From contig CM075992.1 of NCBI GenBank assembly GCA_038087875.1, positions 12,774,001 to 12,838,000 of the forward strand: a stretch of DNA of 64,000 bases, given 5' to 3'. Origin of the DNA: Malacoraja senta (lineage: Eukaryota). Positions within the stretch are counted from its first letter, which is position 1. The number at the start of each line of letters is the position of its first letter. Shown here piece by piece: positions 1 through 64,000 of this stretch. The translations under genes and the position numbers were made by a program. Below the pieces are notes generated by a model that saw nothing but the letters and a program-made list of their open reading frames with translations, was not told where the DNA came from and searched no databases.

Positions 1-112
1 AAACTGGAGCTCCCGGAGAAAACCCACGCGGTCACAGGGAGAATGTACAAACTCCGTACATTCAGGATATCTAGGCAGGCAGTAACTCTACCACTGTGCC
101 ATTGTACCACCC
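1..112 (-). mobile_element. tRNA-derived V-SINE (HE1-like) fragment
   Basis: Contains ccggagaaaacccacgcggtcacagggagaatgtacaaactcc, which matches the copy at 6425-6735 and the reverse complement of the copy at 17440-17745. Confidence 0.7.
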
Positions 113-115
113 TAA

Positions 116-1368
116 TATAGAAACATAGAAACATAGAAAGTAGGTGCGAGAGTAGACCACCAGGCCCATCGAGCCCGCACCGCCATTCGCTCATGGCTGA
201 ACACTAAACAGACACCCTTACCCACAAACAGTAGACACAAGACACAGAACACAAGACACTACCCTCCCCTTTATATCGCTATCACCCCTCTCCACCCCAA
301 GAACCGCGTGATCTCCTGGGGGAGGCAAAAAACCGGATAAAAACCCAGGTCCAATTCGGGAAAAAAATCCGGGAAATTCCTCTCCGACCCCAATCCAGGC
401 GATCGACACTTGTCCAGGAGATCACTCAGGTCTTACTATACTAACCATACCTAGGTCCATATCCCTGCCCTCTCCCCGTAGCCCCTTATCCCCTTGGCAG
501 CTAAAAAAACATCTATTTTAGACTTAAATATATTTAATGTTTCTGCTTCCACTGCTCCCTGGGGCAGTGAATTCCATAAATTAACCACCCTCTGGGTGAA
601 GAAGTTCTTCCTCATCTCAGTTTTAAAAGAGCCCCCTCTTATTCTACAACTATGTCCCCTAGTTCTAGTTTCCCCGATCATTGGGAACATCCTCGGTGCA
701 TCCACCCGATCAAGGCCCCTCACGATCTTATATGTTTCAATGAGATCGCCTCTCATTCTTCTAAACTCCAAAGAGTAGAGTTCCAGCCTACTTAACCTTT
801 CCTCATATGTCAATCCCCTCATTGCAGGAATTAATCTTGTAAACCTTCGCTGCACTGCCTCCAGGGCCAGTACATCCTTTCTTAAGTATGGACCCCAGAA
901 CTGTACACAGTATTCCAAATGTGGTCTCACTAATACTGTGTACAGCTGCAGCAAGACCTCCGTGTTTTTATACTCAATCCCCCTAGCAATAAAGGCCAAA
1001 ACTCCATTGGCCTTCCTGATTGCTTGCTGCACCTGCATACTAACTTTTAGTGATTCATGTACTACTACCCCTAGATCCCTTTGCGTTGCATTACAACGTA
1101 GCTCCACCTCATTTAGAAAATAACTTGCCCTATCATTTTTTTCCCCAAAGTGAATGACTTCACATTTATTAGTATTAAATTTCATCTGCCAAGTTGTTGC
1201 CCACTCACCTAGCTTATCTATATCCTTTTGCAGACTCTTCCTATCCTCCTCATCCCCTACTTTTCCTCCCATTTTTGTATCGTCCGCAAATTTTGATATA
1301 TTACACTTGGTTCCCTCCTCCAAATCATTTATATAAATTGTGAACAACTGGGGTCCCAGCACCGACCC
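116..1368 (-). mobile_element. 5'-truncated CR1-clade LINE (C-terminal RT, 3' UTR, (TTTCTATG)n tail)
   Basis: ORF 451..1458 carries GSVLGPQLFTIYINDL, KFADDTK, LVRPHLEYCVQFW and RVVNLWNSLP. Homology starts at ~1368 and the frame is open to the stop at 451. A (aaacatag)n tail lies at 116-140. Confidence 0.93.
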
Positions 1369-1510
1369 ACATGTATAGTGACGATAGTTTCTCTGGGTAT
1401 CTGCGTGTGTGTGTCTCTGCCCACCGTATATGACCAGTGCTGCCTGTCTATGACACACTCTGCTACCACCCAGTGCTGCCCACTAACCTGACTGTTGCCA
1501 TTGTCTTTAG

Positions 1511-1746
1511 GTGGTGTGCGGCCTGATTGCAGGCTGTTTGCATTACCTCTTCCTCGCCGTCTTCGTCTGGATGTTCCTGGAGAGTTTGCAGCTTTTCATC
1601 ATATCCAGACACATCACCGTCACAAACTACAGTCGCACGCACGTCATCAAACGAAGATACCTCTACGTTTCCAGCTACGCCGTGCCTGCTGTGATAGTCG
1701 TTATCTCAGCAGCAATAAACTCCAAAGGCTACGGATCGGAAAATCA
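1511..1746 (+). CDS. Adhesion GPCR (ADGRE/EMR/CD97-like) exon, TM3-TM4
   Basis: Acceptor tctttag|GTG, donor CA|gtgagt, 236 nt. Encodes VVCGLIAGCLHYLFLAVFVWMFLES...YAVPAVIVVISAAINSKGYGSEN, the family-B2 LHYxFLxxFxWMxxE and GYG motifs. Confidence 0.93.
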
Positions 1747-2403
1747 GTGAGTAACAACTTCTGGGCAGGAATGTTTCAGTGGGATACGGGCCAAACGCTG
1801 GCAGGTGGGACTAGGGTAGATGGGGCAGCTTGGTCAGCATGAGCAAGTGGGGCCGAACGACCTGTTTCCATGCTGTGTGACTCTATGCCTCTGATATGGA
1901 AATGTCACTGCTCTATAGCTGATTTATTCCAACACAGTGAGAGGCCATTTGGTCCATTGGATCCATGCAAGCTCCCAGCAGACTGATCGCAGCAGTCCCA
2001 TTGCCCCTCTCCTTATCTCCCTGCATCTTATTCTCTCAGTAACTCTGACTCTTTTCCCACCCACCTACACTGAGGGGGAATTCACCGCAGCCCGTCACCC
2101 CCCCCCCCCCCCCCCCTCATCTTTAACAACTCCAAAGACGTACAGGTTTGTAGGTTAATTGGCTTGGTTTTAAATGTAAAATTATCCCTTATGTGTGCAA
2201 GATAGTGTTATTGTACAGGGATTGCGGGTCGGTGCGGACTCGGTGGGCCGAAGGGCCCGTTTCTGCACTGTATTTCTAAACTATACTAAACTATACAAAA
2301 CAGTGACCCTGTGTGTGTCAGTGCCAGCTCACAGCACTGAGCCTTCCACAAGTACCTCATGAGCCAAGTGTGAGTCAGTAACAAAACTCTTTCCTCCTCA
2401 CAG

Positions 2404-2470
2404 CTGTTGGCTGAACCTGGAGTCGGGCTTCCGCTGGAGTTTCCTGGGGCCGGTCTGCCTGGTGATCGTG
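2404..2470 (+). CDS. Adhesion GPCR exon, ECL2-TM5 start
   Basis: Acceptor ctcctcacag|, donor |gtaagc, 67 nt. The phase-2 join (CA+C = His) gives HCWLNLESGFRWSFLGPVCLVIV (CWL...WSFLGP motif). Confidence 0.93.
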
Positions 2471-2552
2471 GTAAGCTTCTCCCCGGTGACTCCCCCCAAC
2501 CCAACAACACTTCACTAAACACGTCGCTGCTTGCAGCTGGTGGCAACTCCAT

Positions 2553-3057
2553 GGAGTCATAGAGTCATAGAAAGATAGTGTGTGGAAACAGGCCCTTCGG
2601 CCCAACTCGCCCACACTGGCCAACAATGTCCCAGCTATCCTACTCCCACTTGCCTGCGCTTGGTCCATAACCCTCCAAACGTGTCCTATCCATGTACCTG
2701 TCCAACTATTTCTTAAACGATGGGATAGTCCCAGCCTCAACTATCTCCTCTGGCAGCTTGTTCCATACACCCACCTGTGTGAAAAAGTTACACGTCGGAT
2801 TTCTATTTAATCTTTTTCCCTTCACCTTGAACTTAAGTCCTCTGGTCTTTGATTCCCCTACTCTGGGCAAAAGACTCTGTGCATCTACCCAATCTATTCC
2901 TCTCATGATTTTATATACCTCTATAAGATCTCCCCTCATCCTCCTACGTTCCATGGAATAGAGACCCAGCTTACTCAACCTCTCCCTATAGCTCACACCC
3001 TCTAGTCCTGGCTACATTCTCATCAATCTTTTCTGAACCCTTTCAAGGTTGACAATG
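2553..3057 (-). mobile_element. Degraded CR1 3' fragment
   Basis: ORF 2706..2996 reads LSKLGLYSMERRRMRGDLIEVYKIM...WNKLP. A (gagtcata)n tail lies at ~2553-2570. Confidence 0.85.
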
Positions 3058-4785
3058 GTTCACCAGAACGCTGCCTGCATTAGAGGGGATTAGCTACAAG
3101 GAGAGGTTGGACAGACTTGGATGGTTATCCCTGGAATGACAGAGGTTGAGGGGAGAACTGATAGAAGTATATGAAATTATGAGATACATAGATAGGGTAG
3201 ACAGTCAGAACCTTTTCCCAAGGTAGAAATGTCAATGACTAGAGGACATAGCTAAAGGTGAGAGGGGCTAAATATAAAGGAGACTAAACCAAGTGCAGAC
3301 CCGTTGGGTCTGTTCCCACAACATGTGGTTGCGGGGGATGGGGGAGGCTGGGGGGGGGGGGTCGACATGCGGCGTCACACACACTAACTACCTCCCGCAC
3401 ACACGCTAACTACCCCCCTTGATATTAGATTAATATAATTAATTTGCTCCTTTTACCCCATAACCACCCTATCCACTGACACATAGCCCGAACTCGCAGG
3501 CGCGTCTAGAGATGTAGGGGGGGGGGGTAGAGAGTGAAAGCAGAGAGAGAATGAGAAGAGACAAAGAGAAAGGGGCAGAGACAGAAGGGCAAGAGACAGA
3601 GGGAGAGGGGTGGAGGGTAGGAGGAGATGGCGGGTGGGGGAGGAGGGTTGAGAGAGATGGGAGGAGAGAGAGGGGATGAGAGAGAGGGGGAGAGAGGGAG
3701 AGAGGGGGCTGAGAGGGAGGAAGGGAAGGGGGGAATGGAGGGGGAGAGGTGGGGGAAAGGGAGGGGAGGGAGGGGATGGCGTGGAGGGTAGGGATGCATG
3801 GGAGGGGAGGAGGAAGGGCAGGAGGGAGATGGGGTAGAGGAGAGAGGGGGGAAGAGTGTGGAGGGAGGGAGAAGGGGTGGGAGAGGGGGAGGGGGAGGGG
3901 AGGGGGGGGTGGGCCATCTATTCCCCACTCCCTATCACCCCCACTCCTCTCGCTCTATTCCCACACTCTCCCTCCTCACCTCCCCATTCCCCCCTCTCCC
4001 TCCCTACTCCCTCCTCTCCCTCAATCCCCTCACTCCCCCTCTTCACCTCCCCAGGATCTCGCCTGTCCTCCGGATCTGCAGAACTTGCTCGTTCACAGAG
4101 AGGAACACAGACAGGGAGGAGTCAGAGAGCCAAATGCCAGCGGGGTCGGGAGGGGGGGGGGGGTGTTGACGTAACTCGGCCTCGCAACGCCCGCAGCCGT
4201 CGATGATTGCCAGCTGACAACAGCCCTTTAAAGCCGCTCAGGCAAGACGCGTTCACCCAGGAGCGAGCGAGCGATCACAGCAAAGAAGCACCGGCTTCTG
4301 ACTCTCCCACAGCTGGAATGAGTGCGCAGGGGATGGGATGGGATGGGGCGCAGACGGGCGGGGCTTCACGGGCTGCACCGGCTGTGAGGAGAAAGTAACG
4401 GGACGGAGCTGTAGAACTAAGGCCTGTCTCACGGGTATGCGGTTACTGGCGGTGTAGCAGGAAGTTGGGACCGCTCGTGGACCGCCGCGCTTCACCGCCA
4501 GTAACCGCCTGCCCGTGGGACAGAGCCTTTATCAGGAGAAATTCAACGCGTGAGGAGTCGCTGCCCCGAGATCTGTAGAACAAAGAAGCTACAGTGGAAG
4601 CAGCTGTAGAATCTTTGTTCTGCAGAACTTCCTCGATATTTTTGCGCCTTTTCCTGGGAAATAATTGAACAAGGAGTGGATTTCTGAACATAAGATAAAT
4701 CCCTATCGGATTGTAAAAATCTCCGCGTTTCTGTGTCTGGTTTTCAAGGAGATACGTAGCAAAGGAAAAAGTCTGTACACACACC

Positions 4786-4817
<32 letters not shown>

Positions 4818-5050
4818 ACACACACACCACACACACACCACACCACACACACCACACACACACACCACACACCCACACACCCACACACACACACACAGAG
4901 TTTTAAAAGTATATAGATGAGTGGGTTGTTATTTTACACAGAGGGTGTTGGGTGCCTGGAACGTGCTGCCAGGGGTGGTGGTGAAGGCAGATAAGGTAGT
5001 GATGTTTAAGAGTGGTTTAGATAGGCACATGGATATGTGGGAAATGGATA
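3058..5050 (+). mobile_element. Degraded CR1 3' fragment interrupted by a Helitron (3284-4917)
   Basis: The CR1 sequence ...aaatataaaggaga (3283) continues as tgagtgggttgttattttacacagagggtg... (4918). Confidence 0.8.
3284..4917 (-). mobile_element. Non-autonomous Helitron-type element
   Basis: On the minus strand it begins TC(tatatac) at 4917 and ends TTAG (a CTAG variant) at 3284. A 7-bp hairpin (cagaccc-gtt-gggtctg, 3296-3312) sits just inside the 3' end. It is inserted between A and T with no TSD. The interior holds purine/pyrimidine tracts and (CA)n at 4803-4897. Confidence 0.85.
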
Positions 5051-5254
5051 TACAAGAGGAGAACGTTGCTGGGGAGAGGTGAGGGCCGGCAGAGTCTCGG
5101 ACAGAGGGGGAGAGGGTCACGGGGAGCGCTGTGGAGCGGTGAGGTGAGAGAGTGTGTGGGGGGCAGCGGGAGAGACTGGAGGGCACCGGAGGGAATTGCG
5201 TGTCGGATGTGGCGGATGCCGGCCTCAGGAGACTCTGTTTCTCTCCCTTTCCAG

Positions 5255-5346
5255 GTCAACACTGTGCTGCTAGCTTGGACGCTCTGCATACTGAGGGAAC
5301 ATTTTGCCTCACGCAACAAGGAAGTGTCGAAGCTCAAAGAAACCAG
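5255..5346 (+). CDS. Adhesion GPCR exon, TM5-ICL3
   Basis: Acceptor ccctttccag|, donor AG|gtacgt, 92 nt, phase 0 in and phase 2 out. Encodes VNTVLLAWTLCILREHFASRNKEVSKLKETR, an ADGRE-type (N/S)xEVSxxxxTR loop. Confidence 0.9.
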
Positions 5347-6424
5347 GTACGTGGAGCAGAGAACATAGAACGGTACAGCACAGCAACAGGCCCTTCAGCC
5401 CATCATGTCTGTGCTGACCACGATCAACGTTGCATCTCATCCCATCTGCCTGCTTGTGGTCCATATCTCTCCATCCTCAGCCTGTTCAAGAGCCTGTCTG
5501 AATGTCTCTTAAAGATGACCATAGTAACTGCTTCCACCTCCTGTCCTGGCAGTACAGTCCAGGCCCCCATCACTGTGTAAAAACAACTTGCCTCTATCTC
5601 CTTTAAACATTCCCCCTTACACTTTAAACCTATGCCCTCTAGCATTTGACTCCCCCCCCCCTGAGAATAAAACTCTACCCACCTTACGTGTAGGAAGGAA
5701 CTGCAGATGCTGGTTTAAATTGAAGATAGACACAAAATGCTGGAGTAACTCAGCGGGACAGGCAGCATCTGTGGAGAGAAGGAATGGGTGACGTCACCAT
5801 TTATTCCCTCCACAGATGCTGCCTGTCCCGCTGAGTTACTCCAGCATTTTTTGTCTATCTACCCACCTTATCTTTGCTTCGCATCATTTTACGTTTTTCT
5901 ATCGCTCATCCCTCAGCCTCAGTCATTCAGGGGAACACAATCCCAGTTTGTCCAACCTCACCTTGTTGCTGAATCTCTCTGATCCAGCCAACATTCTGGT
6001 GAACCTCTCAAATCTCCTTTAACTTTTACCCTCTGTGCATGAAGCCATGCCCTTTGGTATGTGAGATTGCCACCCAGAGAAAGTATCCATCTTCTTTATT
6101 GACGCCCCTCATAAATTTATATATTTCTCATCAGGTCACCCCTTAGCCTCCGACATTCTGGAGAAGGCATTCCAAGTTGTTCCAAACTCTACTTACAGCT
6201 CAAACTCTCTAATCCTGGCAGCGTTCTGGTGAATCTTTTCTTCCCCCTCTCCAAATCCACCACAAACTTCCTGTGAACTGGTGACCAGAAATGCAGGCAA
6301 TGGTCCAAATGTGATCCCTGGTGACTGGGCTGAGGGACGGCAGGGTCCCAGGGTGGGTCTCTGTCCATGGTGCTGATCTCTGACCATGGTGACAATGGAA
6401 GTGGGGAGGGAAGCTGGATTAGTG

Positions 6425-6735
6425 TACAGATACAGCTTGGAACCAGGCCCTTCGGCCCACTGACTCCATGCTGACCATTGATCACCCATTCACACTAGTT
6501 CTATATCATCCCACTTTCTCATCACTCCCTGCACACTTGGGGCAATTTCCAATTAACCTATAAACCCACACGTCTTTGGGGTGTGGGAGGATACTGGAGC
6601 ACCCGAAAGAAACCCACGTGGTCACAGGGAGAACGTTCAAACTCCACATGGGCAGCACCCAAGATCAGGATCAAACCCGTGTTTCTGGCGTTGGGAGGTA
6701 GCAGCTCTACCAGCTGCAATTCTGTGCCGACCCTT
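6425..6735 (-). mobile_element. V-SINE (HE1-like) copy
   Basis: CR1-like 3' tail (caggcccttcggccca), the central ggtcacagggagaacgttcaaactcc segment, and a degenerate tRNA head (caggatcaaaccc = reverse B box). Confidence 0.75.
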
Positions 6736-6963
6736 AAGTCAGGATCAATTTCTTCATGATGATGTTCCCATTGACCTGCACAGGAAGAGGCCCTTCGGCC
6801 CACAATATCTGTGCCAATCAGATGATTATATGAAAGATGCACTGATTTTATAACTTGCTGTTGGGTGTTCAGAATACCCCAAGAGTATGAAATATCCCAC
6901 ATGGAATGAGTTTCTTCATGACAATGTTCCCATTGACCTGCTCTCTTCCCTCCTTGTGCACAG

Positions 6964-7132
6964 AACCCTGACCCTCAAGGCTGCCGCACGGATGCTTATT
7001 TTGGGAAGCACCTGGATCTTGGGAATATTCCAGGTGGATGAGAGTACCATGGTGTTGTCCCACTTGTTCACCGTCATCAACAGTCTACAGGGGCTGTTTG
7101 TTTTCCTCATTTACTGCGTCTTCAACCGCCAG
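6964..7132 (+). CDS. Adhesion GPCR exon, TM6-TM7
   Basis: Acceptor tgtgcacag|, donor CAG|gtgagg, 169 nt, phase compatible with the previous exon. Encodes TLTLKAAARMLILGSTWILGIFQ...LFTVINSLQGLFVFLIYCVFNRQ (LGxTW and NSLQG motifs). Confidence 0.93.
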
Positions 7133-7429
7133 GTGAGGAGAACCTCCGCAGAGAAACCTTCCCTCCTCTGATGCTGCTCTTTGCACTCTGACACGGCTGT
7201 GGTCAATGTTCACACCATCTTTCAATGACCCATGGACTGGGAGCAAGAATCGCCCACTTGCTCCTTCACATTCCCTCCGCCATTTAATAAGACCAGGCTG
7301 ATCTGATTGTGATCTCTCACCTTCGTTCCCATCCACCCTCGATCACCCTTCACCCCATCCTGATCCAGAAGCTCTCCATCTCTCTGGGAAGGTTTTCCAA
7401 GTGCCTGCTCCCACTGCCTTTTGAAGCAG

Positions 7430-8685
7430 ATTGGTAGTGTTTTGGATGGTGAGGAGGGTAGTCTCAGACTACGGACAGATATTGATCAGCTGCTGAGGTG
7501 GGCAGACCAAAGGCAGATAGAATTTAATCCACAATAAGTGTGATGTGTTTTGGGAGAGGATGTTACCAGGACTTGGGGGGCTGTGCTATAGGGAGAGGTT
7601 GAGGAGACTAGGACTATATTCCTTGGAGCGCAGGAGGATGGGGGGTGATCTGATAGAGGTGTACAAACTCATTAGAGAAGTTGATTGGGGAGATGCACAG
7701 AGACTCTTGACCAGAGTAGCGGAATCAACAACCAGACGATATAGGTTTAAGGTGAAGGGGGAAGATTTAATACAAATCTGAGGGGTAACATTTTCACACA
7801 AAGGGTGGTGGGTGTATGGAACAAGGTGCCAGAGGAAGTAGTTGAGGCAGGGACTATTGCAGGTTTAAGAAAGAAGTAGACCGGTACATAGATAGGACAT
7901 TAGAGGGATATGGGCCAAACGCAGGCAGGTGGGACCAGTTGGTCAACGTGTGCAAGTTGAGCCGAAGGGTCTGTTTCCACCCTGTATGACTTTATGACTC
8001 ATAATGGCAGGATACACATGAATGATGGAGTATTCAGGGACAGAGAGACCTTGATGTATGAGTCCTTAGTCCACTGAGGGCCACAACACAGGTGTGTAGG
8101 GTGTATCTTCATTGGCTGCCACCTTCATAGGCTGGGACAAAGAATATAAGAGCAAGGATGGTATGGGGCAGCTTTATAGAGCACTGGTGAGGCCACGTCT
8201 GGAATATTGTCAGCAATTGTGGTCACCTCAGTCTAGAAATGACATGATTGCTCTAGAGATGGAGCGGAGGAGATTCAACAGCACGTTGCCCAGAGTGGAG
8301 CGTCTCAGTTATGGACGGAGACTGGGTTTGTGTACTTGGAGAGTAGAGGACTGAGGGGGGGACTGAGAGAGGTGTACAAAATGATCAGGGGCAAGGATAG
8401 TATTAAATCTCCCTCACAGCAGAGATGTCCGTTATCGGAGGGCAGAAGTTTAAAGGTATGGTTTGGAATGGATATAAGGAAGAAAGTTTTCACTCAGAGT
8501 GGGTTCGAGTTTGGAGCCACTGCCTGAGGAACTGTGGACACACGGACTCTCACAAATTTTAGACAAACACTTGAATTGCCAAGGCATAGAAGGCTACAGG
8601 CCAAGTGCAGTTAAATGGGATCAGTATTGATAGTTACTTGATTGTCAGCACGGAGTGGATGGGCCGAAGGCCCTGTTTCTCTGCG
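7430..8685 (+). mobile_element. Cluster of degraded CR1 RT/3' fragments
   Basis: ORFs 7545..7781 (LGLYSLERRRMGGDLIEVYK) and 8112..8354 (LYRALVRPRLEYC); gggccgaagg-type 3' ends. Confidence 0.8.
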
Positions 8686-8936
8686 GAAGAACTCTGACTG
8701 AAGAGAGATCCAGAGAATCACGACCCTGTGAGAGAAAATGATGGACAGGCCAATCCCAATGGAGCTGGTAAGAAGAGGAAGCATCTTGGAGACTCGCTCC
8801 TGAGTGAGTGATCCCATGGAGATGCTAACAGCAGAAGCCACTTGATAAGTGTAAACTCTCACTTGACTTTGGGACAAAGCGCGTTGAACGGTTGGAAGTT
8901 TTTTCCATGGGTTGAAATATTCCCATTTTGTTGAAG

Positions 8937-9023
8937 GTGGCGACTGAATGTCAGAAATGGTTGACCAGAAAGCACAAGAGTTTCACCATCGAATCCTCAC
9001 AGATTGAGATGAACTCGACTGAG
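8937..9023 (+). CDS. Adhesion GPCR exon, helix 8 / C-tail
   Basis: Acceptor cccattttgttgaag|GTG, donor GAG|gtaaga, 87 nt, phase 0. Encodes VATECQKWLTRKHKSFTIESSQIEMNSTE, which resembles the VxxExxKW helix 8 of ADGRE proteins. Confidence 0.75.
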
Positions 9024-9149
9024 GTAAGAAGCTTTATGCGGAAACACAGAAATTCTCAGCAGGTCAGGCAGCGTCTGTGGAGAGAAAAACCAAGTGAAAG
9101 ACTCCGGTCGATGATCTCACATCAAAGTAATCAAGAATCGGTCAATCTC

Positions 9150-9500
9150 CAGAATAAAAATATGCATTAACTTGGCCTCCACAGCCGTCCATGGCAATGA
9201 ATTCCCCAGATTCACCACCCTCTGACTAAATAAATTTTTGATCTCCTTTCTAATGGTATGTCCTTTTTTTCTGAGGCTATGGCTTAGTGCTGTTAAACGC
9301 TCATCATATGTTAGCCCAATCATTCCTGGGATCATTCTCGTAAACCTCCTCTGGACCCTCTCCAACGCCAGCACATCCTTCCTCAGATATGGGGCCCAAA
9401 ACAGCTCGCAATACTCCAAATGTGGTCTGACCAGTGGCTTATAAAGCCTCGGCATTACATCCATCCTTATTAAGCCTCAGCATTACATCTCTGTCCCGTT
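9150..9500 (-). mobile_element. Degraded CR1 fragment
   Basis: ORF 9117..9464 reads LYKPLVRPHLEYCELFWAPYLRKDVLALERVQRRFTRMIPG. Confidence 0.85.
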
Positions 9501-9894
9501 GTTGATTCCCAGTAGAAGATGCCCTATAGTGGCCATCTCCAACAAGTCCACATTCATCCGCTGAGCCCTGACATTTAATCACATTATCATTGTCGAATCC
9601 CCCTCCATCACGTCCTGGGGAGTCACCACTGGCTGGAAACTCTGGTAGATTAATAAGCAGGGTGAACAGAGGATCCTTAGGTCCAAGATAGACACAAAAA
9701 GCTGGAGTAATTCAGCAGGACAGGCAAGCATATCTGGAGAGAAGAAATAAGTGATGTTTCGGGTCGAGATCCTTCCTCAGACAGAGTCGGGGGAAAGGAA
9801 ATGCATCAGGTTTCATGAGGTCCATGAGGTTGATCTCAACTGTGTGTTGCTAAGAATGAGGCAAGTCATTGCAATCTCATTTTCCTTTATCCAG

Positions 9895-9912
9895 ACTTAT
9901 AAAACGACATAA
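9895..9912 (+). CDS. Putative terminal coding exon of the adhesion GPCR (TYKTT*)
   Basis: A strong polypyrimidine acceptor (ctcattttcctttatccag|) gives ACT TAT AAA ACG ACA TAA in phase 0, followed by non-repetitive UTR-like sequence. There is no homology support. Confidence 0.45.
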   Translation, partial: TYKTT

Positions 9913-10605
9913 GCGGAAGGTTCCAGACTCAAGGACAAGATTTATCTCAGTGGATTTTCCTCCTTTCATGCTCACTCAGTCGTTCCCCATCTCGCTCTGC
10001 TTTCCACCCCGAAGATTATGGATTGAAGTCACGCTCCAGTGGTGGGAGATTTACGTTTCAGGACTGCTCGCTCCTCCAGAGTTATTTGGCTCATCCTGGG
10101 CTTGTGAAAAGACACTGTAAAATGTAAGGCAGTGTCTGCAAGTGAGCTGATCAGGGAATGTGTGGATGAGCATTGGCTTTTGTGCATGTGACCACAAATA
10201 TATTTCTGGACTTTTGCTCATTTTCCAAGTTTTGCCCAACCATCCCGTGTTATTCAGCATTATTCCACTGGGGCAACATTGGTTGGCATCTGATCTGAAG
10301 TCAATGTCAGACCAGATTTGGACTTGACCTTATCCCAAACGTTGCAAACACAAGTGTGGACTGGTGCATGTGCACGGTCCAGATACACACAGATCATGTA
10401 CACATGTGTACACCACATACTAACAGATGTAACACACCTGCAAAACAGATCAGGACAGAACGTGGACATGTACACAATTCATAGAGTACACAGACACAGG
10501 TACACACAAAAACAGACATGCACACACATGCATGTACATATAGACACATACACTCACAGATGTGCACATACTCAGACGCACTCGCAGACATACACGCACA
10601 TGCAT

Positions 10606-11146
10606 GGGCCGATTGGACCGATTTCTCCCAATTGGGCCCCGCGCCTAAGGGGGCCCCGTGTTAATTTTTCGTATTTCATACGGAAATACAAATTCGCTTT
10701 GTTAAATAAAGATTAAAAAAGAAACACTCGCCATACTGATTTTTTTACAAAACGAACATGGATAACAACCGCTGCACGACCATCAGACACAAACGATTTG
10801 TTAGCTACTACTGTTAGCACTTATTAACAGCCAGTAGTTAACAAGTAGTTATACAATGTGTAATCAATGCATCGATCCACATTCCTCAGTAAATGTAATT
10901 GTGTTTTGAACAAGTATTAATGACGCTGCGTTCCTTTGAATACAATTCACGCTGCGTCATTAATACTTGTTCAAAACACAATTACATTTACTGAGGAATG
11001 TAGATCGATGCATTGATGACACATTGAGAATTTCTTAAAGCTCACCATCATGATTGAGAGTTTCTTCTTGGTGAGCTTCTTGGTGTGCAGCAGGTTAGTC
11101 ACTCAATTTACCTACCGACCCAAGTTGTGTCTGTCTTTCGCTCTCC
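10606..11146 (+). repeat. Left arm of ~540 bp inverted repeat (DNA-transposon end) containing a 73-bp-arm hairpin
   Basis: Reverse complement of 15579-16135, e.g. gattggaccgatttctcccaattgggccccgcgcctaagggg versus cccttaggcgcggggcccaattgggagaaatcggtccaatc. Confidence 0.88.
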
Positions 11147-13269
11147 CTCCCTCTCTCGCTCTCTCTCCCGCTCCCCATCTCGTCTCTCTCTAGCTCTCTC
11201 ACTCCCTCTCTCTCTCACCCTGTTGCCTCGGCATTCCCGGAACCATTGACGTTTTGCGATAGACAAAATGCTGGGGAAACTCACCGGGTGAGGCAGGATC
11301 TATGGAGCGAAGGAAATAGGCAACGTTTCAGGTCGAGACCCTTCTTCAGACACGGCCTGAAACATTGCTTATTTCCTTCGCCCCATAAATGCTGCCTCAC
11401 CCGCTGAGTTTCTCCAGCATTTTGGTCAACCTTCGATTTTCCAGCATCTTCAGTTCGTTCTTCAATGTTTTGCGGTGACGGCTGCATCTGCAGTTCCTTT
11501 CTGTTGGGGGGGGGTGCAGTTCTGGCACGTGGCGGCTCCTGATATCGTTTTTAAGAAGGAACTGCAGATGCTGCAAAATCGAAGGCAGACTGTGAAGGCA
11601 GGGTGCTGGTTGAAGGAGAATGGTGCATTTGACAGCTGCCATACATGTTCGAACACTGGGCTGCTGTAATGGGCTTGCCTTGTCATACATTTCTTACATT
11701 TGTTATGTTATTAGAAATATTAGCACAAGACCCAATAATAAATAAATTAAACATCTCCAGTAGTCTTGTCTCTCTGTGATACACGGAACCATGTCTGTAT
11801 GTGGTGCAGTGCAATACTGGAGATTTTAAAATTAGTTAAAATATGTCACCTGCCCTGTTTCAGCTTTTTTGACCGAGGTCAATATTAATAAAGGCCGTGT
11901 CTTACCTGTTTGCGGTCATCGGCGGTGAAGCGCGGCGTCGCCGGTAGCTAGGACCGCGCGGCAACGGCGAGAGCGTCGAGCCTATCCACCGGAGCGGCGC
12001 ACGCATGCTGCGCGGGGGCCGAGTTCATTCAAACACGGCGGGTCCCACGTGCTTGCGGTAAGTAAAAAAAGGGCGGGCCGACTGCGATGACGTCGGCCCC
12101 CCGCACGTGACTCACCAGCGGCGGCTGTGGCGGCGGCCATCCTGATCGCGGCGCTGTAGTGGTGGCTGTGCCTGCGGCCGCGCAGCACACGTGCCTCACT
12201 GGCGGCGGCACGTGCGTCACTGGCGGAGGCTGTGGCAGAGGAGGTTTGACGCACGGCGCTCGACCCACACTGGCGGCGGCCCGTGCGAGCGGCCGTGCGC
12301 ACACGTGCATCACTGGTGGAGGTTGTGCGGTGAGTATTTGGTTTTCGACATTGTCGATTTTATTTTTGCACCGTGTTGGGAACACCGTCGCACGGCCCGG
12401 GAATTGTTCTTTCTCACGAGTGCGCGGTCTATGGCGGCAGATTCTTCCCGTTTCGCCGCCAATGACCGCAGATTCGTGAGACAGACCTTTAACGCACACG
12501 AGGCCGAAAGCTGCCACAGCCAAGCGTTGTCCATTCCTTCTCTCCGGGGATGCTGCCTGTCCCGTTGAATTACTCCAGCTTTTTGTGTCTATCTGTAGCC
12601 TAGCATTATTCGGCCGTGACCCTTGGACCCTTCCTTGTATGTTGTTTCCACTTTTATAATAAATGTTTTCGGTGAACATTACCTCCGCTGTTGGACACCC
12701 TGCCTCAGACGTGGTGCGTTGTGTATTACTGGCAAAGCTAGTTACTTCGTCAAACGGTCACTGGAAACTATGTTTAGAAATGCTCGTGAAAATAAGTGAT
12801 ATGTTCCCTCCGCGGGTGCTGCCTTGCCCGCTGAGTTCCTCCAGCACTCTGTGTTTATTGTTTGGCTCTGAAGTTGAAAGTGGACCCCCCTGTGTCTACC
12901 TTCAACTCCCTGTCTGTGGTGGCTCAGCAGGATGGGCAGGGGCTCTGGGGAGAGGGTTGCGTTTCTGGTCGAGACCCTTCTTCAGACAATCACAAGTACT
13001 CTCACCGACGAGAGTTCAGTTCAGTCTGAAGAAGGGTCTTCTCTCCAGTCGCTGCGCTGCCTGTCCTGCTGAGCTACTCCAGCTTTTGTCTATCTTCAAT
13101 TTCAGAGTTAGATAACATTTCTCATGGGGGGTTTATAGCGTCTTCTCTCCCACCCCCTTCCTTCCCAACCTCAGCCTCACGGACCTTAGCGTACCCCTAG
13201 TTCCTAAAACCCATTTCCATCACTGATCTGGCATATCCATTCATGACAGTGAGATTTAAAAATCATGTT

Positions 13270-13412
13270 GGAGGGGGTATGGAGAGAAGGCAGGTACAGG
13301 ATACTGAGTTGGATGATCAGCCATGATCATATTGAATGGCGGTGCAGGCTCGAAGGGCCGAATGGCCTACTCCTGCACCTATTTTCTATGTTTCTATGTC
13401 TATGTTTCTATG
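13270..13412 (+). mobile_element. CR1 3' end with (TTTCTATG)n tail
   Basis: ggggtatggagagaaggcagg...gggccgaatggcctactcctgcacctattttctatgtttctatg; a near-identical copy lies at ~15370-15558. Confidence 0.8.
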
Positions 13413-14648
13413 TTATATTCTTGTGTGAATGGGATTAGTTTGTTATATGGATAGTTAAGCTATTTTTAAAAATTATCCTTTACTTAAGAAATGGAATCTA
13501 CAGGACATTCTTAATGGGAAAGTTGTGGGCAGAAAGGCATGTCATGCGTGGTTTGAAGAGCTAACACTTGTAGTTTACAATGCCAACATTGAAACGTTGA
13601 GGAAAAACAAGGTGTACAGAGTTGTTTATTGGTTACAATCTGAGGAGTATGATGATGCTACTGATTATGGTATGCCAATGTACCAGCTAGCAACTGATCT
13701 TCTTCATAAAGACCTGGTCTATTGCTAGAAATTGTAATTTATTTACCTATCTGTTACGGACTAACAGCATATAATACAATAATATTAAAGTTCTGATCTT
13801 GAGAATATCACATTTTTGAATGTTCAAGGCAGTCTGGGTGTTTATTACTATTTCCGTCACAACGGTCAATTTTGTAATTAGCTACAATTATGTAATTAAC
13901 TAATTATATGCCTTAATTTCAGGTCATCCAAGTAAGATGTTTTATATTTGTTTCAGAATGCTTCAATCTATAATAACTGAAAATGTCATTCAGTTCTCTT
14001 AATTTTCAAGAAAGTTGTGGGCTTTTGACTGTCCTCGATCACAGCTTTTGTGTTAAGTCAATGGTTAAGCAATCGGGAACAAGATGCTAATTTCCGAGTA
14101 TGAAAATGGCCATAACGTTTTTAATACTGAAGATATGAAACTGAATTAGGTGTCAAATTAAACTTATTTTTATGCGTTATCTGATGGGATAAATTGCACT
14201 TGATTTTTAAAATCTCAACATTATGTAACATTGCTAGAAAATGGGCCTGCATTTGGAGGCCGAAGGTTAGGTTGTTAGCCAAGAAAGATATACTTCGTTA
14301 TCCCTCAGTACAGCAACATCAAGAACGATGTTGCTGTACTGAGGGATAGCCAAGTCTATCTCTCATTGCTTGCAGCTGATGGGAAGCGGCTGTAAAGTGG
14401 TAAGCGGCTGAAAAAGGACAGCGCTGCTGGGGGGGGGGGGGAGAGTTCCTTTCACAGCGTGTGGGTAGTCTGGCCAGGGGTAAAGTTGCGGGGAGGGCAG
14501 GAGTGTTGAGAAGAAGGCGGTCGGGGATCATCCAGCTCAAGAGCGGGTCAGCGGGCGATGGATAACAGGACAGTGGGCGGTAGAGCTTACTCCATATGTC
14601 AGGGCGAGTAAACTCAATTGATCCCTTGTTCGCGCTGACACTGGAGCA

Positions 14649-15334
14649 AGGGCGTGTCCCACTTACGTGTCCGTGGCATGCAAATTACATGACCTCGTGG
14701 TCGCGTTGAGGCGCACGGGCATCGGATGGCCGCGCGGGGCCGGTCCCACTTAGAGGCGCGGAGGGGTATGTAGTTGTGCGCGACATCGGGCGGGGCTCCG
14801 AAATTGTTGTAGTGAACGAAATGTTCGCGCGCCAACGGCCTGTCGCGGAACTGACGGCCAAAGTGGGACAGGCACAAGACCCTGGCGCGAAGCAACATCT
14901 CACCTCCAACAGCAGCAGAAGCAGGCAAACGATCGCTGAACTCGGCCTGGGGCTCACGGCCCGGATCCGCCCCCACTTCTACTCCCAGAGCGGTGCCAAA
15001 AATATTGAAGATAGATACAAAGTGCATGAGTAACTCAGCGGGACAGGCAGCATCTCTGGAGAGAAGCAATGGGTGACGTTTCAGGTCAAGATCCTTCTTT
15101 TCAGACGGACGAAGAGTCTCGACATGAAAAGTCACCCATTTCTTCTCTCCAGAGATGCTGCCGGTCCCGCTGAGTTACTCCAGCTTTGTGTCCATCTTCA
15201 AATTACGTCACGCGCTCCAAACCGCTGTGCGTACGCATGAAATCGCGCCCGACCTTCGCGGGACTGTCGGCCTTCAATGCGACCACGAGGTCGCGTAATT
15301 TGCGTGCCAAGGACACGTGAGTGGGACAGGCCCT
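14649..15334. mobile_element. MITE with ~63 bp TIRs (PIF/Harbinger-like end, family tentative)
   Basis: 14649-14711 (agggcgtgtcccacttacgtgtcc...gacctcgtggtcgcgttgagg) is the reverse complement of 15271-15334. A palindromic Penelope-derived repeat is nested at ~15005-15200. Confidence 0.7.
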
Positions 15335-15578
15335 GTAAGCTCCACCGCCGGCTGTGATGTTGTCCATCCTGACCAGTTCATTGGCTATATTTAAGAGGGA
15401 GTTAGATGTGGCCCTTGTGGCTAAAGGGATCAGGGGGTATGGAGAGAAGGCAGGTATAGGATACTGAGTTGGATGATCAGCCATGATCATATTGAATGGC
15501 GGTGCAGGCTCGAAGGGCCGAATGGCCTACTCCTGCACCTATTTTCTATGTTTCTATGACCCACTCCGCTCTATGATC

Positions 15579-16135
15579 GGAGAGCGAAAGACAGAGAGAC
15601 ACTACGTGGGTCGGTAGGTAAATTGAATGACTAACCTGCTGCACACAAAGAAGCTCACCAAGAAGAAGCCCTCAATCATGATGGTGAGTTTTAAGAAATT
15701 CTCAATGTGTCATCAATGCATCGATCTACATTCCTCAGTAAATGTAATTGTGTTTTGGAAAAGTATTAATGACGCCGCATGAATTGTATTCCAAGGAACG
15801 GCGTCATTAATACTTGTTCAAAACACAATTACATTTACTGAGGAATGTGGATCGATGCATTGATGACACATTGTATAACAACTTGTTAACTACTGGCTGT
15901 TAATAAGTGCGAACAGTAGTAGCTAACAAATCGTTTTTGTCTGATGGTCGTGCAGCGGTTGTTATCCATGTTCGTTTTGTAAAAAGATCCGTATGGCAAA
16001 TGTTTTTCTTAATATCTTTATTTAACAAAGCGAATTTGTATTTCCGTACGAAATACGGAAAATTAACGCGGGGCCCCCCTTAGGCGCGGGGCCCAATTGG
16101 GAGAAATCGGTCCAATCACCTTGAGACCGGCCCTG
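15579..16135 (-). repeat. Right arm of ~540 bp inverted repeat, hAT-like terminus
   Basis: Ends ...gagaccggccctg (CAGGGCCGG on the minus strand, hAT-like) and mirrors 10606-11146. Confidence 0.85.
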
Positions 16136-17439
16136 TTCTGGTGCAGCGCGCACCTTTCCAAACTAATATTGTTTAAGAGGTTTCACCCACACACTGCCCG
16201 AGGACCGCATCATGTAATAGCTTTTCCCCACGTACTATTGAGTCTACAATTGCCTTGTATTCATAAATGAGCTTCCACAGTTCAAGGCGATCACTTTCTG
16301 TATTTCAACATTGCAGAGAGAACAGTTTCACGGTGCGCTGACCGCTACAACTGCCAGCAAGCTGTGGGCTTCTTGGAGACTCCCACCACTGTGCGAGTGA
16401 AACCACGACTATTTTTAGTGCATAGGGCTGCTCCGGCAGCTGGTGACAACATTCACTCGCTCGGGAGAGAGTGTGGAAAATGGAATGTGCAGAAACGGAG
16501 TTACACTGAGATGGGGCAGAGAGGGAGGAAAAGTCACCACGATGAATAAAGATCAAATCAAAGATAGATGTAGAGATATAGATAAGGTGGTGGTGACAGG
16601 GAAAGTGACTTGGAATAACAACCAGGACACGCTGGGAGAGTCAATTAAAAATGTTACGGAAGGTCCCAATCGGAAAGGTCCCGACCCGTTCATTCCCTCC
16701 ACAGATGCTGCTCGATCCAGCACTATGTGTTCGCCAGAAGTCTAATTATCCGGTCTGAACATTATTTAAGAGATAAGAGAATGGATCCTTTTCTATGTAT
16801 ATGAAGGAAGGAAATCGTAAAGCTGAGAAGACCATGAGTGATTCTTACAGAAAAAGATACAACGTTTAACTGTATAATAATGTTGAGACGGCGTGTTACA
16901 CGGAGATAAATATCCCTTCACATACCCAATAGAAGGTAGCTGTACACGGCTCGCATCCTGCTCTCAGAAAGATCGAACTGTTGTACGACTCACATCGTCC
17001 AGCAGAACTTCAGCAGCTGTACAGAGGCACGTCCCACAGAGGAGGACATGAAATTCAGATCCGGCCAGTTCCCAGACCTATCAATGCACCGGACGTTAAC
17101 CCTCGAGGAGACACATAAGGCTGCAGATGCTGTAATCTGGAGCGACAAACAATCTGCTGGAGGAACTCAGCGCCTAGAGCTGGGTCTGTGGGGCAAAAAC
17201 GGTTCAGTTTGAGCATCAGAGACCGTCCTGGTGCAGGGTCTGGACCCAAAACGTCGATAAGTTGTGTGTCCCAACCCCCACCCACAGATGCTGCTCGACC
17301 TGATTCCCCCCAACAGGCTTTCACCCTATTATAAATTCAAATCTGTAATTTCGCCAGAATTCTGTCCTAATTAGAGGGAATTACTTGGATCACTTTCTCT
17401 GAAGTGTCCGGGGTTGAGGGAGGGGCTGATAAAAGAATA

Positions 17440-17745
17440 AGTACAGTGGCGAAGCGGTAGCGTTGCTGCCTGACAGGGCAAGAGACCCGGGTTCGATCCT
17501 GATTAAGGGCGCTGGCGATCCGCAGTTCTCCCTTTAACCGCGTGGGTTTTCTCCGTGTGCTCGTTTCCAACCACATTCCAAAGATGTGCGGCTTTGTAGA
17601 TTAATTGGCTTCTGTAAAACACTCCTAGTGTGTTGAATGCGAAACTGGAACAACACAGAACTAATGTATGGGTGATCGTTGGTTCGTGCAGACTCAGTGG
17701 GCCGAATGGCTTGTTTCTACGCTACATCTCTAAACTAAAACTAAA
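17440..17745 (+). mobile_element. V-SINE (HE1-like) copy with tRNA-derived Pol III head
   Basis: A-box-like gtggcgaagcgg, B box gggttcgatcc, central gcgtgggttttctccg, CR1-like 3' end and (ctaaa)n tail. Confidence 0.8.
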
Positions 17746-17864
17746 TTATACAAAATGATGAAAGGCATAGAAAGCGCGCACACTATGTAGTGTATATGAT
17801 GGTAACTAACTTTAAGAACTGAGTACTAATGGTACTAGACTAAGTGGGACCGTTGGGTCTCTGT

Positions 17865-20800
17865 CAAGTTCAAGTGAGTTTATTGTCATGTGTCCCTGAT
17901 AGGACAATTAAATTCTTGCTTTGCTTCAGCACAACAGAGCATAGAAGGCATTGACTACAAAACAGATCAGTGTGTCCATATATCATTATATAAATATATA
18001 CACACATGAATAAATAAACTGATGAAGTGCAAATAACAGATAATGGGCTATTAATGTTCATAGTTTTTTCCGAGCAAAGTTTAATAACCTGATGGCTGTG
18101 GGGAAGTAGCTATTCCTGAACCTGGTTGTTGCAGTCTTCAGGCTCCTGTACCTTCTATCTGAAGGTAGCAAGGAGATGAGTGTGTGCCCAGGATGGTGTG
18201 GGTCCTTTTTGAGGCAGCGACTGCGATAGATCCCCTCGATGGAAGGGAGGTCAGAGCCGATGATGGACTGGGCAGTGTTTACTATTCTTTGTAGTCTTTT
18301 CCTCTCCAGGGCGCTCAAGTTGCCGAACCAAGCCATGATGCAACCGGTCAGCATGCTCTCTACTGTGCACCTATAGAAGTTAGAGAGAGTCCTCCTTGAC
18401 AAACCGACTCTCCATAATCTTCTCAGGAAGTAGAGGCGCTGATGTGATTTCTTAATAGTAGCATCAGTGTTCTCAGACCAGGAAAGATCTTCAGAGATGT
18501 GCACGCCCAGGAATTTAAAGCTCTTGACCCTTTCAATCATCGACCCATTGATATAAACAGGACTGTGGGTCCCCATCCTACTCCTTCCAAAGTCCACAAT
18601 CAGTTTCTTGGTTTTGCTGGTGTTGAGGGCCAGGTTATTGTGCTGGCACCATATGGACAGTTGCTCGATCTCTCTTCTGTACTCTGAATCATCCCCATCA
18701 GTGATACGTCCCACAACAGTGGTGTCGTCAGTGAACTTGATGATGGAGTTCGCACTATGAGCGGCTATGCAGTCATGAGTATAGAGTGAGTACAGCAGGG
18801 GGCTGAGCATGCAGCCTTGAGGTGCTCCCGTGCTGATTGTTATCGAGTCTGACACATTTCCACCAATACGAACAGACTGTGGTCTGAGAATGAGGAACTC
18901 GAGGATCCAATTGCAGAGGGATGCGCAGATACCCAGTTCTGCGAGTTTGATAACCAGCTTGGAGGGGATGATTGTGTTAAATGCCGAGCTGTAATCGATG
19001 AATAACAGCCTGACATATGAGTTTTTGTTGTCCAAGTGGTCCAGAGCGGAGTGGAGGGCCAGCGAGATCGCATCGACCATTGATCTGTTGTGGCGGTAAG
19101 CGAACTGTAGTGGATCCAGGTTTTTGTCGAGGTAGGAGTTGATTTGCGCCATGATGAACCTCTCAAAGCACTTCATCACCACAGGCGTTAGTACCACAGG
19201 TCATTGAGGCACGTCACCTTGCTCTTCTTGGGCACTGGTATGATTGATGCCCTTTTGAAGCAGGTGGGAACCTCAGACCTCAGGTTGAAAATGTCCATAA
19301 AGACTCCAGCCAGTTGGTCCGCACAGGTTTTTAGAACATGACCAGGTATACCATCAGGCCCAGGCGCTTTTCGAGGGTTCACCCCTCTGAAGGATTTCCT
19401 GACGTCGGCCTCTGTGACTGAGACTGAAATACCATCACAGCGAATGGGAGCTCGGGAAGGCACATCAGTGTTCTCCCTATCAAAGCGTGCGTAAAAAGCA
19501 TTGAGCTCATCAGGCAGTGATGTTTCGCTGACATTCGAGCTGCCTCCTGATTTCGCCTTGTTGGAGATGATTGCATTCAGGCCCCACCACAGCTCCCAAA
19601 CATCTGTCTGATTCTCCAGTTTGGAGCAGGTCCCTTTTGGCCTTTTTGATGGCCTTACCAAGGTCGTATCTGGACTTCTTGTAGACCACTGTATCATCAG
19701 ACATGAATGCCCGGTGTCTGGTCTTCAGAAGAGTGCGGATCTCAAAGTTCATCCAAGGTTTCTGATTGGGAAAAATTCGGAAGGTTTTTGTAGGGATGCA
19801 GTCCTCCACACATTTCTTAATGAAGTCTGTAACGATTGTGGCGTATTCGTTCAAGTCCGTTGCCGAATCCTTGAACATTGCCCAGCCTACAGACTCCAAA
19901 CAGTGCTGTAGTTGTTCCTCTGCCCCCCCCCCCCCCCCCCCAGCTCTGCACTGTCCTCACCTCTTGGGGTGCGCTCTCTAATTGCTGCCTGTAGGCAGGA
20001 AGAAACAGCACGGATTTACCGAAGTGAGGGCGAGGGATAGAGCGATAGGCATTCTTGATTGTGGTGTAGCAATGGTCGAGGGTGTTTGGTCCTCTGGTGC
20101 AGCAGGAGACATGTTGGTGGAAGTTAGGGAGTGATTTCTTTAGGTTTGCCTTATTGAAGTCCCTAGCAATGGTGGTAAATGCCTCGGGGTAAGACGTCTG
20201 GTGTTTGTTGACCACGGCGTGTAGCTCCTCCAGTGCCAGATGGACTTCTGCCTGGGGTGGGATGTAGACCGCGGTCAGGATGATGGAGGTGAATTCCCTC
20301 GGAAGGTAGAAGGGACGACACTTCACCGCCAGATGTTTGAGGTGTGGAGAGCAGGAGTTGGACAGGACTGTTACGTCTGAGCACCGCGCAGAGTTGACCA
20401 TGAGGCAGACGCCCCCTCTCCCTTTCCCAGATGCCAGTGTACGGTCCATATCGTGGATGGAGAACCCTTCAGGCTGGACCGCTGAGTCTGGGGAGCTGGG
20501 GTGAGCCATGTCTCTGTGAAACAGAACACAGAGCATTCCCTCAGCTCCCTTTGATAAAGCAGTCTTGCTCTTAAGTCCTCCACTTTATTTTCAAGGGACT
20601 GAACGTTGGCCGGTAGGATAGTAGGGAGAGGGGGCCCAAGTCCCCTGCGCTTCAGTCTGACCTGAAGTCCTGCCCGCCGGCCACGTTTCCAGACACAATG
20701 GGGGCTTCCCCTTTGTTTCCAGGTACTAAGCTTTCTGTATCTGCTGATTTTGCGAACTTGCGCTGGAACGGGGATTTCTTCACAGACGGCAGCTCCAGCT

Positions 20801-21084
20801 CCGTAACGAAAGGGGGTTTCCTCAAAGTCGGCAGCTCCAGCTTCATTGTTCCTGGAAGATCCAGCCCGTCGGCTCTGGAGGTCATCTCGGGGTTTCCAGG
20901 TACCGTATCTGGGTTCCTCAGTCGGGTCCGGAGTTTTACAGCCAGCGTGGGAACATTTAAAGTCCGAAACGGCACCGTTTTCTGCCGTTTTCCAGATCCA
21001 GGTGACTTGATTGAATTTGTACCTAAGCCTTGTAGGTTCTGGTGCTCCGCAAAAGTCGCCGCAGGCAGGCGCCATCTTCGGATT
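17865..21084 (-). mobile_element. Near full-length but frameshifted Rex1/Babar-clade LINE (APE endonuclease + RT)
   Basis: Overlapping ORF pieces give LPTILPANVQSLENK and CFTETWL (APE), [56 protein letters not shown] and KFTDDT. The 3' end has aataaa and a (cttgaa)n-like tail at ~17865-17885. Confidence 0.92.
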
Positions 21085-21209
21085 CTTACGAGAGGCCTGG
21101 TCCTCCAACGCAACCCATTCCCCAACGCAATATTCCACCACTCACCCATAGCCCTTAACTGCGCAGGCACGGCTCATTTCCCCTCATCCCCAGTACTCCC
21201 TATCCCTCC

Positions 21210-22000
21210 TCTTCATGTGCGGGAAGGGGGGAGGGAAGTGGGGGGGGGAAATGAGGAGGAGTAGGAGGGTGGAGAGGGTGAGGGTAGTGTGCGGGGAGGG
21301 GAGGGGGGTGAGGTGTGAATGTGGGCAGGAGGGATGTGGGTGGTGTTGGGTGTGTGTGGGCAGGGGTGGTGTGTTGCCAGGAGGTTGTGGGGAAAGGGTT
21401 GTGGGGGGAGAGATTTGGGGTGTGGTGGAGGGGAGTGGATGGCGAGGTGTGTGGGGGCTTGGGAGCGGTGTGTGGGCGCGGGGGACTTGTGGGCTTGGGG
21501 AGGGTAGTGGGGGCCGGGGTGGGTAGTGGGGTTTGTGGGGGCGAGGGAGCGATGATTGTAGGGGGGGAAGGGTGTTGGGGCAGGGGGGTTGTGGGGCCGG
21601 GGGGGGGCGTTAGTGGGGGGAGGGGGAGTGGGCAGTTGTGTGTGTGGGGGGCGGGGTGTGTGGGCGGGGGATGTGTGTGGGCGGGGTGTGTGGGGGGCAA
21701 GGGTGTGGGGGGAGGGTGCATTGGGTGGGAGGGGTATGGTGTGGGGGAGGTGGAGTGTGGGCAGGGGGTGTGTGGGGGTGGCGTGTGGCGGGTGTGTGGG
21801 AGGATCGGGGTGTGGGCTGGGGGGGTATGTGTGGGTGGGGTGTGTGTGGGCGGGCATGTGGGCTTGTGAGGGGAGTGTTGTGTGGGCGGGGTTGTGAGGG
21901 AGTGGGGGTGTGTGGGCGAGGGTGTTGTGGGGGGATGGGTATGTGGGGGGGGGTTGTGGGGCGAGAGGGTTGTGTGGGGGGGAGAGTGCTTGGAGAAAAG
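21210..22000 (+). repeat. G/T-rich low-complexity tract (inside Helitron)
   Basis: About 800 bp of irregular GTG(G)n runs with very few A or C. Confidence 0.9.
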
Positions 22001-22553
22001 ACGGGGGAAGAGCCATTGGGAGAGGGCGGTATCAAGGGAGAGGGGAGCAGGAGCCAGTTAGAAAGACCAGAGGTGTAGGGGCTGGCGGTGCGATGGGTAC
22101 TCACAGCGGGCGCTGGGCGCTGGTCCTTCTCCTCTGCCGGGATCAGAGTCTCCACATTCCGTTTGGCGACATCTCCGACTCCAGGCTTGGCTGGGCTGAG
22201 CTGGGCCACTTGCTGTCACTCCGAAAATTGTGTCCAGTTGGAGACCTCCGCCAGCCATCCAGCGCGTCCCTTAGCTCCAGTAAAGACGCAATGGCGCAGA
22301 AAGGTGCGGACCATCCCGGGGAGTGACAGGAGAAGAGACTAATCTGCGTAGCGCTAACTGGCAGGAGAGGAGATCGATCTGCGCACGCGCGGATTTTAAG
22401 GTTTTTAAACCTCACTAACTTTTACAACATTCAACGGATCAGAATGAATCTTGGTGCACTCGAAGCACGGCGAGTGAGCTGGCGGAAAATCGTAGCACTA
22501 TCTCGTACCGTTTTTGCGCAAATAAATAACAAGATCAGAGTTTTAGTTATGTA

Positions 22554-22775
22554 CTAGACTGTGGGACCCATTGGGTCCCAGCATCACACGGGAGGGCTGG
22601 TCACCAACGCAATATTCCACCTCTCCACCAATTCCAATATTGCTCGCCAGTGGGGGGGGGGGGGGCTTTCTGTTGCGCTGGTATGGGTGTTGCGGGCCGA
22701 AGGTACTGGTTTCCAGAGGGCTAGCATAGAATGGATCCTTGGGCTGGCTGCCAACTTTTGCAACGATTTTAAAAG
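22554..22775 (-). mobile_element. Helitron 3' terminus leading directly into satellite 1
   Basis: a|ctagac at 22554 with the perfect hairpin gggaccc-att-gggtccc (22563-22579). It shares ccaacgcaatattccacc with the 17835 element. Confidence 0.75.
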
Positions 22776-25700
22776 CCAAGGCAAACAATTGGGCGGCAAC
22801 CAGCCACCTGACAACCAAAATTCATTATGTGAACACAAACTTCTTTTTTTTTTTTAAAGGCAAGGCAAACAATTCGGCAGCAATCAGCCACCTGACAACC
22901 AAAATTCATTTTGTGAACACAAACATGTTTTCAAAAAATGGCAAGGCAAACAATTGGGCAGCAAACAGCCACCTGACAACCAAAATTAATTTTGAGAACA
23001 CAAACTTTTTTTTTTTAAAAGGCGAGGCAAACAATTGGGCAGCAAGCAGCCAGCTGAGAACCAAAATTCATTTTGTGAACAGAAACTTTAAAAAAAAAAA
23101 GGCGAGGCAAACAATTGGACAGCAAGCAGCCACCTGACAACCAAAATTCATTTTGTGAACAGAAACATTTTTTAAAAAGGCAAGGCAAACATTTGGGCAG
23201 CAAGCAGCCACCTGACAACCAAAATTCATTTTGTGAACAGAAACTTTTTTTAACAAAAGTCGAGGCAAACAATTGGGCAGTAAGCAGCCACCTGACAACC
23301 AAAATTCATTTTGAGAACACAAACTTTTTTTTTTTAAAGGCGAGGCAAACAATTGGGCAGCAAGCAGCCAGCTGACAACCAAAATTCATTTTGTGAACAA
23401 AAATTAAAAAAAAAAAAGGCGAGGCAAACAATTGGGCAGCAAGCAGCCACCTGATAACCAAAATTCATTTTGTGAACACAAACTTTTTTTAACAAAAGGC
23501 GAGGCAAACAATTGGGCAGCAAGCAGTCACCTGACGACCTAGACTGTGGAACAGCATCCCCTTTCCCACCAGACTGTGGAACAGCATCCCCTTCCCCTCC
23601 ATCGACTCTTTTAAGTCAAGACTAAAGATTTATCTATACTCCCAAGCCTTTCCTGACGTCCTCTGAGTGAGGACTACATGTATATATGTATGTAGTTTGT
23701 TTTGTTTGTGCTATTCTTATAACAAATGTAAAGTACTTTGGCCAACGAGAGTTGTTTTTTAAATGTGCTATATAAGTAAATGTGACTTGACTTGACAACC
23801 AAAATTAATTTTGTGAACACAAACTTTTTTTTTTTATTAAAGGCAAGGCAAACAAATGGACAGCAAACAGCCACCTGACAACCAAAATTCACTTTGTGAA
23901 CACAATTTTTTTTTAAAAAGGCGAGGCAAACAATTGGGCAGCAAGAAGCCACCTGACAACCAAAATTAATTTTGTGAACACAAACTTTTTTTTAAAAAGG
24001 CGAGGCAAACAATTGGGCAGCAAGCAGCCACCTGACAACCAAAATTCATTTTGTGAACACAAACATAAAAAAAGGCGAGGCAAAAAATTGGGCAGCAAGC
24101 AGCCACCTGACAACCAAAATTCATTTTGTGAACACAAACTTTTTTTTTTTTTAAACGCGATGCAAACAATTGGGCAGCAAGCAGCCACCTGACAACCAAA
24201 ATTCATTTTGGGAACACAAACTTTAAAAAAAAAGGCGAGGCAAACAATTGGGCAGCAAGCAGCCACCTGAGAACCAAAATTCATTTTGTGAACACAAACT
24301 TTTTTTTTTTAAGGCGAGGCAATCAATTGGGCAGTAAGCAGCCACATGACAACCAACATTCATTTAGTGAACAGAAACTTTTTTTTAACAAAATGCGAGG
24401 CAAACAATTGGGCAGCAAGCAGCCACCTGAGAACCAAAATTCATTTTGTGAACACAACATTTTTTTTTAAAAGGTGAGGCATACAATTGGCCAGCAAGCA
24501 GCCACCTGACAACCAAAATTCATTTTGTGAACACAAACATGTTTTCAAAAAATGGCAAGGCAAACAATTGGGCAGCAAACAGCCACCTGACAACCAAAAT
24601 TAATTTTGAGAACACAAACTTTTTTTTTTTAAAAGGCGAGGCAAACAATTGGGCAGCAAGCAGCCAGCTGAGAACCAAAATTCATTTTGTGAACAGAAAC
24701 ATTTTTTAAAAAGGCAAGGCAAACATTTGGGCAGCAAGCAGCCACCTGACAACCAAAATTCATTTTGTGAACAGAAACTTTTTTTAACAAAAGTCGAGGC
24801 AAACAATTGGGCAGTAAGCAGCCACCTGACAACCAAAATTAATTTTGTGAACACAAACTTTTTTTTTTTATTAAAGGCAAGGCAAACAAATGGACAGCAA
24901 ACAGCCACCTGACAACCAAAATTCACTTTGTGAACACAATTTTTTTTTAAAAAGGCGAGGCAAACAATTGGGCAGCAAGAAGCCACCTGACAACCAAAAT
25001 TAATTTTGTGAACACAAACTTTTTTTTAAAAAGGCGAGGCAAACAATTGGGCAGCAAGCAGCCACCTGACAACCAAAATTCATTTTGTGAACACAAACAT
25101 AAAAAAAGGCGAGGCAAAAAATTGGGCAGCAAGCAGCCACCTGACAACCAAAATTCATTTTGTGAACACAAACTTTTTTTTTTTTTTAACGCGATGCAAA
25201 CAATTGGGCAGCAAGCAGCCACCTGACAACCAAAATTCATTTTGGGAACACAAACTTTAAAAAAAAAGGCGAGGCAAACAATTGGGCAGCAAGCAGCCAC
25301 CTGAGAACCAAAATTCATTTTGTGAACACAAACTTTTTTTTTTTAAGGCGAGGCAATCAATTGGGCAGTAAGCAGCCACATGACAACCAACATTCATTTA
25401 GTGAACAGAAACTTTTTTTTAACAAAATGCGAGGCAAACAATTGGGCAGCAAGCAGCCACCTGAGAACCAAAATTCATTTTGTGAACACAACATTTTTTT
25501 TAAAAAGGTGAGGCATACAATTGGCCAGCAAGCAGCCACCTGACAACCAAAATTCATTTTGTGAACACAAACATGTTTTCAAAAAATGGCAAGGCAAACA
25601 ATTGGGCAGCAAACAGCCACCTGACAACCAAAATTAATTTTGAGAACACAAACTTTTTTTTTTAAAAGGCGAGGCAAACAATTGGGCAGCAAGCAGCCAG

Positions 25701-28700
25701 CTGAGAACCAAAATTCATTTTGTGAACAGAAACATTTTTTAAAAAGGCAAGGCAAACATTTGGGCAGCAAGCAGCCACCTGACAACCAAAATTCATTTTG
25801 TGAACAGAAACTTTTTTTAACAAAAGTCGAGGCAAACAATTGGGCAGTAAGCAGCCACCTGACAACCAAAATTCATTTTGAGAACACAAACTTTTTTTTT
25901 TAAATGCGAGGCAAACAATTGGGCAGCAAGCAGCCACCTGACAACCAAAATTCATTTTGTGAACACAAACATAAAAAAAGGCGAGGCAAAAAATTGGGCA
26001 GCAAGCAGCCACCTGACAACCAAAATTCATTTTGTGAACACAAACTTTTTTTAACAAAAGGCGAGGCAAACAATTGGGCAGCAAGAAGCCACCTGACAAC
26101 CAAAATTAATTTTGTGAACACAAACTTTTTTTTAAAAAGGCGAGGCAAACAATTGGGCAGCAAGAAGCCACCTGACAACCAAAATTAATTTTGTGAACAC
26201 AAACTTTTTTTTAAAAAGGCGAGGCAAACAATTGGGCAGCAAGCAGCCACCTGACAACCAAAATTCATTTTGTGAACACAAACATAAAAAAAGGCGAGGC
26301 AAAAAATTGGGCAGCAAGCAGCCACCTGACAACCAAAATTCATTTTGTGAACACAAACTTTTTTTTTTTTTAAACGCGATGCAAACAATTGGGCAGCAAG
26401 CAGCCACCTGACAACCAAAATTCATTTTGGGAACACAAACTTTAAAAAAAAAGGCGAGGCAAACAATTGGGCAGCAAGCAGCCACCTGAGAACCAAAATT
26501 CATTTTGTGAACACAAACTTTTTTTTTTTAAGGCGAGGCAATCAATTGGGCAGTAAGCAGCCACATGACAACCAACATTCATTTAGTGAACAGAAACTTT
26601 TTTTTAACAAAATGCGAGGCAAACAATTGGGCAGCAAGCAGCCACCTGAGAACCAAAATTCATTTTGTGAACACAACATTTTTTTTAAAAAGGTGAGGCA
26701 TACAATTGGCCAGCAAGCAGCCACCTGACAACCAAAATTCATTTTGTGAACACAAACATGTTTTCAAAAAATGGCAAGGCAAACAATTGGGCAGCAAACA
26801 GCCACCTGACAACCAAAATTAATTTTGAGAACACAAACTTTTTTTTTTTAAAAGGCGAGGCAAACAATTGGGCAGCAAGCAGCCAGCTGAGAACCAAAAT
26901 TCATTTTGTGAACAGAAACATTTTTTAAAAAGGCAAGGCAAACATTTGGGCAGCAAGCAGCCACCTGACAACCAAAATTCATTTTGTGAACAGAAACTTT
27001 TTTTAACAAAAGTCGAGGCAAACAATTGGGCAGTAAGCAGCCACCTGACAACCAAAATTCATTTTGAGAACACAAACTTTTTTTTTTTTAAAGGCGAGGC
27101 AAACAATTGGGCAGCAAGCAGCCAGCTGACAACCAAAATTCATTTTGTGAACAAAAATTAAAAAAAAAAAGGCGAGGCAAACAATTGGGCAGCAAGCAGC
27201 CACCTGATAACCAAAATTCATTTTGTGAACACAAACTTTTTTTAACAAAAGGCGAGGCAAACAATTGGGCAGCAAGAAGCCACCTGACAACCAAAATTAA
27301 TTTTGTGAACACAAACTTTTTTTTAAAAAGGCGAGGCAAGCAATTGGACAGCAAGCAGCCAACTGACAACCAAAATTCATTTTGTGAACACAAACTTTTT
27401 TTTTTAAATGCGAGGCAAACAATTGGGCAGCAAGCAGCCACCTGACAACCAAAATTCATTTTGTGAACACAAACATAAAAAAAGGCGAGGCAAAAAATTG
27501 GGCAGCAAGCAGCCACCTGACAACCAAAATTCATTTTGTGAACACAAACTTTTTTTTTTTAAACGCGATGCAAACAATTGGGCAGCAAGCAGCCACCTGA
27601 CAACCAAAATTCATTTTGGGAACACAAACTTTTTTTTTTTAAGGCGAGGCAATCAATTGGGCAGTAAGCAGCCACATGACAACCAACATTCATTTAGTGA
27701 ACAGAAACTTTTTTTTTAACAAAATGCGAGGCAAACAATTGGGCAGCAAGCAGCCACCTGAGAACCAAAATTCATTTTGTGAACACAACATTTTTTTTTT
27801 TAAAAGGTGAGGCATACAATTGGCCAGCAAGCAGCCACCTGACAACCAAAATTCATTTTGTGAACAAACTTTATTTTTTTTAAAGGCGAGGCAACAATAG
27901 GGCAGCAAGCAGCCAACTGACAACCAAAATTCATTTTGTGAACACAATCTTTAAAAAAAAAAAAAGGCGAGGTAAACACAATTGGGCAGCAAGCAGCCAC
28001 CTGACAACCAAAAATGGTTTTGTGAACACAAACATTTTTAAACAAAAGGCGAGGCAAACAATTGGGCAGTAAGCAGCCACCTGACAACCTAGACTGTGGA
28101 ACAGCATCCCCTTTCCCATCAGAACTGTCCCCTCCATAGACTCTTTTAAGTCAAGACTAAAGATTTATCTATATTCCCAAGCCTTTCCTGACGTCCTCTG
28201 AGTGAGGGCTACATGTATATATGTATGTAGTTTGTTCGGTTTGTGCTATTCTTATAACAAATGTAAAGCACTTTGGCCAACGAGAGTAGTTTTTTAAATG
28301 TGCTATATAAATAAATGTGACTTGACTTGATAACCAAAATTCATTTTGTGAACACAATTGTGAAAAAATTGTGTTCACAAAATGAATTTTGGTTGTCAAG
28401 TCAAGTCAAGTCACATTTATTTATATAGCACATTTAAAAATTGTGAACAAACTTTTTTTTTTTAAAGGGCACGTCAAACAATTGGACAGCAAGCAGCCAC
28501 CTGACAACCAAAATTCATTTTGTGAACAGAAACATTTTATAAAAAGGCAAGGCAAACATTTGGGCAGCAAGCAGCCACCTGACAACCAAAATTCATTTTG
28601 TGAACAGAAACTTTTTTAAACAAAAGTCGAGGCAAACAATTGGGCAGTAAGCAGCCACCTGACAACCAAAATTCATTTTGAGAACACAAACTATTTTTTT

Positions 28701-30120
28701 TTTAAAGGCGAGGCAAACAATTGGGCAGCAAGCAGCCAGCTGACAACCAAAATTCATTTTGTGAACAGAAATTAAAAAAAAAAAGGCGAGGCAAACAATT
28801 GGGCAGCAAGCAGCCACCTGAGAACCAAAATTCATTTTGTGAACACAAACATAAAAAAAGGCAAGGCAAACAATTGGGCAGCAAGCAGCCACCTGAGAAC
28901 CAAAATTCATTTTGTGAACACAAACTTTTTTTTTTAAGGCGAGGCAATCAATTGGGCAGTAAGCAGCCACATGACAACCAACATTCATTTAGTGAACACA
29001 AACTTTTTTTAAACAAAAGGCGAGGCAAACAATTGGGCAGCAAGCAGCCACCTGACAACCAAAATTCATTTTGTGAACACAACATTTTTTTTTTAAAGGT
29101 GAGGCAAACAATTGGCCAGCAAGCAGCCACCTGACAACCAAAATTCATTTTGTGAACACAAACTTTATTTTATTTAAAGGCGAGGCAACAATAGGGCAGC
29201 AAGCAGCCAACTGACAACCAAAATTCATTTTGTGAACACAATCTTTAAAAAAAAAGGCGAGGCAAACAATTGGGCAGCAAGCAGCCACCTGACAACCAAA
29301 AATGGTTTTGTGAACACAAACATTTTTAAATAAAAGGCGAGGCAAACAATTGGGCAGTAAGCAGCCACCTGACAACCTAGACTGTGGAACAGCATCCCCT
29401 TTCCCATCAGAACTGCCTCCTCCATCGACTCTTTTAAGTCAAGTAAAGATGTATCTATACTCCCAAGCCTTTCCTGACGTCCTCTGAGTGAGGGCTACAT
29501 GTATATATGTATGTAGTTTGTTCTGTTTGTGCTATTCTTATAACAAATGTAAATCACTTTGGCCAATGAGAGTAGTTTTTTAAATGTGCTATATAAATAA
29601 ATGTGACTTGACTTGTCTTGACAACCAAAATTCATTTTGTGAACACAATTGTGAAATAATTGTGTTCACAAAATGAATTTTGGTTGTCAAGTCAAGTCAA
29701 GTCAAGTCACATTTATTTATGTAGCACATTTAAAAATTGTGAACAAACTTTTTTTTTTAAAGGGCAAGGCAAACAAATGCACAGCAAACAGCCACCTGAC
29801 AACCAAAATTCATTTTGTGAACACAAACTTTTTTAAAAAAAGGCGAGGCAAACAATTGGGCAGCAAGAAGCCACCTGATGACCAAAATTCATTTTGTGAA
29901 CACAAACTTTTTTTTAAAAAGGCGAGGCAAACAATTGGGCAGCAAGCAGCCACCTGACAACCAAAATTCATTTTATGAAGACAAACTTTTTTTTTTTTTA
30001 AAGGCGAGGCAAGCAATTGGACAGCAAGCAGCCAACTGACAACCAAAATTCATTTTGTGAACACAAACTTTAAAAAAGGCGAGGCAAACAATTGGGCAGC
30101 AAGCAGCCACCTGACAACCA
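22775..30120 (+). repeat. Satellite 1: ~75-80 bp monomer tandem array with ~1.0-1.2 kb higher-order repeats
   Basis: Core ggcgaggcaaacaattgggcagcaagcagccacctgacaaccaaaattcattttgtgaacacaaac plus a variable TnAm linker. Near-identical ORF-track translations recur at 23913/24947/26132 (offsets 1034 and 1185). Confidence 0.95.
23540..23793 (+). mobile_element. L2-like LINE 3' end in satellite 1 (copy 1; others at 28090-28328 and 29378-29619)
   Basis: Translates approximately as RLWNSIPFP..SIDSFKSRLKIYLYSQAF, followed by tgtaaagcactttgg...aaatgtgctatataaataaa and a (gactt)n tail. Confidence 0.8.
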
Positions 30121-30712
30121 CCTGCACAACTGCAGTAGGCTTGCAGGTGCAGCAGGCAGTGAAGAAATCGAATTGTTTGTTAGCATTCATAGCAAAAGGA
30201 TTTGAGTATAGGAGCAGGGAGGATCTACTGCAGTTGTACAGGGTCTTGGTGACACCACACCTGGAGTATTGCGTATAGTTTTGGTCTCCTAATCTGAGGG
30301 AAGACATTCTTGCCATAGAGTGAGTACAGAGAAGGTTCACCAGACTGATTCCTGGGATGTCAAGACTTTCATATGAAAAAAGACTGGATAGACTCAGCTT
30401 GTACTCGCTAGAATTTAGAAGATTGAGGGGGGTTCTTATAGAAACTTACAAAATTCTTAATGGGTTGGTTGGACAGGCTAGATGCAGGAAGATTGTTCCC
30501 GATGTTGGGGAAGTCCAGAACAAGGGGTCACAGTTTAAGGATAAGGGGGAAGTTTTTAGGACAGAGATGAGAAAAAACATTTTTCACACAGAGTGGTGAA
30601 TCTCTGGAATTCTCTGCCACGGAAGGAAGTTGAGGCCAGTTCATAGGCTATATTTAAGAGGGAGTTAGATGTGGCCTATGTGGCTAAAGGGATCAGGGGG
30701 TATGGAGAGAAG
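30121..30712 (+). mobile_element. CR1 RT fragment at the boundary of the two satellites
   Basis: QVQQAVKKSNCLLAFIAKGFEYRSREDLLQLYRVLVTPHLEYCV and LYSLEFRRLRG; stops, frameshifts and no 3' tail. Confidence 0.9.
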
Positions 30713-32843
30713 CAATTCAGGATGCAGCAAGGGACGGAAATTCAGGATGTGGAAAGGTACAAAAATTCAGGGTTCGAAAAGGTACGAAAATTCAGGACGC
30801 TAAAACGGAGGAAAATTTTGGACCCAAAAAGCACTGAAAATTCACCATTTGTAAAGGGTGACAATGTCAGGACGCGAAAAGCGAGAAAATTTTAGCAGAT
30901 GAAAGGCGACAAAAATTCAGCCTGTGAAAAGTGATGAAAATTCAGCATGAAAAAACCAACGAAAATTCAGCACGCAAAAAGCGAGGAAAATTCAGGCACG
31001 AAAGGCGACGAGAATTCAAAACGCCAAAAGCAATGTAAATTCAGGATGTAAAAAGCGATGAAATTTCAGGACGCATAATCGACGACAATTCAGGGCGCAT
31101 AAAACGACAAAATTTCAGGACGTGAAAAGCGACGAAATTTCAGCACATGAAAAGCGACGAAAATTCAGCCTGTGAAATGCGACGAAAATTCAGCCTGTGA
31201 AAGCGATAAAAAATCAGGACGCTGGAATGGAGGAAAAATGTGGATGCAAAAAGCACCGAAAATTCAGCATGTGAAAAGCGACGAACCTAGACGTATACAG
31301 TGACGAAATTTCAGCACGTGAAAAGAGAGCAAAATTCAGCATGCAAAACCGACGAAAATTCAGTACGCAAAAAGCGACGAAAATTTAGGACGCCAAAGAC
31401 AACGAAAATTCAAGATGCCAAAAGCAATGTAAATTCAGGATGCAAAAAGCGAAGAAATTTCAGCACGTGAAAAGTGACGAAATTTCAGCATGCGGAAAGC
31501 AATGGAAATTCAGCACGCGAAAAGCAAAAAAAATAAGCACACGAAAGTGATGAAAATTCAGGACACGAAAAGCAACAAAAATTTAGGACATGAAACGCGA
31601 CAACCATTTAGGATGCGAAACGGCATTAAAATTCAGGACGCAGAAAGGTAGGAAAATTCAGGGTTCGAAAAGTACAAAAATTCAGGACGCTAAAATGGAG
31701 GAAAATTTTGGACGCAAAATGCGATGAAAATTCAGCATTTGAAAACGTGGAAAATGTCAGGACGCGAAAAGCGACTAAATTTCAGGACGCGAAAAGCAAC
31801 AAAACTTCAAGGACGTGAAACGCGACAAACATTTAGGACGCAAAACGGGGTGAAAATTCAGGATGCAGAAAGGGACAAAAATTCAGGATGCGGAAAGGTA
31901 CGAAAATTCAGGGTTCGAAAAGGTACGAAAATTCAGGACGCTAAAACGGAGTACAATTTTGGACGCAAAACGCGACGAAAATTCAAAACGCCAGAAGCAA
32001 TGTAAATTCAGGATGCAAAAAGCGACGAAATTTCAGGACGCGTAAAGCGATGAAATTTCAGTACGAGAAAAGCGACGAAACTTCAGGACGCATAAAGCGA
32101 CGAAATTTCAAGACGTGTAAAGCGACGAAATTACAGCACAAGGAAAGAGACGTAAATTAAAAATGCCAAAAGCAATGTAAATTCAGGATGCAAAAGCGAC
32201 GAAATTTCAGGACGTGTAAAGCGACGAAATTTCAGGATGAGATAAGCGACAAAACTTCAGGACTCATAAAGCGACGAAATTTCAGGACGTGTAAAGCGAC
32301 GAAATTACAGCACAAGGAAAGAGACGTAAATTAGTAAGATTAAACGAGAACTTACCTAAGTTTGAAGTTTGATCTTTATTTTATGAGGAGTTACGTAGGT
32401 GATTACGTGAAGAACCCCGCCAGTGCGCCTGCGCATCAATCTTCAAAGCAGCGGTGTGAAATCACAAAAAACAACAACCGAAGTAATATAGTCTCATAAT
32501 AAAACGAGTAATACAAGAACTTCCATCTGACCTTTATGATAGTGGGTAGGGTCGTGGTGGGCACGTAATCACCTACGTAACTCCTCATAAAATAAAGATC
32601 AAACTTCAAACTTAGGTAAGTTCTCGTTTAATCTTACTATTTTACTTCGGAGTCACGTGAGTGACTACGTGAAGATTTTAAAGCTTTGTGATTTCATGCC
32701 GTGGATCAATCCCGGCTTCTCACTGCATAGATTGACTCGGAACGAGAATAATCAATCATGCATTCATAATAACATTTGTACCACAAATGCAGTATTTCAT
32801 TTCAATAATGAAATGAATCAGATCCCCTTTAAACCAGAGGAAT

Positions 32844-33703
32844 TTACACAGAACATAAAATAGTTTCTGCAAACAACCCCGCATTAACAATAGGCCGATG
32901 GTAAAAATGTTGAAACATCAACTCATTGGACCACCCGGCGGCTGCGAGGATATGGTCGACGGGGCCGTCTTTTGCCCTGGCCGCCGACGTTTCTGCTGCC
33001 CTAGCCGAGTGAGACGTAAAAACATAAGTGTTAATACCAGCAGCTGTTAAGACTTCTTTTATCCATCTGGAAATAGTCTGTATTGAAACTCTCTTGTGTG
33101 GTTTCTTGTGTGTGATCAACAACCCAGTTTCCGTATTCTCAAATTCTTTGTGACCTCAATGTATTGTAATAAATATGTCTTAATACAGAGACATGGATCA
33201 TTTGGATATGCTGCTAGCATAATTTTAAATCCTGTCACACCTGGGATAATTTAGTTTAGTAGGTCAATATAGAATGTAACCTTGTCTTCAGTTACTTCCA
33301 TACTGTCTATTTGTAATTTTCCAAGTGTTTGCACTCGTTGTGCTGTCACTCATGCCATAAGCATGAATACTTTCATACTGAGCTTGACCAAAGGTAAAGA
33401 CACACTTGATGACCATTCATGAAGTAGTTTCAGTACCACACTTACATCCCAGATTGTCACGTACCTAGGTTTCGGTGGTTTGGAATTAAAGATTCCTTTC
33501 ATTAGTCTGGAAACAATTGGGTGTGACCCAATTGAGTTTCTTTCTGAATCCAGAACCAAATATGAGGACAATGCACTTCTGGCTGAATTAATTGCACTAC
33601 AACTCAGACCTTCATCATAATAAAGTTTTGACAGAAATTCTAAACATTTGAAATATCTGCAGTACTTTATTGCACATTCTTTTGTACACAGAACTCTTCC
33701 CAT
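32844..33703 (-). pseudogene. DIRS tyrosine recombinase, frameshifted
   Basis: Pieces 33350..33703 (AINSARSALS...HPIVSRLMKGIFN..PPKPRY..WDV) and 32844..33122 (TISRWIKEVL..AGI..F.SHSAR) are separated by broken sequence. Confidence 0.88.
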
Positions 33704-34718
33704 TTCTTAATATAAGAAAGGTACTGTTTTTGAGTGCTCTTCCTCCCGGCTGCCGTAAGCATGTCCACAGTATGCTCAGACAGTCCTCGTCCCAGAAAAG
33801 GCATTCTTAAAACCTGCAAATCAACAAATCCAAACGATGATATAATGGATGTTGTTACCCTGTTACAGGGTGCAGCAATAAATTACTCCTTTTTGGGACT
33901 TTCATCAACATTTGTGTTGTTAATTCTAATATCAACAGATACCATGGCTGTATAGGCCAATCTGGTACTACCAATACCCTTGAAGCAGCATCTTGCCTGA
34001 TTTTAAGCAAACATTGGCTTATGAGGCAGAAAGGTGGAAATATATATGAAAACATACCACCCCAATGTAGCAAGAAAGCATCAATCGCCACTGCTCCTGG
34101 ATCTGGTTTCCATGAGACATATCTCAATAGCTGATGATTCAAGTCGATGTCGGTCATTCCAAATCTGATTACTATATCATTGAATACCTCTTGATTCAAC
34201 ATCCATTCTTTATTATCATGGAACTTTTCGTGACCAGGTGTCTGCTATCGTGTTCATTCTACCTGGTAGATAGATAGCTGAAAACCAAATGTTCTTTTCA
34301 ATACACCAAGATCAAAGTTGATTTAACCATTTTGTCACATGACACCGACTTAATTCCACCCATATCATTAATATAGGCAACTACTGTTGTGTTTATTAAT
34401 TTGAACTTGAACCTTCCTTTTAGTTGTGTTAGAACCATAAGCTTGGAGTCCATAGAAACCTCCTAAAAGCTCCAAATAGGTAATTCCCCATGTCTGCAGT
34501 AACACTAACTTTTCCTGATTCCATCTGCCTCCGCAGCTCCACGTTAAGTCAGTTGCACCCCCATCCTAGTGCACTGGCATCAGTTTGTAATATCATGGAA
34601 GGTTGTTCAATCAGCACTTTGCCTGAACTGCTTGAGACATGTAGAATCCACCACTGCAGCTTAGAAACAGCATTTGTTGTTACTTGCATGGTTCTATCAA
34701 AATCACCAGCATTTATTC

Positions 34719-35386
34719 TCAGTGCCTGTTCTTTAATTCTCTGCAGCTGTTGATAATGTAATGGTCCATACTGGACTGCTGGGAATCTACCAATTTTCCC
34801 AGTACTCGAGCCACCTGTCTGATTAGAGGTTTTTGCTCGTTTAACAGATTACTGCAATCTTTAATCAACTCCACCCTTTTTTCACTGGGCAAAGTAATTT
34901 GCATTTGGGCTAAATCAATTGTGAACCCCAAATAATTAATCGAGGTACATGTTTTTAACCTTGATTTCTTTGGATGAATTTAGAAACCCCCAAACTTTCA
35001 AAAGTTTGATTTTATTACTGCAACCGATGCTTCTGTTGACTGTTTTGTCCTTCCTATAATCAGGACATCATCCAGGTATGCCATTAGTACATGCCCCTGG
35101 CTCTCAGCAACCCCAGAATTGATTTTTATAAATATTCTGGAAGGGAACGTTAACCCTTTAGGCAGAGCTTTGAACTGCCCTAATTGGTTCATCCATGTAA
35201 ATTTAAAATACTCCATATCTTGCAAGTGAACAAACACTGAACAAAATGATTCAGACTTGTCAAGTCTATAATAATCCTACATCCTCCATCCTTTTTTGAT
35301 CGAGGGAATATATTTGACCCAAATTGGTGAATTTTGTAGACTGATTCTTTAATAACACCTTTTATATATAGGGTTTTGAAGCGCAA
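34719..35386 (-). pseudogene. DIRS reverse transcriptase, frameshifted
   Basis: KKDGGCRIIIDLTSLNHFV, FKALPKGL...AYLDDVLI and GFTID...ITLP lie in three separate ORF fragments. Confidence 0.88.
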
Positions 35387-38300
35387 CTTGAACCTCCATT
35401 ACTTCGCAAAGTGGAGAGTTCTGCTAGGAACATGCTGGACAGGCAAATCATAATTTGGATTGAAATCCTTGTATATTATTCAGAATTACCACATCTGAAG
35501 TAATCTTCTTCCAATGTTTATAGAAGAGACGTAATCTGCCTCCAACTTCTGGACTTAATCCAGTTAGTATGTTCCCCTGAGAACCAGGTCCACCTACCTC
35601 TTGAGTCATTTGAGTATTTTGAGATCCCTGGATTCTCCCGGAAGCACAACCACTTGTCCTTACTCCCGCTGCAGGCCGCCAGCTACGTCCCTGCGTTGAT
35701 GAGCGACTTGGTCCTGGTCTAGGATCCGTATGACGTCTGAAAGGATACTTCCTCTTTACAGACTTTGCAACCATTGATGTATTTATCAATCCTGTTTTCG
35801 CTTCATCTTCCAACTCTTTAATACGTCTCCCGAGATCTCTCCAAAGAGTAAGTTGGGTAATTGTATATTACTTGGTTTGCAGAGTGCTGCGAATTTCGGA
35901 TTCATAGTAGACCGTATAGCACTTTCCTCAGATAATTGATCTCGAAGTGGGTGCTGCATAGCAACCCCAGTGCTTGCTGATGCAACTTCGTCAATTTTTG
36001 GTTGTTACCTGCTATTCTGGTAAAAGCAGTTATTCCAGAACCCAGCAGCTTTAATATTCTCTGCAACTGATTCCAGATAATTTGATTCACTGCTGCTGCT
36101 TTCAGCAACCCACAGTTACTTCTTGCAGTCTCATCCATTTCCAGCTGTTCCAGCAAATGGTAAACCAAGTAATTTATTAAGGAGGCCAGTTCTTCTCCTA
36201 ATGGCTCTCCTGACCCTGACGGGGCAGCGAATCCTACTGCCAGGGGTGGAACATCTGGCAGCTGCCGTTCATCGCCTTGTACAGCCTCACCGTCAGAGTC
36301 GGGGTCTGAAATCTCATGACCCGTAGCACGCTCCTCATTCCTGAGGGTGCATTCCATCAGCCCTGAGCCAGGTGCTGTTAAGCTGCTCCTGCAGCTTGGA
36401 TTACAGTACACTCCTTCCTGAGTGAACTTTGCTCCAACAGCCTATGAAAAAGGCTTTCTATTTGGACAATACGCTCGAAAGCAGTATCTAGCCCTGTACC
36501 AGGAGCTGTTTGAGCTGTTTCCAGCAGCTTGGCTTTCAGAACACTCCTCTCTGAGTGAACTTTGCTCCAACAGCCTATGTAAAAGGCTTTCTATTTGGGC
36601 AATACGCTCGAAAGCAGTATCTAGCCCTGGAGCTACTTCCATTGCCTGGGACTCCCTCTGTTGGGATTTAAACTTTGTCTTTTGCCCGACAGGCGCTGAC
36701 TGTGTTTTCACCAGCCCCAGGTCCACAGTCGCTATGCTCACCGCTGGCGACTGTACCGGGGTTTAGAGGCGGTTGGTCTCTAACCGCGGACTCTCGACTT
36801 TCCCGACATCTGTCGGCTGTGTCGCTCGCCTCTTCCCCCTGTCCGTTTTTTCCATGGCGTCTGTGGAAAAAATCCCCATATACCCACAGTAAACGGACCT
36901 GGAAAACCTGAAAAAAGTTTTTACTTACCTTGTAGTTGAAAAACTACAAACCACTTGAGGAGCACTGCTCCTCACGTCCGTTTGCGTCAAGGTGTCTGAC
37001 GTAATGACGCGCAGGCGCACTGGCGGGGTTCTTCACGTAGTCACTCACGTGACTCCGAAGTAAAATCAAAATGCCAAAAGCAATGTAAATTCAGGATGCA
37101 AAAAGCGACGAAATTTCAGGATGCGTAAAGCGACAAAATTTCAGTGCGAGAAAAGCGACGAAACTTCAGGACGCATAAAGCGACAACATTTCAGGACGTA
37201 AAAAGCGACGAAATTTCAGCACATGAAAAGCGACGAAAATTCAAAACGCAAAAGCAATGTAAATTCAGGATGCAAAAGCGCCGAAATTTCAGGACCTGTA
37301 AAGCGACGAAATTTCTGGATGAGAAAAACTATGAAACTTCAGGAGTCAGAAAGCAACGAAATTTCAGGACCTGTAAAGCGACGTAATTTCAGCACATAAA
37401 AAGCGACGAAAATTCAAAATGCCAAAAGCAATGTAAATTCAGGATGAAAAAAACGACGAAATTTCAGGATGCGTAAAGCGACAAAATTTCAGGACAAAAC
37501 TTCAGGATGCATAAAGTGATGACATTTCAGGACGTGAAAAGCGACAAAATTTAAGCACATGAAAAGCGACGAAAATTCAGCCTATGAAAAGCGATTCAAA
37601 TTCAGTACGCGGAAAGCGACGAAAATTCAGCCCATGAAAAGTGACAAAAATTCAGGACGTGAAAGGCAATGAAAATTCAAAATGCCAAATGCGACGTAAT
37701 TTCAGCAAGAGATACGTGATGAAATTTCAGCACTGGATAAGTGACGAAATTTCAGCACGTGAAAAGCTAGGAAAATTCAGGATGCAAAAAACGACGAAAA
37801 TTCTGCACGCGAAAAGTGACAAAATTTCAGCATGCGGAAAGCAATGAAAATTCAGCACGCGAAAAGCAAAAAAATCAACACACGAAAAGTGACGAAAATT
37901 CTGGACTAAAAAGCTAAAAAAAATCAGGACATGAAACGCGACAAACATTTAGGACGCGATACGGGATAAAAATTCAGGACGCAGAAAGGGACAAAAATTC
38001 AGGATGCGGAATGGTACAAAAATTCAATGTTCGAAAAGGTACGAAAATTCAGGACGGTAAAACGGAGGAAAATATTGGATGCAAAAAACGACGAAAATTC
38101 AGCATTTGAAAACGGGGGAAATGACAGGATGTGAAAAGCGACGCAATTTCAGGACGTGAAATGCGACGAGATTTTAGCACAAGAAAATCGACAAAAATTT
38201 AGCACGCAAAAATTGACGAAAATTCACCATGCCAAAGGGGACGAACCTTCTGGACGTGAAAAGTGAAGAAATTTCAGCACGCAAAAAGAGAGAAAAATTA

Positions 38301-41300
38301 AGCATGCAAAAAGCGACGAAAATTCAGGATGCAAAAAGTGACTAAATTTCAGGACGTGTAAAGCGACGAAATTTCAGGATGAGAAAAGCGACAAAACTTC
38401 AGGACTCATAACGCGACGAAATTTCAGGACATGAAAAGTGACGAAATTTCAGCACATGAAAAGCGACGAACATTCAGCCTGTGAAAAGCGATGAAAATTC
38501 AGCATGCAAAAAGCGACAATAATTCAGCACACAAAAAGCGACGAAAATTCAGGACGAGAAAGGCGTCGAAAATTCAAAACCACAAAAGCAATGTAAATTC
38601 ATGATGCAAAAAGTGACGACATTTCAGGATGCTTAAAGCGACGAAATTTCAGGACACATAAAGCGATGACATTTCAGGACTTGAAAAGCGACGAAAATTC
38701 AGCACAAGTAAAGTGACAAAAATTCAGGATGCATAAAGCATAAAGTGATGAAATTTCAGCTCAGGATAAGTGATGAAATTTCAGCACAGGAAAAGTGATG
38801 AAATTTCAGCACGCGAAAAGTGAGGAAAATTCAGCATGCAGAAAGCGACGAAAATTCAGGATGTGAAATTCGACGAGATTTTAGCACATGAAAAGTGACA
38901 AAAGGCAAAAGGCGATGAGAATTAAAAACGGCAAAAGCAATGTAAATTCAGCATGCAAAAAGTGACGAACCTTGTCGTGAAAAGTGACTACATTTCAGCA
39001 CATGAAATGAGATGAAACTTCAGCATGCAAAAAGCGACGAAATATCAGCACGCAAAAAGCAACGAAATTTCAGGACTCGTAAAGCGACGAAATTTCAGGA
39101 TGAGAAAAGCGACGAAACTTCAGGACTCATAAAGCGACGAAATTTAAGGACACGATACAGCCTGTGAAAAGTGATGAAAATTCAGCATGCAAAAAGCAAC
39201 GAAAATTCAGCACGCAAAAGGCTACGAAAATTCAGGACGCAAAAGGCGACGAGGATTAAAAACGCCAAAAGCAATGTAAATTCAGGATGCAAAAAGAGAC
39301 GAAACTTCAGGATGCGTAAAGCAACAAAACTTCGGGATGCATAAAGCGACGGAATTTCAGGACGTGAAAAGCGACGAAATTTCAGCACATGAAAAGCGAC
39401 GGAAATTCAAAACGCCAAAAGCAATGTAAATTCAGGATGCAAAATGCGACGAAATTTCAGGATGCGTAAAGCAACAAAATTTCAGGATGAGAAAAGCGAC
39501 GAAATTTCAGGACGCGTAAAGCGACAGAATTTCAGCATGTGGAAAGCAATGAAAATTCAGCACGGGTAAAGCAAAAAAAATCTGCACACGAAAAGTGACG
39601 AAAATTCAGGACGCGAAAAGCTACAAAAATTCAGGACGTGAAACGCGACAAACATTTAGGATGCGAAACGGGATGAAAATTCATGACGCAGGAAGGGACA
39701 AAAATTCAGGATGCGGAAAGGTACGAAAATTCAGGGTTTGAAAAGTTAAGAAAATTCAGGACGCTAAAACGGAGGAAAATTTTGGACGCAAAAAGCGACG
39801 TAAATTCAGCATTTGAAAACAGGGAAAATGTCGAAGCGAAATGCGACGAAATTTCAGGACGTGAAATGCGACGAGATTTTAGCACAAGAAATGCGACAAA
39901 AATTCTGCACGCAAAAAGTAACGAAAATTCAGCATGTGAAAAGCGATGAACCTTGTGGACGTGAAAAGTGAAGAAATTTCAGCACACAAATAGAGAGTAA
40001 AATTAAGCATCCAAAAAGCGACGAAAATTCCGCACGCAAAAAGCGATGAAAATTCAGGACGCGAAAGACGACGAAAATTCAAAACGCCAGAAGCAATGTA
40101 AATTCAGGATGCAAAAAGCGATGAAATTTCAGGACGTTTATAGCGACGAAATTTCAGGCTGCAAAAAGCGACAATATTTCAGGACGCGTAAAGCGATGAA
40201 ATTTCAGCACATGAAAAGCGACGAAAATTCAGCCTGTGAAAAGCGACGAAAATTCAGCCTGTGAAAGCGACAAAAATTCAGGACGCTAAAATGGAGGAAA
40301 ATTTTGGATGCAAAAAGCGACGAAAATTCAGCATTTGAAAAGAGGGGAAATGTCATGACGCAAAAAGCACCGAAAATTCAGGACGCGGAAGACGACAAAA
40401 ATTCAAGACGCCAAAAGCAATGTAAATTCAGGATGCAAAAAGCGAAGAGATTTCAGGACGAGAAAAGCGACAAAACTTCAGGACTCATAAAGCGACGAAA
40501 TTTCAGGATGTTTAAAGCGACAAAATTTCAGCACATGGAAAGCGATGAAAATTAAAAACACCAAAAGCAATGTAAATTCAGGATGCAAAAAGCGACAAAA
40601 TTTCAGGATGCGTAAAGCGACAAAATTTCAGGATGAGAAAAGCGACGAAATTTCATGACGCGTAAAGCGACGAAATTTCAGCACGTGAAAGAGGAAAATT
40701 CAGCATGCAAAAAACGACGAAAATTCTGCACGCGAAAAGTGATGGAATTTCAGCATGCGGAAAGCAATGAAAATTCAGCAAGGGAAAAGCAAAAAATATC
40801 AGCACACGAAAAGTGACGAAAATTCAGGACGCGAAAAGCTACAAAAATTCAGGATGTGAAACGCGACAAACATTTAGGACGCGAAACGGGATGAAAATTC
40901 AGGACGCAGAAAGGGACAAAAATTCAGGATGTGGAAAGGTACGAAAATTCAGGGTTGGAAAAGGTATGAAAATTCAGGACGCTAAAACGTAGGAAAATTT
41001 TGGACACAAAACTCGACAAAAATTCAGCATTTGAAAACGGGGAAAATGTCAGGACGCGAAAAGCGACGGAATTTCAGGACGTGAAATGCGACGACATTTT
41101 AGCACAAGAAAGACGACAAAAATTCTGCACGCAAAAAGTAACGAAAATTCAGCATGTGAAAAGCGATGAACCTTCTGGACGTGAAAAGTGAAGATATTTC
41201 AGCACACAAATAGAGAGGAAAATTAAGCATGCAAAAATCGACGAAAATTCAGCACGCAAAAAGTGACGAAAATTCAGCACGCGGAAGACGTCGAAAATTC

Positions 41301-44300
41301 GAAATGCCAGAAGCAATGTAAATTCAGGATGCAAAAAGCGACGAAATTTCAGGACGTGTAAAGCGACGAAATTTCAGGATGCAAAAAGCGACGAAATTTC
41401 AGGACACGTAAAGCGACGAAATTTCAGCACACGAAAAGTGACGAAAATTCAGCCTGTGAAAAGCGATGAAAATTCAGGATGCTAAAATGGAGGAATGCAA
41501 TTTTGGTTGCAAAAAGCGACGAAAATTCAGCATTTGAAAAGAGGGGAAATGTCATGACGCAAAAAGCACTGAAAATTCAGGGCGCGGAAGACAACGAAAT
41601 TTCAACACGCCAAAAGCAATGTAAATTCAGGATGCAAAAAGCGAAGAAATTTCAGGATGAGAAAAGCGACAAAACTTCAGGACATAAAGCGACGAAATTT
41701 CAGGACGTTTAAAGCGACGAAATTTCAGCACATGAAAAGCGACGAAAATTAAAAACACCAAAAGCAATGTAAATTCAGGATGCAAAAAGCGAAGAGATTT
41801 CAGGACGAGAAAAGCGACAAAACTTCAGGACTCATAAAGCGACGAAATTTCAGGATGTTTAAAGCGACAAAATTTCAGCACATGGAAAGCGATGAAAATT
41901 AAAAACACCAAAAGCAATGTAAATTCAGGATGCAAAAAGCGACAAAATTTCAGGATGCGTAAAGCGACAAAATTTCAGGATGAGAAAAGCGACGAAATTT
42001 CATGACGCGTAAAGCGACGAAATTTCAGCACGTGAAAGAGGAAAATTCAGCATGCAAAAAACGACGAAAATTCTGCACGCGAAAAGTGACGGAATTTCAG
42101 CATGCGGAAAGCAATGAAAATTCAGCAAGGGAAAAGCAAAAAATATCAGCACACGAAAAGTGACGAAAATTCAGGACGCGAAAAGCTACAAAAATTCAGG
42201 ATGTGAAACGCGACAAACATTTAGGACGCGAAACGGGATGAAAATTCAGGACGCAGAAAGGGACAAAAATTCAGGATGTGGAAAGGTACGAAAATTCAGG
42301 GTTGGAAAAGGTATGAAAATTCAGGACGCTAAAACGTAGGAAAATTTTGGACACAAAACTCGACAAAAATTCAGCATTTGAAAACGGGGAAAATGTCAGG
42401 ACGCGAAAAGCGACGGAATTACAGGACATGAAATGCGACGACATTTTAGCACAAGAAAGACGACAAAAATTCTGCACGCAAAAAGTAACGAAAATTCAGC
42501 ATGTGAAAAGCGATGAACCTTCTGGACGTGAAAAGTGAAGATATTTCAGCACACAAATAGAGAGGAAAATTAAGCATGCAAAAAGCGACGAAAATTCAGC
42601 ACGCAAAAAGTGACAAAAATTCAGCACACGGAAGACGTCGAAAATTCAAAATGCCAGAAGCAATGTAAATTCAGGATGCATAAAGCGACAACATTTCAGG
42701 ACATGTAAAGCGACGAAATTTCAGGATGCAAAAAGCAACGAAATTTCAGGACACGTAAAGCGACGAAATTTCAGCACACGAAAAGTGACGAAAATTCAGC
42801 CTGTGAAAAGCGATGAAAATTCAGGATGCTAAAATGGAGGAATGCAATTTTGGTTGCAAAAAGCGACGAAAATTCAGCATTTGAAAAGAGGGGAAATGTT
42901 ATGACGCAAAAAGCACTGAAAATTCAGGGCGCGGAAGACAACGAAATTTCAACACGCCAAAAGCAATGTAAATTCAGGATGCAAAAAGCGAAGAAATTTC
43001 AGGATGAGAAAAGCGACAAAACTTCAGGACATAAAGCGACGAAATTTCAGGACGTTTAAAGCGACAAAATTTCAGCACATGAAAAGCGACGAAAATTAAA
43101 AACACCAAAAGCAATGTAAATTCAGGATGCAAAAAGCGACGAAATTTCAGGATGAGTAAAGCGATAAAATTTCAGGATGAGAAAAGCCACGAAATCTCAA
43201 GACGCGTAAAGCGATGAAATTTCAGCACTTGAAAGAGGAAAATTCAGCATGCACTAACGACGAAAGGGACAAAAATTCAGGATGTGGAAAGGTATGAAAA
43301 TGCAGGGTTGGAAAAGGTACGAAAATTCAGGACGCTAAAACGGAGGAAAATTTTGGACGCAAAAAGCGACGAAAATTCAGCATTTGAAAACGGGGAAAAA
43401 TGTCAGGACGTGAAAAGCGACGGAATTTCAGGACGCGAAAAGCGACGAGATTTTTGCACAAGAAAAGCGACAAAAATTCTGCACGCAAAAAGTAATGAAA
43501 ATTCAGCATTTGAAAAGCAACGAACCTTCTGGACGTGAAAAGTGAAGATATTTCAGCACACAAATAGAGAGGAAAATTAAGCATGCAAAAAGCGACGAAA
43601 ATTCAGCACGCAAAAAGTGACAAAAATTCAGCACGTGGAAGACGTCGAAAATTCAAAATGCCAGAAGCAATGTAAATTCAGGATGCATAAAGCGACAACA
43701 TTTCAGGACATGTAAAGCGACGAAATTTCAGGATGCAAAAAGCAACGAAATTTCAGGACACGTAAAGCGACGAAATTTCAGCACACGAAAAGTGACGAAA
43801 ATTCAGCCTGTGAAAAGCGATGAAAATTCAGGATGCTAAAATGGAGGAATGCAATTTTGGTTGCAAAAAGCGACGAAAATTCAGCATTTGAAAAGAGGGG
43901 AAATGTTATGACGCAAAAAGCACTGAAAATTCAGGGCGCGGAAGACAACGAAATTTCAACGCGCCAAAAGCAATGTAAATTCAGGATGCAAAAAGCGAAG
44001 AAATTTCAGGATGAGAAAAGCGACAAAACTTCAGGACATAAAGCGACGAAATTTCAGGACGTTTAAAGCGACAAAATTTCAGCACATGAAAAGCGACGAA
44101 AATTAAAAACACCAAAAGCAATGTAAATTCAGGATGCAAAAAGCGACGAAATTTCAGGATGAGTAAAGCGATAAAATTTCAGGATGAGAAAAGCCACGAA
44201 ATCTCAAGACGCGTAAAGCGATGAAATTTCAGCACTTGAAAGAGGAAAATTCAGCATGCACTAACGACGAAAGGGACAAAAATTCAGGATGTGGAAAGGT

Positions 44301-46463
44301 ATGAAAATGCAGGGTTGGAAAAGGTACGAAAATTCAGGACGCTAAAACGGAGGAAAATTTTGGACGCAAAAAGCGACGAAAATTCAGCATTTGAAAACGG
44401 GGAAAAATGTCAGGACGTGAAAAGCGACGGAATTTCAGGACGCGAAATGCGACGAGATTTTTGCACAAGAAAAGCGACAAAAATTCTGCACGCAAAAAGT
44501 AATGAAAATTCAGCATTTGAAAAGCGACGAACCTTCTGGACGTGAAAAGTGAAGAGATTTCAGCACACAGAGAGGGAAATTAAGCATGCAAAAAGCGACG
44601 AAAATTCAGCACGAAAAAGCGACGAAAATTCAGGACGCGAAAGACGACGAAAATTCAAAACGCCAGAAGCAATGTAAATTCAGGATGCAAAAAGCGACAA
44701 AATTTCAGGACGTGTAAAGCGACGAAATTTCAGGATGCAAAAAGCGACAAAATTTCAGGACGCGTAAAGCGACGAAATTTCACCACATGAAAAGCGATGA
44801 AAATTAAAAATGCCAAAAGCAATGTAAATTCAGAATGCAAAAAGCTACGAAATTTCAGGACATGTAAAGCGACAAAATATCTTGAGAAAAGCGCTGAAAC
44901 TTCGGGACGCGTTAAGCGACAAAATATCAGGATGTGAAAAGCGACGAAATTTTAGCACATGAAAAGCGACAAAAATTCTGTCTGTGAAAAGTGCTGAAAA
45001 TTCAGCATTCAACAAGCGACGAAAATTCAGGATGCAAAAAGCGACGAAATTTCAGGACGAGAAAAGCGACGAAATTTCAGGACATGAAAAGCGACGAAAA
45101 TTCAGCCTGTGAAAAGCGATGAAAATTCAGCCTGTGAAAAGCGATGAAAATTCAGTACCTGGACAGTGATGAAAATTCAGCACACGAAAAGTGACGAAAA
45201 TTCAGGATGCGAAAATCTACAAAAATTCAGGACATGAAACGCGACAAACATTTTGGACGCGAAACGGGATGAAAATTTAGGACGCAGAAAGGGACGAAAC
45301 TTCAGGATGCGGAAAGGTACGAAAATTCAGGGTTCGAAAAGGTACCAAAATTCAGGAAGCTAAAACGGAGGAAAACTTTGGACGCAAAAAGTGCCAAAAA
45401 TTCAGCATTTAAAAAGGGGGACAATGTCATGACACGAAAAGCAACGAAATTTCAGGACGTGAAATGCTACGAGATTTTAGCACGTGAAAAGCGACAAAAA
45501 TTCAGCGCGCAAAAATTGACAAAAATTCAGCATGCGAAAAGCGACGAACCTTCTTGTCGTGAACAGTGTCTAAATATCAGCACGCAAAAAGAGAGGGAAT
45601 TTCAACAGGCAAAAAGTGATGAAAATTCAGCACGCAAAAAGTGACGAAATTTCAGGACACGTAAAGCGACAAAATTTCAGGACGAGAAAAGCGACGAAAC
45701 TTCAGGACTCATAAAGCGACGAAATTTCAGGACGTGAAAAGCGACAAAATTTCACCACATGAAAATCAATAAAAATTAAAAATGCTAAAAGCAATGTAAA
45801 TTCATGATGTGAAAAGCGATGAAATTTCGTGACGTGTAAAGCGACAAAATTTCAGGACGAGAAAAGCGATGAAACTTCAGGACGCATAAATCGACGAAAT
45901 TTCAGGACGTGTAAAGCGACGAAATTTCAGCACATGAAAAGCGACGAAAATTCACCCTGTGAAAAGCGACGAAAATTCTGCCTGTGAATGTGACAAATAT
46001 TCAGGACGCTAAAATGGAGGAAAATTTTGGACGCAAAAAGCCACGAAAATTCAGCATTTGAAGAGGAAAATGTCACGACGTGAAAAGCGACGAAATTTCA
46101 TGACGTGAAATGTGACAAGATTTTAGCACAAAAAAGCGACAGAAATTCAGCACGCAAAACGCGACGAAAATTCAGCATGCAAAAAGCGACGAACCTTCTG
46201 AACGTGAAAGTGATGAAATTTCAGCACGTGAAACGAGAGGAAAATTCAGCATGCAAAAAGCGACGAAAATTCAGCACCCAAAAAGCGACGAAAATTCAGG
46301 ACGCGAAAGCCGATGAAAATTCAAGACGCCAAAAGCAATGTAAATTCAGGATACAAAAAGCGAAGAAATTTCAGGACGCATAAAGCGACGAAATTTCAGG
46401 ACGAGAAAAGCGACGAAATTTCAGGAAGAGAAAAGCGACGAAAAGCATCCTGAATTTACATTG

Positions 46464-46778
46464 AGGATAAATGCATGGTTGAAGGACTGGTGCAGAGGGC
46501 AGGGTTTCAAGTTTCTGGATCATTGGGACCTATTTTGGAGAAGGTGTGACCTGTACAAAAAGGATGGGTTGCACTTGAACCCGAGGGGGACCAATATCCT
46601 GGCGGGGAGATTTGCAAAGGCTACTGGGGAGACTTTAAACTAAAACGGTTGGGGGGAGGGACTCAAATAGAGAAAGCTAGTAGACAGTGTGTGAGGCAGA
46701 GAAGGGGAGCACTCAGACCCAACATGTAGGGTAGAAAGAAGAAAACGATAATAAATGTGTGAGCAGAGAGACATGGGG
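46464..46778 (+). mobile_element. Internal CR1 fragment: end of ORF1 SGNH/esterase domain plus linker
   Basis: RINAWLKDWCRGQGFKFLDHWDLFWRRCDLYKKDGLHLNPRGTNILAGRF* carries the DGLHL block-V motif of SGNH esterases known from CR1/L2 ORF1. Confidence 0.85.
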
Positions 46779-48568
46779 GAAATATCAGGACGCGTAAAGC
46801 GACGAAATTTCAGGACGTGAAATGCGACGAGATTTTAGCACTAGAAAAGTGACAAAAATTCAACGTGCAACAAGTGACGAAAATTCAGCATGCAAAAAGC
46901 GATGAACCTTCTGGACGTGAAAAGTGAAGAAATTTCAGCACGCATAAAGCGACGAAATTTCTGCACACGAAATATGACAAAAATTCAGCAAGGTAAAGCG
47001 ACGTAAAGTCAGGACCCGAAAAGCGACGAAACCTCAGGACGCATAAAGCGACAACAGTTTAGGACAAAAAAGCGACGCAATTTCAGCCTGCGAAAAGCAA
47101 TGAAAAGTCAGCACGTGAAAAGTGACGAGCCTTCAGTATGCGAAAAGCGACGAAAATTCAGCACGCGAAAAGCGACGAAAATTCTGGACGTGAAAGGCGA
47201 CAAAAATTCAAATCGGCAAAAGCGATTTCATTTCAGGACCTGAAAAGCGACGAAATTTCAGGATGCATAAAATCGTCTAAATTACAGGACGCAATAAGCA
47301 ACAAAATTTCAGGACAGGAAAAGGGATGAAAATTCAGCATGTGAAAAGTGATGAAAATTCAGGACACGAAAAGCGACAAAAATTCTGCATGCGAAAAGCG
47401 TCTAAAGTTCAGGACGCATGAAGCGACAAAATTTCAGGACACATAAAGCGACAACATTTCGGCATAAGAAAAGTGACGAAAATTGAGCACGCAAAAAGCG
47501 ACGAAATTTCTGCACACAATAAGTAACAAAAATTCAGGACACAAAAAGCGATGAAATTTCAGGACGCAAAATGCGACAACATTTCAGGACGTGCAAAGCG
47601 ACAAAATTTCAGCACAAGAAAAGGGACAAAAATTCAGCACACGAAAAGCGACGAAAATTCAGCACGCGAAAAGCGACGAACCTTCAGGATATGAAAATCG
47701 ATGAAATTTCATCACTCGAAACGTGACGAAAATTCAGCACGTGAAAAGTGACGAAAATTCAGCACATGAAAAGTGCCGAATATTCGGGACGCGAAAGACG
47801 ACGAAAATTCAAAACGCCAAAAGCGACATAAATTCAGCATGTGAAAAGCAACGAAAATTCATGACGAGAAAAGCGACGAAATTTCAGCACATGAAAATGG
47901 ATGAAAAGTCAGCACGTGAAAAGCGCCGAAAATGCAGCACACAAAGGGCGACGAATATTCAGTATGCGAAAAGCAATGAAAATTCAGCACGCGAAAATTG
48001 AACATTCAGCACACAAAAAGTGATGAAATGCAGGACGCAAAAGGCGACGAAAATTAAAAAAGCCAAAAGCGATGTAAATTCAGGACTCAAAATGCGATGA
48101 AATTACAGGATGCATAAAGTGACGAAATTTCAGAACCTGAAAAGTGACGAAATTTCAGCACCCGAAAAGCGACGAAAATTCAGCATGCGAAAAGCGACAA
48201 AAATTCAGCACGTGAAAAGTTAGGAACCTTCAGGATGCGAAAATCAATGAAAACTCAGCACTCGAAAAGCGACGAACCTTCAGGACAGGAAAAGCGACGA
48301 AAATTCAGCACACGAAAAGCGACGAAAATTCAACACATGAAAAGTGACGAAAATTCAGGACGTGAAAGATGACGAAAATTCAAAATGCCAAAAGGGACGT
48401 ATATTCAGGATGCTAAGAGAAACGAAAATTCCAGACAAGAAAAGCGCCGAAATATCAGGACATGAAAAACGACGCAAATTCTGCACACAAAAAGTAACAC
48501 AAATTCAGGACACAAAAAGCGATTAAATTTTCAGGACGCAAAATGTGACAAAATTGAAATCGCAAAAA

Positions 48569-50675
48569 GATTTATCAATTATTTCGCTGGATGCTGAAAA
48601 AGCATTTGATCAAGTAGAATGGAATTATATGGATAAAGTATTACAAAAATTCCAACTGGGAGAGAATTTTATTCTATGGATCAAGTTACTATATAATAAA
48701 CCTACAGCTAGAATACTAACTAATAACATATTATCCTCGAAATTCCAACTATCAAGGGGAAATAGACAAGGATGCTCATTATCACCACAGCTGTTTGCTC
48801 TGATTATTGAACCGCTAGCTGAAAAAATTAAAATACACCCTGATATCCATGGATATAATACGAAAGACTCATATAATAAAATATCTTTATACGCGGATGA
48901 TATATTACTGTACATTACAAAACCTCAAATCACTATACCAAATATTTTAAATTTAATTGAAGACTTTGGATCTTTTTCTTGATATAGAATAAATTGGAAT
49001 AAAAGTGAAATTATGTCAATAAAACCGAAAGATTCAACACATCTTTTAAAATTCCCTTTTAAAATAGCTACAGAAAAATTTAAATACTTTAAATCGAAAT
49101 TGCTAGAACATATCAAGGTATGTTTAAGGTAAATTTTGAACCCCTACTTAATAAATTAAACACACTAATTAAATTCTGGAAAACGCTCCCGATGTCTCCC
49201 AGCAAGTGGACTGGATTGTAATGGAGAAAGAGGATTGCTCCTCTGGAAACATTGGAGCGATCCTCCTCTCTCCAATGAAATTGAATAATATAAATTATAA
49301 TAAGAACCCAATTATTCATAGTACAATCCGAATTTGGAAACAAATAAAACAAAATTTAAAATTAAGAAATTTATCACTTTTATTACCTATAGTTAATAAC
49401 CCTTTGTTTAATCCCTCTATTATAGATAAAGCTTTTACACATTGGGATAGACTAGGAATTAAAACGCTCGGTGACTTGTATGAAACTGGAAAATTACTTT
49501 CATTTCAACAATTACAAATAAAATATAAACTCGGAAATAATCAATATTTTAAATATTTTCAAATATGCGACTATTTGAAAAAATATACAAAAGATCATTA
49601 TAATAACCCAGCAGATGTATTGGATGAGGCAATGCAGATAAAAGCTGAATCAGCAAACTTAATATCATATTTGTATAATATTATCTTAAATGTACAAATA
49701 CCATCTACGGAGGGTATCAGAAGAGACTGGGAACAAGAGTTAGCTATTAATATTTCAAAGGAAAGTTGGAATGAACACTTATTAAACGTGCATAAATGTT
49801 CGATTAATGTAAGACACACTTTAATACAATTTAAAATTTTACATAGATTATATTATTCGAAAACTAAAATTCATAAAATTTTCCCAAATGTATCATCTAT
49901 TTGTGATAAATGTCAATCCCAAGAAGCTACTATAGCGCACTCATTCGTTTTCTGTACAAAAATTCAAAAATTTTGGAATTAAATTTTCAAAATCTTTACA
50001 AAGTTATTTAAAATAAGACTGATACCCAAAGCAGAATGGATTATCTAGAATGGTCCAGAACTAAATGTGTTTCAAAAGAAACTAATAGACTATGGGTTAA
50101 TAACTGGAAAAAAGCTAATTCTAAAATTTTGGAAGAAGGCTCCAATACCAACTATAAACATGTGGATTTCAAATATGTTCAAAACATTACACCTAGAAGA
50201 GATAAGACTCCTCCTAGCAGGTAAACCAGATCACTTCCACCTGATGTGGTCTGCATTTATAGAATTATTACAAATATAGGGTACAAAGGTACCTTTAAAA
50301 AAAAATTGAGGTCAGGTAAGGGGGGATGATAGTTGAAGAGTTGGTATGTCCCATTTGCGTAATGCTCATAAAAATATTTGTTTCTCTCTTTTTCCTCTTT
50401 CTCTTTCTCTTTCTTTTCTAGGGTCTATTTCTTAACTCTTTTTCTTTTGTTTTTAATTTTGTTCTTATAGGGTCTTCGTCCTTTTTTGTTGTCACATTTT
50501 CTACACTCTCACTTTTTCCTTCACTTTCTTCTTTCTTTCAATCTTTTCCTTTTCTAGTGTAAAAAATAAATGGAGTACATTAATTGTAAGAAGACCTAAG
50601 TGACGAGTACTAATGTATGTGGTTGTAATGTAATTTACTTCTAATAAATAAAAATATATATTAAAAAAAAAAAAA
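48569..50675 (+). mobile_element. 5'-truncated L1-clade LINE (RT, C-terminal Cys/His domain, T-rich 3' UTR, polyA)
   Basis: IISLDAEKAFDQVEW, GNRQGCSLSPQLF, LYADDILLY, QFKILHRLY and CDKC..ATIAHSFVFC; aataaa and an A-tail at 50643-50675. Contains stops and an apparent internal deletion near 49200. Confidence 0.93.
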
Positions 50676-53660
50676 GAAAAGTTAGGAACCTTCAGGATGC
50701 GAAAATCAATGAAAACTCAGCACTCGAAAAGCGACGAACCTTCAGGACAGGAAAAGCGACGAAAATTCAGCACACGAAAAGCGACGAAAATTCAACACAT
50801 GAAAAGTGACGAAAATTCAGGACGTGAAAGACGACGAAAATTCAAAATGCCAAAATGGACGTATATTCAGGATGCTAAGAGAAACGAAAATTCCAGACAA
50901 GAAAACGACGAAATATCAGGACGTGAAAAACGACGCAAATTCTGCACACAAAAAGTAACACAAATTCAGGACACAAAAAGCGATTAAATTTTCAGGACGC
51001 GAAATGTGACAAAATTGAAATCGCAAAAAGCGATTTCATTTCAGGACCTGAAAAGCGACGAAATTTCAGGATGCATAAATCGTCTAAATTACAGGACGCA
51101 ATAAGCAACAAAATTTCAGGACAGGAAAAGGGATGAAAATTCAGCATGTGAAAAGCGACGAACATTCGGGTAGGCGTCGCGACTCACGTCGCAGCGGCCT
51201 CTGCAGTCCGTCTGTCTTTTTTTATTTTTGTCTCGTTTGAGTGTAGTTATAGTGTTTTTTTAACTGGGTATGTGTGTGGGGGGCGGGGAGGAGAAACTTT
51301 TAAAATCTTTTCCCTGTACGGAGGACCCGACCTTTCTCTGTCGGGTCTCCGTTGTCATTGGGGCCTAGAACCGTGGAGCGGCCTCCAACCGGAATGACAT
51401 GGGGTTCCAGTCGCGGACTACTCACCATCGTGGAGATGGCTGAGTTCGGAGCATGGAGAGCTGCAGTGGCGCGCTGCTGCGGCCCGACCCCGGAGATTCG
51501 GAAGCTCCCGCTGCCGGCCCGGTGGACGGTGACATCGGAAGCTCACGGGTCCCTGGTGGGAGACCGCTTTTCGGGACTAAATTTCAGGACTTGTAAAGTG
51601 TCAAAATTTCAGGACGCGTAAAGTGACGAAATTTCAAAACGCCAAAAGAAATGTAAATTCAGGATGCAAAAAGCGACGAAATTTCCGGACGTGTAAAGCG
51701 ACGACATTTCAGGACGCGAAAAGTGATGAAATTTCACCACACGAAAAGCAACAAATGATCAGGACGCATGACGCGACAAAGTTTCAGGACGGGAAAAGCG
51801 ACAAAATTTCGGCAAATGAAAAAAGACGAACCTTCAGTACATGAAAAGAAACGAAAATATAGCACGCGAAAAGTGAGGAAAATTCAGCACACGAAAATCA
51901 ACGAAACTTCAGGAAGCGAAAAGGTACGAAAATTCAGGGTTCGAAAAGGTACGAAAATTCAGGACGCTAAAACGGAGGAAAATTTTGGACGCTAAAAGCG
52001 ACGAAAATTCACATTTTAAAAGGGGGGAAATGTCAGGACGCGAAAAGCAACAACATTTCAGGACGTGAAATGCGACGAGATTTTAGTACGAGAAAAGCGA
52101 CAAAAATTCAGCATGCAAAAAGCGACGAAAATTCAGGATGCGAAAAAACCTTCTGGACGTGAAAAGTGACGAAATTTCAGCACGCGAAAAGAGAGAAAAA
52201 ATTCAGATGCAAACAGCGAAAGGAATGGAGGGTTATGGTCTGAGTGCAGGTAGATGGGACTGGGTGAGAGTAAATGCTCAGCACAGACTAGAAGGGCGTG
52301 AAAAGCGACGAAATTTCAGCACATGAAAAGCTACAAAAATTCAGGACGCAAAAGCGACAAAAATTCAAAACGCCAAAAGCGACGTAAATTCAGGATGAGA
52401 AAAGCGACAAAATTTCAGGACGCATAAAGCGATGAAATTTCAGCACGCGATACGCAATGAAATTTCAGCACAGGAAAAGTGACGAAATTTCAGCATGTAA
52501 AAAGCGAGGAAAATTCAGCATGCAAAAAGCGACGAAAATTCTGCACGCGGAAAGTGACGAAATTTCAGCATGCAGAAAGCAATGAAAATTCAGCACAAGA
52601 AAAAAAGGAAACATTCAGCACATGAAAAGTGACGAAAATTCAGGACGCGAAAAGTTACAAAAATTCAGGACGTGAAATGCGACAAACATTTAGGAGGCTA
52701 AACTGGATGAAAGCTCAGGACGCAGAAAGGGACAAAAATTCAGGATGCAGAAAGGTACGAAAATTCAGGGTTCGAAAAGGTACGAAAATACAGGACGCTA
52801 AAGCGGAGGAAAATTTTAGACATAAAAAGTGATGAAAATTCAGCATTTGAAAAGGGGGAAAATGTCAGGACGTGAAAAGCGACGAAATATCAGGACGTGA
52901 AATGCAACGAGATTTTAGCACAAAAAGCGTCAAAAATTCAGCACGCAAAAAGTGATGAGATTTCAGCATGCAAAGAGCGATGAAATTTGAGGACGCGAAA
53001 GATGATGAAAATTCAAAATGCCAGAAGCGATGAAAATTCAGGATACCAAAAGCGACGAAATTTCAGGACGAGAAAAGTGACGAAACATCAGGACTCATAA
53101 AGCAATGAAATTTCAGGATGTGAAAGGCGACGAAATTTCAGCACATGAAAATCGACGAAAATTCAAAACGCCAAAATCAATGTAAATTCAGGATGCAAAA
53201 AGCGACAAAATTTCAGGAAGTGTAAAGTGTCAAAATTTCAGGACGAGAAAAGCAACGAAACTTCTGGACGCATAAAAAGACGATATTTCAGGACGTGAAA
53301 AGCGACGAAATTTCAGCACATGAAAAGCGACGAAAATTCAGCCTGTGTAAAGCGATGAAAATTCAGCATGTAAAAAGCGACGAAAATTCAGCACACGTAA
53401 AGTGACAAAAAATCAGGAAGCGAAAGGCGACGAAAATTCAAAACGCCAAAAGCGACTTAAATTCAGAACGAGAAAAGTGACGAAATTTCAGGAAGCATAA
53501 AGCGACAACATTTCAGCACGCGATTCGCGAGGAAATTTCAGCACAGGAAAAGTGACGAAATTTCAGCACGCGAAAAGCAAGGAAAATTCAGCACGCAAAA
53601 AGCGACGAAATTTCGGGACGCGAAAGACGATGAAAATTCAAAACGCCAAAAGCAATGTAA

Positions 53661-53909
53661 GGGACAGAGGGGGAAGTTCTTTACTCAGAGAGTGGTAACT
53701 GTGTGGAATGAGCTTCCAGTGGAAGTGGGGGAGGCAGGTTCGATTTTATCTTTAAAAATAAATTGGATAGGTATATGGACGGGAAAGGAATGGAAGGTTA
53801 TGGTCTGAGTGCAGGTAGATGGGACTAGGTGAGAGTAAGTGTTCGGCACGGAGTAGAAGGGCTGAGATGGCCTGTTTCCATGCTGGAATTGATATATGGT
53901 TATATGGTT
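53661..53909 (+). mobile_element. CR1 3' end inserted in satellite 2
   Basis: gagagtggtaactgtgtggaatgagcttcc...ggcctgtttcc with an (atatggtt)n tail. It splits the unit gcaatgtaa|taaattcagg. Confidence 0.8.
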
Positions 53910-54938
53910 ATAAATTCAGGATGCAAAAAGCGACGAAATTTCAGGACGCGTAAAGTGACAACATTTCAGTACGAGAAAAGCGACGAAACTTCAGGATTCA
54001 CAAAGCGACGAAATTTAAGTACGTGAAAAGCGACGAAATTTCAGCACATGAAAAGCGCCGAAAATTCAGCATGCAAAAAGCGACGAAAATTCAGCACGCA
54101 ATAAGCGACGAAAATTCAGGACGTGTAAAGCGACAAAATTTCAGTAAGAGAAAAGCGAGGAAACTTCAGGATTCACAAAGCGACGAAATTTCAGTACGTG
54201 AAAAGCGACGAAATTTCATGACGCGTAAAGCGACGAAATTTCAAAACGCCAAAAGAAATGTAAATTCAGGATGCAAAAAGTAACTAAATTTCAGGATGCG
54301 TAAAGCGACGAAATTTCAGGATGCGAAAAGTGATGAAAGTTCAGGACGCGAAAAGTGATGACATTTCACCCAACGAAAAACAACAAATGTTCAGGACGCA
54401 TGACGCATGATGCGACGAAGTTTCAGGACACGAAAAGCGACAACATTTCGGCAAATGAAAAAAGACGAACCTTCAGGACGTGAAAAGCAACGAAGATATA
54501 GCACGCTAAAAGTGAGGAAAATTCAGCATGCGAAAAGCAATGAAAATTCAGCACGCGAAAAGTGACGATAATTCAGGAAGCGAAAAGCTACAAAAATTCA
54601 GGACGTGAAACGCGACAAATATTTAGGACGCAAAACGGGATGAAAATTCAGGATGCAGAAAGGAGCAAATATTCAGGATGCACAAAGATACAAAAATTCA
54701 GGGTTTGAAAAGGTACGAAATTTCAGGACGCTAAAACGGAGGAAAATTTTGGACAGAAAGAGTGACGAAAATTCAGCATTTAAAAAGCGGGAAAATGTCA
54801 GGACACGAAAAGCAACAACATTTCAAGATGTGAAATGCGACAAGATTTTAGCACAAGAAAAGCGCAAAAGTTCAGCATGCAAAAAGCGACGAAAATTCAG
54901 GATGCAAAAAGTGACGAACCTCGACCTGAAAAGTGATG

Positions 54939-55500
54939 GATAGCAGAATTGGGAGAATTCAATGTTCAGGCCACCAGGATGTAGACTGCCCAAGCGGAAT
55001 ATGAGGTGCATTTCCTCCAATTTACGGTGTTGCTCGCTGTGGCCATGGAGGAGACCCAGGACAGGGAGGTCAGATACAGAATGGGAGGGGGAGTTGAAGT
55101 GCTGAGCCACCGGGAGTTCAGGTTGGTTATTGCGGACCGACCAGAGGTGTTCGGCGAAACGATCGCCAAGCCTCCGCTTGGTCTCACCGATGTAGATCAG
55201 CTGGCATCTAGAGCAGCGAATGCAATAGATGAGGTTGGAGGAGATGCAGGTGAACCTCTGTCGCACCTGGAACGACTGCTTGGGTCCTTGAATGGAGTGG
55301 AGGGGGAAGGTGAAGGGACAAGTGTTGCATCTCTTGCGGTTGCAAGGGAAAGTACCAGGGGAGGGGGTGGTATGGGAGGGAAGGGAAGAATTGACAAGGG
55401 GGTACCAGGGGAGGGGGTGGTATGGGAGGGAAGGGAAGAATTGACAAGGGAGTACCAGGGGAGGGGGTGGTATGGGAGGGAAGGGAAGAGTTCCTCCATC
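54939..55500 (-). mobile_element. Penelope-like element GIY-YIG endonuclease fragment
   Basis: PGTFPCNRKRCNTC...FTCISSNLIYCIRCSRCQLIYIGETKRRLGDRFAEHL...VAQHFN. An internal ~60 bp tandem duplication lies at ~55354-55490. Confidence 0.9.
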
Positions 55501-55629
55501 TCTGTGAAGGTATACCATATGCCTACATTTACTACACTAACCCATTGTAATGCCACTTGCAAGTTATAGACTTGGACCACAAAATCACTCTGTACTTCAA
55601 TGCTGTTAAGGCAGTCATGCCATTGATTG

Positions 55630-57410
55630 TAGAAACAAAGAACTGCAGATGCTGGTTAATACACAAAAGGACAAAGTGCTGGAGTAACTCAGCAGATCAG
55701 GCAGCATCATCGTAGAACATGCACAGGTGACGTTTCAGTTTGAAATCCCGTTATTGGTGTACAAATCCTTGTGAATGTACCCTGCTTGTGCAGCAAGCTA
55801 TATTCACAGAAGGCACCAAAATCCTTGGCATGTTGAAGAATCAAGAGGCCAGTGAAAATGAGGAAGTAAGAGGAGGGTGTTAATAATAAAAAAGGTATTG
55901 TATAGGTTAATGAGTCCAAAACCTGATACATCTTAAACATCTGATCTATATCGCATTCTGAAAAATATGCAAGGGATCACTGGGGTGTGGTAGCTTTTTC
56001 CATGTCTAAGTATTCAGAAGTATTTCATTAACCGTAACTTTTTCTGTGAAAGGGAAAGTGCCTTATAACTAGACTCATCAAGTCTTGCAGCGGAGAAATG
56101 ACCTCTTCGGCCCAACCTATCCACACCGACCAACATGCCGCATCTGCACTGGTCCCACCTGCCTGCATTTTGCCCATATCCCTCTAAACTTGTCCTATCC
56201 ATGAACCTGTCTAAATGTTTCTTAAATGTTGTGATAGCACCTGCTTCAACCACCTCCTCCGGCAACTTGTTCTATTCACCCACACAAAAAGCTGGAGTAA
56301 CTCAGTGGGTCAGACAGCATCTCTGGAAATAAGGAATAGTGACGCTTCGGGTCTGTAGAAGGGTCTCGACCTGAAAAGTCATCTATTCCTTTTCTCCAGT
56401 GACACTCTGACCCGCTGAGTTACTCCAGTTTTTTTGTGTGTATCTTAGGTTAGTTGGTTGATGGGTGAATGGGTGGAAGTGGGGGGTTAATAGGAATGTG
56501 GGGAGAATAAAAGATGGGGTTCATGTGTAAATGTTTGGCTGATCAGTGGTACTACTCCTCAGTGCCCTACTTCCTGATTGTGTGTCCCTTTAACTTCATC
56601 ATTAGTTCCCATTGGGAGCAACTTTCATCGAAAAGACTGTTTTCCTTTTTACTGGTATCATGCACTCTGTAAGCCTCAGATTTCTGACAACACTTGATCT
56701 TGCGATTCAACCAAGAATAATCCAAGATAAATATTTAATTAAGTCGGGTGGTTCAGGGATCCTTCATTGATCTGAGCTACTCCAGCAATTTGTGTCAATC
56801 TCTGGTGTAAACCAGCATCTGAAGTTCCTCCTTATTACAGATACAAAGTGCTGGAATTATTCAGTGGGTCAGGCAGCATCTCAAAAGAAAAAGGATAGGT
56901 GACGTTTTGGGTCGGGACCCTTCGTCACCTTATGATGTCCTTTTTTTCCAGAGATGCTGCTTGACTTACTGAGTTACTCCAGCACTTTGTGTCGTATCTT
57001 TTTTATAAGCCAGCATCTGCAAGGTGACAAATGAACGTTTGTGCCAATCACCCTAGTGATGAGGTCACTATAATCAACAATGAAGGAATGGATCAGACAG
57101 ACTGTTGGCGAGGCCGCCATTGCTGGTGCCAGACGGTGGATATTATATGTATAATAGTACATTGTAGATGAATGCAATGAAACCATACACAAGTACAACA
57201 GACTGATCGAAGAGAAATTACCAGTGTGCAGAATATAGTTTTTTCAGCAAGTTCCAGAGAACTGTCTAATATCTAATGAGGTATGTTGAGAGGATCGGTA
57301 CTATATCTTAGATAGACAAAAAATGCTGGAGTAACTCAGCGAGACAGGCAGTATCTGTGGAGAAAAGGAATGGGTAATGTTTCGGGTCGTGACCCTTCTT
57401 CAGTACTATA
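55630..57410. repeat. Cluster of short palindromic Penelope-terminal-repeat-derived elements
   Basis: Repeated cacaaaa(t/a)gctggagtaactcagc...ggcagcatc...gacgtttcgggtcg units in both orientations. The same family occurs at ~5690-5860, 9688-9790, 11260-11450, 12520-13100 and 15005-15200. Confidence 0.65.
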
Positions 57411-58779
57411 CCCCAGTTTGGGGAAGAACTGTTTTAGCAATTGGTGTACAAGAGAGAACCATAGTACCTATCCGGAATTGACTTTTATTCAATACACTGA
57501 TAAAAGTCAGAAGCAGTTATCTTTGCGACCCTGCGAAACTTCCTCTAATATTTCCTAAAGCTCCTTTCTATCAATGCCCTTGTCATTTTATTCATGTTTC
57601 CGGAGGACACCTCAAGTTACTCTCTTAAAACCAGGTTCAAAGCCGTGACATAATATAAATAACCTACTATGTTCCGCTACCTTACATTTTAAAAATAAGA
57701 CGCACCCTTCACAAATTAATCTTCTCCCGACTTGTTCGTTATGTTGACGAGAACGAGCGATTCCGAAATCGTTGTGTAGGGGCAGCGGTAACAAGGGCTC
57801 ACTCGGTAACAGACCAGCTTGTACCATGTCCTTCCTGCTTGATGCTTTCCTTTCTCCGTGTCTCCCCCAGGGCGCTGTCTCCGGCCATGGTGCTGAAACC
57901 TAGCCCTTGTGCATTTGACTCGCCAAGGTTTACAATTGAATCCATCTTTCTGACTCCTCAAAGTCAGTCCCACCACGTGTTTCAAATCAGAGTCATTTGT
58001 TTCAAAGTTTAATCACAGCTGGGCATTATTTAGTCCACGGCGCCCCCGGATACAATTGAAAACCATAGTTGCATTACGGATATCCTGGCTTTCAATACAA
58101 AAAGTGGTTGAAATGTTTGTTTCACCCATTTCCAGCAGCCGCAACATTGCAGCGACTGTGCTTTCCACTTATAACGCGTTTAGACGTATAAAGTGCCGTG
58201 GGATTCCCAGCGGATGCGAGAGGCGTCATTTAAATGAGTCATGTGCAGGGCTGCCAACATGGGGTGAGCGTTGGGAGTGAGAAATTGCGAGAGACCAAGC
58301 CCGAGGGAGCACAGCGACTGCCCGGGGGGGGGGGGGTGTATGGAAATCAGATTATATTCAAGCACTTACCCATGTTGACCAACCTGGGTCTCACTGCACA
58401 ACTGACCCTCAGTCCAGCCTTACATCTGGCCCCCTATTCTACCCTGATCTTAGCTGCTTACCTGCTTAGGTTCCCAGTGCTGAACGCTCCCATTGTCCCA
58501 GCTTTGACTGCACACCAAGTACTATTCCAGACCTTGACTTTGGATGCACACTTGGCCTTGCTCCTAGCCCCTTTGCACTGACAATATATCTGGCCCACAC
58601 GTAATACCCCATATCTGACCCCCTGGACTTAACCTATTATGTTCAATTCCACACGTGCTTAACTAATGCGGTAATCTTTTATGGGCACTTCACAGACCAA
58701 CTTTTGCATAACAAAATTTGCTACATCCATTGGTTTTCTTGATATCTGTACTCACGTACTGCTTAAATACGTGGTAATC

Positions 58780-59373
58780 CACCTGCAACTGCTCGGACAG
58801 GAAGGCTCTGCAGAGGTTAGTGAGGGGAGCAGAGAAGATCATTGCCGTCTCCCTACCCTCGGTACAAGAACTGTTCCTGAGCCGCTGTCGGAAAAAAGCT
58901 CAGAGAATTGCTAAGGACAAACTGCACCCCCTCCACATACACCTGGATCTCCTGCCATCAGGCAAGATATATCGCAGCATCAAAGCCCGGACTACAAGAC
59001 TGCTAAACAGCTTCCTGCCATATGCTGTGAGGCTGCTAAACAGCCACTCTGTACTCACAGTCACCTGATTCTGCGGCTTGGCACGGACACTATATTAACT
59101 GGCACTGGCCACTTCAATAACTGTCACTGGCCACTCAAATCAGCCACCCCAGACATGTTTATGATTGGTCTTACTGTATTTTAACGTTGTTTTTATCTAT
59201 TTTAACTTTATACTGTTCCATCAGGGACTGGATTGTTTTTAGTGTCATTATGTGTGAAATGTTTTAAACTTCATGTGCGATGCTCCGGTATTCCCTGGGA
59301 AACGTCTTTTCGTTTTGCACTGCACAACTGTTGCTTGCAAGATGACAATAAAGGAATTGAATTGAATTGAATC
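58780..59373 (+). mobile_element. Rex/Babar-like LINE 3' fragment
   Basis: AEKIIAVSLPSVQELFLSRCRKKA..HPLH...LLPSGKIYRSIKARTTRLLNSFLP is homologous to the C-terminus of the 18058..19197 ORF. Ends gacaataaa followed by (attga)n. Confidence 0.85.
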
Positions 59374-60896
59374 TAACATGCTAGTTACTTTGTCAAATAA
59401 GTCTTTCAATTGGTTGAATTTCTCATCCATAAAATTATACTCACTCAACTGTATAAGTATTCTGTTACCATTTCCTTCATTTTCCTAACAAACTGTCCTG
59501 AAGTCATTTTCACCTCCAATATTTTCAGTATTTTGCTGTCTTCCTCTCAGCTGGGACTTTTCCGAAATGCAAAGTCCAATAACTATATATTTAAGCAATA
59601 ATATTCTATTTAAGGTGATCTTGAGTACATAATATTTTCTGTGGTATTCATAACACAACAATGATAAAAAGATCTTTGTTTTGATTGCACCTACCAACAT
59701 GCACACAATATTATATTACAGTTAATGTGTACCCAGGGCAATTTTGTTTTCCAATGCTCCCATTCCCAATTACTTTTACATTGAAGTGATTGAAATCCAA
59801 GTGAAGTTTAAATGGCGTCAGAAAAATAAAACCTCCGGAATGAATGATATTCATTACGTGATTGGTTGGAGTCAGTATCAGTACAAATACTATATTAAAC
59901 TTTGAATCTTCAGATGTCCTGGTTCACACATTCCCCTGCAAGTATCTCTGTCACTCCTTTAAAATATGCCCCTTCTTTGAACATGCTGTTAAACATCGCA
60001 TCTGAATCAGTTTCCATCTGATTACACTCATTGAGGATGTTCATCTACGTGTTCAATTAATAAAACAACGAGATTGAGGACATTTCTATCAACCTGTCAA
60101 AGGAATTTGGGGGGGGGGGGTTAGAAATAGTCAGTGAGGTAAAGAAACATAATAGTTTAGTGGCAAATGACAATAGTGCTACCTTCCCAATATTTAACTG
60201 AAGGAAATAATGGGTTATCGGGCTGTACCTTGTGACAGACAGCCTGACACCTTGCATGTCATTTTAATATTACACTTATCCCATCCCTCTGGATATTCCG
60301 GATTAATAAATTAAGGTTTTGTCAACTAATTACAAATCAGGCTAGTTACAAATCAATATCAGCCAACTCCGAAACACGAAGCGCTGAGCATTGGGATCCA
60401 GACATCACGGACACCTAGCCTCAGTTCCCCGCTCACATCTGGCAGTGCTCTCCATCTGAACCAGGTGCCATGGAGCGTTTTTGAAAGTGGGGGGGCTGAG
60501 CGATCACTGATCACTGGCCTTGGGGGACCCGGCAAGGGAGTGGAGTGACCGAGTGGGGGGAAGGTGTGGGAGGGGATGCCCCCCTCTCCCAGGGTAGAGT
60601 TGTTTTGAAATTTGATGTATTAAAATCATGTTTTAGTGCATAGTAGAAGTATGAATTCAATGTTTTTTGTTTGAAGTATTTTTAAGAGGTAACTTTTTTC
60701 ACACAAAGGGTGATGGGTGTATGAAACAAGCTGCCATAAGAGGTAGATGAGGCAGGGACTATTCTAACATTTAAGAAACAGTTAGAGTGATACATGGATA
60801 GGACAGGTTTGGAGGGATATGGACCAAAAGCAGTTAGTGTAGCTGGGACATGTTGGCAGATGTGGGCAAGTTGGGTTGAAGGGCCTGTTTTCACAC

Positions 60897-61575
60897 ATAC
60901 AAAAACTGTTCAGAGACAGAGAGGAGGGGCTATAACTTTAGAGGGAAACTAAACTTGAAACAGCATTATGCTCGGACCAATTTAAAAAGTATGTGTATTT
61001 CCATTTGTGGGGTGGTTTTGTGGAATGGTCTTGACGAAACGATTAAACAAAGTATGAATATAATGCAAATTTAAAAAATGTACAAAAGATATATCTTTGA
61101 AAAGTACAGTAATGAGGAAGGAGAATGTAAATCTCACAGATGTTAATGGTGCTTGTTCTTTTCTTTTTTTGTTCTTTTTTTCTTAATAGCTTGATTGGAG
61201 TAGTTTTATTTGAATTGTCTGTTTAGTTTATTTTATTGAATTTTGCCTTTGTTAATGGTGAAGAATGGGGGTAGGACTTGACAAGCATAGGCTTCTTCCT
61301 ATCCCTTTTCGAACGAGTCTAATGTGTATTATGTTGAAATTGGCTTTTGATTTTTTAATTTATGTATGTACATATATGTTATGTATATGTGTATGTGTGT
61401 ATATGTGTATATGTATGTATATATGTACATGTATATGTATGTATGTGTGTATGTATTTATGTATATATATATGTATATATATAATTTTCCTTTATTTATT
61501 ATTCATTTTCATCTTTTCTTTTCTTCTTTTTTTAATCGTTCGAAATAAAAACATATCAAATCAAATCAAATCAAA
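60897..61575 (+). mobile_element. L2/Crack-like LINE 3' fragment
   Basis: Broken frame resembling YNFRG...RTNLKSMCISICGVVLWNGL, a T-rich UTR with an (AT/GT)n microsatellite at 61361-61482, then aataaa and a (tcaaa)n tail. Confidence 0.55.
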
Positions 61576-61644
61576 TTATACCTTCACCATGCGTGAATGC
61601 TTTAAAATCAAGTGGTCGAGTTTTATTGCTATATATACTCAAGC

Positions 61645-61955
61645 ATAGAAACTTATAAAATATGTGCAGGAATAGGCCATTCGGCCCTTCAAGCCAGCAC
61701 TGCCTTTCAATATGATCATGGCTGTTCATCTAAAATCGGTACCTTTCCTGTTTTTTCCCCATATCCCATGATTTCGCTAGCCCCGAGAGCTAAATGTAAC
61801 TCCCTCTTGAAAACATTCAGTGAATTAGCCTCCACTGCCTTCTGTGGCAGAGAATTCCACAGATTCACAACTCTCTGGGTGAAGAAGGTTTGTCCTCATC
61901 TCAGTCCTAAATAGCCTACCCCTTATTCTTAAACTGTGACCACTGGTTCTGGGGG
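61645..61955 (-). mobile_element. CR1 3' fragment
   Basis: gcaggaataggccattcggccc...gaattccacagattcacaactctctgggtgaagaag matches other CR1 3' ends in the window. Confidence 0.8.
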
Positions 61956-62916
61956 ACACAATTTCATGGCGGACACACACACACACACACGCGCACACAC
62001 TCACCCACACACCCACCCACACCCACCCACACACTCACCCACACACACCCACACACACACACACCCACACAGCGCCGGGCGCTGATCGGCTCACGAACGG
62101 GCCGACTCAGCCCTTAGAAAGCGTCTGATGAAGTCCGGATTACAAATGGGGGGAATGGGGGCGATACATGGGGAGATTATCCCCCACCTCTGAAAGCAGT
62201 GGGGAGGGGGGGGGGGGCGGGGCGCGACCCCCGTCCCTCCCAGGATTTCCACCCATGCTTGCACGGAGGCTGCTCCATGGCCGGAGCTGCAGCGAGTGAC
62301 TCTCCAGCCCCGCAAATACTCGCCTGCCCCGGCTCCCCGTCTGCATCTGCACCCGCCGCTGCTTCTGCTGCCATCCCTCCCTCCGCCCGGCTGTCCAACA
62401 CCCACAACCAGATTGCCCAGAACACAGCATCGCCTCGTCCAAAGCCGGAGATATTGAAACATATCTAGCCAAAAAAGTGGGGCGGCTGCAGCCCCCGCAA
62501 ATCCTTAAATTCCGACTGCCGCTGGGAGCAGGACATGGCCTCACTTGCTGCGCTGGGTGACACACATTCACTGCCCGGTCCGTGTCTTTAAATACAAATT
62601 TGCATGGGGACATGCATTGGAGGTGTGTGACGGTTCAGTCAAGTGAGAATAACAGAGAATAAGAATGCTGCTGCCATGTCAACAGACGCGCACATAAGCA
62701 GTTGATATTAGTTTTGAAATTCTCGTTGATCACAGAATTTCTCACGACAGAGTGTGAGAAATTCTGTGATCAGCGTGAGAACGTGAGAATTGGGCGAACT
62801 GATAGAGTCTCACACTCAAAGCGTGAGAGTTGGCAGCTCTGGACATTAAAAGTGGCATCTCCTGCATGAACTGCCTGCTCTACCTGCATGCTTACTTTCA
62901 GTGACTGATGTACAAG

Positions 62917-63100
62917 CAGGGCCTATGAGAGGGTGGTGCAGGGGGTACATCGTACCTGGGCCCAGAGTCCAAAAGGGGGCTCGGGAGACAAAGGCAATTT
63001 CCTGAAATCTCAGAAAATGTTTGCATATATTTTGTGAAGATTAGCATTCACATTTTGTGTGAGCCTACATGGTTTTATATATCGTAATTCGTAGAATTAC
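62917..63100 (+). mobile_element. Possible hAT-like DNA transposon terminus
   Basis: Begins cagggcc...gggggtacatcgtacctgggccc. The partner end is not within the window. Confidence 0.4.
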
Positions 63101-63691
63101 GGACCTAGCAGAGTCATCACTACTGATGGTCTTACCTACTGCAGGAGGGGAGCACTAGGACCCAGCAGAGTCATCACTACTGATGGGTCTTCCCTGTAGC
63201 AGGAGGGGAGCACTAGGACCCAGCAGAGTCATCACTACTGATGGGTCTTCCCTGTAGCAGGAGGGGAGCACTAGGACCCAGCAGAGTCATCACTACTGAT
63301 GGGTCTTCCCTGTAGCAGGAGGGGAGCACTAGGACCCAGCAGAGTCATCACTACTGATGGGTCTTCCCTGTAGCAGGAGGGGAGCACTAGGACCCAGCAG
63401 AGTCATCACTACTGATGGGTCTTCCCTGTTGCAGGAGGGGAGCACTAGGACCCAGCAGAGTCATCACTACTGATGGGTCTTCCCTGTAGCAGGAGGGGAG
63501 CACTAGGACCCAGCAGAGTCATCACTACTGATGGGTCTTCCCTGTAGCAGGAGGGGAGCACTAGGACCCAGCAGAGTCATCACAACTGATGGGTCTTCCC
63601 TGTAGCAGGAGGGGAGCACTAGGACCCAGCAGAGTCATCACTACTGATGGGTCTTCCCTGTAGCAGGAGGGGAGCACTAGGACCCAGCAGA
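63101..63691 (+). repeat. 58 bp minisatellite, ~10 near-identical copies
   Basis: Unit ggacccagcagagtcatcactactgatgggtcttccctgtagcaggaggggagcacta; the 2-nt shift per 60-nt line confirms period 58. Confidence 0.97.
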
Positions 63692-64000
63692 CACAGACCA
63701 CGTGCTGTCTGCATGGTGGAGGTTGTGGGCCTCGTGCTGCGCCTGGAACTCTGGTGAGGTGACGGCTCTGGCCCGCTGGTGGCCGGTGGAGAGGCGAGGG
63801 TCGGCGGAGTCGCTGGTGGAGGCCCGTGGGGAGCTGGAGTAGAGATACGGGCAGCAGCATCGGTGGCTTTCTGAAGACAGTGAAGGTCGGCGACAGTGGC
63901 TGTGGTGGCCCCGCCCGGGGAGGTGGTGAGAGTCGGCGGCTGCGGCAGTTTCAGTGGCCCGGGCCTGGGTGTGTTGGGTGTGTCAATGGGTGTGGGTGTG

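Follow-up and report, generated by a model that had tools for sequence, protein, structure and literature searches.

A 79-bp satellite array in a skate as the probable internal repeat of a canonical-type Helitron subfamily

The locus analysed here raises the question of whether a satellite that lies next to a Helitron end originated from that transposon or came to lie beside it in some other way. In the window, i.e. the whole stretch of 64,000 nucleotides that was analysed, a preliminary description had recognised a satellite array of about 7.3 kb growing out of a Helitron end, and had proposed that it was the amplified internal repeat of that Helitron family in a chondrichthyan. The host could be narrowed down to a skate. 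Among the exons of an adhesion G-protein-coupled receptor E-like gene (1511-7135, plus strand), exon 1511-1744 gave 32 matches, all of them in cartilaginous fishes, and the best were skates (Amblyraja 91%, Rhinoraja 87% and Leucoraja 86%). With regard to the satellite, we favour, at a probability of about 0.63, the reading that it is a Helitron internal repeat that expanded in place. The features on which the argument relies are collected in Table 1.

Table 1. Positions of the Helitron-like elements, the 79-bp array and its interruptions in the window.
Feature	Position	Strand	Remarks
Element C, complete sister element	3284-4917	-	5′ TC, 3′ hairpin and TTAG, between A and T
Element A, second Helitron-like element	17835-22553	-	split by a LINE at ~17866-21100; head-to-tail with element B
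3′ terminal CTAG of element B	22554-22557	-	T next on the minus strand
High-copy 3′ module of the Helitron-like family	22554-22748	-	depth in 4 of 4 runs
Subterminal hairpin	22562-22580	-	8-bp stem, 3-nt loop, 19 nt
Linker, 3′ module to first monomer	22749-22770	-	~22 nt; high-copy in public runs
79-bp tandem array	22771-30120	.	77 full monomers; 13- and 15-monomer higher-order blocks
LINE 3′ fragment, copy 1	23540-23792	+	short tandem tail, 8-bp target duplication
LINE 3′ fragment, copy 2	28090-28327	+	5′ truncation and monomer site as copy 1
Fold-back: inverted duplication of LINE tail and half monomer	28291-28440	.	arms 42 nt (98%) and 40 nt (100%)
LINE 3′ fragment, copy 3	29378-29618	+	14/236 differences from copy 1
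LINE fragment bounding the array on the right	30121-30714	+	itself interrupted by 25-bp satellite

We first consider the Helitron end. The reported terminus, a CTAG after an A at 22554-22557, was recovered, together with a hairpin that extends slightly beyond the 22563-22579 originally given. According to the available part of PMC4067079, a Helitron 3′ end reads in the order hairpin, CTRR and then T. Here the order hairpin, CTAG and T is found on the minus strand, indicating that this is the end of a minus-strand element (element B) and that the array is located on its internal side. Thus, the satellite lies inside the element and does not grow outward from its end, as had been assumed. The terminus motif was found once in the window compared to a mean of 0.2 across 30 shuffles, and the hairpin gave a z of -1.62, with 12 out of 200 shuffles equally good. 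The motif alone is modest evidence; the strong evidence is the terminus seen at read level. Public runs listed for the stretch amounted to 21, from 8 coded organisms and 10 studies, and 20 of them contained part of it. We used four of the 21, one per organism (A, B, C and E), for the region 22230-22905 at 85% likeness. Just left of 22561, loose ends were present in 187, 245, 181 and 175 contigs of the four runs, and their consensus ended in the same CTAG. Agreement among these ends was low (0.59-0.61), meaning that the flanks were unlike. Unlike flanks at a shared CTAG, as from many independent insertion sites, indicate that this is the true terminus of a family, and it was present in all four runs.

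The spacing between hairpin and CTAG was 4 nt in the window copy and 6 nt in family copies with two extra A, so that the hairpin ends 8 and 10 nt from the terminus, respectively; the two-base insertion behind 22560 was carried by 9-11 contigs per run. Terminus and first monomer are separated by 217 bp, in agreement with the ~220 bp estimated before. The absence of intervening sequence that had been stated is not supported, since the linker precedes the first monomer and, in comparison with the family, ~14 nt are apparently missing from the window copy near 22727. A loose end (X3) behind 22724 was found in 34 contigs. The linker had a single full match within the window, and its fold-back resemblance to the first monomer (76% over 34 nt, E 0.26) was not significant (z -1.23). 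Exact-pattern scans for the end module in metagenome and prokaryote collections and an Rfam search of 22000-24000 gave no match. An open frame across the junction of module and array served as a stand-in for further copies, and none of 4 candidates qualified; one match of this frame to a repetitive algal protein was spurious.

The class of the element was then assessed by comparison with its neighbours. The accessible text of PMC4067079 gives, as features of canonical (Helitron1 type) elements, a CTRR 3′ end and a palindrome of 16-20 nt located ~11 nt from the 3′ end. Element B presents CTAG at 22557-22554 and a palindrome of 19 nt, while its sister, element C, ends in TTAG, which is one base off. 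The canonical 5′ TC is present in element C; neither this motif nor any other 5′ end of element B was found in the window. Another LINE copy, at 5646-5492, matches the flanks of element C continuously over the point where they meet (71%, E 2e-13), revealing insertion between A and T with no target duplication. Element B shows the T after CTAG, and its other side is missing. The TT insertion and T-rich ends of Helentrons, HINEs and DINE-1 were not observed, as element B ends in CTAG followed by T and element C starts with TC after an A. Helentron-type elements also carry subterminal inverted repeats of 11-15 bp at both ends; of element B, a single end lies in the window. Consequently, the analogy with Helentrons and DINE-1 drawn in the preliminary description is structurally wrong, the ends being of the canonical TC...CTRR type. 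In our reading, element B would represent the 3′ portion of a skate Helitron that is non-autonomous and of canonical type. Eight of the 27 window ORFs, each of at least 150 aa, were scanned against Pfam; none of the eight contained a Helitron domain or represented a RepHel partner, and five matched retroelement-type domains.

Three Helitron-like ends are found within the 64 kb, and the 3′ end of element B abuts the 5′ tip of element A, not plain host DNA. The LINE that splits element A is 3.2 kb long, with near-intact reading frames and an RVT_1 match, and the body of element A at 22230-22551 was covered in the four runs. Element C is non-autonomous and sits inside a LINE, and its middle consists of G-rich and CA-rich low-complexity sequence. 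The 79-bp monomer was found neither in element A nor in element C.

As to the satellite itself, Tandem Repeats Finder located a period-79 array at 22771-29377 and 29737-30120 of the window. The array of about 7.3 kb described before is thus present, with a unit of 79 bp instead of ~78 bp. Splitting it into units yielded 81 unit anchors and 77 full-length monomers, with a median unit length of 79. The span is ~7.35 kb (7350 bp), of which ~900 bp is non-monomer sequence contributed by three LINE 3′ fragments and two fold-backs, the second of which ends at 29736. The first monomer had been called slightly divergent. Monomers 1 and 2 are indeed above the mean (10.2 and 10.4 versus 7.9 differences in homopolymer-collapsed cores), but several inner monomers are equally divergent (11-13 differences, maximum 13.0). 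The monomer had zero matches outside the array within the 64-kb window, and an exact-pattern scan for its core found nothing in metagenome, viral and prokaryote collections. A monomer dimer folded no better than shuffled sequence (z 0.34), so no special structure is claimed.

The three LINE fragments inside the array, which we take to be L2-like, share an identical 5′ truncation, target site and 8-bp duplication and show 8-14 differences over ~237 bases (for copy 2, 12/238 from copy 1 and 8/236 from copy 3). These shared features indicate that a single insertion was copied by older duplications. Three independent LINE insertions were rejected, since truncation and target are the same in all three. 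The first 11 nt of the element B terminus (plus strand, 22554-22564) are identical to the junction plus start of the LINE fragments at 23539, 28089 and 29377, which is probably a coincidence. The LINE fragment that bounds the array on the right is presumably CR1-like.

Several other repeats were observed in the window. A larger, 25-bp satellite extends over 30714-54918 as a ~17 kb array in several blocks with retroelement inserts. One of these inserts (32334-37064, 4.7 kb) has inverted and direct terminal repeat segments and is presumably a DIRS-type retrotransposon. Another (48556-50680) is a LINE with RVT_1 and weak zf-RVT matches and a poly-A tail, and the satellite sequence at ~48300-48555 recurs after it at ~50765-51020. 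Inverted copies of a ~500-bp stretch, ~4.5 kb apart, were noticed by eye at 10600-11120 and 15600-16130. In addition, a 58-bp minisatellite at 63101-63691 comprises 10.2 copies with 98% matches and a CTAG in each unit, and possible inverted-repeat ends of a DNA transposon lie at 58246-62841, where 10 nt also match linker positions 22746-22755.

The internal organisation of the 79-bp array was informative about its growth. Identical monomer types recurred at lags of 13, 15 and 28 monomers (11 of 63, 13 of 61 and 11 of 49 pairs, respectively). The 13- and 15-monomer blocks differ at 2/950, 1/873 and 1/872 aligned bases, while the segments containing LINE copies 2 and 3, each with its fold-back, show 19/812 differences. 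Blocks differing by 1-2 of ~900 bases indicate that the core was amplified recently, and such near-identical blocks may also be an assembly artefact. The pattern suggests that the array grew where it lies, presumably through unequal exchange or template switching. An origin of the array as a rolling-circle concatemer of truncated elements was rejected, because no repeat of the linker or of the 5′-end motif was found inside the array.

To what extent the Helitron end, the linker and the monomer belong together was evaluated from the depth of the same four public runs, expressed as summed contig depth, which is not copy number. The 3′ module reached summed depths of 1e5-3e6 in bins 22552-22735 in the four runs. 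Linker depth at 22764 was 276516 in organism A, 7988 in B, 67295 in C and 21382 in E; as this position is located outside the monomer, the high depth indicates that the linker is itself a repeat. Depth dipped in bin 22736-22758, which is partly expected from the ~14 nt that the window copy seems to lack. This bin had a constant 0.41-0.46 of the linker depth in all four runs, while the ratio of linker to module depth varied ~15-fold (0.40-0.70 in organism A, 0.15-0.34 in C and 0.025-0.054 in B and E). Since the bin tracks the linker while the ratio of linker to module varies, its depth comes from copies that carry the linker. A toy model, for which the known terminus served as calibration, placed the left break of these copies at ~22736-22744, within the last part of the 3′ module. 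A break at 22746-22749 also fits the depth ratio if contigs there are long, in which case linker and module would not be joined. None of the 32 contig pieces listed, beyond which 52052 more exist, spanned 22724-22771. Altogether, linkage between the linker and the 3′ module is favoured on the basis of summed contig depth.

A break at the later position would suit an explanation that we consider unlikely, namely that linker and monomer form a different dispersed element, e.g. a terminal-inverted-repeat DNA transposon starting at ~22744-22749, which either integrated into a truncated Helitron end or became fused to it. The 10 nt at 22746-22755 recur at 58249 and, inverted, at 62837-62828, looking like the two ends of one element; depth is reduced immediately to the left of the linker, and the window copy carries a deletion nearby. 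Nevertheless, the match is limited to those 10 nt (E 3.1), the putative end diverges in its three outermost bases, and the terminus calibration favours short contigs and hence a break further left. Moreover, a loose end before 22749 was absent among the 24 listed (1732 more exist). The high-copy linker also bears on a second alternative, in which an independent 79-bp satellite came, by chance or recombination, to lie beside one Helitron end out of very many. A non-monomer linker that is high-copy in four organisms would not arise from a single junction event, and no second CTAG/TC boundary or A/T site exists between module and array. We therefore regard juxtaposition as very unlikely, even though the end module occurs in extreme abundance, the repeats of this region are nested in a disorderly way and the monomer depth of organisms B and E is for the most part unmatched by linker depth.

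The four organisms differed markedly in monomer content. The ratio of monomer to linker depth at 22809 was 3.0 in organism A and 2.3 in C, compared to 173 in B and 77 in E. The share of the window-type allele at 22800 was 0.29 and 0.10 in organisms A and C, and 0.82 and 0.86 in B and E; that of a 4-nt shorter monomer variant was 0.35 and 0.36, and 0.11 and 0.10, respectively. These values fit short internal arrays in organisms A and C and an amplified 79-bp variant in B and E. Alternatively, the linkers of organisms B and E could have diverged below 85% likeness. Linker depth reached 4-66% of end-module depth across the four organisms, which suggests that the end module is common to subfamilies, many of them without the body seen here; the module probably serves several subfamilies, most of which lack the monomer. 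Hence, the proposal that the monomer is an internal repeat of this Helitron family is probable on summed contig depth, seemingly for one subfamily only. It also follows that taking a majority of end-free arrays and of monomer-free ends as a sign of chance adjacency, as the preliminary description did, is too strict, as most ends may lack monomers without chance being involved if one subfamily has them.

The same data are relevant to the reverse direction, in which an older satellite monomer was captured and dispersed by the Helitron subfamily and was not born from it. An end module seemingly common to subfamilies with different bodies would be in line with capture, and the linker may be few-copy in those organisms that have the most monomer; the available part of PMC12628747 describes how Helitrons capture tandem repeats. 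In organisms A and C, however, there are few monomers per linker, the shorter variant is commoner (35-36% vs 10-11%) and the window-type allele is rarer (10-29% vs 82-86%), a pattern that fits later amplification of one variant. We regard capture as quite unlikely.

Expansion in place of a Helitron internal repeat, the reading that we prefer, could have proceeded as follows. One subfamily would carry an internal tandem repeat of 75-79 bp at ~217 bp from its 3′ end, and short copies with few monomers would have been spread by a RepHel transposase acting in trans. One such copy, to judge from the sequence, would have inserted between A and T in the 5′ tip of element A. The internal repeat would then have grown in place to ~80 units, presumably by repeated segmental duplication, the pattern of which is visible in the array. 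An early round may have copied the LINE insertion three times and the fold-back twice, and a recent round may have produced the near-identical 13/15-monomer blocks. In the window, the 5′ part of element B is missing, and the array gives way to a LINE fragment and another satellite. In this reading, the Helitron would be the source of the seed and would have determined its placement, while most of the length would derive from ordinary tandem-repeat turnover and not from rolling-circle replication. Points against this reading are the low linker/module depth in organisms B and E, which are the carriers of the window monomer type, and the absence of the monomer from elements A and C. A broader scenario, which is possible but doubtful, is that of a skate-wide canonical-type Helitron subfamily with 2-3 units per element in some species, from which the 79-bp variant escaped in others into long higher-order arrays (~80-170 monomers per linker).

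The skate array probably resembles known cases, namely CgiSat01 of oysters, DINE-TR1 of Drosophila, for which Dias et al. 2015 is reportedly the reference, and Heli2Xen of Xenopus. Long expanded arrays, as in the oyster and DINE-TR1 pattern, are represented here by 77 full monomers over 7.35 kb. With regard to the short monomer arrays between both ends that belong to the same pattern, the depth ratio gave 2-3 monomers per linker in organisms A and C, and no spanning contig was present among the 32 pieces listed. The oyster CgiSat01/Cg170 and Cg_HINE arrays also lie beside a conserved Helitron end box, one-sided cases being common in the portions available of PMC8268682 and PMC7492417. The longest element-associated CgiSat01 array given in the available text of PMC8268682 has 89 monomers, compared to ~80 here. 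According to the accessible parts of both sources (PMC8268682, PMC7492417), Cg_HINE elements are of Helentron type, with subterminal inverted repeats, T-rich targets and monomers of 140-180 bp, whereas element B has canonical ends and a 79-bp unit and resides in a vertebrate. DINE-1/DINE-TR1 is likewise a non-autonomous rolling-circle element whose central repeats are tied to satellite emergence, but it has 13-bp subterminal inverted repeats and TT targets (PMC4067079, available part), in contrast to the hairpin, CTAG and T of element B and the 5′ TC and A/T site of element C. Heli2Xen is a vertebrate Helitron whose non-autonomous copies consist largely of 166-bp tandem repeats; in the part of PMC12001565 that was available it is of Helitron2 type, with 2-7 repeats per reported array. 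Element B differs from it by Helitron1-type ends, an array ten times longer by copy number and higher-order structure. Finally, the rolling-circle tandem Helitron arrays of plants (Xiong et al. 2016, as cited in the available text of PMC12628747 and PMC8268682) similarly have a single 3′ end flanking a long array, but repeat the 5′ ends of truncated elements, none of which recur here. The accessible part of a review presents expansion of Helitron/Helentron central arrays as a common example (PMC12628747).

A literature search that was largely without subscription papers or supplements found no description of a Helitron-borne satellite in skates, and the family may already be catalogued in Repbase/Dfam. 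In flies and oysters, it is established that satellites can be born from the internal repeats of Helitrons, and short arrays have been reported in Xenopus. The skate array implies neither a new mechanism nor a function. It would extend this process to elements with canonical ends and to cartilaginous fishes, and the direction of the process could become testable through the differences in monomer/linker ratio between species. If the broader, skate-wide scenario were true, skates, as a slowly evolving vertebrate lineage, would show the birth of a satellite from a transposon in graded steps from one species to the next, and LINE insertions inside the arrays would serve as internal clocks.

Follow-up and report, generated by a model that had tools for sequence, protein, structure and literature searches.

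The question raised by this locus is how a retrotransposon with broken genes came to carry flawless termini. The element lies within a 64,000-nt stretch of Malacoraja senta DNA (hereafter, the window), and its features are listed in Table 1. The inverted terminal repeats (ITRs), 90% identical over 52 nt, consist of a conserved part, in which a 31-nt core matches at 31 of 31 positions (32404–32434 versus 37009–37039), and a divergent part, and the ICR near the 3′ end pairs with the 5′ terminus at its start and with the 3′ terminus at its end. The element begins with ATT and is followed, just past its 3′ end, by AAT (32332–32330), the NTT-type terminal trinucleotide without target-site duplication that, like the ITRs and the ICR, is a hallmark of DIRS1-like elements. 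An earlier note had claimed a perfect match between the ICR and both termini, and this is borne out: positions 32333–32409 agree with the reverse complement of 32562–32638 at 77 of 77 positions (self-BLAST E = 2e-34), and 37030–37066 agree with that of 32639–32675 at 37 of 37 (E = 1e-12), both far beyond chance by these E-values. The 77-bp arms are separated by just 152 nt, and the 37-bp pair by 4.35 kb. Self-comparison of the element revealed no direct terminal repeats, and membership of the Ngaro, PAT or VIPER groups was rejected, as the terminal repeats are inverted and split direct repeats are absent.

Table 1. Features of the element, its flanks and the breaks recovered in contigs of organisms B and C
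Feature	Position	Strand	Basis or remark
25-bp satellite, left flank	30714..32332	.	empty site versus unit at 32139, 39/40
Full-length DIRS1-like retrotransposon	32333..37066	-	4,734 bp; layout fits Table 3 of PMC3266345
3′ terminus (3′ ITR + right extension)	32333..32438	-	32333–32409 complementary to ICR, 77/77
ICR	32562..32675	-	37 + 77 nt; circle junction 32638/32639
Broken tyrosine recombinase (YR)	32858..33759	-	HSAR motif kept; 2 frameshifts, 3 stops
Broken pol: RT, RNase H, methyltransferase (MT)	33812..35558	-	YLDD kept in RT; RVT_1 E = 1.3e-7; 14 mapped breaks
gag-like remnant	35600..36855	-	ATG at 36855; no continuous frame; assigned by position only
133-bp tandem duplication in gag region	36359..36629	.	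89%; repeat analysis
5′ ITR	37005..37056	-	conserved core at 37009–37039; 90% to 3′ ITR over 52 nt
5′ terminus	37030..37066	-	37/37 complementary to left ICR
25-bp satellite, right flank	37067..48555	.	repeat analysis
YR frameshift	near 33130		B record 17, C record 26
YR stops, at least one of two	33253/33352		C record 26
YR frameshift	near 33646		B record 17, C record 27
YR stop	33669		C record 27, 205 nt, 0 differences
15-nt MT deletion	near 34142		B record 18, C record 28
pol frameshift	34227		C record 28
RT stop codon, unchanged	35401		B record 21

With described DIRS1-like elements (DIRS-1 of Dictyostelium; 28 elements in Piednoel et al. 2011, PMC3266345), the present element shares ITRs, a 3′-end ICR, a right extension, the ATT start and AAT end, the lack of target duplication, and the RT–RNase H–MT and YR genes together with a putative gag. 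The same source gives LgDIRS1 an ICR of 39–86 and an ITR of 31 bp, similar to the 37–77 and conserved ITR of 31 bp here, and NveDIRS6b and AmDIRS2 likewise start with ATT and end with AAT. Unlike the described elements, all mapped coding domains are broken here, and several breaks are common across organisms. The element sits inside a 25-bp satellite array without target duplication; its junctions are precise and the reconstructed empty site matches the neighboring unit at 39 of 40 positions, as expected for YR integration. Other retroelements within the window retain open frames of 343 and 380 codons.

The coding damage was mapped by frameshift-aware alignment. The pol region aligns end to end with protein P0001, which itself carries RVT_1 and a weak Dam match, at 51% identity, and with P0003 at 63%, while the YR is 47–53% identical to P0031–P0033, with a Phage_integrase match (E = 0.0024) that lies under the curated cut-off. 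Relative to P0001, pol (35558–33812) contains seven frameshifts, four stops, and deletions of approximately 100, 9 and 15 nt; with the breaks of the YR (33759–32858) relative to P0033, this amounts to 19 mapped breaks, and most of their positions recur in alignments to eight pol homologues and ten YR homologues. With six of the eight pol homologues, the stops at 35000 and 34982 appear as a frameshift pair, and the stop at 34314 in RNase H is found with five. Introns were rejected as a cause of the breaks, which are 1–2-nt shifts or deletions, and pol occupies 1,747 nt for 629 aligned P0001 residues. The 1.3-kb region standing where a DIRS1-like gag is expected (36860–35560) has a longest open frame of at most 179 codons and no gag homologue in Pfam or the homologue search (best Atlas score 0.81, uninformative), so that its breaks, unlike those of pol and YR, are not mapped by homology. 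The earlier statement that gag, RT, RNase H, MT and YR are all broken therefore stands for pol and YR, and for gag only in that a continuous frame is lacking.

The element was compared with short-read contigs of organisms A, B and C aligned to the window, none of which spans it whole. Run X5 and the small-share runs X7–X11 were left out, X1 was covered to 88%, and for organism A the comparison draws on 40 of the 263 rows of substitutions and 12 of the 34 rows of indels; break sharing was scored in B and C, a call requiring at least 31 letters on either side. Of the 19 breaks, at least 7, located in RT, MT and YR, are present in B or C contigs that are 99–100% identical to the window, while 4 are missing there and 8 are undecided, so that the disabling mutations are shared in part. 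Since no contig spans the element, these shared breaks are spread over several contigs, and their co-occurrence in a single molecule is not demonstrated. Diverged relatives (approximately 87–94% identical) are also present, and loose contig ends suggest that some of them do not carry the breaks at 34227, 34393 and 34786.

The same contigs bear on how the copies spread. Two contigs, both from organism B, provide the evidence for flank diversity, departing at the 5′ terminus (37066) into flanks unlike that of the window. Mean depth over the satellite flanks in B is 1.4 and 1.9 versus 9–46 inside the element, the right flank in C has a depth of 0.34, and in organism A the summed depth, which was not taken as copy number, is 8- to 19-fold lower in the flank bins than in the adjoining terminal bins; in B and C, terminal sequence is far deeper than the element interior. 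Organism A yielded 40,948 and 36,109 aligned contigs versus 116 in B and 96 in C, and holds a far larger family than either. At five places in X1 and at two in X2, no depth is left for the letters specific to the window, which is not read as absence of the window copy because contigs drop rare variants and X1 stands at 88%. Joints in X1 and X2 that skip approximately 4.86 kb were rejected as empty sites, as the other letters between them point to satellite contigs, and mirror 1–2-nt length variants at 32357 and 32613/32614 were excluded, ICR and terminus being ambiguous in short contigs.

The shared breaks in near-identical B and C contigs, together with the other flanks in B, indicate copying of dead templates, most probably in trans, and support the earlier proposal of a full-length non-autonomous lineage. 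It is probable that the element was copied by related intact DIRS proteins after much of the coding damage had arisen. A defective source copy would have kept its cis signals (the ITRs, the ICR and probably the promoter) and been transcribed; a helper RT would then have made cDNA from the defective transcript, the cDNA ends would have been restored with the ICR as template, and a tyrosine recombinase, also from the helper, would have integrated the circle into an ATT/AAT-type site of the satellite. Every such cycle would reset the ICR–terminus match and leave the genes unrepaired, and after insertion the copy may have gained up to approximately 1% further change. No intact close helper was found among the proteins, where the best pol homologues are 51–63% identical, none of the 150 YR matches listed exceeds 66%, and no intact DIRS copy was seen among the contigs of A, B and C. 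A 26-nt ITR pattern gave no matches in metagenome and viral contigs, and a YR fragment search returned three distant loci (24–54%).

The order of decay and insertion can be approached through the mismatch counts. Zero mismatches in 114 pairs limit the ICR–terminus divergence to at most 1.3% and thus date the copy just to within that divergence. The seven stops yield a decay estimate of approximately 6% (CI 2.5–12.7%), at which the probability of 0/114 is at most 0.004; the two do not fit, which supports coding decay before copying. The B and C contigs lack four of the 19 breaks, and hence not all of the decay predates the window copy. Decay before insertion, as the earlier note had it, is accordingly upheld by the probability of at most 0.004 and for at least seven breaks, but not for these four. 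Its “young insertion” fares less well, since the zero count sets only an upper bound, and the window copy carries at least 22 substitutions and several indels absent from the family, approximately 0.8–1.3% overall, a private change with which 0/114 is compatible (P 0.16–0.05). If all of this change followed insertion, it corresponds to 11–19 million generations, taking the epaulette-shark rate of 7e-10, and the distance is long on a chondrichthyan clock. The window copy is younger than the decay of its genes; recency in years does not follow.

This distance also sustains the reading that the family is non-autonomous but fossil, formed by a single old burst in trans around the time when A, B and C diverged and inactive since, which is quite possible without being probable. 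It differs from the favored reading of copying in trans in timing alone, so that the likelihoods given to the two overlap. The presence of the family in at least three organisms fits an old burst, whereas its far larger size in A, and the location of the insertion in a satellite with hardly any coverage in B and C, argue for activity later than the split, and part of the private change may stem from an unsampled sub-lineage.

Multiplication of a dead copy at the DNA level, by segmental duplication, satellite turnover or conversion of its interior by a dead paralogue instead of retrotransposition, with the B and C sequences as orthologues or duplicates, is improbable. The copy does sit in a satellite array, and the nearly flat depth in B and C (approximately 10–30) could mean one or a few copies; however, the window junctions are precise, the B contigs leave exactly at the terminus for other flanks while the satellite is almost uncovered in B, and the summed depth in A falls 8- to 19-fold from terminal to flank bins. 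Still less credible is the decay in place of an intact autonomous insertion whose ICR match was kept by chance or gene conversion, a reading contradicted by the sharing of breaks with B and C: the family lacks four of the breaks and at least 22 of the substitutions, and arms 152 nt apart could convert, but at least seven breaks recur in near-identical contigs, B termini have other flanks, the distant 37-bp pair is also perfect, and chance retention meets the probability of at most 0.004 given above. Assembly errors in an intact element can be virtually dismissed, for although four +1 frameshifts fall in short homopolymer runs and that at 34560 is seen neither in B or C nor in most of the depth of A, independent short-read contigs bear the same frameshifts, stops and deletion and other retroelements of the window keep their 343- and 380-codon frames, which refutes errors for the seven shared breaks and leaves them possible for single private 1-nt indels.

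Copying in trans has parallels in other elements. ETn, BARE-2 and HERV-H are non-autonomous LTR retrotransposons with mutated internal regions, and TOC1 is a split-repeat, PAT-type element. TOC1 of Chlamydomonas has been classified as a non-autonomous DIRS retrotransposon (PMC9940879), and SIRE of Trypanosoma cruzi is a truncated non-autonomous VIPER of approximately 430 bp with split direct repeats, the mobility of which has been questioned (PMC6681497). Both resemble the present element in belonging to the tyrosine-recombinase order without working proteins of their own, and differ from it in that it is of the ITR/ICR type with full-length gene remnants. Non-autonomous LTR retrotransposons can be near full length, mutated to non-coding and mobilized by an autonomous counterpart (PMC8969392), but they use integrase and LTRs, in contrast to the ITRs, ICR and tyrosine recombinase integration here. 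In Dictyostelium, the DIRS-1 RT works in trans and the element cannot do without its ICR, and trans action is also suggested for the other DIRS-1 proteins, according to the available text of PMC7192593. Inverse PCR across the circle junction was unsuccessful in that organism (PMC7192593). Thus, a trans-acting DIRS-1 RT and the non-autonomous YR elements TOC1 and SIRE are already known, and a described full-length ORF-dead family of the ITR/ICR type was not found in the literature searched, Repbase and Dfam entries being outside its scope. In Xenopus, 36 of 75 DIRS-like Repbase families of X. tropicalis and 13 of 20 of X. laevis have interrupted ORFs or incomplete repeats at the consensus level; the available main text treats these as degeneration and does not use the term “non-autonomous” (bioRxiv 10.1101/2021.08.05.455354). 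Some of these families may represent the phenomenon seen here, and DIRS consensus sequences described as “degenerate” are not necessarily old fossils.

The replication model of DIRS elements has been directly tested only in Dictyostelium, and a natural family that has spread despite dead RT, MT and YR would extend trans action to vertebrates and to the integration step. Such a family separates the cis signals (ITRs and ICR) from the genes, and comparing the ICR with the termini within many copies would provide a direct test of ICR-templated end repair. A bolder reading, offered tentatively and with some doubt, is that a full-length, fully dead DIRS1-like lineage has parasitized an intact DIRS since before several skate or ray species split, multiplied explosively in one lineage until it outnumbered its helper, and is still inserting. 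If true, this would be the first described vertebrate non-autonomous DIRS family of the ITR/ICR type, and would constitute a natural proof of the whole cycle in trans, the recombinase step included.

The element, a DIRS1-like retrotransposon, shows the structural features of such elements, its gag being a candidate placed by position. The perfect correspondence that the earlier note had claimed between its termini and internal complementary region (ICR) was borne out by self-comparison, as 32333-32409 and 37030-37066 are exact reverse complements of parts of the ICR (77/77 and 37/37, respectively); no second copy was found within the window. The ITRs show 90% complementarity across 52 nt, including a core of 31/31. 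The element interrupts the 25-bp satellite, and its excision recreates a 40-mer matching the neighbouring satellite unit at 32139 at 39 of 40 positions, so that insertion involved no target duplication. The 5' end of the element is ATT, and AAT lies directly after its 3' end, a pair also given for NveDIRS6b and AmDIRS2 in Table 3 of PMC3266345. Just past the 3' end, satellite positions 32323-32332 agree with the first 10 nt of the element (32639-32648) at 8/10, extending the inverted repeat to 87 nt, and two C contigs (C being one of three other organisms, A, B and C, with related copies) also align as far as 32648; the 8/10 likeness hints at target choice by resemblance to the circle junction. 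The satellite is well covered in A and almost uncovered in B.

Pfam detects RVT_1 (E=1.3e-7) in the element, along with Phage_integrase at E=0.0024, below its cut-off. In frameshift-aware alignments, pol shows 51% identity to its homologue P0001 across RT, RNase H, and MT and 63% to the Amblyraja radiata protein P0003, and YR shows 47-53% identity to three recombinases. The P0003 match alone points to a skate or ray as the likely host. The coding decay claimed earlier is confirmed for both genes by 19 mapped breaks (14 in pol and 5 in YR), most of which reappear against eight pol and ten YR homologues; the 35000/34982 pair is interpreted as two frameshifts by six of the eight pol homologues, and 35401 is a stop in four of the six that extend to that point. 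Because no gag homologue was detectable by Pfam and homologue searches, gag was assigned by position, and its longest frame is at most 179 codons. Contigs from each of the four aligned runs skip a 41-nt stretch of the gag region (36080-36120); the skip has full local depth in C and is rare in A.

Features of the element, its breaks, and other repeats in the window
Feature	Position	Description
Element	32333-37066	minus strand; 4,734 bp
ICR	32562-32675	reverse complement of both termini
pol frameshifts	near 35456, 34787, 34560, 34394, 34309-34324, 34227	
pol deletion with frameshift	near 35239	~100 nt
pol deletions	near 35108; near 34142	9 nt; 15 nt
pol stops	35401, 35000, 34982, 34314, 33857	
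YR frameshifts	near 33646, 33130	
YR stops	33669, 33352, 33253	
79-bp satellite	22771-30120	~83 copies plus short second block; directly upstream of 25-bp satellite
25-bp satellite	30714-54918	long, degenerate; higher-order periods 50, 75, 174 bp
LINE fragment	48527-49982	RVT_1, weak zf-RVT; in or beside satellite
GIY-YIG fragment	54823-55536	presumably Penelope-like; in or beside satellite
Non-LTR retrotransposon remnants	451-1482; 18058-21141	long RT frames, 343 and 380 codons
58-bp tandem repeat	63101-63691	10.2 copies, 98% matches, very homogeneous

All or part of the stretch occurs in 11 public runs, the best sampled-word shares being 0.78 and 0.76 in A, 0.56 and 0.50 in B, and 0.34 in C. 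Contigs, none spanning the whole element, were aligned at 85% likeness from four of 17 listed runs, yielding 40,948 (X1) and 36,109 (X2) for A, 116 for B (X3), and 96 for C (X6). Summed interior depth is ~6e4-8e5 in A and mostly 5-35 in B and C, which points to a much larger family in A, depth and contig numbers not being a copy number. Two B contigs continue beyond the 5' terminus at 37066 into long sequences that differ from the flanks in the window, and these sequences agree with each other at 0.77 and are thus not fully alike. Given the differing B flanks and the low flank-bin depth (1.4 and 1.9 in two bins for B; 0.34 in the right bin for C), the B and C contigs are best read as paralogues at other loci.

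Breaks were scored in B and C by comparing the length, gap count, and substitution count of each listed contig with the variant rows, which were listed for 40 of 263 substitutions and 12 of 34 indels. The shared disablement that the earlier note proposed to look for held for at least seven of the 19 breaks among the listed contigs and failed for four, with eight undecided. In B record 17 (32708-33838), which carries 10 substitutions, a single listed indel at 33266 accounts for all 3 gap letters, leaving both YR frameshifts in place. C record 27 shows no difference from the window over 33542-33746, a span that takes in stop 33669 and the frameshift near 33646. The frameshift near 33130 recurs in C record 26, as does, since its unlisted substitutions number one, stop 33253, stop 33352, or both. 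The 15-nt MT deletion is common to B record 18 and C record 28, a contig without gaps that also shares frameshift 34227, and stop codon 35401 is unchanged in B record 21, as both its substitutions fall elsewhere. The ~100-nt RT deletion, tallied as undecided, is probably also in B, where a contig aligns over at least 56 letters on each side of 35213 and only ~30 past the junction. The four breaks missing from the B and C contigs are stop 34314, frameshift 34560, an 11-nt deletion near 35456, and the one near 35108.

Seven stops in 857 codons correspond to ~6% decay (95% CI 2.5-12.7%), at which the probability of zero mismatches in 114 pairs is at most 0.004; counting just four stops, it reaches up to 0.11 at the lower bound. 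The copy is younger than the decay of its genes, and to this extent the earlier argument from zero mismatches to youth stands. It does not extend to recency: the statistic is valid in one direction, and zero mismatches bound the copy's own divergence only at 1.3%. Of the 40 substitution rows listed, 22 set the window apart from at least 94% of the depth in X1 and 88% of that in X2, the eight listed B contigs differ from it at 42 of 3,244 nt (1.3%), and a word share of 0.78 translates to 0.8% divergence. At 0.8-1.3%, zero mismatches have a probability of 0.16-0.05, and at the epaulette shark rate of 7e-10 per generation (PMC10587355) this divergence equals 11-19 million generations, if all change followed insertion; RT error or descent through an unsampled sub-lineage may account for part of it. 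At 32357 and 32613-32614, the 3' terminus and ICR show mirror length variants of 1 and 2 nt in A, B, and C; both sites share one length form in the window, and B depth shows the 2-nt shorter form.

Non-autonomous DIRS elements were found by name only for the Chlamydomonas v6 genome in a literature search lying outside Repbase and most subscription papers, and neither an ORF-dead ITR/ICR family nor a skate DIRS study appeared in the literature searched, including passages of PMC8498967, PMC12477816, and PMC9341512. Interrupted ORFs are described for many Xenopus DIRS consensus sequences in bioRxiv 2021.08.05.455354, whose Table 1 and supplements may bear on novelty. TOC1 (PMC9940879) and SIRE (PMC6681497) are known non-autonomous members of the order, non-autonomous LTR elements turned non-coding by mutation are standard (PMC8969392), and DIRS-1 of Dictyostelium requires its ICR and has an RT that acts in trans, with trans action of the other proteins suggested by cDNA transformation (PMC7192593).

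The earlier note had proposed a non-autonomous lineage using an active partner; the shared breaks support the lineage, and protein searches found no close intact relative as helper. Relatives at ~87-94% identity exist in A and C, and contig loose ends at 34227, 34393, and 34786 suggest that some lack the frameshifts there. One C contig at 93% ceases to align at 35241, where the RT deletion lies, leaving 28 letters unaligned if record coordinates follow the contig strand. In the ICR/terminus bin (32519-32686), depth exceeds that of the interior ~10-fold in B and ~100-fold in C, possibly owing to other DIRS families or to short derivatives whose ends are similar. As its breaks are shared with paralogues and its ends are precise at a site of its own, the copy points to an already broken template, for which RT and recombinase would have been supplied from elsewhere; the best reading, and a probable one, is that of a non-autonomous lineage that was copied in trans.
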